Source of the DNA: Roseiflexaceae bacterium UBA965
GTDB lineage: Bacteria > Chloroflexota > Chloroflexia > Chloroflexales > Roseiflexaceae
Length of the DNA: 46,209 nucleotides
Assembly (NCBI GenBank): GCA_002292925.1
Contig: DBCF01000015.1
Span: 1 to 46,209, forward strand
Direction: 5' to 3'
Shown: positions 1-46,209 of the stretch, piece after piece
Layout of the letters: every line of letters starts with the position of its first letter
Numbering within the stretch: the stretch's first letter is position 1
The notes under the pieces: generated by a model
What the model was told of the DNA's origin: nothing
The model's input: the letters and a program-made list of their open reading frames with translations, nothing else
Databases searched by the model: none
Position numbers and translations under genes: made by a program

Positions 1-629
1 ACGGTAGATGTGCGGGTGACGGTAGCGGTACGTGTAGGAGTTGGAGCGGTCCCCACTGCAATGGTCAGACCTTCCATCAGACTGCCTGCGGCAGGATATC
101 CCGTTGCCGTAGGCAATATATATGCGATAACACCGGTGACGTTTTGAACTACATCAGGTCCTATATTTGGCTTGTTGCCTAGGAAATAAATGCTTCTCAG
201 TGCACTTGCCCCCCCGAACGCACTATTCCCGATGGATGTAACACTTGCCGGGATGGTGATGGTAGTCAGACCTACCTCACAGAACGAACAAAAACCGATG
301 GATGTGAGTTGGCTGCCGGCTACAAAGGTGACAGAAGTGAGCGTTCTGGTACCAGAAAACGAACCCGTCTTGATTGACGTCACACTTGCCGGGATGGTAA
401 TCGCCGTGATGGCGGCACTACCGAATGCAAGATCCCCGATGGATGTGACACCTGCCGGAATCATGACAGTGCCAGTACAGGAATTATTACCGGTAACCTC
501 ATTGTCGGTTATCGTAAATGTGCCACTAATCGAACATGCCTCGGTCGTTGTTGCTGCCTGTACCACATTGCCATTCAACCCAAGCAACATAATACTAATC
601 AGAAGCATCGTTAATACTCGGTAACTCAC
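1..629 (-). CDS. Secreted BspA-like leucine-rich-repeat protein, N-terminal part (3' end lies beyond the left edge)
   Basis: Missing from the supplied track because it has no stop codon in the window. My minus-strand translation from GTG 629..627 (AAAGGAG 5 nt upstream) gives a signal-like MSYRVLTMLLISIMLLGLNGNVVQA. This is followed by repeated units IPAGVTSIGDLAF / ITIPASVTSIKTGSF / ITIPASVTSIGNSAF typical of BspA/LRR_5 repeats, then a T/P-rich tail open to position 1. The listed + ORF 190..624 is its antisense shadow. Confidence 0.8.
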   Translation of the reverse strand, partial: MSYRVLTMLLISIMLLGLNGNVVQAATTTEACSISGTFTITDNEVTGNNSCTGTVMIPAGVTSIGDLAFGSAAITAITIPASVTSIKTGSFSGTRTLTSVTFVAGSQLTSIGFCSFCEVGLTTITIPASVTSIGNSAFGGASALRSIYFLGNKPNIGPDVVQNVTGVIAYILPTATGYPAAGSLMEGLTIAVGTAPTPTRTATVTRTST

Positions 630-1120
630 TGTTTCTCCTTTACAATGATTACTATAGCTTGCTGTTCCGAGAATTAGTTTCCCCAAAATATCCCAAAATA
701 ACATTTATTATTCGAGATAAACAGTTATAATATTACACAAATTCAGATTTGTTATTTGTGTTAATTGTAAATATTATATAAATCTTGCATTTTTCAATAG
801 CAAGATTACATTCTAGAAATAATCATTTACCGGAATCGCCCAGCAACTATGAAATGCGGGCATAGCGGCGGCTCAATTATTTCGTGCATGACTACACGCT
901 TCCTCCTTCGCATACTGGTACTTAGTCATATCAATGCACCGCCACACAATCAACGAGCTGCCAAGATTAGCGTAGGTATTCTGTCTCATAAAAATAAAGC
1001 TGGTGCAATAAGAACAGTAACTGCAGAATCGTATAATGCCGTGTGATGATACGATTCCTGCGCGTCGTGGGTTTTTGTTGGTACAATTCTACTGAAATAC
1101 GAAATTTTAGGAGTTGTAAG

Positions 1121-2272
1121 ATGAGCCAAATAATATACGCCGACCACGCAGCCACCACGCCCCTCGCACCTGATGTACTTGCGGCCATGATGCCGTATCT
1201 GACGCAATATTATGGCAACGCCTCGAGTCCACATGCCATGGGGCAAGCCAGCCAAATTGCCGTCGATCGCGCCCGTGACGATGTCGCCAAAGTACTTGGC
1301 TGTACGTCGGCAGAAGTGGTGTTTACCGGCGGTGGATCCGAAGGGGACAACCTCGCCATCAAAGGGGCAGCATTGGCATACTTACAGGCACACGGCACCG
1401 CCCATGTGGTAGTGAGTGCCATCGAACACCACGCGGTGTTGCATGCTGCTGAGGCGTTGCAACGCCATGGAATCACCATGACCGTGGTGCCCGTCGATAG
1501 CACTGGGGTGGTCAGTGTGGCGGCAGTAGCGGCGGCGTTGCGCCCCGATACCGCCGTGGTGTCGGTGATGTATGCCAACAACGAAATCGGCACAATCGAG
1601 CCGATCAAAGAAATCGCGGCGTTGTGTAAATCACACCAGGTATTGTTTCATTGCGATGCAGTGCAAGCCACCGGATTGTTGCCACTCAACGTGCATGAGC
1701 TCGGCGTCGATATATTGACGATTACCGCGCATAAGTTTTATGGACCCAAAGGGGTGGGCGTGATGTATGTGCGCCGCGGCGCGGTGGTCTTCCCACAAAT
1801 CCATGGTGGCTCCCAAGAGCGCCGCCGTCGGGCTGGCACCGAAAACGTCGCGGGGATTGTAGGGCTCGCCACCGCCCTAACGCTTGCCGACGCCAAACGC
1901 GAGACAGAAGTCGCGCGGCTGACACCCCTGCGTGATGCCATGATTGCGGGCATCACGGGTGAGTTAAATGGTGTACGACTGACGGGCCACCCCACCCATC
2001 GGTTGGCCAACAATGCCAGTTTTGTCATCGATGGCATTGACGGTGACAGTTTGCTCATCATGCTCGATCAACGGGGGATTTGTGCATCGAGTGGCTCGGC
2101 CTGTACGAGTGGCTCACTCGAACCCTCACACGTGTTGTCGGCACTCGATGTGCTCGGCTCCGATTTACAGGCGGCCTTGCGTTTGACCCTCGGGCGTAGT
2201 ACCACGCACGCCGACGTTGAATTCATCGTCGCCCAAGTGGTGACTGTCGTGCAGTTATTACGTCAAGCATAA
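1121..2272 (+). CDS. Cysteine desulfurase, NifS/IscS family (class V aminotransferase)
   Basis: MSQIIYADHAATTPL... and HAMG motifs, PLP-lysine context ITAHKFYGPKG, and active-site loop SSGSACTSGSLEPSHVL. Start moved to ATG 1121 (TTAGGAG 7 nt upstream). The 26 upstream codons of track ORF 1043 have no family counterpart. Confidence 0.9.
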   Translation: MSQIIYADHAATTPLAPDVLAAMMPYLTQYYGNASSPHAMGQASQIAVDRARDDVAKVLGCTSAEVVFTGGGSEGDNLAIKGAALAYLQAHGTAHVVVSAIEHHAVLHAAEALQRHGITMTVVPVDSTGVVSVAAVAAALRPDTAVVSVMYANNEIGTIEPIKEIAALCKSHQVLFHCDAVQATGLLPLNVHELGVDILTITAHKFYGPKGVGVMYVRRGAVVFPQIHGGSQERRRRAGTENVAGIVGLATALTLADAKRETEVARLTPLRDAMIAGITGELNGVRLTGHPTHRLANNASFVIDGIDGDSLLIMLDQRGICASSGSACTSGSLEPSHVLSALDVLGSDLQAALRLTLGRSTTHADVEFIVAQVVTVVQLLRQA

Positions 2273-2361
2273 CAGTATACGACTGGATATTTTTTCTCTG
2301 TGAATTGCAGGTATACTATCAATATGAATTTGTGTTTACAAAAACAAAAGAGGAGCTGTCG

Positions 2362-2874
2362 ATGCGTAGTGTGTTGAGTCTGGCAATTCGCCGTGTGTTA
2401 GGGGTATTCGGGGTCATCCCAGCAGTGAGTGACAAAATTGATCAGATTGCTGATGCCGCAGTGGATAAGCTCGAAGAAACAATCCCGGCAGTGAAACAAA
2501 TCGATGACATGTTGGGAGCGACGTCAGAACGGAGTGCGAGTCCGGCAACAGGTTCAGCTAACGGAATCGGTGAGGCTGGTTTTAATAGTCAAGTATTGCA
2601 GTCCGATTTACCGGTATTGGTCGATTTTTGGGCGCCGTGGTGTGGTCCGTGCAAAGCAGTTTCACCAGTCCTCGAAGAGCTGGCTCAAGACTATGCAGGC
2701 AAAATCAACGTCGTCAAAATCAATATCGACGAAGATGCTGCATTATCTGACACATACAACGTGCAGTCGATTCCCACGATTGTTTTTTTCAAAAACGGGA
2801 GCGAAGTATCACGGAGCAGTGGCGTCAAAACAAAACTGCAATTCCAACGTGATATCGAAGCAGCCATCGCGTAG
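2362..2874 (+). CDS. trxA: Thioredoxin (WCGPC) with a ~65-residue N-terminal extension
   Basis: VLVDFWAPWCGPCK active site and thioredoxin fold through ...IPTIVFFKNG. ATG 2362 is preceded by AAGAGGAG. The N-terminal MRSVLSLAIRRVLGVFGVIPAV is hydrophobic/amphipathic. Confidence 0.85.
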   Translation: MRSVLSLAIRRVLGVFGVIPAVSDKIDQIADAAVDKLEETIPAVKQIDDMLGATSERSASPATGSANGIGEAGFNSQVLQSDLPVLVDFWAPWCGPCKAVSPVLEELAQDYAGKINVVKINIDEDAALSDTYNVQSIPTIVFFKNGSEVSRSSGVKTKLQFQRDIEAAIA

Positions 2875-2902
2875 GCAACACCAATAATAGCTGGCAGGCA
2901 AC

Positions 2903-2932
2903 GAGGGTGGGGCATGACAATGCCTCACCCTC
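2903..2932. terminator. Hairpin between convergent trx and yigZ (13-bp stem with one G-T pair, 4-nt loop)
   Basis: gagggtggggcat-gaca-atgcctcaccctc, followed by an A/T-rich run on the + strand. It overlaps the yigZ stop codon. Confidence 0.5.
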
Positions 2933-3527
2933 AAATTATTTCTATCTGACCAGCAGTCTGTTCGATCAGCGTGTGCTGGATCGTGCCGACATCGGCAACC
3001 CGCAAAGTCACCGTCATGGTAACATCGGCGGCGAATTGTTCGTCGTCGATGCGATGGTCGTATTGGGCGAGGGTACGTTTGACCCCGTCGTATTGGGCAT
3101 AGCTCATCACCAGCACACATTGCTGGCGGGCGATTTTTTCGACACGGGCGGTGATGAGGAGCACTTCGCGCACTGCATCACCGTAGGCATGCACGAGGCC
3201 GCCGGTACCGAGGAGCGTGCCGCCAAAATAGCGGGTAACTACCACCACCGCATCACCAAGGCCACTGCCGTTGAGTACGGCAAGGGCCGGGCGTCCTGCG
3301 GTGCCCGACGGCTCGCCGTCGTCACTCATACCGAGGGTGGTGGTGGCGCCATGCCCGATGACATAGGCATAGACATGGTGCGAAGCGTCGGGCATGGCGT
3401 GGCGGATTGACGCAATAAACGCCTTGGCCTGTACCACACTATCGACCGGCGCGAGGTGCGCAATAAACCGTGAATTGCTGGCCCTGATTTCGCACGAGGC
3501 GGCCTCAGCAGGGATAAAATTGGCCAT
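2931..3527 (-). CDS. yigZ: YigZ / IMPACT-family protein (UPF0029 plus DUF1949-like C-terminal domain)
   Basis: HHVYAYVIG...DDGEPSGTAGRPAL..L...GL.DAVVVVTRYFGGTLLGTGGLV is the conserved IMPACT-family core. Confidence 0.85.
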   Translation of the reverse strand: MANFIPAEAASCEIRASNSRFIAHLAPVDSVVQAKAFIASIRHAMPDASHHVYAYVIGHGATTTLGMSDDGEPSGTAGRPALAVLNGSGLGDAVVVVTRYFGGTLLGTGGLVHAYGDAVREVLLITARVEKIARQQCVLVMSYAQYDGVKRTLAQYDHRIDDEQFAADVTMTVTLRVADVGTIQHTLIEQTAGQIEII

Positions 3528-3548
3528 TACGGTGCCTTGGTGTACTAG

Positions 3549-5702
3549 TTATTTACGGATTATCTCGCCAGAAATCGGCAAGGTGAAACTAAATGTGCTA
3601 CCTTTGTTGACCACACTACTCGCCCACACCCGCCCCCCTTGAAGCTCGACCAGCCCTTTGACAATCGACAACCCCAGCCCGGTGCCACCGATGCTTTTGG
3701 TGTTGGAATTGTCGACGCGCATAAAGCGATCCCAGATGCGTTGCAGGTTTTCAGCGGTAATCCCGATGCCGTTGTCGCTGACACTGATACTCACAAAGCG
3801 CCCACTGGGGTGCATGTCGGGCAGTTCGGTGAGTTCACGCACACGCAACGTGATTTCACCACCGCTCGGGGAATATTTGGCGGCGTTGGTAAGCAGATTG
3901 GTGACGATTTGGCGGACACGCTCTTTGTCGGCATGCACGGGAGGCGTGTCACTGGGAATGTCGAGGGTAATGGTATGTGAATCAAAGATCGGTTGCCGTT
4001 GTAGTTGACGACTCAAGTCGGTGCAGAGCTCATGCAATGGTACGGTCCAGCGATTAATCCGCATCGTATTGGCTTCAATACGGGCAAAATCAAGCACATC
4101 GTTGACGAGATTCTCGAGATTTTCAGCTTCACGACGCAAGATTTTGAGAAAACTTTTTTGGTCTTCGGCGGGGAATTCGCGGGCCAACAACAAATCGGAG
4201 TAGCCCAAAATCGACGTTAGTGGTGTTTTGAGTTCGTGTGACACCATCGACGTAAATTCGCTTTTGAGGCGATCGGCTTCTTTTTCACGCGTCAAATCAT
4301 TAATCACCCACAAACGCCCCGTGATTTGTTCGTTGCTATCGCGGGTAGGCACCGACAGCACGTTGAGGTCTTGGTGGGGGTTACGCAATTTGAGGTTGAG
4401 CGAAAACTCTTGGTCGGGTTTGGCTTGGCCGTTGGCACAAAAATCACTAAACGCTGCCGAATCATGGAAGCGCGGTAACAGCAGACTAAGCAAATCAAAC
4501 GGCACCCGAAAGTTGGCGTTGACTTGGGCGTGGTGCAATCCCCAAATCAGCAAGAACGATGGATTATGGCGGAGCACTTGGCCATGGCGATCAATCAGCA
4601 CCAGCCCCGAAGGGATGCTGTTGAAGACCTGGCTGAGTTGGGTGCTCCGCTCGAGCATTTCTTGGTAGCGCAAAGCGCGGCGCAACGGTTGTACCGCGGC
4701 TTCAGCCACGCCCAGCGCCATGGCTGATTCGTTGTCGCCAAAGGCGTTGGCGCGAGTACTATCGAGGATGAGTACGGCTTCAGCCCGGCCATCGACAGTA
4801 ATTGGGATGGCGATTTTGGCGCGGATTTCGGGTTTGGTTTCATAAAAATAATCGACGTCTTGGGTGACTTCGCGGATGAGCAATGAGCGGGCACTGCGGG
4901 CCACTTTGCCCGCGATGCCACTTTCCCAGCTCCAGCGGTGGCGTTTGAGTTCACCACTGATGTCGGGTAGTTGGGTGACGGTATAGCCGTGGGTGGCGAC
5001 GAGCTCGATTTCTTGGCGGTCATGGTCGACATAGACGATGCTACCCGCTTCGGCACCGGTATAGTCGATCCCCCGTGACAACACCAAGGGCAACAGACTA
5101 TGGAGCGGCAACGGTGGGTCGAAGTCTTGGCGGAGCCGCGAAAGTAATTGGGCTAAGTCGAGGTGTTTACTAAACGTCAATACCGCCTGATCGTCTGGTT
5201 GAATGCCCTCATCGGGGAGCGCAGCAATGGCATGGTCGATTTCGGCAGCAAGCAACGGCGTAATCGCATCAATCGTTAGTTGGTCAGCGGGGGCCAATAG
5301 GTCGTTTTCGGCGGTACGGAATTCGAGCACGCCCCAAACGTGATTTTGCCAGCGCACGGGTATGCCATGCACGACCATCGTTTTGGCGATGACTTCGCCA
5401 TTGGTCTGCGCGATACTAATCGTCGTGGTGTGTTGGGACGGCAAGGCAGATGCCACCACCGCAGTAACGACATCATCGTCCCACGGGGCATTCCAGGTGG
5501 CATTGGTCATCACATGGAGCGGGGTTTTGTGGAGCTCGGGATCACGCCAGTAGGTCAACCGCCCATCGTGATAGCTTACCACTGCGCGCAATAACCCAAA
5601 GACTTGCTCGATGCGCGTATTAAATGGTTGTGTCGTCGCTAACGCTTTGACACATGCCGAAATTACATGGAGATGTGGTGGGGTAAGGGGAATGGTTGAC
5701 AT
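3549..5702 (-). CDS. Cytoplasmic sensor histidine kinase (GAF-GAF-PAS-HisKA-HATPase_c)
   Basis: H-box SHELKTPLTSILGYSDLL, N-box LLTNAAKYSP, and G-boxes DNGIGI and GGTGLGLSIVK. No predicted transmembrane segment. A 21-nt gap to yigZ suggests co-transcription. Confidence 0.9.
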   Translation of the reverse strand: MSTIPLTPPHLHVISACVKALATTQPFNTRIEQVFGLLRAVVSYHDGRLTYWRDPELHKTPLHVMTNATWNAPWDDDVVTAVVASALPSQHTTTISIAQTNGEVIAKTMVVHGIPVRWQNHVWGVLEFRTAENDLLAPADQLTIDAITPLLAAEIDHAIAALPDEGIQPDDQAVLTFSKHLDLAQLLSRLRQDFDPPLPLHSLLPLVLSRGIDYTGAEAGSIVYVDHDRQEIELVATHGYTVTQLPDISGELKRHRWSWESGIAGKVARSARSLLIREVTQDVDYFYETKPEIRAKIAIPITVDGRAEAVLILDSTRANAFGDNESAMALGVAEAAVQPLRRALRYQEMLERSTQLSQVFNSIPSGLVLIDRHGQVLRHNPSFLLIWGLHHAQVNANFRVPFDLLSLLLPRFHDSAAFSDFCANGQAKPDQEFSLNLKLRNPHQDLNVLSVPTRDSNEQITGRLWVINDLTREKEADRLKSEFTSMVSHELKTPLTSILGYSDLLLAREFPAEDQKSFLKILRREAENLENLVNDVLDFARIEANTMRINRWTVPLHELCTDLSRQLQRQPIFDSHTITLDIPSDTPPVHADKERVRQIVTNLLTNAAKYSPSGGEITLRVRELTELPDMHPSGRFVSISVSDNGIGITAENLQRIWDRFMRVDNSNTKSIGGTGLGLSIVKGLVELQGGRVWASSVVNKGSTFSFTLPISGEIIRK

Positions 5703-5918
5703 GATATATACTCAATTGACACTATAAATGCTGTGTAGGTGAATACATTGTAGACGGCATATTCCCGCATTGTCAACGTAGTTTATTTTATAAAAATTAC
5801 AAATTGCCGTTTGTATCATTGCTACCCCAAATGCTGGTTTGTAATGCAAGATGACAAATTCGTGAATTCTGGTACTATTAGAGATTATGAGATACAGCCG
5901 TGATTTTGGCGTTCAGAG

Positions 5919-6911
5919 GTGAGGATGATGATGAAGCGATTATTTGCAGTATTGATGGTGTTGGTGTTGACTGCGTGTGCCAGTACACCAGCTGCGCCAG
6001 AAGCGGGTACACTGAAAACTATACGGATTGGCTATGTGCCGGTGTTGATTTATGCACCATTATATGTTGGCATCGAACGCGGCTATTTTGCCGCCGAAGG
6101 TATCACCATTGAATCAACCCCCATCCAAGGTGGCAGTGATGCCGTAGTACAACTCGCCGCCGGCAACTTTGATGCCGCAATGGGTGGGGCTGGCGCAGGG
6201 TTGTTCAATGCAGCAGCCCGGGGCGTCAAGTTTTCGATTGTGGCTCCTATGCACAGCGAAAAGCCCCCCATCACCAGCCCGCTGGTAATTAGTGCGGCTC
6301 GCAAAGACGAAATCACCAAAGTTGCTGACCTCAAGGGCAAAAAAGTCGCCATCAATGCCAATGGTGCTGCCACCGAATATTGGTTGAACGAAGCACTCGG
6401 GCAAGGTGGCTTGACCATCGATGATGTCGAATTGATGACGGTACCTTTCAAAGATGTACCAGCAGCCTTGGCCAACAATTCAATCGACGCCGCCATCCTT
6501 GGCGAGCCACTGGCCACCATCGCGATGGACAAAGGTCAAGTCGCGATTTTGTCCAACAATTTCATCAATAGCTTTCATGCCACCTACCTATATATGGGTG
6601 AATCATTGTTGGCAGACCAACCCTCCGCCCAAGGCTTCATGCGGGCTTACCTCAAGGCCTGTGCCGACTTGCAGGGTGATTATATGTCACCCGAATTAGC
6701 CGCCATCATGGAAAAATATACCAAGGTGCCAGCAGATGTAGTAATGCGCGCTGCGACAGCCCAATACGATGCCACGGGCACAATCCCCGTGAATGATTTG
6801 GATGCGTTGCAACGCTACTTCCGCAAACGCGGTTTGTTGGAATACGACCAAGATCTCGATATTGCGACATTAATGAATACCGACTTGGTGGCGAGCGTCA
6901 CCGGAAAGTAG
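5919..6911 (+). CDS. ABC transporter substrate-binding lipoprotein, NMT1/THI5-like (NitT/TauT family)
   Basis: Signal peptide plus lipobox VLVLTAC, and SsuA/NMT1-like body (IRIGYVPVLIYAPLYV...). The start is ambiguous between GTG 5919 and ATG 5925/5928/5931. The GAGG at 5921-5924 favours the later ATGs. Confidence 0.85.
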   Translation: MRMMMKRLFAVLMVLVLTACASTPAAPEAGTLKTIRIGYVPVLIYAPLYVGIERGYFAAEGITIESTPIQGGSDAVVQLAAGNFDAAMGGAGAGLFNAAARGVKFSIVAPMHSEKPPITSPLVISAARKDEITKVADLKGKKVAINANGAATEYWLNEALGQGGLTIDDVELMTVPFKDVPAALANNSIDAAILGEPLATIAMDKGQVAILSNNFINSFHATYLYMGESLLADQPSAQGFMRAYLKACADLQGDYMSPELAAIMEKYTKVPADVVMRAATAQYDATGTIPVNDLDALQRYFRKRGLLEYDQDLDIATLMNTDLVASVTGK

Positions 6912-6919
6912 GCGCGGTA

Positions 6920-7696
6920 ATGGACAGCGGTGTAGTTGTCGATTTTGCGCATCTAGGGGTCACCTACGCCAATGGCGTGGTGGCCCTTTCTGACCTTTCA
7001 TTGACCATTGCCGCCGATCAAGCGGTATGCGTGGTGGGTCCGAGTGGCTGCGGCAAAACGACCTTATTGCGGGTATTGGCGGGACTCGAACGTGCCACCC
7101 AGGGTGGTGTGCAGCTTTCGCGTCCGGCCACATTGGCCATGGTATTTCAGCAAGGCTTGCTCTTTCCGTGGTTGTCGGTGGCAGAAAATATCAGCTATGG
7201 GCTAATGACTCGGGGCGCAACCCCGCCCCAATGCCGAGCAGCGGCGCGCGAATGGAGCGAGCGGATGGGGTTGCAACGCTTTATTGATGCCTACCCCCAT
7301 CAATTATCGGGGGGGATGCAACAACGGGTGGGTTTGGCACGGGCACTCGCCGTCAACCCCGATGTATTGTTGCTCGACGAACCATTTGCAGCCCTCGATG
7401 CCCAGACCCGGGTATTGATGCAAGAATTACTGGTTGATTTGCGCCGCCAAGGGTTGTGTCGCAGTTTGTTGTTGGTGACCCATGCCATCGACGAAGCGTT
7501 GTTGGTCGGCGACAGGGTGGTGGTGCTGTCGGCGCGGCCGGGGCGGATTATTGCTGACGTGACGCCGCAGGTGGCCCACAGCCAGAGTTTCGACGAAATT
7601 CGGGCACAGCCGGCCTTTATGCAGGCTTTTACGACGATTTGGCAACTCATCCGCCACGAAGTCGAAGCGCAATTGCGTGAGGAGGTCATACTATGA
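6920..7696 (+). CDS. ABC transporter ATP-binding protein (NitT/TauT family)
   Basis: Walker A GPSGCGKTT, signature LSGGMQQRV, Walker B LLLDEPF. The stop overlaps the next start (ATGA), implying translational coupling. Confidence 0.9.
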   Translation: MDSGVVVDFAHLGVTYANGVVALSDLSLTIAADQAVCVVGPSGCGKTTLLRVLAGLERATQGGVQLSRPATLAMVFQQGLLFPWLSVAENISYGLMTRGATPPQCRAAAREWSERMGLQRFIDAYPHQLSGGMQQRVGLARALAVNPDVLLLDEPFAALDAQTRVLMQELLVDLRRQGLCRSLLLVTHAIDEALLVGDRVVVLSARPGRIIADVTPQVAHSQSFDEIRAQPAFMQAFTTIWQLIRHEVEAQLREEVIL

Positions 7697-9348
7697 CCCA
7701 AAGTCGTTGGTTGACCTGGCTTTCACCGCTGCTGTTGGTGGTGTTGTGGGAAGTAGCTGTACAACTCAACCTACTCAATCGCGTATTTATCCCTCCGCCC
7801 AGCGAAGTGGTGGTAGCGCTTGTCAAAGCCGTGCGCGATGGCAGCATGCAACACGATGTGGTGGTGAGTAGCCAACGGATTGTATTGGGGTTTGTGATTG
7901 GGGCGGTACCCGGTACCCTATTGGGGATTTGGAGTGGCCTCAATCGTACGGTACTAGCACTAGTGCGCCCGTTGGCGACGATGTTGTACCCCGTGCCAAA
8001 AATCGCCTTGTTGCCGTTGGTGATTGTGGTGTTGGGCATCGGCGAAGTGAGCAAAGTGGCCACGGTAGCGGTCAGTGTTTTTTTGATGGTGGTAATCCAT
8101 ACCATCGGCGGCGTCTTGCAAATCGACCAACGCTATTTCGAGGCGGCCCGGGTGTTTGGCGCCAATCAACGCACCATATTTCGTACCGTCGCCTTGCCCG
8201 CCAGCCTGCCAGCGATTGTCGAGGGCTGGAAGCTGGCGATGGGGTTTGCCTTGACGTTGATTGTCGGTGTGGAGTTTGTCGGTGCCAATGACGGCATCGG
8301 CTACCGCATCTGGCAATCGTACGAGTTGTATGCCATTGCTGACATGATGGCGGCGGTGTGTGTGATTGCCGGCTTGGGCTGGGTAGTGACGGTAGTACTC
8401 GATGAAGTGGCGCGGCTGCTGGTGCCGTGGCGTTATACAACAGTCAAGGAGTCGCGTATGTCGGTCGTACGAACCTGGTGGGGCGCAGTGCGCCCGTGGA
8501 GCTATACCGCCGCCATTGTGCCGGTATTGTTGGGGGCTGCCATTGCCGCCCAGCAAGTAGGATTGAATTGGTGGCTGTTGATCCTCGCCTTGATTGGCTC
8601 TATCGCCATCCAAGGCGGTACCAATCTGATGAATGACTACTATGATTACCGCAAAGGCACCGATACCCCCGCCGTCAAAGGCACGGGTGGAGCGTTGCTT
8701 CGGGGTGAACTCACCCCCACCCAGATTTTTTGGGCGGGGATTAGTGCTTTTGCCATCGGTGCCGCCATCGGTCTTTATTTGGTATCGGTGACGGGACCAT
8801 TTATTTTTTGGTTAGGGTTGTGTAGCGTGGCAGTGGGTTATTTTTATACGGCGGGACCCTTTGCCTTGGCGTATGTGGGTTTGGGCGAAATCGCCGTCTT
8901 TATTTTTATGGGGCCAGTAATGGTCCTCGGCTCGTATTTCTTGCAAATCCCCACGGTGGCGTGGCCGGCAGTGTGGGTATCGTTGCCGGTGGCCTTTGTG
9001 GTGGCAGCGATTTTGCACGCCAACAATTTGCGTGACATCGATACTGACCGTATCAACAATAAACGCACCTTGGCGACGATTTTTGGGCGTGATGGTGCCC
9101 GCATCGAGTACTACCTCTTGGTGGGTGGCACCTTTGTGAGCCAGTGGGTGCTCGTGGCGCTGGGCGTGGCGCCGTGGCCGACGTTGGTGACGTTGGTGAT
9201 GCTGCCCTTGGCGTGGAAGTTGATGGGGATTGCTGGTCGCGAAGTCGACCCCGCTGCCCTACAACCCGTGTTGCGCCAAACCGCCGTATTACACATGCGC
9301 TTCGGGTTGTTGTATGTGCTGGGCTGGGTAATTGCCTTGTGGATGTGA
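7693..9348 (+). CDS. menA: In-frame fusion of an ABC transporter permease (residues ~1-246) and 1,4-dihydroxy-2-naphthoate polyprenyltransferase MenA (UbiA family, residues ~256-551)
   Basis: N-terminal half has the BPD_transp_1 signature (EAARVFGANQRTIFRTVALPASLP). C-terminal half has MenA/UbiA motifs (NLMNDYYDYRKG, HANNLRDIDTDRINNKRTLA). I re-translated the junction 8401-8470 (DEVARLLVPWRYTTVKESRMSVVRTWW) and found no stop. An internal ATG at 8458 has AAGGAG 6 nt upstream. Confidence 0.8.
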   Translation: MTQSRWLTWLSPLLLVVLWEVAVQLNLLNRVFIPPPSEVVVALVKAVRDGSMQHDVVVSSQRIVLGFVIGAVPGTLLGIWSGLNRTVLALVRPLATMLYPVPKIALLPLVIVVLGIGEVSKVATVAVSVFLMVVIHTIGGVLQIDQRYFEAARVFGANQRTIFRTVALPASLPAIVEGWKLAMGFALTLIVGVEFVGANDGIGYRIWQSYELYAIADMMAAVCVIAGLGWVVTVVLDEVARLLVPWRYTTVKESRMSVVRTWWGAVRPWSYTAAIVPVLLGAAIAAQQVGLNWWLLILALIGSIAIQGGTNLMNDYYDYRKGTDTPAVKGTGGALLRGELTPTQIFWAGISAFAIGAAIGLYLVSVTGPFIFWLGLCSVAVGYFYTAGPFALAYVGLGEIAVFIFMGPVMVLGSYFLQIPTVAWPAVWVSLPVAFVVAAILHANNLRDIDTDRINNKRTLATIFGRDGARIEYYLLVGGTFVSQWVLVALGVAPWPTLVTLVMLPLAWKLMGIAGREVDPAALQPVLRQTAVLHMRFGLLYVLGWVIALWM

Positions 9349-9381
9349 CCGATTGAATCATGATGAACAGGCAGGTATGTT

Positions 9382-10062
9382 ATGAAACAACAGCTCTTCA
9401 TTGCGGTGATCGTAATCATTTGTACGGCGTGTGGGCAGTCATCCGTACAAAACAATCCGCTGCCAACACCGGTAACGTTGACAAATACACCAGTCGAGAT
9501 TGATACACCACTTGTCACAAATACACCCGTTCCAATCTCTAATACGGTTGTGCCTGTGGCTCCAACACCACTGGTGGCAACTAGGGTTGTGGCGCCGACC
9601 GCGACATTGACGGCAACCAAAGTGGCAGCAATAACTACTAGCGGGTGGCGGTTTCGTAATAAAACACTGCCTGGTGCACAATTTGCTCATCAAGGGACAC
9701 ATTGTGCCAATGGCACAGACTTGAGTGGTGAGTGGGTAGTGACTGATGAAAAAACCATCGAGGGCGTGAAATTTACGTCACGGATTATTGTGACAGTGAA
9801 TGCGGATCAAACAAGTGGCGCATGGCGGATTGAACAGTTTTTTGTTATCGAAGGGGTGAAATCACTCGGTGGCGTACAAGGGAGTATTGCCCAAATCCGG
9901 TTGGGGAGCGATGGCGTGGTGGCGTTTGATTTGAATGTTGGCACGCCAGTCCAAGCCAAAATCATCCAACCCGATGGCAGCGAAACGCCGTTTGATTTCC
10001 CGATGCCGGTGACGAGTCTCAAACAACTGGAGTGGGAACCACTCACTGGGTCTTGTCCGTAA
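9382..10062 (+). CDS. Lipoprotein of unknown function with a T/P/V-rich linker
   Basis: MKQQLFIAVIVIICTACGQ signal with a lipobox-like Cys, about 70 residues of low-complexity TNTPV/PTP linker, then a ~130-residue beta-rich domain with two Cys. I recognise no family. Confidence 0.6.
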   Translation: MKQQLFIAVIVIICTACGQSSVQNNPLPTPVTLTNTPVEIDTPLVTNTPVPISNTVVPVAPTPLVATRVVAPTATLTATKVAAITTSGWRFRNKTLPGAQFAHQGTHCANGTDLSGEWVVTDEKTIEGVKFTSRIIVTVNADQTSGAWRIEQFFVIEGVKSLGGVQGSIAQIRLGSDGVVAFDLNVGTPVQAKIIQPDGSETPFDFPMPVTSLKQLEWEPLTGSCP

Positions 10063-10298
10063 TTACCTGCTTGGGCGCATTATTGCCATGATGAGTGTCG
10101 TGTAGGGACTATATACCCTGCACGACATTTACGTATCGTAGCCTTGGAATGACGACTGCAGAATCACCATGATTCGTTTGCAAAATATTGTTGTGATGTG
10201 AAAAACCATGTAAGATGTACTATAGAATGTGGTAATAATTGTGACGGTTGTGGGTTGGGTTAATTATGGAAAGCAGATTGTGGTAAAGGAACAAAACA

Positions 10299-11654
10299 AT
10301 GCGTGGGCGAATCATTGAATTAGCGTTCATTAGTCTGTTTTTGGTGGCATGTAGTGCCACACCATCGGCAAGTGTTGAGACCCCAAGTGTGCCAACCGTA
10401 ACCCAAAACACCGACACAACTACATCACAAGCGGCACCCGTTACTCCTGAGATTACTGAAGGTGCAACGGTAGTGACCGATGGAGCGACTCCAACCCAGT
10501 TTGTGCTGCCGACGTCAACCCCCAGCAATGCCGATGCCCCCGACGCCACCGCCTTGGCTGCCACCACGATTGCGTTGATGCCCGCTACTGCCACTCCCGA
10601 TGCGTCAGGATTGACCGCCTCACTCCAAGGTGATGTGGTGGTGGTGGCCCTTTCCAACGGCGCCGAGGGGCAGTTTTTTGCAACCATTAGCAAAGGCATG
10701 ATGGAAAACATTGATGACCCACATCCGTTGACTATCTACCAAAAAAACGGGGCTGAGTTTGTCAGTGTCACCCAGTATGACTTTACCAATGGCGAATATA
10801 TCGGCGATCTCGAGTTGTTGCCCATCCCCGACTCCAATCACATGTTATTTATTGTGCATGGTGGCGTGGGCGCGCATAGTAGTTTTGGCACGGTTTTTTC
10901 GTTTGATGGCAAAACCCTCAAATCAGAGCTCGAAACCCAATCTGATGCAGGCGGCGGGGCATTGACGGTAATGGATGTCAATGGTGACGGCGTGCAAGAT
11001 GTGATTGGTGATGCTACTGATTATTATGTGTTTTGTTATGCCTGTGGGGTGCGGATTAATTCCGATATCGTATATAGCTGGGATGGCGCCAAGTTTGTTG
11101 AGCAGACATTGACCGCCTCGAGTGATGCCACCATCCAAAAAGCGATTGATTATGCCAAAGCCCAACGCTGGAACATGGTCACCAAATCATTGCCCACCAT
11201 CAGCGCCCCAACCAACGATGCCGACAAATGGAATGTAGCGTTGTTGACGCACTGGTCGACGATTCGTATCCCCGAGACAGACGCAGCATTTCCTTTTTTG
11301 TCAGCAGTCTACTATGGTGATTATGATGCTGCCGTCGCTATGTTGCGTGCCGTCGGTGCCAAAGACGCTGCCAATCCCAAGGGCAAGTGGTTTGCGGGCC
11401 CAATTGCCGAAGGCATCGATGTAGCTACTGACACATCAATTGATGAGTTCCGTGTGATATTGTTTGATAATGTAGTACAATTTAGCACCATGGCATTGAC
11501 CCAAGATGACACAGTAACGAGTGCCCGCTTCTTACGTGGCTGGGCCAAAACACTCGTAAACCCCCGTGATCCTGAAGGATTAAAAGATTTGCAGGCAGTG
11601 GCGACTGCTGATCCGTTTTACGCCGCCGTGCGTGATGCGATTGTCAGTCGTTAG
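10299..11654 (+). CDS. Lipoprotein of unknown function (T/P/A-rich linker, FG-GAP/VCBS-like Asp-Gly motif)
   Basis: MRGRIIELAFISLFLVAC lipobox (LVAC), about 90 residues of linker, and MDVNGDGVQDVIGD calcium-binding-like motif. It ends 20 nt before glgB, whose RBS GAGGAG lies in the gap. Confidence 0.6.
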   Translation: MRGRIIELAFISLFLVACSATPSASVETPSVPTVTQNTDTTTSQAAPVTPEITEGATVVTDGATPTQFVLPTSTPSNADAPDATALAATTIALMPATATPDASGLTASLQGDVVVVALSNGAEGQFFATISKGMMENIDDPHPLTIYQKNGAEFVSVTQYDFTNGEYIGDLELLPIPDSNHMLFIVHGGVGAHSSFGTVFSFDGKTLKSELETQSDAGGGALTVMDVNGDGVQDVIGDATDYYVFCYACGVRINSDIVYSWDGAKFVEQTLTASSDATIQKAIDYAKAQRWNMVTKSLPTISAPTNDADKWNVALLTHWSTIRIPETDAAFPFLSAVYYGDYDAAVAMLRAVGAKDAANPKGKWFAGPIAEGIDVATDTSIDEFRVILFDNVVQFSTMALTQDDTVTSARFLRGWAKTLVNPRDPEGLKDLQAVATADPFYAAVRDAIVSR

Positions 11655-11674
11655 TTTGTTATTGAGGAGCATGT

Positions 11675-13579
11675 ATGCCGACACAATTGCACGGCCATAC
11701 CCTACTAAGTCAAGATGATCTCTACTTGTTCAATGAGGGTTCGCATTTTGCACTGCACGAAAAACTCGGCGCAATTTATTGTCAGCGTGACGGGGTTACG
11801 GGTGTGCATTTTGCGGTATGGGCACCAAGTGCCCGCGCCGTGCATGTGATTGGCGATTTCAATGGCTGGCAACGGGGCGTGACCACGTTGTACCCCCAAG
11901 GGGCATCTGGGCTATGGGCGAATTTCTTTGCCGATGTGCCGGTGGGGTGTTGTTATAAATACGCCATCGAAACACAATCGGGTGACTGGCTCGAAAAAGC
12001 CGACCCCTGTGCCGCAGCCGCCGAGTTTCGCCCCCAGACAGGCTCAGTTGTCACCGATTTGACCACCTATCAGTGGCACGATGAAGCCTGGATGCAATCA
12101 CGCCGTGGCTACGATGTCACCCACGCGCCAATGAGCATCTACGAGGTGCATTTGGGCTCGTGGATGCGCAACCCCGATGGTTCGTGGCTCGGCTATGCCG
12201 ATGCCGCCCGCAAATTGGCCGACTATTTGGTAGCGATGAACTACACCCACGTAGAATTGTTGCCGATCATGGAATTTCCCTACGATGGCTCGTGGGGCTA
12301 CCAGACCGTCGGTTTATATGCGCCCACCAGCCGTTTTGGCACACCCCACGACTTCATGGGGTTTGTCGATTACCTGCACCAAAAAGGTATCGGGATTATT
12401 CTCGACTGGGTGCCGTCGCATTTCGCTGTCGACGCTCATGGCCTAGCCCAATTTGATGGCACGCATTTGTATGAGCATTCTGACCCCCGGCAAGGCTATC
12501 ACCCTGACTGGGGCTGTTATATTTTTAATTATGGGCGTCACGAAGTCCGTAGCTTTTTGATTAGTAGTGCGATTTCTTGGATTGAGCGCTATCACATCGA
12601 CGGGCTGCGGGTCGATGCAGTGGCATCAATGCTCTATCTCGATTATTCCCGCAAGGCCGGCGAGTGGATTCCCAACGCCTATGGTGGTCGGGAAAATATC
12701 GACGCCATCGTGTTGTTGCGCCGCCTCAATGACCAAGTACGCCAACGCTACCCCGGGGTCACTATGATTGCCGAAGAATCGACGGCCTGGCCAATGGTGT
12801 CGCGACCAACCGATGTCGGCGGGTTGGGGTTTGCTATGAAGTGGGACATGGGCTGGATGCACGATACCTTGAAGTATCTGAGCAACGACCCTGTCCACCG
12901 CCGCTTCCACCACAACAATCTAACCTTCCGGTCGCTTTATTCGACCAGTGAGCAATTTACCTTGGCGTTATCACATGACGAGGTCGTGCACGGCAAAGGC
13001 GCCTTGCTGGCCAAAATGCCAGGTGATCGCTGGCAACAATTTGCCAATCTGCGAGCACTCTATGGCTACATGTATGCTCAGTCAGGCAAAAAACTGCTCT
13101 TTATGGGTGGCGAAATCGGCCAGTGGCGCGAATGGTCATACGAACGCGAGCTCGATTGGTTTGTGCTCGAAGACCCCATGCACCGTGGCATCAATGCCTT
13201 GGTACGTGATTTGAATCATTTGCATATTGTCGAGCCCGCCTTGCACCAGTTAGATTTTGATCCGTGGGGCTTCCATTGGATTGCCTGTGATGACGCCGAC
13301 CAGAGTGTAGTGATTGCCTTGCGCCGTGGGGGTGCCGGCGTGCGTAATGTGGCGGTGTGGTGCAACTTCACACCCGTCCCCCGCCACCATTACCGCATCG
13401 GTTTACCGCATGGTGGCGCCTGGCACGTGCTGCTCAATAGCGACGATAGCCAGTATGGCGGCAGTGGTATGCGCGCCGATATCAATGTCGAGTCGGTGCC
13501 GTGTCATGGCATGCCCTATTCGGCATTAGTCAATATGCCCCCCTTGGCTGTGGTGTTTATTGCACCAGTAGTAGAATAA
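11675..13579 (+). CDS. glgB: 1,4-alpha-glucan branching enzyme (GH13)
   Basis: Full-length GlgB architecture. GH13 conserved regions are present: GIGIILDWVPSHF, IDGLRVDAVASMLY, MIAEESTAWP, ALSHDEVVHGK. Confidence 0.95.
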   Translation: MPTQLHGHTLLSQDDLYLFNEGSHFALHEKLGAIYCQRDGVTGVHFAVWAPSARAVHVIGDFNGWQRGVTTLYPQGASGLWANFFADVPVGCCYKYAIETQSGDWLEKADPCAAAAEFRPQTGSVVTDLTTYQWHDEAWMQSRRGYDVTHAPMSIYEVHLGSWMRNPDGSWLGYADAARKLADYLVAMNYTHVELLPIMEFPYDGSWGYQTVGLYAPTSRFGTPHDFMGFVDYLHQKGIGIILDWVPSHFAVDAHGLAQFDGTHLYEHSDPRQGYHPDWGCYIFNYGRHEVRSFLISSAISWIERYHIDGLRVDAVASMLYLDYSRKAGEWIPNAYGGRENIDAIVLLRRLNDQVRQRYPGVTMIAEESTAWPMVSRPTDVGGLGFAMKWDMGWMHDTLKYLSNDPVHRRFHHNNLTFRSLYSTSEQFTLALSHDEVVHGKGALLAKMPGDRWQQFANLRALYGYMYAQSGKKLLFMGGEIGQWREWSYERELDWFVLEDPMHRGINALVRDLNHLHIVEPALHQLDFDPWGFHWIACDDADQSVVIALRRGGAGVRNVAVWCNFTPVPRHHYRIGLPHGGAWHVLLNSDDSQYGGSGMRADINVESVPCHGMPYSALVNMPPLAVVFIAPVVE

Positions 13580-13632
13580 TTCGTCTTTAATTCATCAATT
13601 CTTACCCCGTTGGGTTACCATAGGATGCGATA

Positions 13633-16038
13633 GTGACACGATTTGTCTGTGTGCATGGGCACTTTTATCAACCCCCCCGTGAAAACCCGTGGCTGGATGC
13701 GATTGATATGCAACCAAGTGCCGCACCTTACCACGATTGGAATGCTCGGATTGCCGCCGAATGCTACGCCCCTAACACGGCAGCCCGCATCCTCGATGAC
13801 CAAGGGCGCATCCAACACGTCATCAACAATTATGCCTGGATGAGTTTCAACGTAGGGCCAACGCTGATGCGCTGGCTGGCCCAAGCCGAGCCCGTCGCCT
13901 ATGCCGGTATTTTGGCTGCAGACAAAGAAGGCCAAGCACGCTTTGGCGGGCATGGACCGGCCATCGGGCAAGCCTACGGTCATATCATCATGCCGCTGGC
14001 CACGCCGCGCGACCGCCGCACCCAAGTGGCCTGGGGTGTGGCCGACTTCCGGCATCACTTTGGCCGTGATCCCGAGGGGATGTGGTTGCCAGAGGCAGCA
14101 GTTTGTACCGACTCACTCGAAGCCTTGGCCGAATACGGTGTGCGTTATACCATACTCGCCCCCCATCAAGCGGCTCGCTTTCGCCCACTCGGCGAAGATG
14201 CATGGCAAGAAGCCGCAGATGTGGGGATTGATACAACCGTTCCGTATCGTGTGAATCTCCCTTCGGGTCGCCAAATTGCAGTTTTTTTCTACAATGGGTC
14301 GGTATCACAATCTATTGCCTTCCAAGGATTGCTCAATAGTGGCGAAGCGTTGGCACAAGCTTTGTTGGGAAATGTCCCCGCCGATGCAACCACTCCCCTA
14401 TTGGCACATGTCGCAACAGATGGTGAAACGTACGGCCATCACCATCGCCATGGCGAAATGGCCTTGGCCTACGCCTTGCACCACCTCCACGACACCGGTC
14501 TCGCTCGGATTACCGTGTATGGTGAGTTTCTGGCGTTATGCCCACCTCAACACGAAGTACAAATCGTCGAGCAAAGCTCGTGGAGTTGTGCCCACGGCGT
14601 CGAACGTTGGCGTAGTGACTGTGGCTGTCATACGGGGGGCGCATTGGGCTGGAATCAAGCCTGGCGTGGACCGCTGCGTCTAGCCCTCGAATGGGCCCGC
14701 ACAGAAGTTGATGCTCAATGGAAAAAAACCGCCGCTCGGGTCTTTGCTAACCCGTGGCAAGCCCGTGATGCCTATATCGACATCATTAATGACCCGAGCG
14801 ACGCCACGGTCAAGCGGTTTTTGACCAAATACGCCCGCGACAATCAGCGTTGGCCTGCCCTAGCACTACTCGAGCTCCAACGCCAGTTGATGCAGAGCTT
14901 TACCAGCTGTGCGTGGTTTTTTAATGACCCTAGTGGCATCGAAACCATTCAAGTGTTGCGTTATGCGGCTCGCATGATGCAGCTCGCCAAACAGACCTTG
15001 CAACTCGACCTCGAAGAAGGCTTCCATGAGCAACTCGAGCAGGTGGTGAGCAATACGGGCGTCACGGTGGCAGAGCTCTATACCGAACAAGTCCAGCCAT
15101 TAACGATTACTTTGGCTGATATTTGTGCCCACGATGCCTTGACAGCCTTGTTTATTGACACTCCGCCGGCCGATGTGGTCTATTTGCATCATGTCACCCG
15201 CCAAAAACAACAACGTTGGACAATCGATCAAGTGCAGGTGGTGATTGGTGTATCAGATGTGACGTCGTTGTTGACGGGTGAGCAAGCCCAATTTGTCTAT
15301 GGCGTAGTATTAATGGGTGAGCAAGTATTGGCAGGTGGGGTGCGCCCTGAACCAAATCGCTATCAGCGTCTACTCAACAATATTGTTGATGCCATCAAAA
15401 ACCATGACCAAGATGCAATGCTCCAAGCCATGCATAGTGAGCTCGGGCGCTTTGATTATTCGTTGCGCTCGATTTTCCGTGATGAGCAACGCACGATTTT
15501 GACTAGCATGTTGCATAGTGTGGTTGATAGTGTAGCGCAACAATACCATCAAATGTATACCCAACATGCGAATTTGATGCGGTTTCTACAACAGATGAAC
15601 TTGCCGTTACCTCCCGAATTACAAATGCCCGCTGCCATGGCCGTGCATGCCGATATTCGGGCAGCGTTGCGCCAAATACCCATCGATACGGCGCAATTAC
15701 GCCAAGTATTGCAAGCCGCCACGCAATCGGGTGTGATACTCGACAAATCCGTATTGGCCTATGAATACACCCAAACACTCCATCAACTCGCTGCCCAATT
15801 GGTCACAACGCCATGCCATCCTGAGTTAATCCGTACGATGATTGATTTGGTTGAAGTCGCTCAAGGAATTGATGTGGACATGTGGATGGTGCAAAACAAC
15901 TATAATGTGGTATGGCAACGTGATTATGATTTGATGTGTCGGTCTGCCACGCAAGGCAATGTAGAATCAACCACGTGGGTGGCTGAATTTCGCAAGTTGG
16001 GGAGTCAACTCAACATGGCCATCGTTGCGACTGAGTAA
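13633..16038 (+). CDS. Glycoside hydrolase family 57 protein with DUF3536-type C-terminal region
   Basis: N-terminus FVCVHGHFYQPPRENPW is the GH57 hallmark. The protein is ~800 aa with a long helical C-terminal half. The start is GTG as given in the track. Confidence 0.8.
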   Translation: MTRFVCVHGHFYQPPRENPWLDAIDMQPSAAPYHDWNARIAAECYAPNTAARILDDQGRIQHVINNYAWMSFNVGPTLMRWLAQAEPVAYAGILAADKEGQARFGGHGPAIGQAYGHIIMPLATPRDRRTQVAWGVADFRHHFGRDPEGMWLPEAAVCTDSLEALAEYGVRYTILAPHQAARFRPLGEDAWQEAADVGIDTTVPYRVNLPSGRQIAVFFYNGSVSQSIAFQGLLNSGEALAQALLGNVPADATTPLLAHVATDGETYGHHHRHGEMALAYALHHLHDTGLARITVYGEFLALCPPQHEVQIVEQSSWSCAHGVERWRSDCGCHTGGALGWNQAWRGPLRLALEWARTEVDAQWKKTAARVFANPWQARDAYIDIINDPSDATVKRFLTKYARDNQRWPALALLELQRQLMQSFTSCAWFFNDPSGIETIQVLRYAARMMQLAKQTLQLDLEEGFHEQLEQVVSNTGVTVAELYTEQVQPLTITLADICAHDALTALFIDTPPADVVYLHHVTRQKQQRWTIDQVQVVIGVSDVTSLLTGEQAQFVYGVVLMGEQVLAGGVRPEPNRYQRLLNNIVDAIKNHDQDAMLQAMHSELGRFDYSLRSIFRDEQRTILTSMLHSVVDSVAQQYHQMYTQHANLMRFLQQMNLPLPPELQMPAAMAVHADIRAALRQIPIDTAQLRQVLQAATQSGVILDKSVLAYEYTQTLHQLAAQLVTTPCHPELIRTMIDLVEVAQGIDVDMWMVQNNYNVVWQRDYDLMCRSATQGNVESTTWVAEFRKLGSQLNMAIVATE

Positions 16039-16139
16039 TTGTTTGTGTGAAAATCAGGCCCGTGGCGCGATCTTCCTGCGTTGCGGTGGCTGATGTTCGG
16101 TGATGTTGAATGCAGTAATCAGCAAAGAAAGGCTGTGCG

Positions 16140-17699
16140 ATGACGAGTCCGCTTGTGATTCATGGCGCCATGCGCCCTGGCTATGATGCCCTCTTGACGC
16201 CTGAAGCGTTGGCATTTGTGGCCGAATTAGTCGAACGATTTGAGCCCCGCCGCCAAGAATTATTGGCGCGTCGTCAACAACGCTGGGATGAACTCAAAGC
16301 AGGGCGTTTGCCCGATTTTGATCCCGCGACGGCCCACATCCGGTCCGGATTGTGGCGCGTGGTACCGCCGGCTGCCGACTTCCGCAATCGCCGCACCGAA
16401 ATCACCGGCCCTGTTGACCGCAAAATGGTCATCAACGCCCTCAATTCGGGTGCCAATGTCTTTATGGCCGACTTCGAAGATGCCAATGCCCCGTTGTGGG
16501 ACAACGTCGTCCAAGGCCAAATCAATCTCCGTGATGCCATTCGCCGTACCATCGAACTTGTTTCTGATGGCAAAACCTATCGTCTCAACGACAAAACTGC
16601 CGTGCTCGCAGTACGGGCCCGTGGCTGGCATCTCGACGAAAAACACGTGACCTACAACGGCCAACCGATTTCGGGTGGTATGTTTGACTTCGGGCTCTAT
16701 TTCTTTCACAATGCCCGCGAATTACTCGCCCGTGGCAGTGGTCCTTATTTTTATCTGCCCAAATTACAACATCACCTCGAGGCACGCTTGTGGAACGATA
16801 TTTTTGTCTATGCCCAAGACCGCCTCAACATTGCCCAAGGCTCGATTCGTGCCACGGTGTTGATTGAACACATTTTGGCAGCCTTCGAGATGGACGAGAT
16901 TTTGTACGAATTGCGTAACCACTCGAGTGGACTCAATCATGGCCGCTGGGATTACATCTATAGCTTCATCAAAGCCTTCAACCACCGCGATGATTTTGTG
17001 TTGCCCGATCGCGCCCAAGTTACAATGGGTGTGCATTTCTTGCGGTCGGCTGCCGAACTCGTGGCCGCCACCTGTCACCGCCGTGGCGCCCACGCCATGG
17101 GTGGGATGTCGGCGATTATTCCCCGCCGTGACGATATCGAAGCCAACGAACGAGCGTTGGTCAATGTACGCGCCGACAAGCAACGTGAAGCCCAACAAGG
17201 CTTCGACGGTGCCTGGGTGGCCCACCCCGGATTGGTACCCGCCGTCCAAGAAGTCTTTAACAACGCCTTTAGTGGTGACAATCAAATCGCCCAAGTGCCC
17301 AACGTGCATATTACGGCGGCCGATTTGTTGATGATCCCCACGGGCGACATCACCGAAGCCGGCATGCGCAACAACATCAACGTGGCGTTGCAATACATCG
17401 AGGCTTGGTTTGGTGGCCGTGGTGCGGTGGCAATTAATTATTTGATGGAAGACGTCGCCACTGCCGAAATTTCGCGCTCACAAATCTGGCAATGGATCCA
17501 CCATCACGCCACCCTCGCCGATGGCCGGGCGGTAACGGCGGAATTGTATGCCCAGATTCGTGACGAAGAAGTGGCCAAATTGCAGGAACGCTTAGCCGGC
17601 CCCCGGCTCGACCAAGCGATTGCATTGTTGGATTTGTTGGTGTTGAGTCCTGAGTTCGTCGAATTTTTGACGGTGCCTGGCTATCAACAAATGGGGTAA
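16140..17699 (+). CDS. aceB: Malate synthase A
   Basis: The 519-aa length and motifs [19 protein letters not shown] and RWDYIYS match the malate synthase A family. Confidence 0.9.
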
Positions 17700-17714
17700 G
17701 CGAACCTGCATGTT

Positions 17715-17757
17715 AAATCACCCTGTGTGTGGCATTTGGCCACACACAGGGTGATTT
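17715..17757. terminator. Bidirectional hairpin (19-bp perfect stem, 5-nt loop) between convergent aceB and the TerC-like gene
   Basis: aaatcaccctgtgtgtggc-atttg-gccacacacagggtgattt. AAA/TTT at the stem ends provides short U-runs in either direction. Confidence 0.65.
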
Positions 17758-17760
17758 GAT

Positions 17761-18597
17761 TTAGTGCGTTTTCTTTTGGAAGGGCAACCACAAAATGCCC
17801 AAAAACCCATCGATGAAGCGGACAATGGCATAACACAGCCAGCGAAACGGCCACAACAGCCAAACAACTGATTTGCGCAAGGGTGAACGAGCAATCAGAA
17901 TAGTGCCAAACAATACACTCGCCGAAATCGCAAACTGCTGTATTTCACTAAACGTGATATGGGCATATTCATGCAAAATCAACTCGCTGCCAATTACCAG
18001 CAACAACAAAAATGCGCTAGTTTCAAATGCGGGATCCCATTGTATCAATTTGCTAAAAATCGCAGCCGCAAAACGCATCACCACGATACCAATTGCCACA
18101 CCCAGCATAACCACCCACAGTTTATCAGAGAGCGCTACTGCGGCGATTACATTGTCAATACTGAACGCCAAATCGGCGAGCTCGAGGGCGGCAACAGTCG
18201 CCCAGAAACCACTCGCCTTGATTGTGCTACCTTCGTGTTGATCATTCTTGTGCGCATAATCGAAGCGCTCACCAAAATGTCGGATAGCGAGATACATCAA
18301 GTAGAGTGCCCCTACGAGGCGTAACCACGGGAATTGGATAATCCACCCTGCAATCACCAGCATCAAGCCCCGACCAAGGTATGCGCCGAGCAAACCAACT
18401 TTTAAAGCCGCATCACGTTGATTACCGAGCGTACGTTGCCCCCAATTACTGAGAAAACTCAATGACTTCGGCCAAGGAATAGGCTGGTTGGTGGGTAGAT
18501 GTGCGACCATCGCCCCCAATACGGCGGCATTGTCGATAGACAAAATACCTTCGAGAAATACCAACTGCACGATTACACTAATAATTGAGATGTCCAT
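17761..18597 (-). CDS. TerC/DUF475-family integral membrane protein
   Basis: Duplicated LEGILSIDNAAVLG and LAFSIDNVIAAVAL motifs within a multi-pass hydrophobic protein. Confidence 0.75.
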   Translation of the reverse strand: MDISIISVIVQLVFLEGILSIDNAAVLGAMVAHLPTNQPIPWPKSLSFLSNWGQRTLGNQRDAALKVGLLGAYLGRGLMLVIAGWIIQFPWLRLVGALYLMYLAIRHFGERFDYAHKNDQHEGSTIKASGFWATVAALELADLAFSIDNVIAAVALSDKLWVVMLGVAIGIVVMRFAAAIFSKLIQWDPAFETSAFLLLLVIGSELILHEYAHITFSEIQQFAISASVLFGTILIARSPLRKSVVWLLWPFRWLCYAIVRFIDGFLGILWLPFQKKTH

Positions 18598-18710
18598 GTG
18601 TTTCCTTTCAAATTACTCTATAATATTACACGATGCGTGGCTACACTGTGGTTGCACACGCGGATCTTTTTGTGTGGTTGCGTCTGCACAACCAGGAAGG
18701 GAACGTGCAA

Positions 18711-20003
18711 ATGGCGGTAGTAGCGGTACTTGGCGCTCAATGGGGCGACGAAGGTAAGGGTCACATCGTTGATATTTTGGCGGCACGCGCCACCACTGTC
18801 GTACGCTATGGTGGCGGGAACAACGCCGGCCATACGGTCGTTAACCGTCATGGGACGTTCAAATTGCATATGATCCCAGCGGGGATTTTTGAGCCAGCAA
18901 CCCTCAATATTGTGGGCAACGGCACGGTTATCGACCCCAAAGACTTTATTGCCGAACTTGATGGTTTGATGCAACGGGGAATCGATGTATCAAACGTGCG
19001 TATCAGTGATCGCGCCCACGTGGTGATGCCCTACCACGTACTCCAAGATCGCCTCGACGAGCAATTGCGTGGCGATGCCAAAATCGGCACCACCGGGCGC
19101 GGCATTGGTCCAGCCTATGCCGACAAAATGTCACGGATCGGCATTCGTATGGCCGATTTGACCAACCCCAACATGTTGCGCCAACGCCTGAGCGCAGTGT
19201 TGTCAATCAAAAACCGCTTGTTTACCACCTATTACGCCAGCGAACCATTTGATTTAGAAGCACTCTATAGCGAATATTTGGCATATGGACAGCGATTGGC
19301 CGCTCATATTACCGATGTCTATCCTGCCATTCAGCGCGCCATCAGTGGCCACGAAGCAGTATTGCTCGAAGGTGCCCAAGGAATTTTGCTCGACATCGAC
19401 CATGGCACCTATCCCTTTGTGACCTCGTCGTTGCCTGGTATCGCAGGGGCTTGTCAAGGGGCGGGGATTGCTCCCAACGCCATCGACCATGTGATGGGTG
19501 TCTTTAAAGCCTACGCCACCCGGGTCGGTTCAGGACCATTCCCCAGTGAAGTCGATGGGGTCACCGCCGATGCCTTGCGCCAAATGGGCAAACCATGGGC
19601 CGAAGTCGGCACCACCACCGGGCGATTGCGCCGTGTCGGTTGGTTTGATGCGGTGGCGGCGCGCTATGCCGTCAACCTCAATGGCATCGATTTGTTGACC
19701 ATTACCAAACTCGATGTGCTCGACGAACTCGCCGAAATTGCGATTTGTGTGGGCTATCGCTTGCATGGTGCGATTATCGACCATCCCCCCACCCAACCCG
19801 AAGACTATGCCTTGGTCGAGCCCATCTACGAAACCATGCCCGGCTGGCTAACCCCCACCCCCGATGCCCGCAGTTGGCAAGACTTGCCAGCCGCCGCCCA
19901 AGCCTATGTACAACGCTTGGCTGAGTTGTGCGAAGCGAAAGTGGCGATTATTTCGGTGGGACCAGGCCATGAGCAAATCATCGAAATGATTCCGGTGCTC
20001 TAA
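18711..20003 (+). CDS. purA: Adenylosuccinate synthase
   Basis: MAVVAVLGAQWGDEGKGHIVD P-loop, GGGNNAGHT and TTGRGIGPAY. Start moved to ATG 18711 (AGGAAGG upstream). The track extension from 18633 has no PurA counterpart. Confidence 0.95.
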   Translation: MAVVAVLGAQWGDEGKGHIVDILAARATTVVRYGGGNNAGHTVVNRHGTFKLHMIPAGIFEPATLNIVGNGTVIDPKDFIAELDGLMQRGIDVSNVRISDRAHVVMPYHVLQDRLDEQLRGDAKIGTTGRGIGPAYADKMSRIGIRMADLTNPNMLRQRLSAVLSIKNRLFTTYYASEPFDLEALYSEYLAYGQRLAAHITDVYPAIQRAISGHEAVLLEGAQGILLDIDHGTYPFVTSSLPGIAGACQGAGIAPNAIDHVMGVFKAYATRVGSGPFPSEVDGVTADALRQMGKPWAEVGTTTGRLRRVGWFDAVAARYAVNLNGIDLLTITKLDVLDELAEIAICVGYRLHGAIIDHPPTQPEDYALVEPIYETMPGWLTPTPDARSWQDLPAAAQAYVQRLAELCEAKVAIISVGPGHEQIIEMIPVL

Positions 20004-20016
20004 ACTTGCCTGTTTG

Positions 20017-20067
20017 ACCAACAAACCCCCCCCATGCACGGTGTGTGCATGGGGGGGGTTTGTTGGT
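20017..20067. terminator. Bidirectional hairpin (23-bp perfect stem containing a C8/G8 run, 5-nt loop) between convergent purA and the glutaredoxin-like gene
   Basis: accaacaaaccccccccatgcac-ggtgt-gtgcatggggggggtttgttggt. No classical U-tract. Confidence 0.55.
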
Positions 20068-20072
20068 ACGCA

Positions 20073-20321
20073 CTAGCGCAGGCTGGCGATTTTTTCTTTG
20101 AGGACCGCCGCAGAAGGCTCAGCCAACATCGAACCATCGGGGAACACGATGGTGGGAACAACTTGGTTGCCGCCGTTGAGCTTGACGACCAAATCCCGTG
20201 CACTTTCATCTTTTTCGATGTCGATTTCGGTGTAGGCGATTTGCTCTTCTTTGAAAACCCGCTTGGCGGTGCGACAATCGGGGCACCATGTGGTGCTATA
20301 CATCATAATTCCGTTGCTCAT
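20073..20321 (-). CDS. Glutaredoxin-family small redox protein (CPDC active site; NrdH/mycoredoxin-like)
   Basis: MSNGIMMYSTTWCPDCRTAKRVF...VPTIVFPDGS thioredoxin-fold pattern. Start moved to ATG 20321 (TTAGGAG upstream). Confidence 0.8.
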   Translation of the reverse strand: MSNGIMMYSTTWCPDCRTAKRVFKEEQIAYTEIDIEKDESARDLVVKLNGGNQVVPTIVFPDGSMLAEPSAAVLKEKIASLR

Positions 20322-20404
20322 GTCAACTCCTAAAGTACAAACAGACACAATAGTATTATACTCAATACCCACACTCATTGAAATTGGCATCAATAGGTAT
20401 TGAT

Positions 20405-21850
20405 TTATTGCCCATCAATGTATATAGCTTTCTCTTGCGAAAAGAACTCGATGGCACCTTTGCCCATTTCGCGGAACATGCCCGAGCCGCTCTGCTTAAA
20501 TCCACCAAACGGCGCCTGAATCGAAACCCCTGCAGTTGGCTGATTCACTTTCAACATGCCCGCTTCGGCACGCTCAGCAAATCGAATCGCATTGCGCAAA
20601 TCATTCGACACCAACGATGCTGATAATCCGTAGGGGATATTGTTCGAAATAGCAAATGCTTCGTCCAAACCGTCTGCTTCGATAACCCCAATCACCGGGC
20701 CGAATACTTCCTCTTGGGCGATACGTGAATCAGGCCGCACATGCGTCAACACCGTCGGCCGCACAAAGTAACCATTCCCCTCTGGTGCTAATCCACCAGC
20801 CACAATTTGAGCACCTTCACTACTGGCAATCTGGATGTAATCCATGTCCGTGTTACGCTGGCTGGCACTGACCGCAGGCCCCATTTGCACGCCATCCACC
20901 AATCCCGGACCAACCACCAACGCTTGGGCAGCAGCTGCCAGCCGCTTCGAAAACTCTGCCACAATTGATTTGTCGACGATTACGCGACTGGTGGCCGTAC
21001 AGGCCTGGCCGGTCAAACCAAAGCCACCACGCACTACGATGTTTACCGCTTTGTCGATATCGGCATCTGCCGCCACAATCACTGGGTTTTTGCCACCCAT
21101 CTCGAGGTGGGTTCGGGTCAACCGTGGTGCTGTTTTTTGATAGAGCGCATGACCAACGGTATATGATCCGGTGAACGATACCGCTTTGATGCGTGCATCG
21201 GTCGCAAGGGTGTCACCAATCGTACCACCACTGCCCGTCACACAATTCACCACACCGGCCGGCACACCGGCTTCGTGCAAGGCAGCCATCAAGCGCAACG
21301 CCATCAATGGGGTAGCTGAGGCGGGTTTGAGGACCACTGCATTACCCATTACCAGCGCCGGCGCCATCTTCCATACCGGAATCGACAATGGGAAATTCCA
21401 TGGGGTAATAATCGCCACCACCCCTAGCGGTACACGTACGCTATAGAGCAACGTCGAAGGGGTATCGGCGGGCAATACATCGCCACCGACCCGCCATGCT
21501 TCACCCGCAAAATAGCGAAACACTTCGACAGCACGAACAACTTCCATCCGTGCTTCGGTTTTGGTTTTGCCTTCTTCGCGGGTCAATTCAATCGCCCATA
21601 GGTCGATTTGGGTTTCGATTAAATTGGCCACTTTGTGCAAAATCCGGCCGCGCTCTGGTGCCGGCCGGGCCGCCCAGGCTGGTTGGGCCGCAGCGGCCGC
21701 CGCAATCGCTTGCTGTACATCGGCAATTGCCGATGACGGGGCGTAGCCGACCAATTCATCGAGCTGGGCTGGATTGCGAATTTCGAGATAATTGCCACTC
21801 GTTGGGGCAACCCATTCACCACCAATAAAATTCCGTTGCTTTTCCATCAT
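20405..21850 (-). CDS. NAD(P)-dependent aldehyde dehydrogenase (probable succinate-semialdehyde dehydrogenase by context)
   Basis: ALDH family motifs: catalytic Glu motif HLEMGGKNP, catalytic Cys region FGLTGQACTA, and EEVFGPV. The specific function is inferred only from linkage to gabT. Confidence 0.85.
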   Translation of the reverse strand: MMEKQRNFIGGEWVAPTSGNYLEIRNPAQLDELVGYAPSSAIADVQQAIAAAAAAQPAWAARPAPERGRILHKVANLIETQIDLWAIELTREEGKTKTEARMEVVRAVEVFRYFAGEAWRVGGDVLPADTPSTLLYSVRVPLGVVAIITPWNFPLSIPVWKMAPALVMGNAVVLKPASATPLMALRLMAALHEAGVPAGVVNCVTGSGGTIGDTLATDARIKAVSFTGSYTVGHALYQKTAPRLTRTHLEMGGKNPVIVAADADIDKAVNIVVRGGFGLTGQACTATSRVIVDKSIVAEFSKRLAAAAQALVVGPGLVDGVQMGPAVSASQRNTDMDYIQIASSEGAQIVAGGLAPEGNGYFVRPTVLTHVRPDSRIAQEEVFGPVIGVIEADGLDEAFAISNNIPYGLSASLVSNDLRNAIRFAERAEAGMLKVNQPTAGVSIQAPFGGFKQSGSGMFREMGKGAIEFFSQEKAIYIDGQ

Positions 21851-21929
21851 TATTCCCCTTTATGGTGCGAAAAGCGACGCACCATCGCATCGCTTTTTGC
21901 ACAAAAATCATCCTGTCCGTAACACACCC

Positions 21930-22562
21930 TTATGGCTGATAATCGGGATTATCCCAGACAATCAATGTCGCATCGTTGCCTAATTCGGCGTCATGCAGAT
22001 AATCATAGATGATACCCCGGACGGTGTAGCCGTTGCGCAGTTGCGGCGTCAAGGTAGGATCTTTCAATTCACCTGTCGCCACTTTGGCCGCATATTCTGC
22101 GAGTGACATTTGCTCTTTGTGGAAGCGATACCCGGGTACCATGCCACCACCAACCATACCACGTAAATTCAGCGTTTTAATCAATGATTTCCGGGCGTCA
22201 TACAACGCCGATGCAATCCCCCGTTGGCGAAATTCAGGCAATGTGCTCATATCAGCACCATACAGCCATTCACCGTCTGGTTCGTGATTAGTAAAAAAAC
22301 CACTGGCGATCATGTCATCAAACGCATGCTGGGCATGCGCTAGATCAATATGGCGCCGCAACGAAGAACTCATCCCCACGATTTGGCCATCAATCAAGGC
22401 CACGTGTTGCCCGGCGGGGAACATCTGCACTTGGCTGATGATGTGTTCACGGCGAAACAAATGCGACGGGTCGAGTGACGGATAACAGCGCTGTTGCAAC
22501 AATTCGAGTGATTCGGCATCCGCTAATTGCGTCTGCCGAATCATAACCTGTGTCGTTGTCAT
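21930..22562 (-). CDS. GNAT-family N-acetyltransferase
   Basis: Acetyl-CoA-binding motif FRQRGIASALY within a ~210-aa protein. Only a 2-nt gap separates it from the upstream gabT stop. Confidence 0.7.
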   Translation of the reverse strand: MTTTQVMIRQTQLADAESLELLQQRCYPSLDPSHLFRREHIISQVQMFPAGQHVALIDGQIVGMSSSLRRHIDLAHAQHAFDDMIASGFFTNHEPDGEWLYGADMSTLPEFRQRGIASALYDARKSLIKTLNLRGMVGGGMVPGYRFHKEQMSLAEYAAKVATGELKDPTLTPQLRNGYTVRGIIYDYLHDAELGNDATLIVWDNPDYQP

Positions 22563-22564
22563 TA

Positions 22565-23887
22565 CTATACCGATCGCACTGCCGCATCAAGCACGGCCAG
22601 TCCTTCTTGGAGTTGCTCGTCGGTAATCACCAGCGGCATCAACAAGCGCACACAGTTGGTGTACAACCCGGCGCGCATGGTAATCACACCATGTTGCAAA
22701 CAATAACTGCTGATTTTGGCGACGGCATCGGGATCGGGTTCGCGGGTGGTACGATCTTTGACGAATTCGATAGCAATCATGCTACCCAGACCGCGCACAT
22801 CACCAACCTTGGGAATTTCGCGTTGCCAAGTTTCGCCGAGGGCTTTGATTTGGGCACCGATTTTTTTGGAACGCTCCAGCAAATCGCCATCTTGGAATTG
22901 GTTCATCACTTCGATGGCTGCCACACAGGCCAACGGATTGCCGCCATACGTGCCACCAATCCCACCGATATGGACTTTGTCCATCAATTCGGCCCGACCG
23001 GTCACGGCGGCCAATGGCATCCCAGCGGCAATCGATTTAGCTGTCACGATGATATCGGGCTCGACACCCATTTGCTCCATGGCAAACAACGTACCCGTAC
23101 GGCCAAAGCCACACTGGACTTCATCGGCAATCAAGACAATCCCGTATTTGTCGCACAACGCACGCAAGCGTTGCATGTAGGATTTGGGCACGGGGATAAA
23201 GCCACCTTCGCCTTGGACAGGCTCGATGATAATCGCGGCTACGGCGTTCGCATCTACATGCGTCAACAGCATCCGTTCGAGTTGATCGGTACAAGCGCCG
23301 CTACACGAGTTTTGGCACATACGGCATTGATATTCGTAGGGGAATGGTGCGCGGTAGATTTCGGGCACAAATGGTCCAAGGTTCTTTTTGAAAGCCGTTT
23401 TGGACGTGAGTGACAACGTCATCAATGTACGCCCATGATAGCCACCTTCGAACGCAATAATCGCTTGGCGGCCAGTGGCGACTTTGGCGATTTTGATGGC
23501 GTTTTCGACCCCTTCGGCACCACTATTCGCCAAAATTGTTTTGCAGGCGCCACTAATCGGCACTGCATCGTTGAGCCGTTCACACAGTTCGACATATGAT
23601 TCATAGGTGCCCACCAATGCCGAGAAGTGAATCAGTTTTTGCGCTTGAGCATGAATAGCATCAACCACAGCCGGCATGGTGTGCCCTGCGTTCAATACAC
23701 CGATACCACCGACAAAGTCGAGGTAGGTGTTGCCGTCGACATCAGTCACTGTTGCCCCGTGGGCGTGATCAATGGCGATGGGGTGCGCTTTGTAGAGCCC
23801 GTTTGGTACCGCAGCTTCGCGGCGAGCGACAATCGCCCGCGATTTTGGACCAGGAACTTCGGTTACAAGATTAATTGTCTTTGACAT
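22565..23887 (-). CDS. gabT: 4-aminobutyrate--2-oxoglutarate transaminase (class III aminotransferase)
   Basis: PGPKSRAIVARR..., DVDGNTYLDFVGGIGVLNAGH, ADEVQCGFGRTG and the PLP-lysine context VTAKSIAAG. Confidence 0.85.
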   Translation of the reverse strand: MSKTINLVTEVPGPKSRAIVARREAAVPNGLYKAHPIAIDHAHGATVTDVDGNTYLDFVGGIGVLNAGHTMPAVVDAIHAQAQKLIHFSALVGTYESYVELCERLNDAVPISGACKTILANSGAEGVENAIKIAKVATGRQAIIAFEGGYHGRTLMTLSLTSKTAFKKNLGPFVPEIYRAPFPYEYQCRMCQNSCSGACTDQLERMLLTHVDANAVAAIIIEPVQGEGGFIPVPKSYMQRLRALCDKYGIVLIADEVQCGFGRTGTLFAMEQMGVEPDIIVTAKSIAAGMPLAAVTGRAELMDKVHIGGIGGTYGGNPLACVAAIEVMNQFQDGDLLERSKKIGAQIKALGETWQREIPKVGDVRGLGSMIAIEFVKDRTTREPDPDAVAKISSYCLQHGVITMRAGLYTNCVRLLMPLVITDEQLQEGLAVLDAAVRSV

Positions 23888-23914
23888 TCCAATTTCCTTT
23901 CAACAACGACAACT

Positions 23915-25708
23915 CTACTCTGGAATTTGACCACCGAACTGTTCTGCATATTGTAACCGATAGAGACGGGCGTAATAACCATTCAACGCAAGTAATTCAT
24001 CATGCGTCCCGTCTTCTACCAATTTACCCCGATGTAATACCAAAATCCGATCGACGTAGCGAATCGTCGACAAACGATGGGCAATAACCAGCGACGTCCG
24101 CCCTTTGAGCAACCGTTGCACGGCGACCTGCATGATTTGCTCTGTCTCGGTGTCAACACTACTCGTCGCCTCGTCGAGAATGAGCATCACTTCCGGATTA
24201 AACGCCATCGCCCGCGCAAACGCCAACAACTGGCGTTGCCCGACCGATAAATTCGAACCGCGCTCACGTACTTCATAATCATATGTGCCAGGCAGTTTGT
24301 CGATAAATGTCGCCGCACCAGAAATTTCGGCAGCCGCTCGCACTTGCGCATCGGTAATCGTCGTATCGTGCAAACGAATGTTGTCGCTGATAGTCCCACT
24401 AAAACAGGTAGGGTCTTGGGGCACTGCACCCACATGACTGCGCAAATCGTGTTGACGCAAGGAACGAATGTCGATCCCATCGAGCAAAATCGCCCCCTGC
24501 TGGATTTCGTAAAAGCGCGCCATCAAACTCACCAGCGAGGTTTTGCCGGCGCCGGTGGCACCCACCACTGCTACCGCTTGCCCCGCCGGAATCGTAAATG
24601 ACACGCCTTTGAGCACCGGTTCATCTGGGTTATAGCCAAAGACAACATTATCAAAAGTGATTTCACCACGCACCGGCGTAACCAGTTCCAACGGCGTCAC
24701 AGGGTCGACAATATCGGCTGGGGTATCCAACACCCGGAACACCCGCTCCGACGACGCCATGGCGCTCTGGAGGGTGTTGTAGCGGTCTGCTAATTGCCGG
24801 ATAGGTTGGAAGGCTTGGTCGGTATATTGAATAAACGCCACCAACAACCCGATGGTCACATAATCCCCCAAAACCAGATTGCCACCGAGCGTCAACAATA
24901 CCGCCGACGCCATCACTGATGTCACATAAATCGTGGGGAAAAAGACCGCAAAGGTATTGTTGGAACGAAATTGTGATTGCAAATATTCTTTGCTGATTGT
25001 CGAAAAAAACGTCCGGCTACTTTCTTCACGACGAAACAGCTGTGTCACCAACACACCAGTGATTTGTTCATTGAGGTAGGCATTGATGCGGGCCAACCGT
25101 TGCCGCATCACCCGGTAGGTCGTACGCATAATCCGTTGGAAAATAATCGTCGACAAAATCACCACCGGGAAAATACAAAACGACACCAACGCCAAACGCC
25201 AACTCAACAACAACATCGTCACCACGATAAACAGCAAACGTACCAAATCGCCGAGCAATGCCACGGTGCCTTGGGTAATAAAGTCATTGAGTGCATCAAC
25301 ATCGTTGGTGATACGAGTAAGTAGACGCCCGACAGGATTGCGATCAAAAAAACTCAGGCTCATCGATTGGATGTGCCGAAAAATAGCCATGCGGATATCA
25401 ATGATGATGCGTTGGCTCATCGACTGCATGATGTACGTTTGCACATAGCGAAACAAAAATGAAAAAACCAGCGTGCCGGCATACAGAAAGAAAATCGGCC
25501 AAATACCTTCTACATTGCGGTTTGCAATTGGGCCATCAATGGCCGTACGAATCAAATACGGCGGGATAAGTTCGACCAACGCACTCCCAATCATCAAGAC
25601 AATTGCGGCCGTCAACGACCATTTATATGGCACCACAAAGCCCATCAGCCGGCGTACAAGCCGTCCGTCGTAGGCTTTTCCGAGTATTTCATCATCATAA
25701 AACGTCAT
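23915..25708 (-). CDS. ABC exporter, fused permease/ATPase (half-transporter B)
   Basis: Six-TM ABC_membrane domain followed by Walker A GATGAGKTS, signature LSVGQRQLL and Walker B LILDEATS. Confidence 0.9.
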   Translation of the reverse strand: MTFYDDEILGKAYDGRLVRRLMGFVVPYKWSLTAAIVLMIGSALVELIPPYLIRTAIDGPIANRNVEGIWPIFFLYAGTLVFSFLFRYVQTYIMQSMSQRIIIDIRMAIFRHIQSMSLSFFDRNPVGRLLTRITNDVDALNDFITQGTVALLGDLVRLLFIVVTMLLLSWRLALVSFCIFPVVILSTIIFQRIMRTTYRVMRQRLARINAYLNEQITGVLVTQLFRREESSRTFFSTISKEYLQSQFRSNNTFAVFFPTIYVTSVMASAVLLTLGGNLVLGDYVTIGLLVAFIQYTDQAFQPIRQLADRYNTLQSAMASSERVFRVLDTPADIVDPVTPLELVTPVRGEITFDNVVFGYNPDEPVLKGVSFTIPAGQAVAVVGATGAGKTSLVSLMARFYEIQQGAILLDGIDIRSLRQHDLRSHVGAVPQDPTCFSGTISDNIRLHDTTITDAQVRAAAEISGAATFIDKLPGTYDYEVRERGSNLSVGQRQLLAFARAMAFNPEVMLILDEATSSVDTETEQIMQVAVQRLLKGRTSLVIAHRLSTIRYVDRILVLHRGKLVEDGTHDELLALNGYYARLYRLQYAEQFGGQIPE

Positions 25709-25757
25709 GACATCCCTCGTTATTCAGTACGTCAGGTGCGCGTGCGACACCAACAAA

Positions 25758-27509
25758 TCAGGCATTATCAACTGCATCTGCCAACGTTTCACGTTGATAC
25801 ATGGCGGTATATAAACCACCCTGCGCCAACAAAGTCGCATGCGACCCTTGCTCGGCGATTTCGCCATCACGGAGCAGTACGATCAAATCGGCATCGCGCA
25901 CGGTGGCAATCCGTTGCGCAATCAAAATCGCAGTCCGGCCATGGCGAAATTGGCGCAGTCCTTCGAGGATTTGTGACGCAGTATGCGTATCGACACTCGA
26001 CAACGCATCATCGAGCACCAAAATCGCTGGGTCGCGCAACACCGCCCGCGCAATTGCCGTGCGTTGTTTTTGACCACCAGACAACGTGACACCCCGTTCA
26101 CCAACCAACGTATCGATGCCGTCGGGTAATTGCACCACGTCATTACTCAGCCGCGAGATGTGCAGGGCCTGTTCAATTTCTTCGGCAGACGCATCAGGTC
26201 GCCCAAACGCCACATTTTCACGGACGGGCACACTAAACAAAAAGGTATCTTGGGGGACATAGCCAATCCCTTCGCGCAACGACGCTAACGCAACGTCGCG
26301 GATGTCGTGGCCGTCCACCGAAATCGTCCCTTCCGTGGGATCTTGGACCCGCGCCAACAAATTGACCAACGTGGTTTTGCCACTACCGGTAGCTCCCACA
26401 ATCGCCACTGTTTGCCCTTCGGCAACCTCAAACGAAACATGGCGCAAAATCCAACGCGCGTCCGCACCACCGCCAACAGACACGCCGACATTATGGAATT
26501 TCACTGCACCAGTAACGATATGATCGACACCACCATGTTCATCGTTATTGCGAATCGATGGCACCCGTTGCAATACTTCACCGAGACGCCCTGCAGCCGA
26601 TACCGCCTGTTGGTAGAGATCGACGGTCCATCCCAAGGCTACTACTGGCCATCCCAAGGCTGCCAGATAACTATTGAACAACACCAGATCACCAATGCTC
26701 ATTTGGCCGGCAGCCACTTGTTGGCCGCCGATGAGCAATACCAGTGCACCGATAATCCCCAAAACAAGACTAATAATCGGCCACAACAAACCACTCAACA
26801 ACACATAGCGCACGTTCTGGGCGCGATAGCGTTCGTTTACCCGTAAAAACTCTTCGGTTTCTTGGGCTTCTTGGGTATAGGCTTTGATGGTGCGGATACC
26901 CGAAAAATCCTCTTGGACGCGGGTTGATACTTCACCAAACAAATCTTGGACTTTACGGAAAATCAGGCGCATCCGCGCACCAACCACTACAAACAAAATC
27001 GTTACCACCGGCAATAACGCCAGCACAATCAACGCCAACGTTAAATTAGTCGCAACCATCAGTGCTGATGCCGAGATAATCATTAGTACCGCACCAATTT
27101 GTTGGACTCCAGGACCAAAAAACTGTCTAATTGCCGAAATATCATTGGTCACCCGGGTCATCAAGTCACCCGTATGATGTTCACCATAAAACTTTTGATC
27201 GAGAATCAGCAAGCGGCGGAACATCGCCTCACGTACATCACCTTCGACTTGATGTGCCGTGCCGAGGATGAGCACCCGTGATAAAAACCCAAACAGAAAT
27301 ACGATAGCAGCCATACCTAACATTTTGAGGGCATAGCCGACTAAATCATCCCAAATAATCCCTTTGGTACTGATTTCGTTAACGACATCCCGCACCACTT
27401 GGGGCACCATCACCGTAAACCCAATTTGAATGGTATTGCACAAAATCCCTAACAGGTAGCGCCAGCGGTAGCGCACCACATACGGCCACAATGCACGTAA
27501 TTGATTCAT
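25758..27509 (-). CDS. ABC exporter, fused permease/ATPase (half-transporter A)
   Basis: Six-TM domain followed by GATGSGKTT, LSGGQKQRTAIAR and LVLDDALS. It is tandem with the previous gene, which suggests a heterodimeric exporter. Confidence 0.9.
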   Translation of the reverse strand: MNQLRALWPYVVRYRWRYLLGILCNTIQIGFTVMVPQVVRDVVNEISTKGIIWDDLVGYALKMLGMAAIVFLFGFLSRVLILGTAHQVEGDVREAMFRRLLILDQKFYGEHHTGDLMTRVTNDISAIRQFFGPGVQQIGAVLMIISASALMVATNLTLALIVLALLPVVTILFVVVGARMRLIFRKVQDLFGEVSTRVQEDFSGIRTIKAYTQEAQETEEFLRVNERYRAQNVRYVLLSGLLWPIISLVLGIIGALVLLIGGQQVAAGQMSIGDLVLFNSYLAALGWPVVALGWTVDLYQQAVSAAGRLGEVLQRVPSIRNNDEHGGVDHIVTGAVKFHNVGVSVGGGADARWILRHVSFEVAEGQTVAIVGATGSGKTTLVNLLARVQDPTEGTISVDGHDIRDVALASLREGIGYVPQDTFLFSVPVRENVAFGRPDASAEEIEQALHISRLSNDVVQLPDGIDTLVGERGVTLSGGQKQRTAIARAVLRDPAILVLDDALSSVDTHTASQILEGLRQFRHGRTAILIAQRIATVRDADLIVLLRDGEIAEQGSHATLLAQGGLYTAMYQRETLADAVDNA

Positions 27510-27636
27510 GAACCAATCCCTTAATTATTGGAAACCTGACTGACAGTTAGTATACCACCGCAAAACACCACTGCCCATGCACAGAACGTGCGTGGGCAGT
27601 GGTGTAGAGAATCGTACGCAAATATACCGATAGCGA

Positions 27637-29475
27637 CTAATCGTCGTTTTGCATGGCCATTTCGCGGCGTTTCTGGTCACGTTTGCGTTCTTCTTGGTTG
27701 AGCAAGCGTTTGCGCAAGCGATAGTTTTTTGGTGTTACTTCGAGCAATTCGTCGTCGCCGAGGTATTCGACGGCGTCGTCAAGGCTCAAATTCCGTGGGG
27801 TTTCGAGGCGCAATGAATCATCGGCACCCGACGAACGCATGTTGGTCAAATGCTTCTTTTTACAGCAATTGACTTCAAGGTCACGTTCACGGATGTGTTG
27901 TCCGATAATCATGCCTTCGTACACTTCATACCCTGCCGAAATGAAGAGTTGACCACGCTCTTGAGCACCAAACAGACCAAAGGTAGTGGTCATGCCTGAT
28001 TCTGAGGCGACGAGTGAACCCAAGGCTCGGGTGCTGATTTCGCCCATCATTGGTTGGTATTCGAGGAACAGCGCATTGAGCTGACCTTCACCGCGTGATG
28101 CCGTCATGAATTGTTGGCGGAAGCCCAACAACCCACGGGTTGGTACATGGAAGGTCAGATTGACGGTACCGTCTTCACGGTAGCTCATATCGCGCATTTG
28201 ACCACGGCGTTGACCGAGCAATTCGATGACAGTGCCTTGATATTGTTCAGACACTTCGATTTCGACTTGTTCGACTGGTTCCATCCGTTGACCATCAACC
28301 ATCTTGAAAATAACTTCGGGACGTGATACTTGGAATTCGTATCCTTCACGGCGCATATTTTCAATCAAAATGGTCAAGTGCAATTCACCACGGCCACTCA
28401 CCACAAAGGCATCTGGCACATCGGTGTCTTCGACACGCAACGCCACGTCGCGGTCTCGTTCGGTGTACAAACGATCACGCAACTTACGCGACGTGACATG
28501 AGTACCTTCACGGCCAGACAGTGGGCTGGTGTTAACCCCAAATGTCATCCGCACGGTTGGTTCTTCGACGGCGATGATTGGCAGCTGTTCGGCACCAAGC
28601 ACATCGGCAATCGTGTCACCAATCATGCCATCAGCAATACCGGAGACGGCCATGATTTCGCCAGCTTGGACTTCTTCGACTTCGGTGCGATTAAGCCCGT
28701 TGTAGACGAAGAGTTGAATGATTTTGGAATTAGTTTGCGTACCGTCGTGAGCAAATCGGATAACTTGCTGAGCCTTGCGTAATGTGCCACGGCGCAAGCG
28801 ACCCATCATAATTTTGCCACGATAGTCATCATAAAACGTATTGGTGACCAACATCTGTGCCGACGCTTCGTTATCGACATCAGGTGCTGGGATGGTTTCG
28901 ACAATGGCATCAAACAACGGCTCGAGTGTCTCGGCCAAATTGTTGAAGTCCGTACCCGAAATGCCGTTGATGGCACTGGCAAAAATCACCGGGAAATCGG
29001 CTTGGTCATCGCTGGCACCTAATTCAACGAACAAATCAAATGTTTCGTTGACCACCCATTCGGGGCGGGCATTGGGGCGGTCGATTTTGTTGACCACAAC
29101 GATGGCTTTGTGGCCGGCAAGCAAAGCCTTGCGCAACACAAAGCGGGTTTGGGGCATCGGACCATCGACAGCATCAACCAACAACAACACGCCGTCCACC
29201 ATATTCATAACCCGTTCGACTTCGCCACCGAAGTCTGCGTGGCCTGGAGTGTCAACAATGTTGATCTTGGTACCCTTGTACACCACCGCCGTATTTTTGG
29301 CCATGATGGTGATACCACGCTCACGCTCGAGATCGTTCGAGTCCATGACCCGCTCACTGACCTGTTGGTTTTCGCGGAATGTACGTGATTGACGGAGTAG
29401 GCCATCGACAAGGGTGGTTTTGCCATGGTCTACGTGCGCAATGATTGCAATATTGCGCAAATCGGATCGCTTCAT
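27637..29475 (-). CDS. typA: Translational GTPase TypA/BipA
   Basis: [31 protein letters not shown] and NKID, plus the BipA C-terminal domain. Start moved to ATG 29475 (GGAGAAATC upstream). Confidence 0.95.
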
Positions 29476-29700
29476 GATTTCTCCATAGGTAACATACCAA
29501 ACGCCTCGACCAATGGTCGGGGCGCATCGATGCAACACACAACTATGTATAGTGTACCACGTTTTGTGTGATTACAATACCTACGCCAAAATCCCTCACC
29601 CTGCGTCATTCCATGCCGGTTGCCAGCGCAACCGTCGCGTGGAATCTCCCAAGGCTTGCCATTGGAGCAACAGTGGTTGGCAGCGGTACGCAGTTTTCCT

Positions 29701-29834
29701 TTTGATTCATCCACATAGTCCACGGGTTATACACCGTAACCCCTCTCCCATCGTCATTGGATCGGCAGTAGTTGGCATAAGTATTGGAACTACCAATAGA
29801 TTTGATTCATCCACATAGTCCACGGGTTATGCAC
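29701..29834 (+). repeat. Two copies of a 30-bp perfect direct repeat (34 bp with one mismatch), 100 bp apart, each carrying DnaA-box-like 9-mers
   Basis: tttgattcatccacatagtccacgggttat occurs at 29701-29730 and 29801-29830. The upstream flanks are also degenerately similar: cattggagcaacagtggttggcagcggtac versus cattggatcggcagtagttggcataagtat, about 22/30 by hand alignment. Confidence 0.85.
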
Positions 29835-29952
29835 ATTTGTAATGACACTTTTCATTTTTAGAAAAAAGAAGTATCACTAATCAACTTTTTTGGAATGACT
29901 TTTGATTACGCTGTATGGATATATAAGATAAATCATTAATTTATATAAGAAA
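29835..29952. other. A+T-rich stretch, candidate DNA unwinding element
   Basis: My hand count gives 26 G/C in 118 nt (about 78% A+T) in a window that is otherwise roughly 50% G+C. DnaA-box clusters flank it on both sides. Confidence 0.5.
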
Positions 29953-30269
29953 CCGTCGTAACACTAGGGATTGTGGATATGTGGATACGTGGGGTTTTGA
30001 GTGATACCAATCAATAATGTAGTCGTGGATAAGTCGTGGATGGTTATCCACAGGTCGTACACGGCAAATAGCAAGCGCAAAAATCATCAACAAATAATAC
30101 ACCGACGTACACCGCTTATCCACAACGTTCTCCACATTTCCTGTGGATAAGCCAAAAAGGCTGAAAAAGTATCCACCTGCTATCCCACAACTCTCCACGA
30201 GTTATCCACCACTTATACACGGCATTAGTGTCAATAAAAACCAGCCAAATCATGGGCAAATAAACGCAC

Positions 30270-30308
30270 AAAAACAACCGCCGTACCATTTATTTGGTAC
30301 GGCGGTTG
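30270..30308 (-). terminator. Rho-independent terminator of the bifunctional-nuclease-family gene
   Basis: On the minus strand: caaccgccgtacca-aataa-tggtacggcggttg followed by TTTTT. It lies 22 nt downstream of the stop at 30330. Confidence 0.8.
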
Positions 30309-30329
30309 TTTCTGGTTGGCAAAGCCACG

Positions 30330-30902
30330 TTATTCAGGGGTGTTTTTTTTGTTGTCGTCTTCGTTATCGAGGGAGTTAATAAAATCACGAAAGAGTGATA
30401 AGGTATCATCGCCGCCCGAGGTCTCATTTGCGGTGGAAGGAGCTTCGTCACGTGATGTATTACCCGGAGAACGAAACAACGGTGTATCTTGTTGTTCATC
30501 GGTATCAAATGGGACACTTGCCTGATCAAACACATGAGGCGCCACAAAAATCGGCACGTTGGCGCGGATTGCAAGGGCAATTGCATCACTCGAGCGGGCG
30601 TCGATTTCGATAGGTCCAGTTGCAGTGGTTGCAACGATGCGTGCAAAAAAAGTCGTGTCTTGGATGTCATTGATAATGACATGCTCGATTTGCGCGTTGA
30701 GTTCATGAAATAACGTATTGAGTAAATCATGCGTCATTGGTCGACTCGGCGTTAAGCTTTGCAATACAAACGAAATTGCGTCTGCTTCGAATTGACCAAT
30801 CCAAATTGGCAAATAGCGCCGACTATCAGATTCACGCAACACGACCACACGATTTTGCGTGAGCAAACTTACCCGCACACTATCGACAGTGACTCGTATC
30901 AT
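30330..30902 (-). CDS. Bifunctional nuclease (BFN/DUF151) family protein with an acidic disordered C-terminal tail
   Basis: VVVLRESDSRRYLPIWIGQFEADAI and RPMTHDLL are conserved BFN-domain blocks. Start moved to ATG 30902 (AAAGGAAG upstream). Confidence 0.8.
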   Translation of the reverse strand: MIRVTVDSVRVSLLTQNRVVVLRESDSRRYLPIWIGQFEADAISFVLQSLTPSRPMTHDLLNTLFHELNAQIEHVIINDIQDTTFFARIVATTATGPIEIDARSSDAIALAIRANVPIFVAPHVFDQASVPFDTDEQQDTPLFRSPGNTSRDEAPSTANETSGGDDTLSLFRDFINSLDNEDDNKKNTPE

Positions 30903-31036
30903 CGCGCTTCCTTTCATTCATTGCATAAACGTTAATACTTATATAATACACGTGTTTTGATATTGGTGGGGAATAGTCTTTCATTGTGGCGAGAACCATG
31001 GGCGTTATCTCGATATATTGTAGTTGGCTGAGATAG

Positions 31037-31065
31037 TTGACACGCCTATATTTGCATCGTATGAT
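31037..31065 (+). promoter_or_regulatory. Sigma-70-type promoter for the M23 peptidase gene
   Basis: TTGACA (31037-31042), a 17-nt spacer, then TATGAT (31060-31065), about 30 nt upstream of ATG 31098. Confidence 0.5.
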
Positions 31066-31097
31066 GGCGTTGTTATTGTGATTGTAATGCGGTTCAA

Positions 31098-32636
31098 ATG
31101 ATTATTCCTAAGACAACATCACCAGTCATAATGAACTGGTTTCTTTCGTTACGTCGTGGCGAAATAGCTGTGCGGCAGGTGATATGGCGATTGGTCGATG
31201 TATTGCCGTTGCCGAGTAGCACCAAACAGCGCCTTGCTCCGCACATCCAACGCGAAAACGCGCAAGCGCAAGTCGCTGCGCTCCGATCTGCGCGGGCCAC
31301 ATTAACGGGCCAAGAAGTGACGCACAATAGTCCTGAACTGCCGTTTTTGAAAACAGCCACCAATGAATTGTTTGTGGTTGATGCATTACTTGACCCGCAT
31401 GTGGCAGGGCATATTACGATTGCGGTCATGGTTGGTGTAATACTGATTTTTGGTAATGGAATCATCGAAAAAAGCGGTTTATATGGCAAAGATCGTCCGG
31501 GACTAAATCAAAAATCAGGCGTGGACATGACCATTGAAGTTGGTGCACCATTACCACAGGTAATGAGTGCGTCAGAATTGACGGTGCCACAAATGGTGAC
31601 TCCGCTCCCGAGTGCAGCACCGCCCTATTTGTTTTATCATCGCATTCGGGTGAGTGATACGTTGGGGGTAATTGCTACCGAATATAATATAAGCCCACGG
31701 GTGCTATTTTGGGCCAATGGACTACAAAATGGACGGGTATTTATTGTAGGAAGTACTTTGCGTATTCCTCGTTTGCCCGGCGTGTCACATACCGTCGCAG
31801 AAACTGAGACCATCGCCTCGATTGCCGAACAATACGGTGTCAAAACAACAGCAATCACGTTGTTTCGTCCTAATCGTGTCCTCCAAAACGAAGATCTCGT
31901 CGTCGATAAAGAAATATTCATCCCCTACGTCGTTCCGGCCTATCCAGATGCGATTATTAATAAATATGGTGGCGAAGAAGGCGTGGCAACCATGGAAGCC
32001 ATCGAAACCGTCACCGTGCTCCAAGACGAGACCAATGTGCGTAATGGTCCTGGTCGGGCGTTCGACAAAATCGCCACGGCACGGTTAGGCCAACGTCTCA
32101 TTCCAATTGCGCGTTACGGCAGCTGGGTTAAACTCGAATTAAACCCGGGCGAAATCGGTTGGATCAAGGGCTCGCTCCTCGGCATGTCAGATGGTTTGGT
32201 GGGCGGGTTACCGACGGCGACCAATGTGCCCTGGCCCCCGCCGCGCTGGACCTGGCCAACAACGGGGAAGTTAACGTCACCGTTTGGGTGGCGTAGTGTC
32301 CCCATGTACATGTTCCACAACGGTATTGACTTTGCCAATGCTGCCGGTACCCCTATTTATGCAGCCCGTTACGGTCGGGTATTTGAGGCAGGTTGGTGTA
32401 GTGGCTTTGGGTATTGTGTGCGAATTGACCATGGTGGTGGCGTAATTTCTATTTATGGGCACATGCTCAAAAAACCCGTCGTGCAAGTGGGTAATATTGT
32501 TGATATGGGCGATTTAATTGGGTTGATGGGTAGTACGTACGATGCTGCGGGTGGTGGGTTTTCTACGGGAGTACATTTGCATTTGACCATCAAAGTTAAT
32601 GGCAAATATGTTGACCCACTCAAATATCTCCCTTAA
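31098..32636 (+). CDS. Membrane-anchored LysM-LysM-SH3-M23 peptidoglycan metalloendopeptidase
   Basis: Transmembrane segment ITIAVMVGVILIFGNGII. Two LysM repeats (HRIRVSDTLGVIATEYNI, HTVAETETIASIAEQYGV). SH3-like VRNGPGRAFDKIA...WVKL. M23 motifs HNGIDFA and GVHLHL. The start is uncertain because no SD precedes ATG 31098. Confidence 0.85.
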   Translation: MIIPKTTSPVIMNWFLSLRRGEIAVRQVIWRLVDVLPLPSSTKQRLAPHIQRENAQAQVAALRSARATLTGQEVTHNSPELPFLKTATNELFVVDALLDPHVAGHITIAVMVGVILIFGNGIIEKSGLYGKDRPGLNQKSGVDMTIEVGAPLPQVMSASELTVPQMVTPLPSAAPPYLFYHRIRVSDTLGVIATEYNISPRVLFWANGLQNGRVFIVGSTLRIPRLPGVSHTVAETETIASIAEQYGVKTTAITLFRPNRVLQNEDLVVDKEIFIPYVVPAYPDAIINKYGGEEGVATMEAIETVTVLQDETNVRNGPGRAFDKIATARLGQRLIPIARYGSWVKLELNPGEIGWIKGSLLGMSDGLVGGLPTATNVPWPPPRWTWPTTGKLTSPFGWRSVPMYMFHNGIDFANAAGTPIYAARYGRVFEAGWCSGFGYCVRIDHGGGVISIYGHMLKKPVVQVGNIVDMGDLIGLMGSTYDAAGGGFSTGVHLHLTIKVNGKYVDPLKYLP

Positions 32637-32648
32637 TTCAAAGGATAC

Positions 32649-34220
32649 ATGGTGACAACGCAACACCCCATGGGGCGGCGCATTGCGCTAGCCGCAATGT
32701 TAATTGCTGTTGGGAGTATTACGAGCCGCCTAATCGGAGTCATCCGTGAGGCGGTTTTTGCGGCGACATTTGGTCGTGGTGATGAATTAGCCGCCTTTAC
32801 TGCCGCCGCCACCATCCCGACGCTGGTCTATGATTTGTTGTTGAGTGGCGCCTTGAGTGCCGCACTTGTACCAGTATTTAGCCGAGTCGTCCAACAACCC
32901 GACGTACGCGATGCCTTGGTGTCACGGGTACTCAGCCTGATGATTGTGGTTGTCAGCGGTATTGTATTGCCGTTATTGTGGTTGGCCCCGCAAGTAGTCC
33001 AATTGCTGGCCGGTGGATTTGATGCAAATCTGCAAGCCCTCACCACCACCATGGTGCGTTGGATGTTGTTTGCGGTGCCGTGTATGGTGGTGGCTGGGGT
33101 GATGACGGCGGTGCTCCAAGCCCAACAACAGTTTGTACTACCCGCCTTCGCCACCAGTATTTTTAATATAGGGATTATTATCGCGGCGGTGATTCTGGCG
33201 CCATGGCTTGGCCCCATCGCATTGGCCATCGGGATGGTATTGGGGGCGGCGTTGCAGGTGGCCTTGCAATATTATGGGTTGCGCAATAGCAAATTGACGT
33301 GGCGTACCGATTGGCGCGACCCGTCGATTGGCGAAATGTTGCGCCTGTATGCGCCAGTAGCGCTGGGAATGGGATTTTCGGCGATTGGTACGCTCATCGA
33401 TCGCCGCTACGCCAGCGACTTTGGCGCCCAAGTATTGCCGACCATGCGCTATGCCACCACCCTCATCCAATTCCCGTTGGGCTTGGTGGCGGCGGCGGTG
33501 TCGACGGCGATTTTGCCGTCACTAGCCCGCTTAAATGACAGCAAATCACTCGACCAGTTTCGTAGTACCGTTGGGACGGCATTGACCGTGGTGATTGCCT
33601 TGATTGTGCCGGCCAGTGTAGTGTTGTGGTTGATTCGGGTGCCGCTTACGGCGCTGATTTTGCAACGCCAAGCCTTTAGTGTGGCTGACACCCAAGCCGT
33701 TGCCAACACCTTGATGTATTACATTCCCGGCTTACCCGCCGCAGCAATTGATCAAATTTTGTTGTTTGCCTGTTATGCCCGCGGGCGCACCCTCGCCCCC
33801 AATTTGGTGCAAGGTGGTGCCATCATCGCCTATGTGGTGGGGGTATGGTTGGTAATGCCGTGGCTCGGTCAGAGTGCCGAGACCTTGGCGCTGGCCAATT
33901 CAATCCAATGGATTGCCCACATGATACTGATGGCGGTGTTGTGCCAGCAACAATTTGATTTACGAGGGCTTGCCATCGGTCAGACATTGGTCTTGTGTGT
34001 GATGGCGGCAGCGGTGACGTGGGTGACGGTCCAAGCGGTGATGACATTGGTGGTGATTTCGCAGGCCTTTGTCCAAGTCATTGTCATCACCGGCTTGACC
34101 GGGGTAATTTACCTCGTGGTGGCGTGGTTGCTCGGTATTACCCCGGTGCTTTTTGCCGCCGATTTGATTCGGCAACGCCTGACTGCCATGGTTATGCGGT
34201 TGCGGCCAACGCTGCCGTAA
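32649..34220 (+). CDS. murJ: Lipid II flippase MurJ
   Basis: N-terminal SRLIGVIREAVFAATFGRGDELAAF..A..IP...Y.LL..GALSAALVPVFS and a ~14-TM MOP-superfamily layout. Confidence 0.9.
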   Translation: MVTTQHPMGRRIALAAMLIAVGSITSRLIGVIREAVFAATFGRGDELAAFTAAATIPTLVYDLLLSGALSAALVPVFSRVVQQPDVRDALVSRVLSLMIVVVSGIVLPLLWLAPQVVQLLAGGFDANLQALTTTMVRWMLFAVPCMVVAGVMTAVLQAQQQFVLPAFATSIFNIGIIIAAVILAPWLGPIALAIGMVLGAALQVALQYYGLRNSKLTWRTDWRDPSIGEMLRLYAPVALGMGFSAIGTLIDRRYASDFGAQVLPTMRYATTLIQFPLGLVAAAVSTAILPSLARLNDSKSLDQFRSTVGTALTVVIALIVPASVVLWLIRVPLTALILQRQAFSVADTQAVANTLMYYIPGLPAAAIDQILLFACYARGRTLAPNLVQGGAIIAYVVGVWLVMPWLGQSAETLALANSIQWIAHMILMAVLCQQQFDLRGLAIGQTLVLCVMAAAVTWVTVQAVMTLVVISQAFVQVIVITGLTGVIYLVVAWLLGITPVLFAADLIRQRLTAMVMRLRPTLP

Positions 34221-34608
34221 GCACCGCTTGCATTTGGTTGTAACTGAGCAAGGTCATAGCTGTCGCTGCATCAACCCACCGGTAATCACTAATCCCTTCG
34301 CTAGCCTGCAAGGTGACGGTGCGTTGGGTGGTGTGCATCACAAAAAAATCGACTTGTTTGCGGAGCGTACGTCCTTTTTTGACCACATCATAATAAATCG
34401 TCTGTACCAGTGCTCCTAATTCACCCTGAATGCCTGTTTCTTCGTATACCTCGCGGATGGCGGCGGCAGCGCTGGTCTCGCCGGCTTCGAGGTGCCCTTT
34501 GGGGAATGTCCATTGGCCGTATTGGTCAAAAATCAGCAAGATATGTAGCCCGTCGGGCGTCGCATTAAAAATCACACAGCCGGCGGCATGGGGAGCCGTA
34601 TCGCGCAT
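34192..34608 (-). CDS. NUDIX hydrolase
   Basis: Nudix box GHLEAGETSAAAAIREVYEETGI. Its 3' end overlaps the murJ 3' end by 29 nt. Confidence 0.85.
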   Translation of the reverse strand: MRDTAPHAAGCVIFNATPDGLHILLIFDQYGQWTFPKGHLEAGETSAAAAIREVYEETGIQGELGALVQTIYYDVVKKGRTLRKQVDFFVMHTTQRTVTLQASEGISDYRWVDAATAMTLLSYNQMQAVLTAALAATA

Positions 34609-34643
34609 TGATCCCTCAATTCACTCGTGATTGTTGTAAAAAA

Positions 34644-35528
34644 CTACGGACGCGCGATTAAATTACTCAACCATTGTTCCATTTCCAAGGTGAATTGGGC
34701 TAGTGAGGTTTGGCGCGTCCATTCACTAAGCGTCGTCAAATTCCCTGAAGCTAACAACAATCCCATCAGAATCAACAACCCACCACTGGCCATACTGGTG
34801 GTATGGAGCATGATTTCGCGCCCAGCAAGGGTGACAAAGTAAGCCCGCCCTTTGATGAGTTGCCAAAACTTTGAGCCGGTGCCGAGTTTACTAAAAAACG
34901 AAGAGATGATAATTAACGGTGTGCCCAACCCCAGCGCATAGACAAAGGCGAGCAACGCCCCTTGCACCACTGCAATCCCTTGGGTGGCTAGCAACGTCAA
35001 GAGCGCCCCGAGAATCGGACCGACGCAGGCCGACCAGCCGAGTGAGAAAGTGGCACCGTACAAAAACGACCCCAACACCCCTTGGACGGGGCGGTCTTGC
35101 AGTTGGATACCACTAAAGCCAATCCCCAAGAAACTGAGCACCCCAAAGCCGATTATCAACAAACCGCCCAACGTGGTTAATAGTGATAAATACTGAAACA
35201 AAAAACGACTGAGGGCGGTGGCACTAGCGCCAAACAACACCATCGTTGTGGCCAACCCACAAAAAAACGCGATGGACATCAAGGTGACATGTTCTTTTTT
35301 GGTTTGAAAGGTAAAGGCAAAGTAGGCCGGCAAAATCGGCAAGGTACAGGGCGACAAAAAGCTCAACAAACCAGCCAAAAAGGTGACAGGAATCAATACG
35401 CCGATACCGTTTTGGGATGAACTAATCAATGAATTATTGGGGGTCGTTACAATAATTGCAACGACCGCCACCACGATGACACCCAAAACCCCCCAAATCA
35501 ATGGGCGCCAAGAATTTTTTGCGGTCAT
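34644..35528 (-). CDS. ccdA: Cytochrome c biogenesis / thiol-disulfide electron transfer membrane protein CcdA (DsbD transmembrane-domain family)
   Basis: LSFLSPCTLPILPAYF and LGWSACVGPILGA are the two conserved Cys motifs. Start moved to ATG 35528 (AAAGGG upstream). Confidence 0.8.
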   Translation of the reverse strand: MTAKNSWRPLIWGVLGVIVVAVVAIIVTTPNNSLISSSQNGIGVLIPVTFLAGLLSFLSPCTLPILPAYFAFTFQTKKEHVTLMSIAFFCGLATTMVLFGASATALSRFLFQYLSLLTTLGGLLIIGFGVLSFLGIGFSGIQLQDRPVQGVLGSFLYGATFSLGWSACVGPILGALLTLLATQGIAVVQGALLAFVYALGLGTPLIIISSFFSKLGTGSKFWQLIKGRAYFVTLAGREIMLHTTSMASGGLLILMGLLLASGNLTTLSEWTRQTSLAQFTLEMEQWLSNLIARP

Positions 35529-35595
35529 GTTGATACCCTTTCTTTGAAAATGCAATAGTAACACGGACAACAAGTCTATTTACGAAACACAAACA

Positions 35596-36636
35596 CTAGT
35601 GTTGCGCAATGATGCGTTGAGCGATATTCATACCATGTTCCATGGCGAGATGAATCCGCCCGAGTCCTGCGAGGGCGTCTCCGGTGAAGTATAACCCATC
35701 TGATTGCTCATGTGTTTCTAATATGGTGTGGTCGGCTTTGCCATTGGGCAGGGCGTACTTCCACCCTTGGCGATCAAGCCACAGTGGTGATGGCAATGCA
35801 CTTGCGAGCAATTGATTGAGGCGCGGGAGTAACTCGTGAATGAGGGTTGCTTCATCGGCTTGCCACCAATCGGTGCTGGCGGCGGGGGCGAGTTGGATGG
35901 TGACGAGGGTTTGATCAGCGGGGACACGACTCGGGGCTTTGTCGTGCTCAAGGGCGACCCACGAGAATGGATGTTGGCGGTCGCTATTCACCAAGGCATA
36001 AAACGGGAATTCGACCCGGCCTGCAAATGCCATGGTAACACTCAAGCAGGGGCGATAGGTGGCAGGGGCGAGGCCGCCACAGAGGTGGGCAATCATGGCG
36101 GGGTCGAGTTGACTTGCCTGCAAAATTTCAATGGTTTGCGGCGCTGGTGGCGTAAACAATAGCGCATCCCCATGCGCGATAACGGTGTTTTGGTCGTCGA
36201 TACAATCATAGCCGGTCTCAGTTTTGATTACATGATGCAGGCGAGTTTGTAATGACACGGTAAGCTCTTTGGGGGCCAGTAACTTGGCGAGGTAATTCAT
36301 ACCCGAGCGGTAGACTAATTTGGGGGCAGTGTTTTGGGCGGGGTCACCAGCAGATATCTGATTGTGTTGGTCAAAAACCCCAACTGGTTTGGTGATGTCG
36401 ATGAGTTGATCGTGGGGCAGTGTCTGGGTTAAAAAAGCTAATTGGTCGCTGTCGCTGGTGCGAAAAAACTGGGCCCCGTGGTCAAAGGTGGCACCATCGC
36501 GACGGCGGGTGGCGGCCCGACCACCGAGCCCGCGGCTTTTTTCGATGCAGTGGAGTGAGATGTGGGGGGCGTTTTGGTGGATGGTGTAGGCTGCAGCGAG
36601 TCCACTCACGCCGGCACCGATGATAATGAGCTTCAT
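35596..36636 (-). CDS. NAD(P)/FAD-dependent oxidoreductase (amine-oxidase/renalase-like)
   Basis: N-terminal Rossmann motif MKLIIIGAGVSGLAAAY and C-terminal FAD motif LYFTGDALAG. Confidence 0.75.
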   Translation of the reverse strand: MKLIIIGAGVSGLAAAYTIHQNAPHISLHCIEKSRGLGGRAATRRRDGATFDHGAQFFRTSDSDQLAFLTQTLPHDQLIDITKPVGVFDQHNQISAGDPAQNTAPKLVYRSGMNYLAKLLAPKELTVSLQTRLHHVIKTETGYDCIDDQNTVIAHGDALLFTPPAPQTIEILQASQLDPAMIAHLCGGLAPATYRPCLSVTMAFAGRVEFPFYALVNSDRQHPFSWVALEHDKAPSRVPADQTLVTIQLAPAASTDWWQADEATLIHELLPRLNQLLASALPSPLWLDRQGWKYALPNGKADHTILETHEQSDGLYFTGDALAGLGRIHLAMEHGMNIAQRIIAQH

Positions 36637-36773
36637 AATCTTCCTCTTGCATTATTCAACATATACGATTACAATTATCTAGTATAAGGTCTTCCTTAAT
36701 CAACCCCTGACCTCGGCTTAATATCGCGATCACGATAGGATATCCCTATCTACGATTAACGTGGAGTTTGCGT

Positions 36774-37778
36774 ATGGCGCCTTTGTTAGATGTCCGCAAC
36801 CTAGAGACGCAGTTTAAAACACAAGACGGCGTTGTCAAGGCAGTCAACAACGTGTCGTTTTATGTGAATCGCAGTGAGACGCTTGGTATTGTGGGTGAAT
36901 CTGGCTCAGGAAAAAGTGTCACGTCACTTTCACTGATGCGACTCATCCCCAGCCCACCAGGAAAAATCACCGGCGGTGAGATTTGGTTTGATGGCCAGGA
37001 TTTGCTCAAGCTGAGCGAAGACAAGATGCGTGAATTACGTGGCAATCGCATTGCCATGATTTTTCAAGACCCAATGACGTCACTCAATCCGGTGTTGACT
37101 ATTGGTCAACAGATTGTTGAGTCGTTGATTTTGCACTTGAAACTGTCCGCCAAAGAAGCACAAGCACGGGCGATTGAACTCTTGAACATGGTCGGTATTC
37201 CGGGATCCGAACGGCGGATTCACGAATATCCCCACCAATTTTCAGGCGGGATGCGTCAGCGCGTGATGATTGCCATGGCACTCGCTTGTAACCCCGAATT
37301 GTTGATTGCCGACGAGCCGACGACCGCACTCGATGTGACCATCCAAGCCCAGATCCTTGAGCTCATCAAAAAGCTCCAAGCCGAGTTGGGTATGGCCGTA
37401 ATCATTATCACACACGACTTGGGTGTCGTGGCTGGGATGTCGGATCGCGTGATGGTGATGTATGCAGGTCGGGTTGTTGAAGAAGGCGCCACCGGTGACA
37501 TCTTCAAAAATCCCCGTATGCCATATACCATCGGGTTGCTCAAATCAATTCCTCGTCTCGACAATGTGTCAGGGAAGAGATTAGAGCCTATCCGAGGGCT
37601 ACCACCCGATTTGATTACGTTGCCACAGATTTGTGCATTCAGTGCACGTTGTGATTACTTCAAGGCCGGGTCATGCGATACACAGGTACCACCGCTCCGT
37701 AGTGTTGGCGAAAAACACAATGCCGCGTGTCTGTTTGACATCACGCTTGAGACAGCGGTGAACGAGGCTGTATCGTAG
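36774..37778 (+). CDS. Oligopeptide/dipeptide-type ABC transporter ATP-binding protein (OppD/DppD-like)
   Basis: [31 protein letters not shown] and the C-terminal oligo_HPY-type extension. Start set at ATG 36774 (GTGGAG 7 nt upstream). Confidence 0.85.
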
Positions 37779-37825
37779 TGAATTTGTAGGCGCAGACGCA
37801 ACGTAAACAAACGGAGGAAAGCGGC

Positions 37826-38842
37826 ATGACAGCAGTCAAGACTCAAGACCTCATTGAGGTTAGTAACTTAAAAATGTACTTCCCTGTGACCAAGGGCATT
37901 GTGCTCCGTCGCAAGGTAGGTGATGTCAAAGCTGTAGATGGTTTGACATTTAGCATTCGCGAAGGCGAAACGCTCGGATTAGTGGGCGAGAGCGGTTGTG
38001 GTAAATCCACCACCGGTCGTGCGTTGATTCAACTCTACAAACCAACCGATGGTTCGGTTATGTTTCGTGGCATCGATTTAACCAAATTGCCTGCCGAAGA
38101 AATGCGCCGCACCCGTCGCAAAGTGCAGATGATCTTCCAAGATCCCTATGCATCACTCAACCCGCGTATGACCGTCGGTGATATCATCGCCGAGCCGATT
38201 CGCGTCCACAAATTGCGCCAAGGCAAAGAAGCAGTGCGCGAACGTGTGCAAGAATTGTTGGCATTGGTCGGGTTGAACCCCTACTTCATCAATCGTTACC
38301 CCCACGAGTTCTCGGGTGGTCAACGCCAACGCATCGGGATTGCCCGGGCCTTGGCCGTCGAGCCAGAGTTTGTGGTTTGTGACGAGCCCGTATCAGCCTT
38401 GGACGTGTCGATTCAAGCCCAAATCCTCAACTTGCTTGAAGATTTGCAAAACAAATTGGGGTTGACCTATTTGTTTATTGCTCACGGCTTGGCTGCAGTG
38501 AAGCACATCAGCGATCGTGTGGCCGTGATGTATTTGGGCAAAATCGTCGAAATTGCTGACGGTAATGCGCTTTACAAAAAACCCACTCATCCTTATACCC
38601 AAGCACTGTTGTCGGCTGTGCCCATCCCTGATCCCGAAGTTGAGCGCACTCGTACCCGCATCATCTTGGTTGGTGATGTACCGAGCCCACTCAACCCACC
38701 CAGTGGGTGCCGATTCCATACCCGTTGTCCCATTGCCATTGACAAGTGCAAGAGCGATGAGCCACCCTTGGTCGACATGGGTGACGGACATATGGTGTCG
38801 TGCTGGCGCATGCAAGAGTCAGTGGCGTTGATGCAACGCTAA
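37826..38842 (+). CDS. Oligopeptide/dipeptide-type ABC transporter ATP-binding protein (OppF/DppF-like)
   Basis: [32 protein letters not shown] and the C-terminal [11 protein letters not shown] motif. Confidence 0.85.
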
Positions 38843-38860
38843 TCATACGTTGGTTTGGTT

Positions 38861-38900
38861 ATACGGATGGAACCTTAATGGTTCCATCCGTATTTTTATT
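38861..38900 (+). terminator. Rho-independent terminator after the oppF-like gene
   Basis: atacggatggaacc-ttaat-ggttccatccgtat followed by TTTTATT. Confidence 0.85.
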
Positions 38901-38962
38901 GCACCACAATAAATGCAAATGATTATGTATAATAAAAAGGGAAAAAAAGAAGGAGCAACACG

Positions 38963-41110
38963 TTGGATGAGACATTTCAACTAATTCGAGCCTTGCCAGG
39001 AGTGGCAGGGGTAAAATCAACTACTAATGGGCATGGTGTAATCGTGCAATGCCGGAGTGATGCCAATGTGGTGTCGTTGCGCGAAGTCTGTGATAATGCA
39101 AATTTGGCATTGGTTATTGAGCATGTAGAAGCCGAAATTACCCCCGAAGAAGCTGAAATTGCCGATTTACCACAAATGATTCGGTTTACAATTACCTGCT
39201 TGATTGCTACGGTACTTGGATGGGTGCTTGATGATCGTGCCAATATATCGTTTTGGATCCCCGCAGCACTTTATTTAGTTGCCTATGTGTTTGGTGGCTA
39301 TTATAGTCTGCTTAATTCGATTGATTCACTCAAAAAACGTGAATTTGATGTGAATACGTTGATGATTATCGCTGCCTTAGGTGCTGCTGCCATGGGTGAG
39401 CCCCGTGAAGGCGCGTTGTTGATGTTTTTGTTTTCGTTGTCTGGTACACTCGAAACCTATGCCATGGGGCGGACGCATGCTTCGATTCGTTCGTTGATTG
39501 CCATGACACCCCGTGAAGCCGAATTGTTGATTGCCGGCGAAACGCGGATTACCTCGGTAGAAGCCATCGTCCCGGGGGACGTGGTGTTAGTCCGTCCTGG
39601 CGCGCAAATCCCCGCTGATGGTGTGATTCGGGCTGGTGATTCGACTGTCAATGAGGCCTCAATTACGGGCGAATCAATGCCAGTTGAAAAGCATCAGGGC
39701 GCCAAAGTGTTTGCGGGTACCATGAATGGTCAAGGGGCGCTTGAAGTCGAAGTGACTGCTGATGCGTCACAATCGACATTGGCGCGCATTGTGTCGGTGG
39801 TGCGTGAAGCGCGCGAGCAAAAAGCCAATAGCCAAGACTTTACTGATCGCGTTATCGGCGTCTATTATGCCTATGCCGTCGTGATTGTGACGCTACTCGC
39901 AATTGTGATTGGGCGAATCTTTTTGGATGAAGCCTGGTCGGTGACGGTCTATCGCGCCATGACACTAATGGTGGTAATGTCCCCCTGCGCGTTGGTGATT
40001 TCGATTCCGGCAGCGTTGTTGTCGGCATTAGCCCGCGCCGCCCGTGACGGGGTGTTGTTTAAGGGTGGGCGCCAACTCGAGGCTGCTGCGACAGTCAAAG
40101 TCGTGGCATTCGACAAAACTGGTACGTTGACCACCGGCCGCCCAGGTGTGGTGGCGATTATTCCCGTTGGTGGACCTGGTCGGTTGCATTCGTTGATGGC
40201 AATCCCAAGCACACAAACAATTCCGCCTGATGATCAAATGGGTGAATTAACAGCAGACCAAATACAGTTGTTAATGGTGGCAGCTGCAGTAGAACTCCCC
40301 TCAGAACATCCATTGGCGCGTGCAGTGGTACAGAGTGCCAAAGAACGTGGATTGGCAATTCCCGAGGCGACGGAATTCAAAGCGGTGATTGCGGCTGGTG
40401 CCACTGCGCTGGTCAATGGGCAACGCTTGCGCGTCGGTAAACCGATGTTGTTTGGCATGGTGACACCTGACGTCATGATTGAAGTCCAAGCCCAACAACG
40501 TAATGGCAATACCGTGATTGCTGTTGGGTCTGATAATGAAGTATGGGGCCTGATTGCCATCGCTGATACGATTCGTCCCGAAGCCCAAAAAGCATTGCGC
40601 GATTTGCGTGCGAGTGGGTATCGTTTGGCGTTGTTGACAGGTGATAACGAGCATGTGGCGCGGGCATTGGCCAAAGATTTGGGTTTGGACGATGTGCGTG
40701 CTGAATTATTACCCCAAGACAAAGTCGAAGCAATCCGTGATTTGCAACAACGCTACGGCCCAGTCGCCATGATTGGTGATGGTATCAATGATGCACCGGC
40801 ACTTGCTACAGCGGCGTTGGGTGTGGCCATGGGAACGGGTGGAACAGATGTCGCGCACGAAAGTGCCGATGTGGTGTTGATGCGTGACGATTTGAGCCGC
40901 TTGGCCAGTGCCCTTTATTTGGCGCGACGGGCTCAAGCAGTCGTGTTGCAAAATTTGATTTTTGCGTTTGCCGTCATTGCAACACTAGTGATTTTTACGA
41001 TCAAGGGTGATATGATTTTGACATATGGGGTGATTGGTCATGAAGGAAGTACGTTGTTGGTGGTTGCCAATGGGTTGCGTATGTTGCTCCCAGTCCGCCA
41101 ATCAAAATAA
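38963..41110 (+). CDS. Heavy-metal P-type ATPase, P1B-4-like (SPC / HEGST motifs)
   Basis: DKTGTLT, TGDN and GDGINDAP core. The TM4 motif is SPC (MVVMSPCALVIS), not CPC. The last TM has HEGST. There is no CxxC in the N-terminal region. The only in-frame start near the AAGGAG at 38950-38955 is TTG 38963. Confidence 0.85.
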   Translation: MDETFQLIRALPGVAGVKSTTNGHGVIVQCRSDANVVSLREVCDNANLALVIEHVEAEITPEEAEIADLPQMIRFTITCLIATVLGWVLDDRANISFWIPAALYLVAYVFGGYYSLLNSIDSLKKREFDVNTLMIIAALGAAAMGEPREGALLMFLFSLSGTLETYAMGRTHASIRSLIAMTPREAELLIAGETRITSVEAIVPGDVVLVRPGAQIPADGVIRAGDSTVNEASITGESMPVEKHQGAKVFAGTMNGQGALEVEVTADASQSTLARIVSVVREAREQKANSQDFTDRVIGVYYAYAVVIVTLLAIVIGRIFLDEAWSVTVYRAMTLMVVMSPCALVISIPAALLSALARAARDGVLFKGGRQLEAAATVKVVAFDKTGTLTTGRPGVVAIIPVGGPGRLHSLMAIPSTQTIPPDDQMGELTADQIQLLMVAAAVELPSEHPLARAVVQSAKERGLAIPEATEFKAVIAAGATALVNGQRLRVGKPMLFGMVTPDVMIEVQAQQRNGNTVIAVGSDNEVWGLIAIADTIRPEAQKALRDLRASGYRLALLTGDNEHVARALAKDLGLDDVRAELLPQDKVEAIRDLQQRYGPVAMIGDGINDAPALATAALGVAMGTGGTDVAHESADVVLMRDDLSRLASALYLARRAQAVVLQNLIFAFAVIATLVIFTIKGDMILTYGVIGHEGSTLLVVANGLRMLLPVRQSK

Positions 41111-41128
41111 CTAGAAGCGAGGGTGATA

Positions 41129-41698
41129 ATGTCGATTAAAGCAGATCGTTGGATTCGCCAAATGGCGGTAGAGCATGGCATGATTGAACCCTTTGTTGAT
41201 CGCCAAAAACGCGAAGGGGTGATTTCGTACGGACTATCATCCTATGGCTATGACATGCGGGTCTCTGATGAGTTCAAAATTTTCAGTACTAGCCCATACA
41301 ACACGGTGGTTGACCCCAAAAACATCGACGATCGGATTTTTCAACATTTCAAAGGTGATGTGTGTATTATCCCCCCCAATAGTTATGCGTTGTGTCATTC
41401 ATTGGAATATTTTCGCATTCCCGCCGATGTGTTGGTCTTGGTAATCGGCAAATCAACCTATGCCCGGGCGGGGATTATCGTCAATGTCACGCCGGGTGAA
41501 CCGGGCTGGGAAGGGCAGTGGACCATCGAAATCAGCAATTCGACCCCATTACCTGCCAAAATTTATGCCAACGAAGGTATCGCACAATGCCTCTTTTTCC
41601 AAGGAGATGAGTTGTGTGAGACATCGTATCGTGATAAATCGGGCAAATATCAAGGGCAACGGGGGATTGTATTGCCACGGGTCGAGGGGATTCAATAA
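41129..41698 (+). CDS. dcd: dCTP deaminase
   Basis: [22 protein letters not shown] and the trimeric dUTPase-like core ([22 protein letters not shown]). Start at ATG 41129 rather than GTG 41123. Confidence 0.9.
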
Positions 41699-41705
41699 GA
41701 TTGTT

Positions 41706-41734
41706 TTGCCCGTCGTAATGAATTAGCGTATAAT
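41706..41734 (+). promoter_or_regulatory. Sigma-70-type promoter upstream of rodZ
   Basis: TTGCCC (41706-41711), a 17-nt spacer, then TATAAT (41729-41734), about 80 nt upstream of ATG 41817. Confidence 0.5.
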
Positions 41735-41816
41735 ATGAGTTATCTCATCAATGATGCTGTGTAACTATACTTCAAACCTATGGTGTGTGTTGTTGTCTCG
41801 TGGAAGATGAAGTGAT

Positions 41817-42611
41817 ATGAGTGAATTAGGTGACCGCTTACGAGCGGCCCGCGAATCTCAGGGCATAAGTTTGTCACAAGCTGCTGCAGAAACGCGTATC
41901 TTGCAAAGGTATCTCGTTGCCCTCGAAGAAGGCGACTACAAATACCTCCCAGGCGACGTGTATGCGCGGGGATTTATCCGCAATTATGCTCTTTATCTCA
42001 AAATCCCAGTTGAAGAGCTAATCCAACTCTATCGTTATGAGCGTGGCCGGACCGAACCAATTGTGATTCGGCCGGCAGTTGTGGCACCGCGGATTCGCGG
42101 TGCAGTACTCCCCAACATCTTTGGGGTGTTCTTTGTGGTATTGACCATTGCTGGGTTAGGGTATTTGGTATTGCGCGGTGTCGAATTCCTCAATGTACCG
42201 ACGAATACCCCAAATGCAGTTGCTACCGATGCAACCGCAACAATTGCGGTTGTGGCGCCGACGCCGCTACCTGCAGAGCCGACAGCTCCTGTTGCCGACA
42301 CCCCCGTGCCGGTGCAACCGACCGCTGCGGCCCCCGTCGCTGCGACGCCGACTCTCGAAGCGCCGATTGTGTTAGGTATCAAGATTGATGACGGCCAAAA
42401 TCCAGGATCATGGATTAATGTCAAAGTCGATAACAAATCGGTGTTCCAACGAGTCCTCAAATCGGGTGAGTCATTGCGTTATACCGCACAACGGACGGTG
42501 TGGGTACGCGCTGGTAATGCCTATGTCGTCACAGTAAATGTGAATGGTGTCGATCAACGTTTGAGCACCACACCGGGTGACGTGGTCTCTTTTTCGTGGC
42601 CACCGCCCTAG
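41817..42611 (+). CDS. rodZ: RodZ-like cytoskeleton protein (HTH domain, TM segment, P/T/A-rich linker, DUF4115)
   Basis: LGDRLRAARESQGISLSQAAAETRI...LEEGDY..LPG.VYARGFIRNYA, a single TM FGVFFVVLTIAGLGYLVL, and a C-terminal beta domain. Confidence 0.8.
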   Translation: MSELGDRLRAARESQGISLSQAAAETRILQRYLVALEEGDYKYLPGDVYARGFIRNYALYLKIPVEELIQLYRYERGRTEPIVIRPAVVAPRIRGAVLPNIFGVFFVVLTIAGLGYLVLRGVEFLNVPTNTPNAVATDATATIAVVAPTPLPAEPTAPVADTPVPVQPTAAAPVAATPTLEAPIVLGIKIDDGQNPGSWINVKVDNKSVFQRVLKSGESLRYTAQRTVWVRAGNAYVVTVNVNGVDQRLSTTPGDVVSFSWPPP

Positions 42612-42706
42612 GTCGGTCGAGGCAATTGGCATGATGTACACGAATTACATACAATATTACGCGGGGGAACATCGCGCCCCCGCGTCATTGTGCAAAGGAG
42701 CAGTAT

Positions 42707-43204
42707 ATGGCCAGTGAGAGTAGTTTTGATGTGGTATCAGAGTTTGACCGCCAAGAAATGGTCAATGCAATCGATCAAACGCGTCGTGAAGTCCAAACGC
42801 GTTATGATTTGAAAGATACCAATACGGATATCGAATTAAGCGACAAAGAAATCACCATCACGACAGAATCTGATATGCATTTGACGGCAATTCGTGATAT
42901 TTTGCAGAGCAAAGCATTGCGGCGTAATTTGTCGATCAAGATTTTTAAGTTTAATCCACCGCTCGAAGTCGCAGGTGGGCGGATTAAACAGGTGATTACC
43001 CTGCAACAAGGGTTGTCAGATGAAGTCGCCAAAAAAATTCAACGTCTTATCAAAGACCAATTCCCCAAGGTGCAAGGTCGTATCCAAGGCGAGGCTATCC
43101 GGGTTGCCAGCAAAAGCCGCGACGATTTGCAAGGAATCATCGCTGTGTTGCGCGAACGTGCCGATGAGTTCCCGTTGCCGTTACAGTTTACGAATTATCG
43201 TTAA
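42707..43204 (+). CDS. yajQ: YajQ-family nucleotide-binding protein (UPF0234)
   Basis: SFDVVSEFDRQEMVNAIDQTRREVQTRYD, IQGEAIRVASKSRDDLQ and PLQFTNYR align with E. coli YajQ as I recall it. Confidence 0.9.
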   Translation: MASESSFDVVSEFDRQEMVNAIDQTRREVQTRYDLKDTNTDIELSDKEITITTESDMHLTAIRDILQSKALRRNLSIKIFKFNPPLEVAGGRIKQVITLQQGLSDEVAKKIQRLIKDQFPKVQGRIQGEAIRVASKSRDDLQGIIAVLRERADEFPLPLQFTNYR

Positions 43205-43230
43205 TACACCTAATAGGAAGACCGTACCAC

Positions 43231-44601
43231 ATGAAGGTCCACGTAATCACGCTTGGTTGTCCCAAAAATGCCGTTGATAGCGAAGGCATGACAGGTATCT
43301 TGGAATCACAAGGGCATTTGTTGGTGGCAGACTCCAACCAAGCCGATGTGGTGATTGTCAATACCTGTAGTTTTATTGCATCTGCTCGCGAAGAAACGAT
43401 TAACGTGTTGACCGAAATGGCCGGTCAAAAACATGCTGGTCAAAAACTGATTGCCGCCGGCTGTATGGCCGAAAGTCATGGTGAAATCGTACGGGCAGTA
43501 GCCGGTGTCGATGCCATCCTTGGTACCCGTGAGTGGATGCGCATCGGCGAAGTAGTGGGCATGCCACCAGCCTCGGGTGTAGTTGCTCCTAAATCGTTGA
43601 TGATTGATTTGCAACAAGTCGACCCGACTGCAATCGATCTCAAGGTGCCGGGTGATTATGCCGATTGGCGCACCGCTGCCATGGACCGTACCGTTAGTGG
43701 CCCATCAGCCTACCTCAAAATTTCTGATGGCTGTAATCTGCGTTGTGCGTTTTGTACCATTCCGTCGTTCAAAGGTGATATGCGCTCCAAACGCCCCGAA
43801 GCAATCATCCGTGAAGCAAGTCAGCTGGTGGCCAAAGGGGTCAAAGAAATCGTGTTGGTGGCACAACACCTCACCGATTACGGGCGTGATTTGGGCATGA
43901 AAGATGGCCTGGCAGATTTGCTCGACCAGTTGTGTGCCGTGGTACCAGAGGATCGCTGGATTCGGTTGATGTATGCCTATCCCCATGGGATTACGCCACG
44001 CTTAATCGAAACAATGGCGAAATATCCCCAGATTTGTAAATATCTCGATATGCCGTTGCAACATGCCCATACTGCCATGTTACGGCGGATGCGCCGCCCA
44101 CCCGATATCGAGCGCACCAAAACAATCATCCACGATTTGCGGGCTGCCATGCCCGATATCGCGATTCGCTCCACGTTTATTGTGGGATTCCCCGGCGAAA
44201 CCCGCGAAGAATTTGACGCTTTGCATGATTTCTTGGCCGAAATGACCCTTGATCGCGTCGGCGTGTTTCGCTATAGTGACGAACCTGGTACGCATGCCGC
44301 CACGCTCGAGGCCAAAGTCCCCCAAAAGCAAATCGAACGGCGTTGGCACAAAATCATGCAACTGCAACAAACCGTGTCGCAACAACGCAATCGCGTATGG
44401 CGAGGGCGGACGGTGCGGATGTTGGTGGAAGGTGTGGGGAGTGACGAAGATGGCAAGCCGATTTTGGTGGGGCGGTCGTTCCGAGATGCACCAGAAGTCG
44501 ATGGGCAAGTATTTGCCCGTGGCAAGGGTACAATCGGTACGATGGTCAATGTCAAAGTGACCACCACGACCGATTATGACCTGTGGGGCACTATCGTTTA
44601 G
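43231..44601 (+). CDS. rimO: Ribosomal protein S12 methylthiotransferase RimO (radical SAM)
   Basis: N-terminal TLGCPKN...NTCSFI cluster, radical-SAM CNLRCAFC and a C-terminal TRAM domain. Confidence 0.9.
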   Translation: MKVHVITLGCPKNAVDSEGMTGILESQGHLLVADSNQADVVIVNTCSFIASAREETINVLTEMAGQKHAGQKLIAAGCMAESHGEIVRAVAGVDAILGTREWMRIGEVVGMPPASGVVAPKSLMIDLQQVDPTAIDLKVPGDYADWRTAAMDRTVSGPSAYLKISDGCNLRCAFCTIPSFKGDMRSKRPEAIIREASQLVAKGVKEIVLVAQHLTDYGRDLGMKDGLADLLDQLCAVVPEDRWIRLMYAYPHGITPRLIETMAKYPQICKYLDMPLQHAHTAMLRRMRRPPDIERTKTIIHDLRAAMPDIAIRSTFIVGFPGETREEFDALHDFLAEMTLDRVGVFRYSDEPGTHAATLEAKVPQKQIERRWHKIMQLQQTVSQQRNRVWRGRTVRMLVEGVGSDEDGKPILVGRSFRDAPEVDGQVFARGKGTIGTMVNVKVTTTTDYDLWGTIV

Positions 44602-44605
44602 TGCC

Positions 44606-44643
44606 ATCAAGCCCACGGTAGCAGCTGCTATCGTGGGCTTGAT
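44606..44643. terminator. Bidirectional hairpin or palindrome between convergent rimO and the BlaI-family gene
   Basis: atcaagcccacg-g-tagcag/ctgcta-t-cgtgggcttgat is a near-perfect 38-nt palindrome. Confidence 0.55.
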
Positions 44644-44666
44644 ACGAGAATCTACGTATTGGTTTA

Positions 44667-45086
44667 TTAGGCGACTTGATGATTGCCGATGACTTGCCGG
44701 AGCCGCTCTAATCCCTGCGGATTGTTGCGCACCAAAAAGTCAATCATGTAGTCCACTGCGGTATCACTGTAATCGGTCAACAACCCATCAAGCACTTGTT
44801 GGACGACCATGGTGACAAAGTCTTCTTCACTCAACGTGGGGTCATACACATACGCCAATCCATCACGTTGCCGATTGAGCACCCCTTTGTCGGCTAGTCG
44901 ACTCATGGTTGTCATGACGGTGGTGTAGGCGATGTCACGATTTTGGGCTAGGGCTCGATGGACCTTTTTGACGGTGCTACATTTATCATGCCAAATCACT
45001 TGCATGATATCTGTTTCTAGTGGCCCGAGCACCTTTACCAAGCCATCTTTGGCCGGGCTAAAGCGAAACCGGAGGTTCGGCGCCAT
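44667..45086 (-). CDS. BlaI/MecI/CopY-family winged-helix transcriptional repressor
   Basis: LGPLETDIMQVIW....TVKKVHRAL......AYTTVMTTMSRLADKGVL.R.RDG.AYVY is the Penicillinase_R pattern. Start moved to ATG 45086 (GAGGAG upstream). Confidence 0.8.
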   Translation of the reverse strand: MAPNLRFRFSPAKDGLVKVLGPLETDIMQVIWHDKCSTVKKVHRALAQNRDIAYTTVMTTMSRLADKGVLNRQRDGLAYVYDPTLSEEDFVTMVVQQVLDGLLTDYSDTAVDYMIDFLVRNNPQGLERLRQVIGNHQVA

Positions 45087-45114
45087 AACGGACTCCTCAG
45101 TTAGGACATACTTT

Positions 45115-45134
45115 ACTACAGGTAGTGTACTACC
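45115..45134. promoter_or_regulatory. Candidate operator for the BlaI-family repressor
   Basis: GGTAGT-GT-ACTACC is a perfect 6-2-6 palindrome at 45121-45134. An additional ACTAC half-site sits at 45115-45119 (ACTAC-AG-GTAGT-GT-ACTAC). It contains a TACA...TGTA core and lies 30-50 nt upstream of the repressor start. Confidence 0.35.
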
Positions 45135-45221
45135 ATATGACGCAGACAACAATTGGATTGTATGACGAAGTAATTACAAGAAATGCATCTTTGATGTGCC
45201 GTATAGACAATGAGGTGAACT

Positions 45222-46209
45222 ATGCCAAACGATATTCGTAGTCTCATTCGTGCCGAAATGCAGGCAGTTTTTCCGACCTATATGGCCGAGCTTACCCCTT
45301 TTTATGGGATGCAAGAATACCATTTGGGCTGGCGCAATCAATCACTCCAAACGGAATTCTCCGATCCCGGTAAATTATTACGCCCCATCATGACCATTAT
45401 GGCTTGCCGGATGATGGGTGGCGATATGGCACAGGTATTGCCGTTGGCTGCTGGTATTCAGTTGCTCCATGATTTTTCGTTGATTCATGATGACATCCAA
45501 GACGATAGCAATTTGCGGCGTGGTCGGGCGACGTTGTGGTCGATTTGGGGTATGGCCCAAGGCATCAACGCCGGTGATGGTATGTTTGTGTTGGCACATA
45601 TGGCGATTCAACGCATGCAAGATGTCGGATTGCCTGCCCCGCGCGTGTTGCAGATTTTGCGCCGCTTTGACCGCACGATTTTGTCGATTTGTGAAGGCCA
45701 ATATCTCGATATTAGCTTCGAAGGTAATCAACACATTAGTGAAGCCGCCTATATCGCTATGATCGAACGCAAAACGGCAGTGCTCATCGCTGCCTGTGGT
45801 GAATTAGGCGCACTCGCAGCCGGTGCGAGTGACCCCGATGCCGCGTTGCTCGGGCAGTTTGGCTTGCACCTCGGTTTGTCGTTTCAAATGCAAGATGATA
45901 TCCTCGGCATTTGGGGATCGGCTGCCGAAACAGGCAAACCAGATGCGGCAGACTTGCTCCGCCGTAAATTAAGTCTGCCGGTGATTTATACATTGGCACG
46001 TGAACCCGTTGACGGCGCCTTGCATCAACTCTATCAATTACCTGCTGGAAAAGATGATGGTGTCGATGCCGCCCGCGCTGCCATGACGCAGTATGGCGCA
46101 CACGAGGCCGTGACGGCGATGGCGCAAGTGCATTATGCTCAAGCGAGTGCGGCGCTCAGTCAAATCAACGCACCAAATCCACAGATGCAACAAGAATTAC
46201 AAGCCCTCG
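45222..46209 (+). CDS. Polyprenyl diphosphate synthase (trans-isoprenyl diphosphate synthase family), 3' end beyond the right edge
   Basis: Missing from the track because it has no stop in the window. My translation from ATG 45222 (GAGGTG upstream) gives MPNDIRSLIRAEMQ... The first Asp-rich motif is LLHDFSLIHDDIQDDSNLRRGR and the second is FQMQDDILGIWG. Chain length cannot be called from sequence alone. Confidence 0.85.
   Translation, partial: MPNDIRSLIRAEMQAVFPTYMAELTPFYGMQEYHLGWRNQSLQTEFSDPGKLLRPIMTIMACRMMGGDMAQVLPLAAGIQLLHDFSLIHDDIQDDSNLRRGRATLWSIWGMAQGINAGDGMFVLAHMAIQRMQDVGLPAPRVLQILRRFDRTILSICEGQYLDISFEGNQHISEAAYIAMIERKTAVLIAACGELGALAAGASDPDAALLGQFGLHLGLSFQMQDDILGIWGSAAETGKPDAADLLRRKLSLPVIYTLAREPVDGALHQLYQLPAGKDDGVDAARAAMTQYGAHEAVTAMAQVHYAQASAALSQINAPNPQMQQELQAL

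Follow-up and report, generated by a model that had tools for sequence, protein, structure and literature searches.

1,4-Dihydroxy-2-naphthoate (DHNA) is secreted and cross-fed, and it is toxic just over physiological levels (PMC9704088, PMC12421875, PMC10746273). Porphyromonas pasteri and its relatives (PMC9704088) and Lactiplantibacillus plantarum (PMC10746273) take up exogenous DHNA and prenylate it with MenA, the transporter being unnamed. No DHNA importer is described in the literature searched (PMC9704088, PMC12421875, PMC10746273). The cross-feeding bacteria keep menA and ubiE only and miss the early men genes, whereas a relative carrying the system reported here (locus L001) has all of them. 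A second difference is that MenA is here physically joined to an importer.

Vectorial metabolism, or group translocation, is known from the sugar PTS, the vectorial acylation by FadL/FadD and PnuC with NadR. These systems trap the solute chemically by means of an enzyme at the cytoplasmic exit of the transporter; the transporters are not of the ABC type and their partners are non-covalent. Their likeness to the present system is conceptual, the latter having an ABC importer and a covalent partner. A literature search found no ABC importer fused to a membrane prenyltransferase and, in agreement with the preliminary description of this DNA, none fused to MenA.

The NitT/TauT importers (SsuABC, TauABC and NrtABCD/CmpABCD; cryo-EM structures 8wm8 and 9ua0) share with this system the organisation into binding protein (SBP), single permease and ATPase, the BPD_transp_1 fold with its EAA loop and the NMT1/SsuA fold of a lipoprotein SBP. 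In contrast to them, the Chloroflexota permease is fused, or else translationally coupled, to a biosynthetic enzyme. The same SBP fold (TMq 0.62-0.63) is found in PqqT of Methylorubrum extorquens (PDB 9b1u), a periplasmic protein that binds PQQ, an aromatic polycarboxylate quinone cofactor, and has a proposed role in exogenous PQQ uptake (PMC11331073). PqqT is ~19% identical to the SBP (phmmer E 0.002-0.003), a likeness at fold level only, and its transporter has no fused enzyme. It sets a precedent for a protein of this fold serving in cofactor salvage.

The fusion gene and its operon

The window, that is the whole stretch of 46,209 nucleotides that was analysed, comes from a freshwater Chloroflexota bacterium. 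Its GC content is 52% (59.5% at locus L007). The features of the operon are as follows.

5919..6911, plus strand: lipoprotein SBP, 330 aa, NMT1/SsuA-like fold (Pfam NMT1_2 and NMT1)
6920..7696, plus strand: ABC ATPase, 258 aa, TauB/SsuB-like (Pfam ABC_tran, E 5e-31)
7679..7696, plus strand: Shine-Dalgarno sequence GAGGAGG (7679-7685) and ATGA stop/start overlap (7693-7696), read from the sequence
7693..9348, plus strand: permease::MenA fusion, a single 551-codon ORF (ORF listing, Pfam, NCBIfam, database matches, metagenome contigs)
7693..8430, plus strand: permease domain, aa 1-246, 6 TM, type I ABC importer TMD of the NitT/TauT family (Pfam BPD_transp_1, phmmer, Foldseek, hydropathy)
8128..8211, plus strand: EAA or coupling-helix loop, aa 146-173, cytoplasmic, sequence FEAARVFGANQRTIFRTVALP, with G156, A157 and P169 invariant
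8431..8478, plus strand: basic, flexible linker, aa 247-262, cytoplasmic (K/R count, pLDDT)
8446..8460, plus strand: in-frame AAGGAG-N6-ATG (Lys252-Glu253 ... Met256) at the start of the MenA half, read from the sequence
8479..9345, plus strand: MenA domain (1,4-dihydroxy-2-naphthoate polyprenyltransferase-type, UbiA superfamily), aa 263-551, 9 TM (TIGR00751, phmmer, Foldseek)
8632..8649, plus strand: first Asp-rich motif NDYYDY, aa 314-319, cytoplasmic loop, with N314 and D318 invariant and D315 invariant or nearly so
9031..9048, plus strand: second Asp-rich motif RDIDTD, aa 447-452, cytoplasmic loop, with R447, D448 and D452 invariant

The fusion ORF starts with ATG and encodes 551 aa, in which Pfam detects BPD_transp_1 (aa 74-245, E 3e-25) and UbiA (aa 275-510, E 4e-36). 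Together with NCBIfam this confirms the earlier proposal that a complete NitT/TauT-type permease and a complete MenA are encoded by one ORF. The public annotation, '1,4-dihydroxy-2-naphthoate octaprenyltransferase', misses half of the protein. The order of SBP, ATPase and permease genes given in the preliminary description is likewise borne out by direct reading, with a gap of 8 nt between the first two genes and the ATGA overlap and Shine-Dalgarno sequence coupling the ATPase gene to the fusion gene. The fusion gene had also been called the last of the operon. Logan contigs from three other populations depart from the window directly past the stop at 9348, indicating that the conserved unit ends there; in the window itself, a same-strand ORF (9382-10062) begins 33 nt downstream, which qualifies the claim.

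Sequencing, assembly or gene calling could in principle have produced a spurious fusion, but no point in favour of such an artefact was found and the explanation is effectively refuted. Four independent metagenomes from lakes and rivers have Logan contigs that read across the junction; these show no indels in 7600-9400, no stop codon at the junction and no substitution listed from 8344 to 8747. The identical protein occurs in NCBI assembly GCA_003670795.1. Fused homologues number in the hundreds in database searches, and both Pfam domains lie in one protein in all of the best 120 matches (98 to 61% identity). The operon is transcribed in situ in lake and estuary metatranscriptomes, the SBP gene being covered by contigs in four runs. 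All data are from uncultured organisms.

Permease, MenA and linker

The permease domain ends at Pro245-Trp246, both invariant, and the permeases of unfused relatives stop two to three residues past this PW. It matches CmpB (phmmer 1.6e-17) and NrtB (4.5e-16) and has their fold (Foldseek TMt 0.84 for CmpB); by analogy with NrtB/CmpB the single permease presumably acts as a homodimer. The nearest NCBIfam models are SaoP (127 against a cutoff of 295), SsuC (117 against 347), TauC (106 against 342) and NtrB (86 against 209), none at cutoff. A representative search also returned proteins of ~520-550 aa matched in two stretches, which were rejected as fusions because they are permease-permease duplications.

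The MenA half scores about 162-164 bits against the TIGR00751 menA model (cutoff 102) over aa 267-544. Its best solved match is the animal homologue UBIAD1 (PDB 8djk; phmmer 1.8e-28, Foldseek TMt 0.76), and ApUbiA aligns with TMt 0.73. Hydropathy reveals nine hydrophobic segments, within the eight to nine of the UbiA fold, and N314, D318, D448 and D452, from the two Asp-rich motifs associated with Mg2+ and polyprenyl diphosphate, are invariant across 36 fusions. Of the 27 positions that are conserved in at least 85% of 93 stand-alone MenA representatives, 25 are retained by 11 or more of the 12 fused domains. Just two positions are specific to the fusions, and there is thus no sign of a changed active site. 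On sequence grounds the fused domain appears to be an orthodox MenA with intact catalytic motifs: it has the UbiA fold and both Asp-rich motifs of stand-alone MenA and passes TIGR00751, making it a candidate enzyme that differs from them in being covalently bound to an ABC permease.

In a neighbour-joining (NJ) tree 11 of 12 sampled fused MenA domains form an exclusive clade, apart from the Roseiflexus/Kouleothrix-type housekeeping MenA. The fused domain also stays below the narrower NCBIfam MenA equivalogs NF004751 (232 against 264) and NF004749 (231 against 277), the former being passed by the stand-alone MenA of L001 with 350 bits. Both observations would fit a system in which uptake and prenylation are coupled for a different aromatic, such as homogentisate, 4-hydroxybenzoate, another hydroxynaphthoate or a naphthoquinone like menadiol, a reading that we consider distinctly unlikely. 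The product would be, with similarly low probability, a second prenylquinone or prenylated aromatic beside the menaquinone made by canonical MenA. The retained MenA-wide positions speak against it, as does the MenA of the split operons L153-L156 and L162, which is nearer to the canonical type.

Hydropathy predicts 6+9 TM for the whole protein and puts the junction, with its basic linker, the EAA loop and both Asp-rich loops on the cytoplasmic side. The fusion is thus topologically feasible, as had been suggested. The linker region holds five K/R within aa 245-270, and linker length varies by lineage from ~12 to 40 aa. In the AlphaFold monomer (pTM 0.54) pLDDT falls below 50 at aa 250-256 and confident packing between the domains is absent.

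The AAGGAG-N6-ATG within the linker is either a relic of an ancestral menA ribosome-binding site or an internal start. It is kept in the Chloroflexia clade (window, L001, L004-L009, L012), where most loci have a Shine-Dalgarno sequence with ATG or GTG at the site, and it corresponds in position to the Shine-Dalgarno sequence and GTG start of menA in the split relatives L040-L042. Members of the window's clade could therefore make mainly two proteins through a restart at Met256, with free MenA as the functional enzyme and the 60-kDa polypeptide as a minor product. The chance of this is slim, and it would be compatible with the other explanations. The position is Ala in L020 and L084, the deeper fusions all lack a start at the site yet retain the fusion, and the stop codon has not been regained across ~78 distinct fused junctions; AAG-GAG may merely encode a conserved Lys-Glu.

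Binding protein, ATPase and transporter class

A type I permease with an EAA loop, an ATPase and an NMT1/SsuA-fold SBP in one operon identify the system as a NitT/TauT-family importer. The SBP has the lipobox LVLTAC with Cys20 (5976-5978) invariant in 40 homologues. It belongs to a distinct subfamily within the NMT1/SsuA-like fold, tightly conserved at 55-92% identity. The best NCBIfam score is that for SsuA_fam (103 against 163.5), followed by taurine (41 against 304) and SaoX (27 against 300), and the SBP stays under the curated cutoffs for binders of sulfonate, taurine, nitrate, HMP and urea alike, which speaks against its grouping with known sulfonate, nitrate or HMP binders. Its AF2 model (pLDDT 89.7) has SsuA, TauA, ThiY, NrtA and PqqT as Foldseek neighbours at 14-21% identity, and sequence searches of the PDB give weak generic matches (best 3qsl, E 7.5e-11). 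The NCBIfam taurine, PhnT2 and SaoA models of the ATPase are all under cutoff. Among the characterised subfamilies (SsuABC, TauABC, NrtABC/CmpABC, SaoXPA, urea, phosphonate), none is matched by any component at curated cutoff. An Rfam scan found no TPP or other riboswitch: no family reached its gathering score anywhere in the window, and the leader (5600-6000) gave no match even with E values up to 5 allowed. The absence of a TPP riboswitch and the 17% identity of ThiY (3ix1) to the SBP set the system apart from a ThiXYZ-type HMP/pyrimidine importer.

The cargo may nevertheless be one of the usual NitT/TauT-type nutrients, such as a sulfonate, nitrate or HMP, with MenA a long-standing downstream neighbour. 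This is unlikely but carries some weight, and so does its corollary that the stop-loss fusion is neutral or serves only co-expression or membrane co-insertion. The best matches, although sub-threshold, are SsuA_fam, SsuC, TauC and TauB, the linker is flexible with no interface predicted by AlphaFold, and MenA could be freed from the permease by the internal Shine-Dalgarno sequence and ATG. The failure of the SBP to reach any curated cutoff argues against a nutrient, as does the history of the permease-MenA pair.

Distribution and evolution of the permease-MenA pair

A permease followed by MenA within 250 nt is found at 100 loci with 90 distinct junction sequences. Of these ~78 are single-ORF fusions, in 37 species-level genomes of Chloroflexia and Anaerolineae. 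At 12 divergent loci SBP, ATPase, permease and menA are separate, translationally coupled genes, joined either by a GTGA overlap of permease stop and menA start or by a Shine-Dalgarno sequence and GTG ~20 nt downstream. Orthologues are therefore mostly fused, and those that are split remain coupled. This adjacency persists down to 38-50% identity. In the NJ tree of permeases L139, which is fused, groups as sister to the split L040-L042, indicating that fusion or fission has happened more than once with adjacency kept. Coupled split loci and the alternation of fused and split forms in one clade point to an old, selected partnership of which the fusion is a stop-loss derivative. Such persistence through repeated fusion or fission speaks against a nutrient importer that merely adjoins menA, as does the exclusive clade of fused MenA domains.

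The SBP and ATPase genes lie directly upstream in 50 of the 60 distinct loci with enough upstream DNA (the ATPase gene in 52 of 60). Three SBP orthologues picked independently of the fusion each precede a fusion of 559-560 aa, another point against the nutrient explanation. Unbiased clustering of neighbours at 44 loci shows that only the SBP, ATPase and fusion genes recur; no sulfur- or nitrogen-assimilation genes do, which would have been more in keeping with a nutrient. In favour of a nutrient, the transporter occurs without MenA at four loci (L051, L158, L166, L167). The last three share one neighbour only, a convergent HGSNAT-like membrane protein that gives no clue to the substrate. Conversely, an Anaerolineae-type subclade (L018, L021, L022, L027, L123, L126, L129, L133) carries the fusion but no SBP or ATPase gene close by. 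A kinase seen with L018 and L021 was set aside as a link: it is ~25% identical to the histidine kinase of the window and so probably not orthologous. The window has a divergent GAF-PAS kinase gene at 3549-5702.

Menaquinone genes and other neighbours

Neither men nor mqn genes are present in the 46 kb of the window. In tblastn searches of ~175 loci with MenF/D/H/B/C/E probes, men genes were found beside the system only at L001, 1 of ~90 distinct loci, a rarity that again favours an ordinary nutrient. L001 lies on an 11.3 Mb contig and is the only fusion-bearing genome whose men genes were visible. Here the operon directly follows menD-menH-menB-menA-menC-menE on the same strand, which includes a canonical MenA beside the fused one. 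This coexistence would also suit a fused MenA that prenylates some other aromatic. The preliminary description had envisaged salvage by an organism keeping only menA. That part of the claim fails for L001, which is no DHNA auxotroph (such an organism would lack menF/D/H/C/E/B and mqn but keep menA); with a complete DHNA pathway and canonical MenA, a need for salvage is not evident in this relative.

At L094 the operon is flanked by genes for a bona fide 4-HPPD (homogentisate-forming) and a member of the FAA-hydrolase family, and a hydrolase of this type is also encoded ahead of the SBP gene at L084. These neighbours would suit homogentisate and hence a different aromatic cargo. The lead was dropped, the HPPD, FAA-hydrolase and UbiE-like neighbours being restricted to L094, L084 and L095; HPPD/FAA-hydrolase neighbours occur in 1-2 of ~100 loci only.

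Proposed function

The reading that we favour, tentatively and at slightly less than an even chance, is that DHNA or a close analogue is taken up and prenylated immediately, as a supplement to de novo synthesis. The system is a three-gene, binding-protein-dependent importer whose permease is tethered at its cytoplasmic C-terminus to MenA by a short, flexible basic linker. We infer the cargo, its transfer to the enzyme and the role of the system in the cell as follows. Outside the cell, the surface SBP would capture a quinone head group of the aromatic-carboxylate kind (DHNA or a compound very close to it), and the ATPase-driven permease would bring it to the inner face of the membrane. There the attached MenA, its active site cytoplasmic, would prenylate it at once to demethylmenaquinone. 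Such coupling could capture a scarce, redox-reactive and toxic compound without free build-up in the cytoplasm, adding to de novo menaquinone synthesis and not replacing it. We read the fusion as the outcome of a lost permease stop codon: its forerunner was an older operon of four genes (SBP, ATPase, permease, menA), with permease and menA already translationally coupled.

DHNA uptake is favoured by the ancient, maintained partnership, the recurring SBP and ATPase, the orthodox MenA, the position of the L001 operon directly after menD-H-B-A-C-E, the topology and the transcription. Also in its favour are an SBP subfamily that stays below every curated cutoff, the leader without a riboswitch, the fold in common with the PQQ-binding PqqT (PMC11331073) and the secretion, cross-feeding and toxicity of DHNA, for which the papers cited above name no importer. 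Against it stand the best, sub-threshold SBP family, SsuA_fam, and solved neighbours of only 14-21% identity. The rarity of men adjacency, the self-sufficiency of L001, the subclade without SBP and ATPase, the four transporter loci without MenA, the lack of a confident AlphaFold interface and the missed specific MenA equivalogs weigh in the same direction. The earlier idea that an imported head-group precursor is handed to MenA thus keeps the support of architecture and topology and loses menA-only salvage, while DHNA as its cargo stays conjectural.

If DHNA uptake is correct, this may be the first importer dedicated to a precursor of the menaquinone head group, with MenA at the exit of an ABC importer turning external DHNA into membrane-bound demethylmenaquinone on entry; we hold this stronger statement to be possible but rather doubtful. 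With the same reserve, it could be described as group translocation of a quinone precursor, conserved in fused or coupled form across Chloroflexota. The fusion is the best available candidate for a menaquinone-precursor uptake route. DHNA and related naphthoquinones pass between microbes of the gut and the oral cavity as well as those of food fermentations and sediments, and the conserved importer-MenA module is a concrete, cloneable candidate for the missing DHNA entry step. Were the cargo unrelated, the locus would still document repeated fusion and fission of a transporter-enzyme pair. If the favoured reading is true, the system would be one of the few natural examples in which an ABC importer is linked directly to a membrane-embedded biosynthetic enzyme, relevant to substrate channelling and vitamin K2 engineering.

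A permease joined to MenA at the end of an importer operon

The fusion gene closes a compact operon on the forward strand:

5919-6911, +, lipoprotein substrate-binding protein (SBP) of NMT1/SsuA fold, lipobox LVLTAC, Cys20 invariant
6920-7696, +, ABC ATPase, upstream of the fusion gene
7693-9348, +, permease::MenA fusion, ATG start, 551 codons

Direct reading of the sequence gives a gap of 8 nt between the SBP and ATPase genes, and a GAGGAGG Shine-Dalgarno sequence with an ATGA overlap (7693-7696) between the ATPase and fusion genes. Together with this overlap, the 551-codon ORF and its two Pfam domains, BPD_transp_1 (aa 74-245) and UbiA (aa 275-510), bear out the single-ORF fusion and operon layout of the preliminary description. 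The MenA half scores 162-164 bits against the NCBIfam equivalog TIGR00751 (cutoff 102), and the permease half resembles SaoP, SsuC, TauC and NtrB at scores below every NCBIfam cutoff. By both sequence and fold the permease half is similar to the NrtB/CmpB permeases (TMt 0.84) and the MenA half to UBIAD1 (TMt 0.76).

Hydropathy places six transmembrane helices in the permease and nine in MenA, with the N-terminus, the EAA coupling loop (aa 146-173) and the linker (aa 245-270, K/R at five positions), together with both Asp-rich loops (NDYYDY, aa 314-319; RDIDTD, aa 447-452) in the cytoplasm, so the earlier argument for a cytoplasmic junction is sound. Both halves fold well (mean pLDDT 83) when modelled by AlphaFold from 36 fusions; a rigid interface between them is not predicted, since linker residues 250-256 are disordered and the pTM is only 0.54. 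Across 93 stand-alone MenA representatives, conservation reaches 85% or more at 27 positions; 25 of these are each kept by 11 or all 12 of the fused domains compared, and only two positions in the MenA half are fusion-specific. The enzyme half appears to be a functional MenA without modification.

An artefact is excluded by an identical protein encoded in NCBI assembly GCA_003670795.1, by fused homologues, and by independently assembled contigs from four lake and river metagenomes, which read through the junction with no indels in 7600-9400 and no listed substitution between 8344 and 8747. Both domains lie in one protein in all of the 120 best database matches (98 to 61% identity). Their named sources are Chloroflexota, Roseiflexaceae, Chloroflexaceae or Chloroflexia MAGs, and their public annotation is '1,4-dihydroxy-2-naphthoate octaprenyltransferase' only. 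In four metatranscriptome runs, from lake, estuary and freshwater, contigs span the SBP gene, part of the ATPase gene and the MenA region, which indicates transcription of the operon in nature, subject to the usual caveat of DNA carry-over.

An AT-rich spacer of 216 nt separates the operon from a divergently transcribed GAF-PAS histidine kinase gene (3549-5702, minus strand). The position of this gene is kept throughout the clade of the window (L005, L006, L099, L102, L103, L105, L106 and L130) and not outside it, and the kinase is a possible regulator of the operon. On the other side, contigs from three other metagenomes depart from the window directly after the stop codon at 9348, so the downstream content differs between populations. 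The ORFs within 9382-11654 (226 and 451 aa) are lipoprotein-like and have no Pfam families; the 451-aa ORF is found again in loci L004 and L006. Further genes show no evident link to the fusion: a glycogen-branching enzyme, a GH57/DUF3536 protein and malate synthase (11675-17699), and two tandem ABC exporter genes (23915-27509, minus strand).

Split operons and the history of the fusion

The preliminary description had called for a search for the same architecture. A scan of one genome per species found contiguous permease and MenA in 40 loci (L004-L043) plus L083, with fusions in 37 genomes and a split operon in 4. The carriers, all uncultured, belong to Roseiflexaceae, Chloroflexaceae, other Chloroflexia, Thermomicrobiales, Caldilineaceae, Litorilinea, Anaerolineales and CSP1-3. 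About 50 more contiguous loci came from a metagenome scan, and the distinct single-ORF junctions number about 78. A frame check identified two genes rather than a single ORF in 12 of 100 loci. In six of these (L150, L151, L155, L156, L159 and L083) the permease ends in …LPWR(A/P/R)* and a menA GTG overlaps the stop (GTGA); L153, L161 and L162 have a gap of a few nucleotides, and in L040-L042 about 20 nt with a Shine-Dalgarno sequence separate the permease gene from the menA GTG. With their overlapping or close genes, these 12 loci establish that a translationally coupled four-gene operon of SBP, ATPase, permease and menA exists.

The window gene is a stop-loss fusion of the last two genes of this operon. 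Unfused permeases stop 2-3 residues past an invariant Pro-Trp, which is the exact onset of the linker in the fusions. In the window the MenA half opens precisely with an in-frame AAGGAG-N6-ATG (Met256; 8446-8460), the counterpart of the menA start in split operons; it may be a relic of that ancestral start or a live internal one. Internal initiation would yield free MenA and is compatible with the other readings. It matches the split operons in position, but a Shine-Dalgarno-like motif with ATG or GTG is retained in the Chloroflexia clade only (L001, L004-L009, L012), the start being replaced by Ala in L020 and L084 and absent from every deeper fusion, and this explanation is improbable.

In a neighbor-joining (NJ) tree of the permeases, L139, a fused locus, branches as the sister of the split L040-L042; L051, a transporter-only locus, is nested within a fused clade. 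The MenA NJ tree has an exclusive clade of 11 of 12 fused domains, and the partner MenA proteins of L153-L156, L162 and L138 are nearer to the canonical type than to the MenA domain of the window. The sequences indicate that fusion, fission and loss have each occurred more than once, the partnership persisting throughout.

Sixty distinct loci have 2.6 kb or more of upstream DNA. Directly upstream of permease-MenA, 50 of them carry SBP and ATPase genes, 2 an ATPase gene only and 8 neither. The last group is one Anaerolineae-type subclade (L018, L021, L022, L027, L123, L126, L129, L133) whose partner genes, missing from the available upstream DNA, may lie elsewhere or be lost. Ahead of the L018 fusion lie genes for a GAF-PAS histidine kinase and for a 338-aa protein with no Pfam matches. 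When the ORFs flanking the first 44 loci were clustered without bias, only the SBP, ATPase and permease-MenA genes recurred, and three SBP orthologues chosen blind to the permease (one from a Herpetosiphonaceae MAG) each have a 559-560-aa fusion downstream. Four loci (L051, L158, L166, L167) carry the transporter with no MenA. In L051 (8133-10843), which has EgtB/EgtD-like (ergothioneine) genes upstream, the permease sequence breaks off after PWQ and continues as an unrelated tail of 35 aa, an apparent loss of the MenA half.

The permeases of L158, L166 and L167 end in …LPWR(V/A)S*, opposite a convergent HGSNAT-like membrane protein. Tandem SBP paralogues precede one ATPase and permease in L035 (three; 5693-8701) and L142 (two; 4610-6685), which suggests several related ligands in some lineages. 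Another MenA architecture occurs among 50%-cluster representatives (P0150, P0160, P0191, P0204, P0206, P0209, P0213, P0222), proteins of 435-473 aa whose MenA match starts at residue 133-175; P0150 carries a Cupin_2 domain at its N-terminus.

Association with menaquinone synthesis

Locus L001, on an 11.3-Mb contig, encodes a fusion 62% identical to that of the window. Here (1-11677) menD, menH, menB, a stand-alone menA, menC and menE are followed directly, on one strand, by SBP-ATPase-permease::MenA. MenC scores right at its curated cutoff, and MenD, MenH, MenB and MenE score above theirs. The locus thus holds two MenA paralogues, and a PhdYeFM antitoxin gene is inserted between menC and menE. 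The stand-alone MenA, an orthologue of the Roseiflexus castenholzii and Kouleothrix enzymes (69-76% identity), reaches 350 bits against the narrow family NF004751 (cutoff 264), whereas fused domains reach 232-242 bits and form a different clade. This gene order supports a functional tie of the transporter to menaquinone. The juxtaposition is lineage-specific: in a relative (L093, MenA 77% identical) the men operon ends at menE with no transporter after it, men genes are near none of the other roughly 90 distinct loci, and neither men nor mqn genes occur within the 46 kb of the window. The complete men set means that at least this carrier is no DHNA auxotroph. Of the salvage reading first proposed, in which an imported head group is handed to MenA, the coupling is strengthened by the split operons and repeated fusion; its framing around auxotrophs keeping only menA is contradicted in L001, the sole genome where it could be checked.

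The candidate cargo

Across its best 120 matches the SBP family shows tight conservation (55-92% identity), and the names it carries are only generic NitT/TauT ones. The protein reaches none of the curated NCBIfam cutoffs, the nearest being SsuA_fam (103 bits against 163.5), and the operon leader contains no riboswitch. Its confident model (pLDDT 89.7) matches the folds of SsuA, TauA, ThiY, Thi5, NrtA/CmpA and PqqT, and with identities of no more than 14-21% the specificity of these proteins is not transferable to it. That the cargo is an unrelated nutrient, with MenA a long-lived but functionally neutral neighbour, is unlikely, though the stronger of the two alternatives concerning cargo.

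The only known aromatic substrate of the MenA family is DHNA. By this indirect argument, the obligatory partner of the transporter being an orthodox MenA, the cargo would be DHNA or a close analogue. PqqT, which shares the fold of the window SBP, is a nanomolar PQQ binder proposed for PQQ uptake (PMC11331073) and shows that this fold accommodates an aromatic polycarboxylate quinone cofactor. The same coupled mechanism could serve another aromatic acceptor, as sporadic neighbours in two loci hint: L094 (9621-11792) has a bona fide 4-hydroxyphenylpyruvate dioxygenase (HPPD) and an FAA-hydrolase-family gene, and in L084 (5891-7709) the same FAA-hydrolase type and an alpha/beta hydrolase immediately precede the SBP. 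The conserved MenA active site speaks against such an acceptor, which is distinctly unlikely. A UbiE/MenG-like methyltransferase in L095 (90-740; 142 bits, cutoff 158) is likewise sporadic among the loci.

DHNA is secreted and cross-fed to bacteria retaining only menA and ubiE (PMC9704088), is growth-inhibitory just above physiological levels (PMC12421875), and enters cells by uptake pathways 'yet to be identified' (PMC10746273). A literature search found no description of a permease-MenA fusion or a DHNA ABC importer, in agreement with the earlier claim. The two halves are each of known families, and it is their conserved pairing, fused or coupled, that appears undescribed. The reading tentatively favoured from the sequences is that uptake of DHNA or a close analogue is coupled to its prenylation, as a supplement to de novo synthesis. 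The importer would bring in the solute and the attached or coupled MenA would prenylate it at once, and a 1:1 tether or translational coupling would suit a stoichiometric complex. Immediate prenylation would trap a scarce, reactive solute.

Follow-up and report, generated by a model that had tools for sequence, protein, structure and literature searches.

A DnaA-box module anchored to the BFN gene is a probable chromosomal replication origin, unlinked to dnaA, in freshwater Roseiflexaceae

A gene-free block rich in DnaA boxes separates typA from a BFN-domain gene in the window, i.e., the whole 46,209-nt stretch of DNA analyzed here, and raises the question of whether a chromosomal replication origin (oriC) can be located there, with neither dnaA nor dnaN as a neighbor. 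No intergenic gap of the window is longer than this interval (29476-30329, 854 nt), as a sequence-only reading of this DNA had stated, and the runner-up measures 418 nt. That reading proposed either an oriC or a locus that titrates or reactivates DnaA. Our analysis indicates that the locus is probably a DnaA-dependent oriC unlinked to dnaA, as the boxes are dense and conserved, a conserved core is found at the edge of an AT-rich tract, the boxes bracket this tract, parAB is linked to the module in sister genera, and the strand skew reverses locally. The features of the locus are listed in Table 1.

The window is 99.98% identical to the MAG GCA_003670795.1, across two of its contigs, and the closest matches of its TypA are lake MAGs labelled Chloroflexi, Chloroflexia or Roseiflexaceae. 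The source is thus an uncultured freshwater member of the Chloroflexia of the Roseiflexaceae type. Profile searches placed all sizeable open reading frames of the window in families, and the module is flanked by housekeeping genes (typA, purA, murJ, dcd, rodZ and a miaB-like gene). Translation of typA starts at an ATG at 29475, which gives a 612-aa product as on public contigs, and the gene is transcribed away from the box module. Its leader contains no DnaA boxes with one mismatch or fewer (29476-29700 scanned). On the other side, the BFN gene is followed by an intrinsic terminator which, judged from its hairpin, is predicted to halt transcription heading toward the box cluster, and an equivalent G+C-rich hairpin is found 3' of BFN in Kouleothrix. 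The small open reading frames within the typA-BFN gap had no Pfam match, and an Rfam scan of the gap returned nothing at gathering thresholds and only hairpin-driven noise (E = 0.3-0.9) at the BFN terminator.

Table 1. Features of the typA-BFN locus (window coordinates unless an accession is given) and the corresponding module in Kouleothrix.
Feature	Position	Strand	Basis or remark
typA (translational GTPase TypA/BipA)	27637..29475	-	TIGR01394, 911 bits vs cutoff 757
typA leader, presumed promoter region (putative function)	29476..29700	-	between box arrays and typA start codon
Left (typA-side) DnaA-box arrays	29701..29834	+	repeat family D2, 97% identity
AT-rich tract, presumed DNA-unwinding element	29836..29953	.	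22.9% G+C
BUS-like core	29959..29988	-	layout as in B. subtilis
Right (BFN-side) DnaA-box cluster, presumed DnaA assembly region	29972..30221	.	box scan
Intrinsic terminator of the BFN gene	30269..30314	-	20-bp stem, 6-nt loop, T-rich tail
BFN-domain ('bifunctional nuclease') gene	30330..30917	-	PF02577, 138 bits
Kouleothrix module	JADKGW010000001.1, ~5.037 Mb		

The box content of the locus is as first described. The three perfect boxes (TTATCCACA) were recovered at 30044-30052 (+), 30116-30124 (+) and 30142-30150 (-), and where the sequence-only reading counted at least eight boxes with one mismatch, our scan found exactly eight (29707, 29807, 29827, 29972(-), 29980(-), 30024(-), 30128 and 30202). 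Boxes with two mismatches are also present on both strands, as that reading had noted, and bring the locus to approximately 18 boxes at two mismatches or fewer. At one mismatch or fewer, the 46-kb window has 16 boxes in total, and 11 of them fall within 520 nt, a span in which 0.18 would be expected (Poisson p = 1.4e-16). The total of 16 is itself ordinary, as shuffled sequences contain 11.8 +/- 3.0, and the signal therefore lies in the clustering of the boxes and not in their number. Clusters of equal density at other sites had been named as an observation that would speak against an origin; in approximately 1.1 Mb of related Chloroflexia loci, four or more boxes per 600 nt were found nowhere except at the orthologous site.

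The boxes form two groups, 29701-29835 and 29972-30221, which flank the 118-nt AT-rich tract. A hand count had put this tract at about 78% A+T between two groups of boxes, and the measured value of 22.9% G+C bears this layout out. The stretch 29849-29948 (21% G+C) is the second-lowest of all 100-nt stretches in the 46-kb window. The tract is located directly 3' of the tandem boxes and trios described below, and relatives carry an AT-rich or T-rich tract at the corresponding position. The left arrays consist of two 34-nt direct repeats (29701-29734 and 29801-29834) placed 100 nt apart, each with three head-to-tail box-like 9-mers (TCATCCACA, TAGTCCACG, and TTATaCACc or TTATgCACA). This array is single-copy in the related strains L003, L004 and L015; in L002 one copy is visible, and the L002 sequence is interrupted at that point. 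The right cluster holds the three perfect boxes, five boxes with one mismatch and several with two, and sub-arrangements of it are found again in relatives.

At the edge of the AT-rich tract, the minus strand carries an arrangement resembling the basal unwinding system (BUS) of Bacillus subtilis, which reads TTATCCACA-AATCCACA-GGCC-CTA CTA TTA... on the box strand and continues into AT-rich DNA, as laid out by Pelliciari et al. (2021; PMC8287927). The corresponding parts in the window are GTATCCACA (29988-29980), TATCCACA (29979-29972), the spacer ATCC and the trios CTA GTG TTA (29967-29959), so that the minus strand from 29988 down reads GTATCCACA-TATCCACA-ATCC-CTA GTG TTA CGA CGG TTT CTT ATA TAA ATT.... 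The trio array thus consists of three trios and is then interrupted by CGA CGG. If a BUS requires one or more DnaA boxes and three or more DnaA-trios, with a spacer no longer than 16 nt, the core of the window qualifies minimally (3 trios, spacer 12). However, the published lenient BUS pattern has 38 matches in the window and the core does not rise above that background, i.e., the generic pattern is too permissive to serve as stand-alone evidence in the window. Because of this, the BUS argues for an origin through its conservation and through the rank of the core in relatives.

This conservation is extensive. The tandem pair, the spacer and the CTA are kept in all typA loci that bear the cluster except L007, including genomes of 69-70% G+C, and the homologous core of L007 has a single perfect box and a 14-nt spacer. 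In an alignment of nine loci, L007 among them, TATCCACA does not vary, and the TA of the CTA after it hardly does. Moreover, the core is the top BUS match of the whole locus in six relatives, with 8 trios in L005, L009 and L068, 7 in L006 and L007, and 4 in L011. The strain group of the window has CGA CGG in place of the CTA CTG of the relatives, and its trio array is a degraded form of a good one.

Compared with the unwinding region of the B. subtilis oriC (incC) and the BUS of Richardson and Pelliciari et al., the core shares a head-to-tail 9-mer and 8-mer (xATCCACA), a 4-nt G+C-rich spacer, trios that begin with CTA (3'-GAT-5' on the bound strand) and an AT-rich tract, and 12 nt separate the first box from the first trio in both (PMC8287927). 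Unlike in B. subtilis, the module is not found between dnaA and dnaN, and it has extra box arrays beyond the AT-rich tract. While B. subtilis has 6-9 trios and the relatives of the window 7-8, the window has 3, in a short and broken array. Boxes on both sides of an unwinding region, together with a BUS, are also a feature of the bipartite oriC of Helicobacter pylori (oriC1/oriC2), but there the dnaA gene splits the two halves, whereas in the window nothing but the 118-nt AT-rich tract lies between them. The oriC of Escherichia coli (gidA/mnmG-oriC-mioC) is likewise separate from dnaA and has its unwinding element at one edge of a box-rich region, and in both cases one flanking gene is transcribed toward the origin (mioC; here BFN) and the other away from it (gidA; here typA). 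In contrast, the flanking genes differ, no GATC/SeqA or 13-mer system is visible in the window, and the boxes follow the tandem-pair and trio type and not the R1-IHF-R5M type of E. coli.

The distribution of the module across relatives was followed through its neighbors. A TypA scan of species-representative genomes returned 80 loci, and a box cluster was found upstream of typA at 10 typA-linked loci (L005-L009, L011, L015 and L068, and the strain contigs L001 and L002), but at none of the other Chloroflexia loci. The presence of the cluster coincides exactly with BFN being located upstream of typA. Two of the loci, L008 and L011, belong to genomes of 69-70% G+C and have three perfect boxes at 20-21-nt spacing. 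Further genera were reached by following BFN homologues. The order parB-parA-(M23 peptidase)-BFN was found in a Roseiflexus-like MAG (L093/L094), on a 1.8-Mb contig (L095), on a 5.64-Mb contig of Kouleothrix sp. (L096) and on a metagenome contig (L165), and in all four a terminator stands next to BFN, after which come three boxes in tandem, then a tandem pair carrying CTA CTA, and finally a tract that is AT-rich or T-rich. In these genomes parA-parB lie on the far side of BFN from the module. The three perfect boxes of Kouleothrix are the only boxes with one mismatch or fewer in 20.5 kb of DNA at 63% G+C.

In each of the 15 lineages or strains that carry the module together with its upstream flank, the gene next to it on that side is BFN, the one neighbor conserved throughout the family. 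The gene downstream of the module varies: L093 has a response regulator there, L095 a P22_AR_N protein, Kouleothrix an IS66 transposase and the clade of the window typA. The adjacency of M23 and BFN ties the parAB-linked loci to the clade of the window, and the order BFN-module-typA ties this clade to L008 and L011. The module is therefore orthologous throughout the Roseiflexaceae and anchored to BFN. The ancestral context, reconstructed from gene order, was parB-parA-(M23)-BFN-oriC, with the module beside parAB, an operon typical of the neighborhood of origins, and typA became the downstream neighbor only in the clade of the window and one sister clade. When metagenomes were scanned for three boxes in tandem, spaced by 20-22 nt, the pattern proved generic: of 80 loci, only 12 have dnaA and only 1 (L165) has BFN, which is the single BFN-parAB example gained in this way.

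If replication forks diverge from the module, the base composition of the strands is expected to change there. Cumulative GC skew along the window reaches a local minimum at 29-31 kb, and a gene-level regression that models coding-strand and side effects places the best breakpoint at 28-30 kb, with a modest fall in the residual sum of squares of 14-18%. Pooled over the minus-strand genes of the window and an 8-kb extension, the skew changes from -0.092 on the left side of the module to +0.054 and +0.064 on its right side; the plus-strand genes on the left side, however, still give a pooled value of +0.033. At each of 11 module loci, the side of BFN has a negative raw skew and the opposite side a higher one. 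Control values came from the equivalent position in 23 loci of Chloroflexia that lack the module. A right-minus-left difference in GC skew of at least 0.05 was found in 9/11 module loci and 1/23 controls (Fisher p = 1e-5, for loci that are phylogenetically related and not independent), with the controls at 0.014 +/- 0.020. When corrected for gene orientation, a side effect of at least 0.02 was found in 9/11 module loci compared with 2/23 controls. The polarity of the skew is as expected for G-rich leading strands that diverge from the module.

The skew thus reverses locally at the module, both in the window and across loci, although the segment at 1-12 kb of the window, which is G-rich on the plus strand, runs counter to this pattern. 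Almost no skew switch was seen in L008 and L011, both of 69-70% G+C. Gene orientation had also been put forward as a sign of diverging forks. The orientations themselves are as the sequence-only reading described them, with the genes at 17.7-29.5 kb on the minus strand except purA and those from 36.8 kb rightward almost all on the plus strand, but the argument built on them is weak: every gene at 47-54 kb would meet a rightward fork head-on, the 1-12 kb segment is G-rich again, and the counts of co-directional genes are mixed. Orientation bias was for this reason set aside as evidence for an origin.

The reported lack of dnaA and dnaN near the boxes held, also for a further 8.4 kb to the right of the window. 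All sizeable open reading frames of the window were covered, and with the extension included neither gene occurs within -30 kb to +25 kb of the module. The signature of DnaA domain IV is absent from all six reading frames of the window, and a search for the motif RDH[ST]T[VI] produced no credible match in 84 loci or in the window itself. None of dnaA, dnaN, rpmH, gidAB and parAB is found in the window or the 8 kb beyond it, while parA-parB do flank the module in L093, L095, L096 and L165. No site matching the parS consensus was found in the window, which is uninformative. Linkage to genes of this kind is common for oriC but not obligatory. Origins apart from dnaA are well documented in E. coli, Caulobacter and the cyanobacteria.

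Origins have also been predicted for cultured Chloroflexia. The DoriC-derived oriC strings of four cultured members, as quoted in PMC8287927, lie where the genome sequence begins or ends (Roseiflexus RS-1, 112-140; R. castenholzii, 5723277..6; Chloroflexus aggregans, 18-38; Herpetosiphon, 6346006) and have weak BUS scores of 4-5. Gene 0001 of Chloroflexus aurantiacus is dnaA. Both Roseiflexus strings are similar to submotifs found in the module, with alignment scores of 18 and 15 against a shuffle maximum of 13, in a comparison where all sequences are rich in DnaA boxes. These genomes belong to the same family as the window, and both the inverted pair TTATCCACA-AAAT-TGTGGATAA and GTCCAGAG-TTATCCACG of the DoriC/Ori-Finder oriC of R. 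castenholzii and Roseiflexus sp. RS-1 recur as submotifs of the module in relatives of the window, over a compared length of only 27-28 nt. This likeness is suggestive, and only suggestive, of the DoriC-predicted oriC of Roseiflexus and the module being the same locus. Roseiflexus genomes may have dnaA beside the module where the window has typA; complete Roseiflexus genomes were not among the best 120 BFN homology matches. The view that an origin at this place would be unusual for this kind of organism was an overstatement, as the module is found family-wide, origins separate from dnaA are well known, and the DoriC oriC of Roseiflexus probably corresponds to it.

The main alternative explanation is that the locus is a secondary DnaA-box cluster, either a relic or an auxiliary site of the oriCII type or the B. 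subtilis type, that regulates typA, BFN or parAB or buffers DnaA while the active oriC lies beside dnaA elsewhere. We consider this unlikely. The absence of dnaA from -30 kb to +25 kb and the placement of the cultured Chloroflexia oriC at coordinate ~0, with the C. aurantiacus dnaA as gene 0001, fit such a cluster, as do the left arrays 225-360 nt upstream of typA and the degraded trio array of the window strain. There is also a precedent in Pseudomonas aeruginosa, where a parAB-proximal cluster of DnaA boxes is reported to have a transcriptional role (PMC13438810). This oriCII (boxes upstream of gidAB-parAB) resembles the module in being linked to parAB, here in sister genera, and in lying near promoters, but it is found a few kb from a dnaA-linked oriC and acts on transcription, whereas the module has no dnaA within tens of kb and a skew switch of its own. 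Such a switch, seen at the module in several lineages with different flanking genes and rarely at controls, is unexpected if the origin is tens of kb away. Nor does a site for regulation or titration need a conserved element of tandem boxes, spacer and trios, or an adjoining AT-rich tract. The module stays while its downstream gene changes between typA, a response regulator, P22_AR_N and IS66, which argues against a promoter-specific role. At a DnaA-regulated promoter the boxes are expected to be conserved together with a specific regulated gene, and this was not found; a consensus sigma-70 promoter for typA also had no match in 29476-29700. A side role of the module in regulation is possible.

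The suggestion that the locus instead resembles datA, which promotes hydrolysis of DnaA-ATP or titrates DnaA, or the DARS loci, which reactivate DnaA, is in keeping with a dense cluster of DnaA boxes in a non-coding block distant from dnaA. However, datA and DARS are small sets of approximately 3-5 essential boxes with IHF/Fis sites, and they lack an unwinding element, trios or a skew reversal. To our knowledge, these systems have been characterized only in Enterobacteria. The locus has approximately 18 boxes at two mismatches or fewer, a BUS-like core, an AT-rich tract resembling a DNA-unwinding element and a position at a skew switch, so neither the small box set nor the missing unwinding element nor a location away from the skew switch was found, and this alternative becomes highly improbable. 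We assign an even smaller chance to a plasmid, chromid or mobile element, integrated or present as a secondary replicon, whose origin would use DnaA boxes together with iterons. The two 34-nt direct repeats 100 nt apart could be read as iterons, and an IS66 transposase adjoins the module in Kouleothrix. On the other hand, an iteron origin has a Rep gene with cognate iterons, and no rep-like gene was found in the window, nor any partition or mobility gene. The flanking genes are housekeeping genes, the repeats are the DnaA-box arrays themselves and single-copy in sister strains, and the module is vertically conserved with chromosomal synteny.

With a chromosomal oriC as the preferred reading, a course of initiation can be proposed by analogy with B. 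subtilis and E. coli. DnaA would bind the strong boxes of the BFN-side cluster (29972-30221), and the tandem pair GTATCCACA-TATCCACA (29988-29972, minus strand) would nucleate a filament of ATP-DnaA. This filament is predicted to pass the 4-nt spacer and continue on the strand of the trios (CTA GTG TTA...), upon which the adjacent tract of 23% G+C (29836-29953) would melt and the origin could fire. The typA-side arrays (29701-29834) bracket the presumed unwinding element and probably stabilize the open complex or load a second filament, while the remaining boxes may build a higher-order complex. The BFN transcript would end just short of the cluster, and typA would be transcribed outward from it.

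No new mechanism is revealed by this locus, as an origin separate from dnaA is a known arrangement. The added value is modest and consists of a family-wide, BFN-anchored candidate origin module and a canonical BUS defined in the Chloroflexia. A more far-reaching combination of the results would be that the origin of the Roseiflexaceae is a self-contained, BFN-anchored module uncoupled from dnaA, that the BFN protein is an origin-associated factor and not a bystander, that Chloroflexia oriC predictions which default to dnaA are partly mislocated, and that the window strain, with its broken trios and duplicated far-side array, is compensating for a weakened unwinding element; taken as a whole, we regard this combination as doubtful. 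On a practical level, the probable assignment of an origin for an abundant uncultured freshwater lineage of Chloroflexia helps to rotate and orient MAGs, to estimate growth rates from peak-to-trough ratios and to analyze replichores, and for tracking the origin in Roseiflexaceae, the BFN gene (ancestrally parAB) would be a better marker than dnaA. The module also adds a phylum-level example of a conserved unwinding element of tandem boxes and DnaA-trios, where the published predictions for Chloroflexia scored just 4-5.

The candidate origin varies in length on its typA side. A 34-nt array of three DnaA boxes occurs there in two copies, with starts 100 nt apart, in the window and its near-identical MAG (GCA_003670795.1), while L003 and L004, strains 94-96% identical, and L015 carry one copy; in the strain contig L002, an apparent run of N stands where the array would be. 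Judged from these sequences, the triple-box copy number is a strain-level length polymorphism within the putative origin, and recombination between the 34-nt repeats is probably its source. The DnaA-trio array, at the edge of the AT-rich tract, also differs between the window's strain group and its relatives. The central T of two trios, conserved in relatives, is replaced by G in the window's strain group, which reads CGA CGG where relatives read CTA CTG. These two changes cut an array of 7-8 trios to 3, for which the doubled box array across the AT-rich tract might compensate.

The downstream flank differs in Kouleothrix sp. (L096), where an IS66-family transposase lies about 150 nt past the tandem-pair/trio core. 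Its position beside the core shows this flank of the candidate origin to be a hot spot for rearrangement. The only module neighbour kept across Roseiflexaceae is the BFN-domain ('bifunctional nuclease') gene, found in the window, a Roseiflexus-like MAG (L093), a 1.8-Mb contig (L095), L096, a metagenome contig (L165) and relatives L005-L011. The terminator at the end of this gene faces the DnaA boxes in every one of these loci, and a functional link of the gene to replication is conceivable. L009 and L068, both MAG records that bear the title 'uncultured Klebsiella sp.', contain this Chloroflexia locus with the window's synteny, and their TypA proteins are 89-90% identical to that of the window; from these data, their taxonomic labels look wrong.

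Coordinates of features in the window and in the Kouleothrix sp. locus
Feature	Sequence	Positions	Strand
G-rich block	window	1-12000	
Second-longest intergenic gap	window	625-1042	
Lowest-G+C 100 nt (17% G+C)	window	695-794	
Class-V aminotransferase gene	window	1043-2272	
49-nt difference	window	1602-1650	
551-aa ORF	window	7693-9348	
226-aa ORF	window	9382-10062	
451-aa ORF	window	10299-11654	
Triple-box array, two copies	window	29701-29834	
Altered DnaA-trios	window	29953-29958	minus
BFN-domain gene	window	30330-30917	
Tandem pair	L096	10873-10888	
IS66-family transposase	L096	11028-12458	

The first 12 kb of the window are G-rich on the plus strand (skew +0.04 to +0.17), although this side of the module should be C-rich. 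Recent inversion or acquisition of the block may account for this, or else the skew argument may reach its limit here. The 100 nt with the highest A+T content in the window sit in the second-longest intergenic gap and contain no DnaA boxes.

Within the class-V aminotransferase gene, a 49-nt stretch is missing from the MAG contig QWQO01000021.1, which is elsewhere 99.9-99.99% identical, and the MAG annotation has no gene call at this site; this is either an indel that shifts the reading frame or a discrepancy between the assemblies. An unusual fusion lies downstream of genes for a binding protein of the NMT1 type and an ABC ATPase: one ORF encodes both an ABC-transporter permease domain (BPD_transp_1) and a UbiA prenyltransferase domain. 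The 226-aa and 451-aa ORFs, which are adjacent to each other, match no Pfam or NCBIfam family, their sole trace being a below-threshold FG-GAP repeat match, and their proteins are called identically on the near-identical MAG contig.
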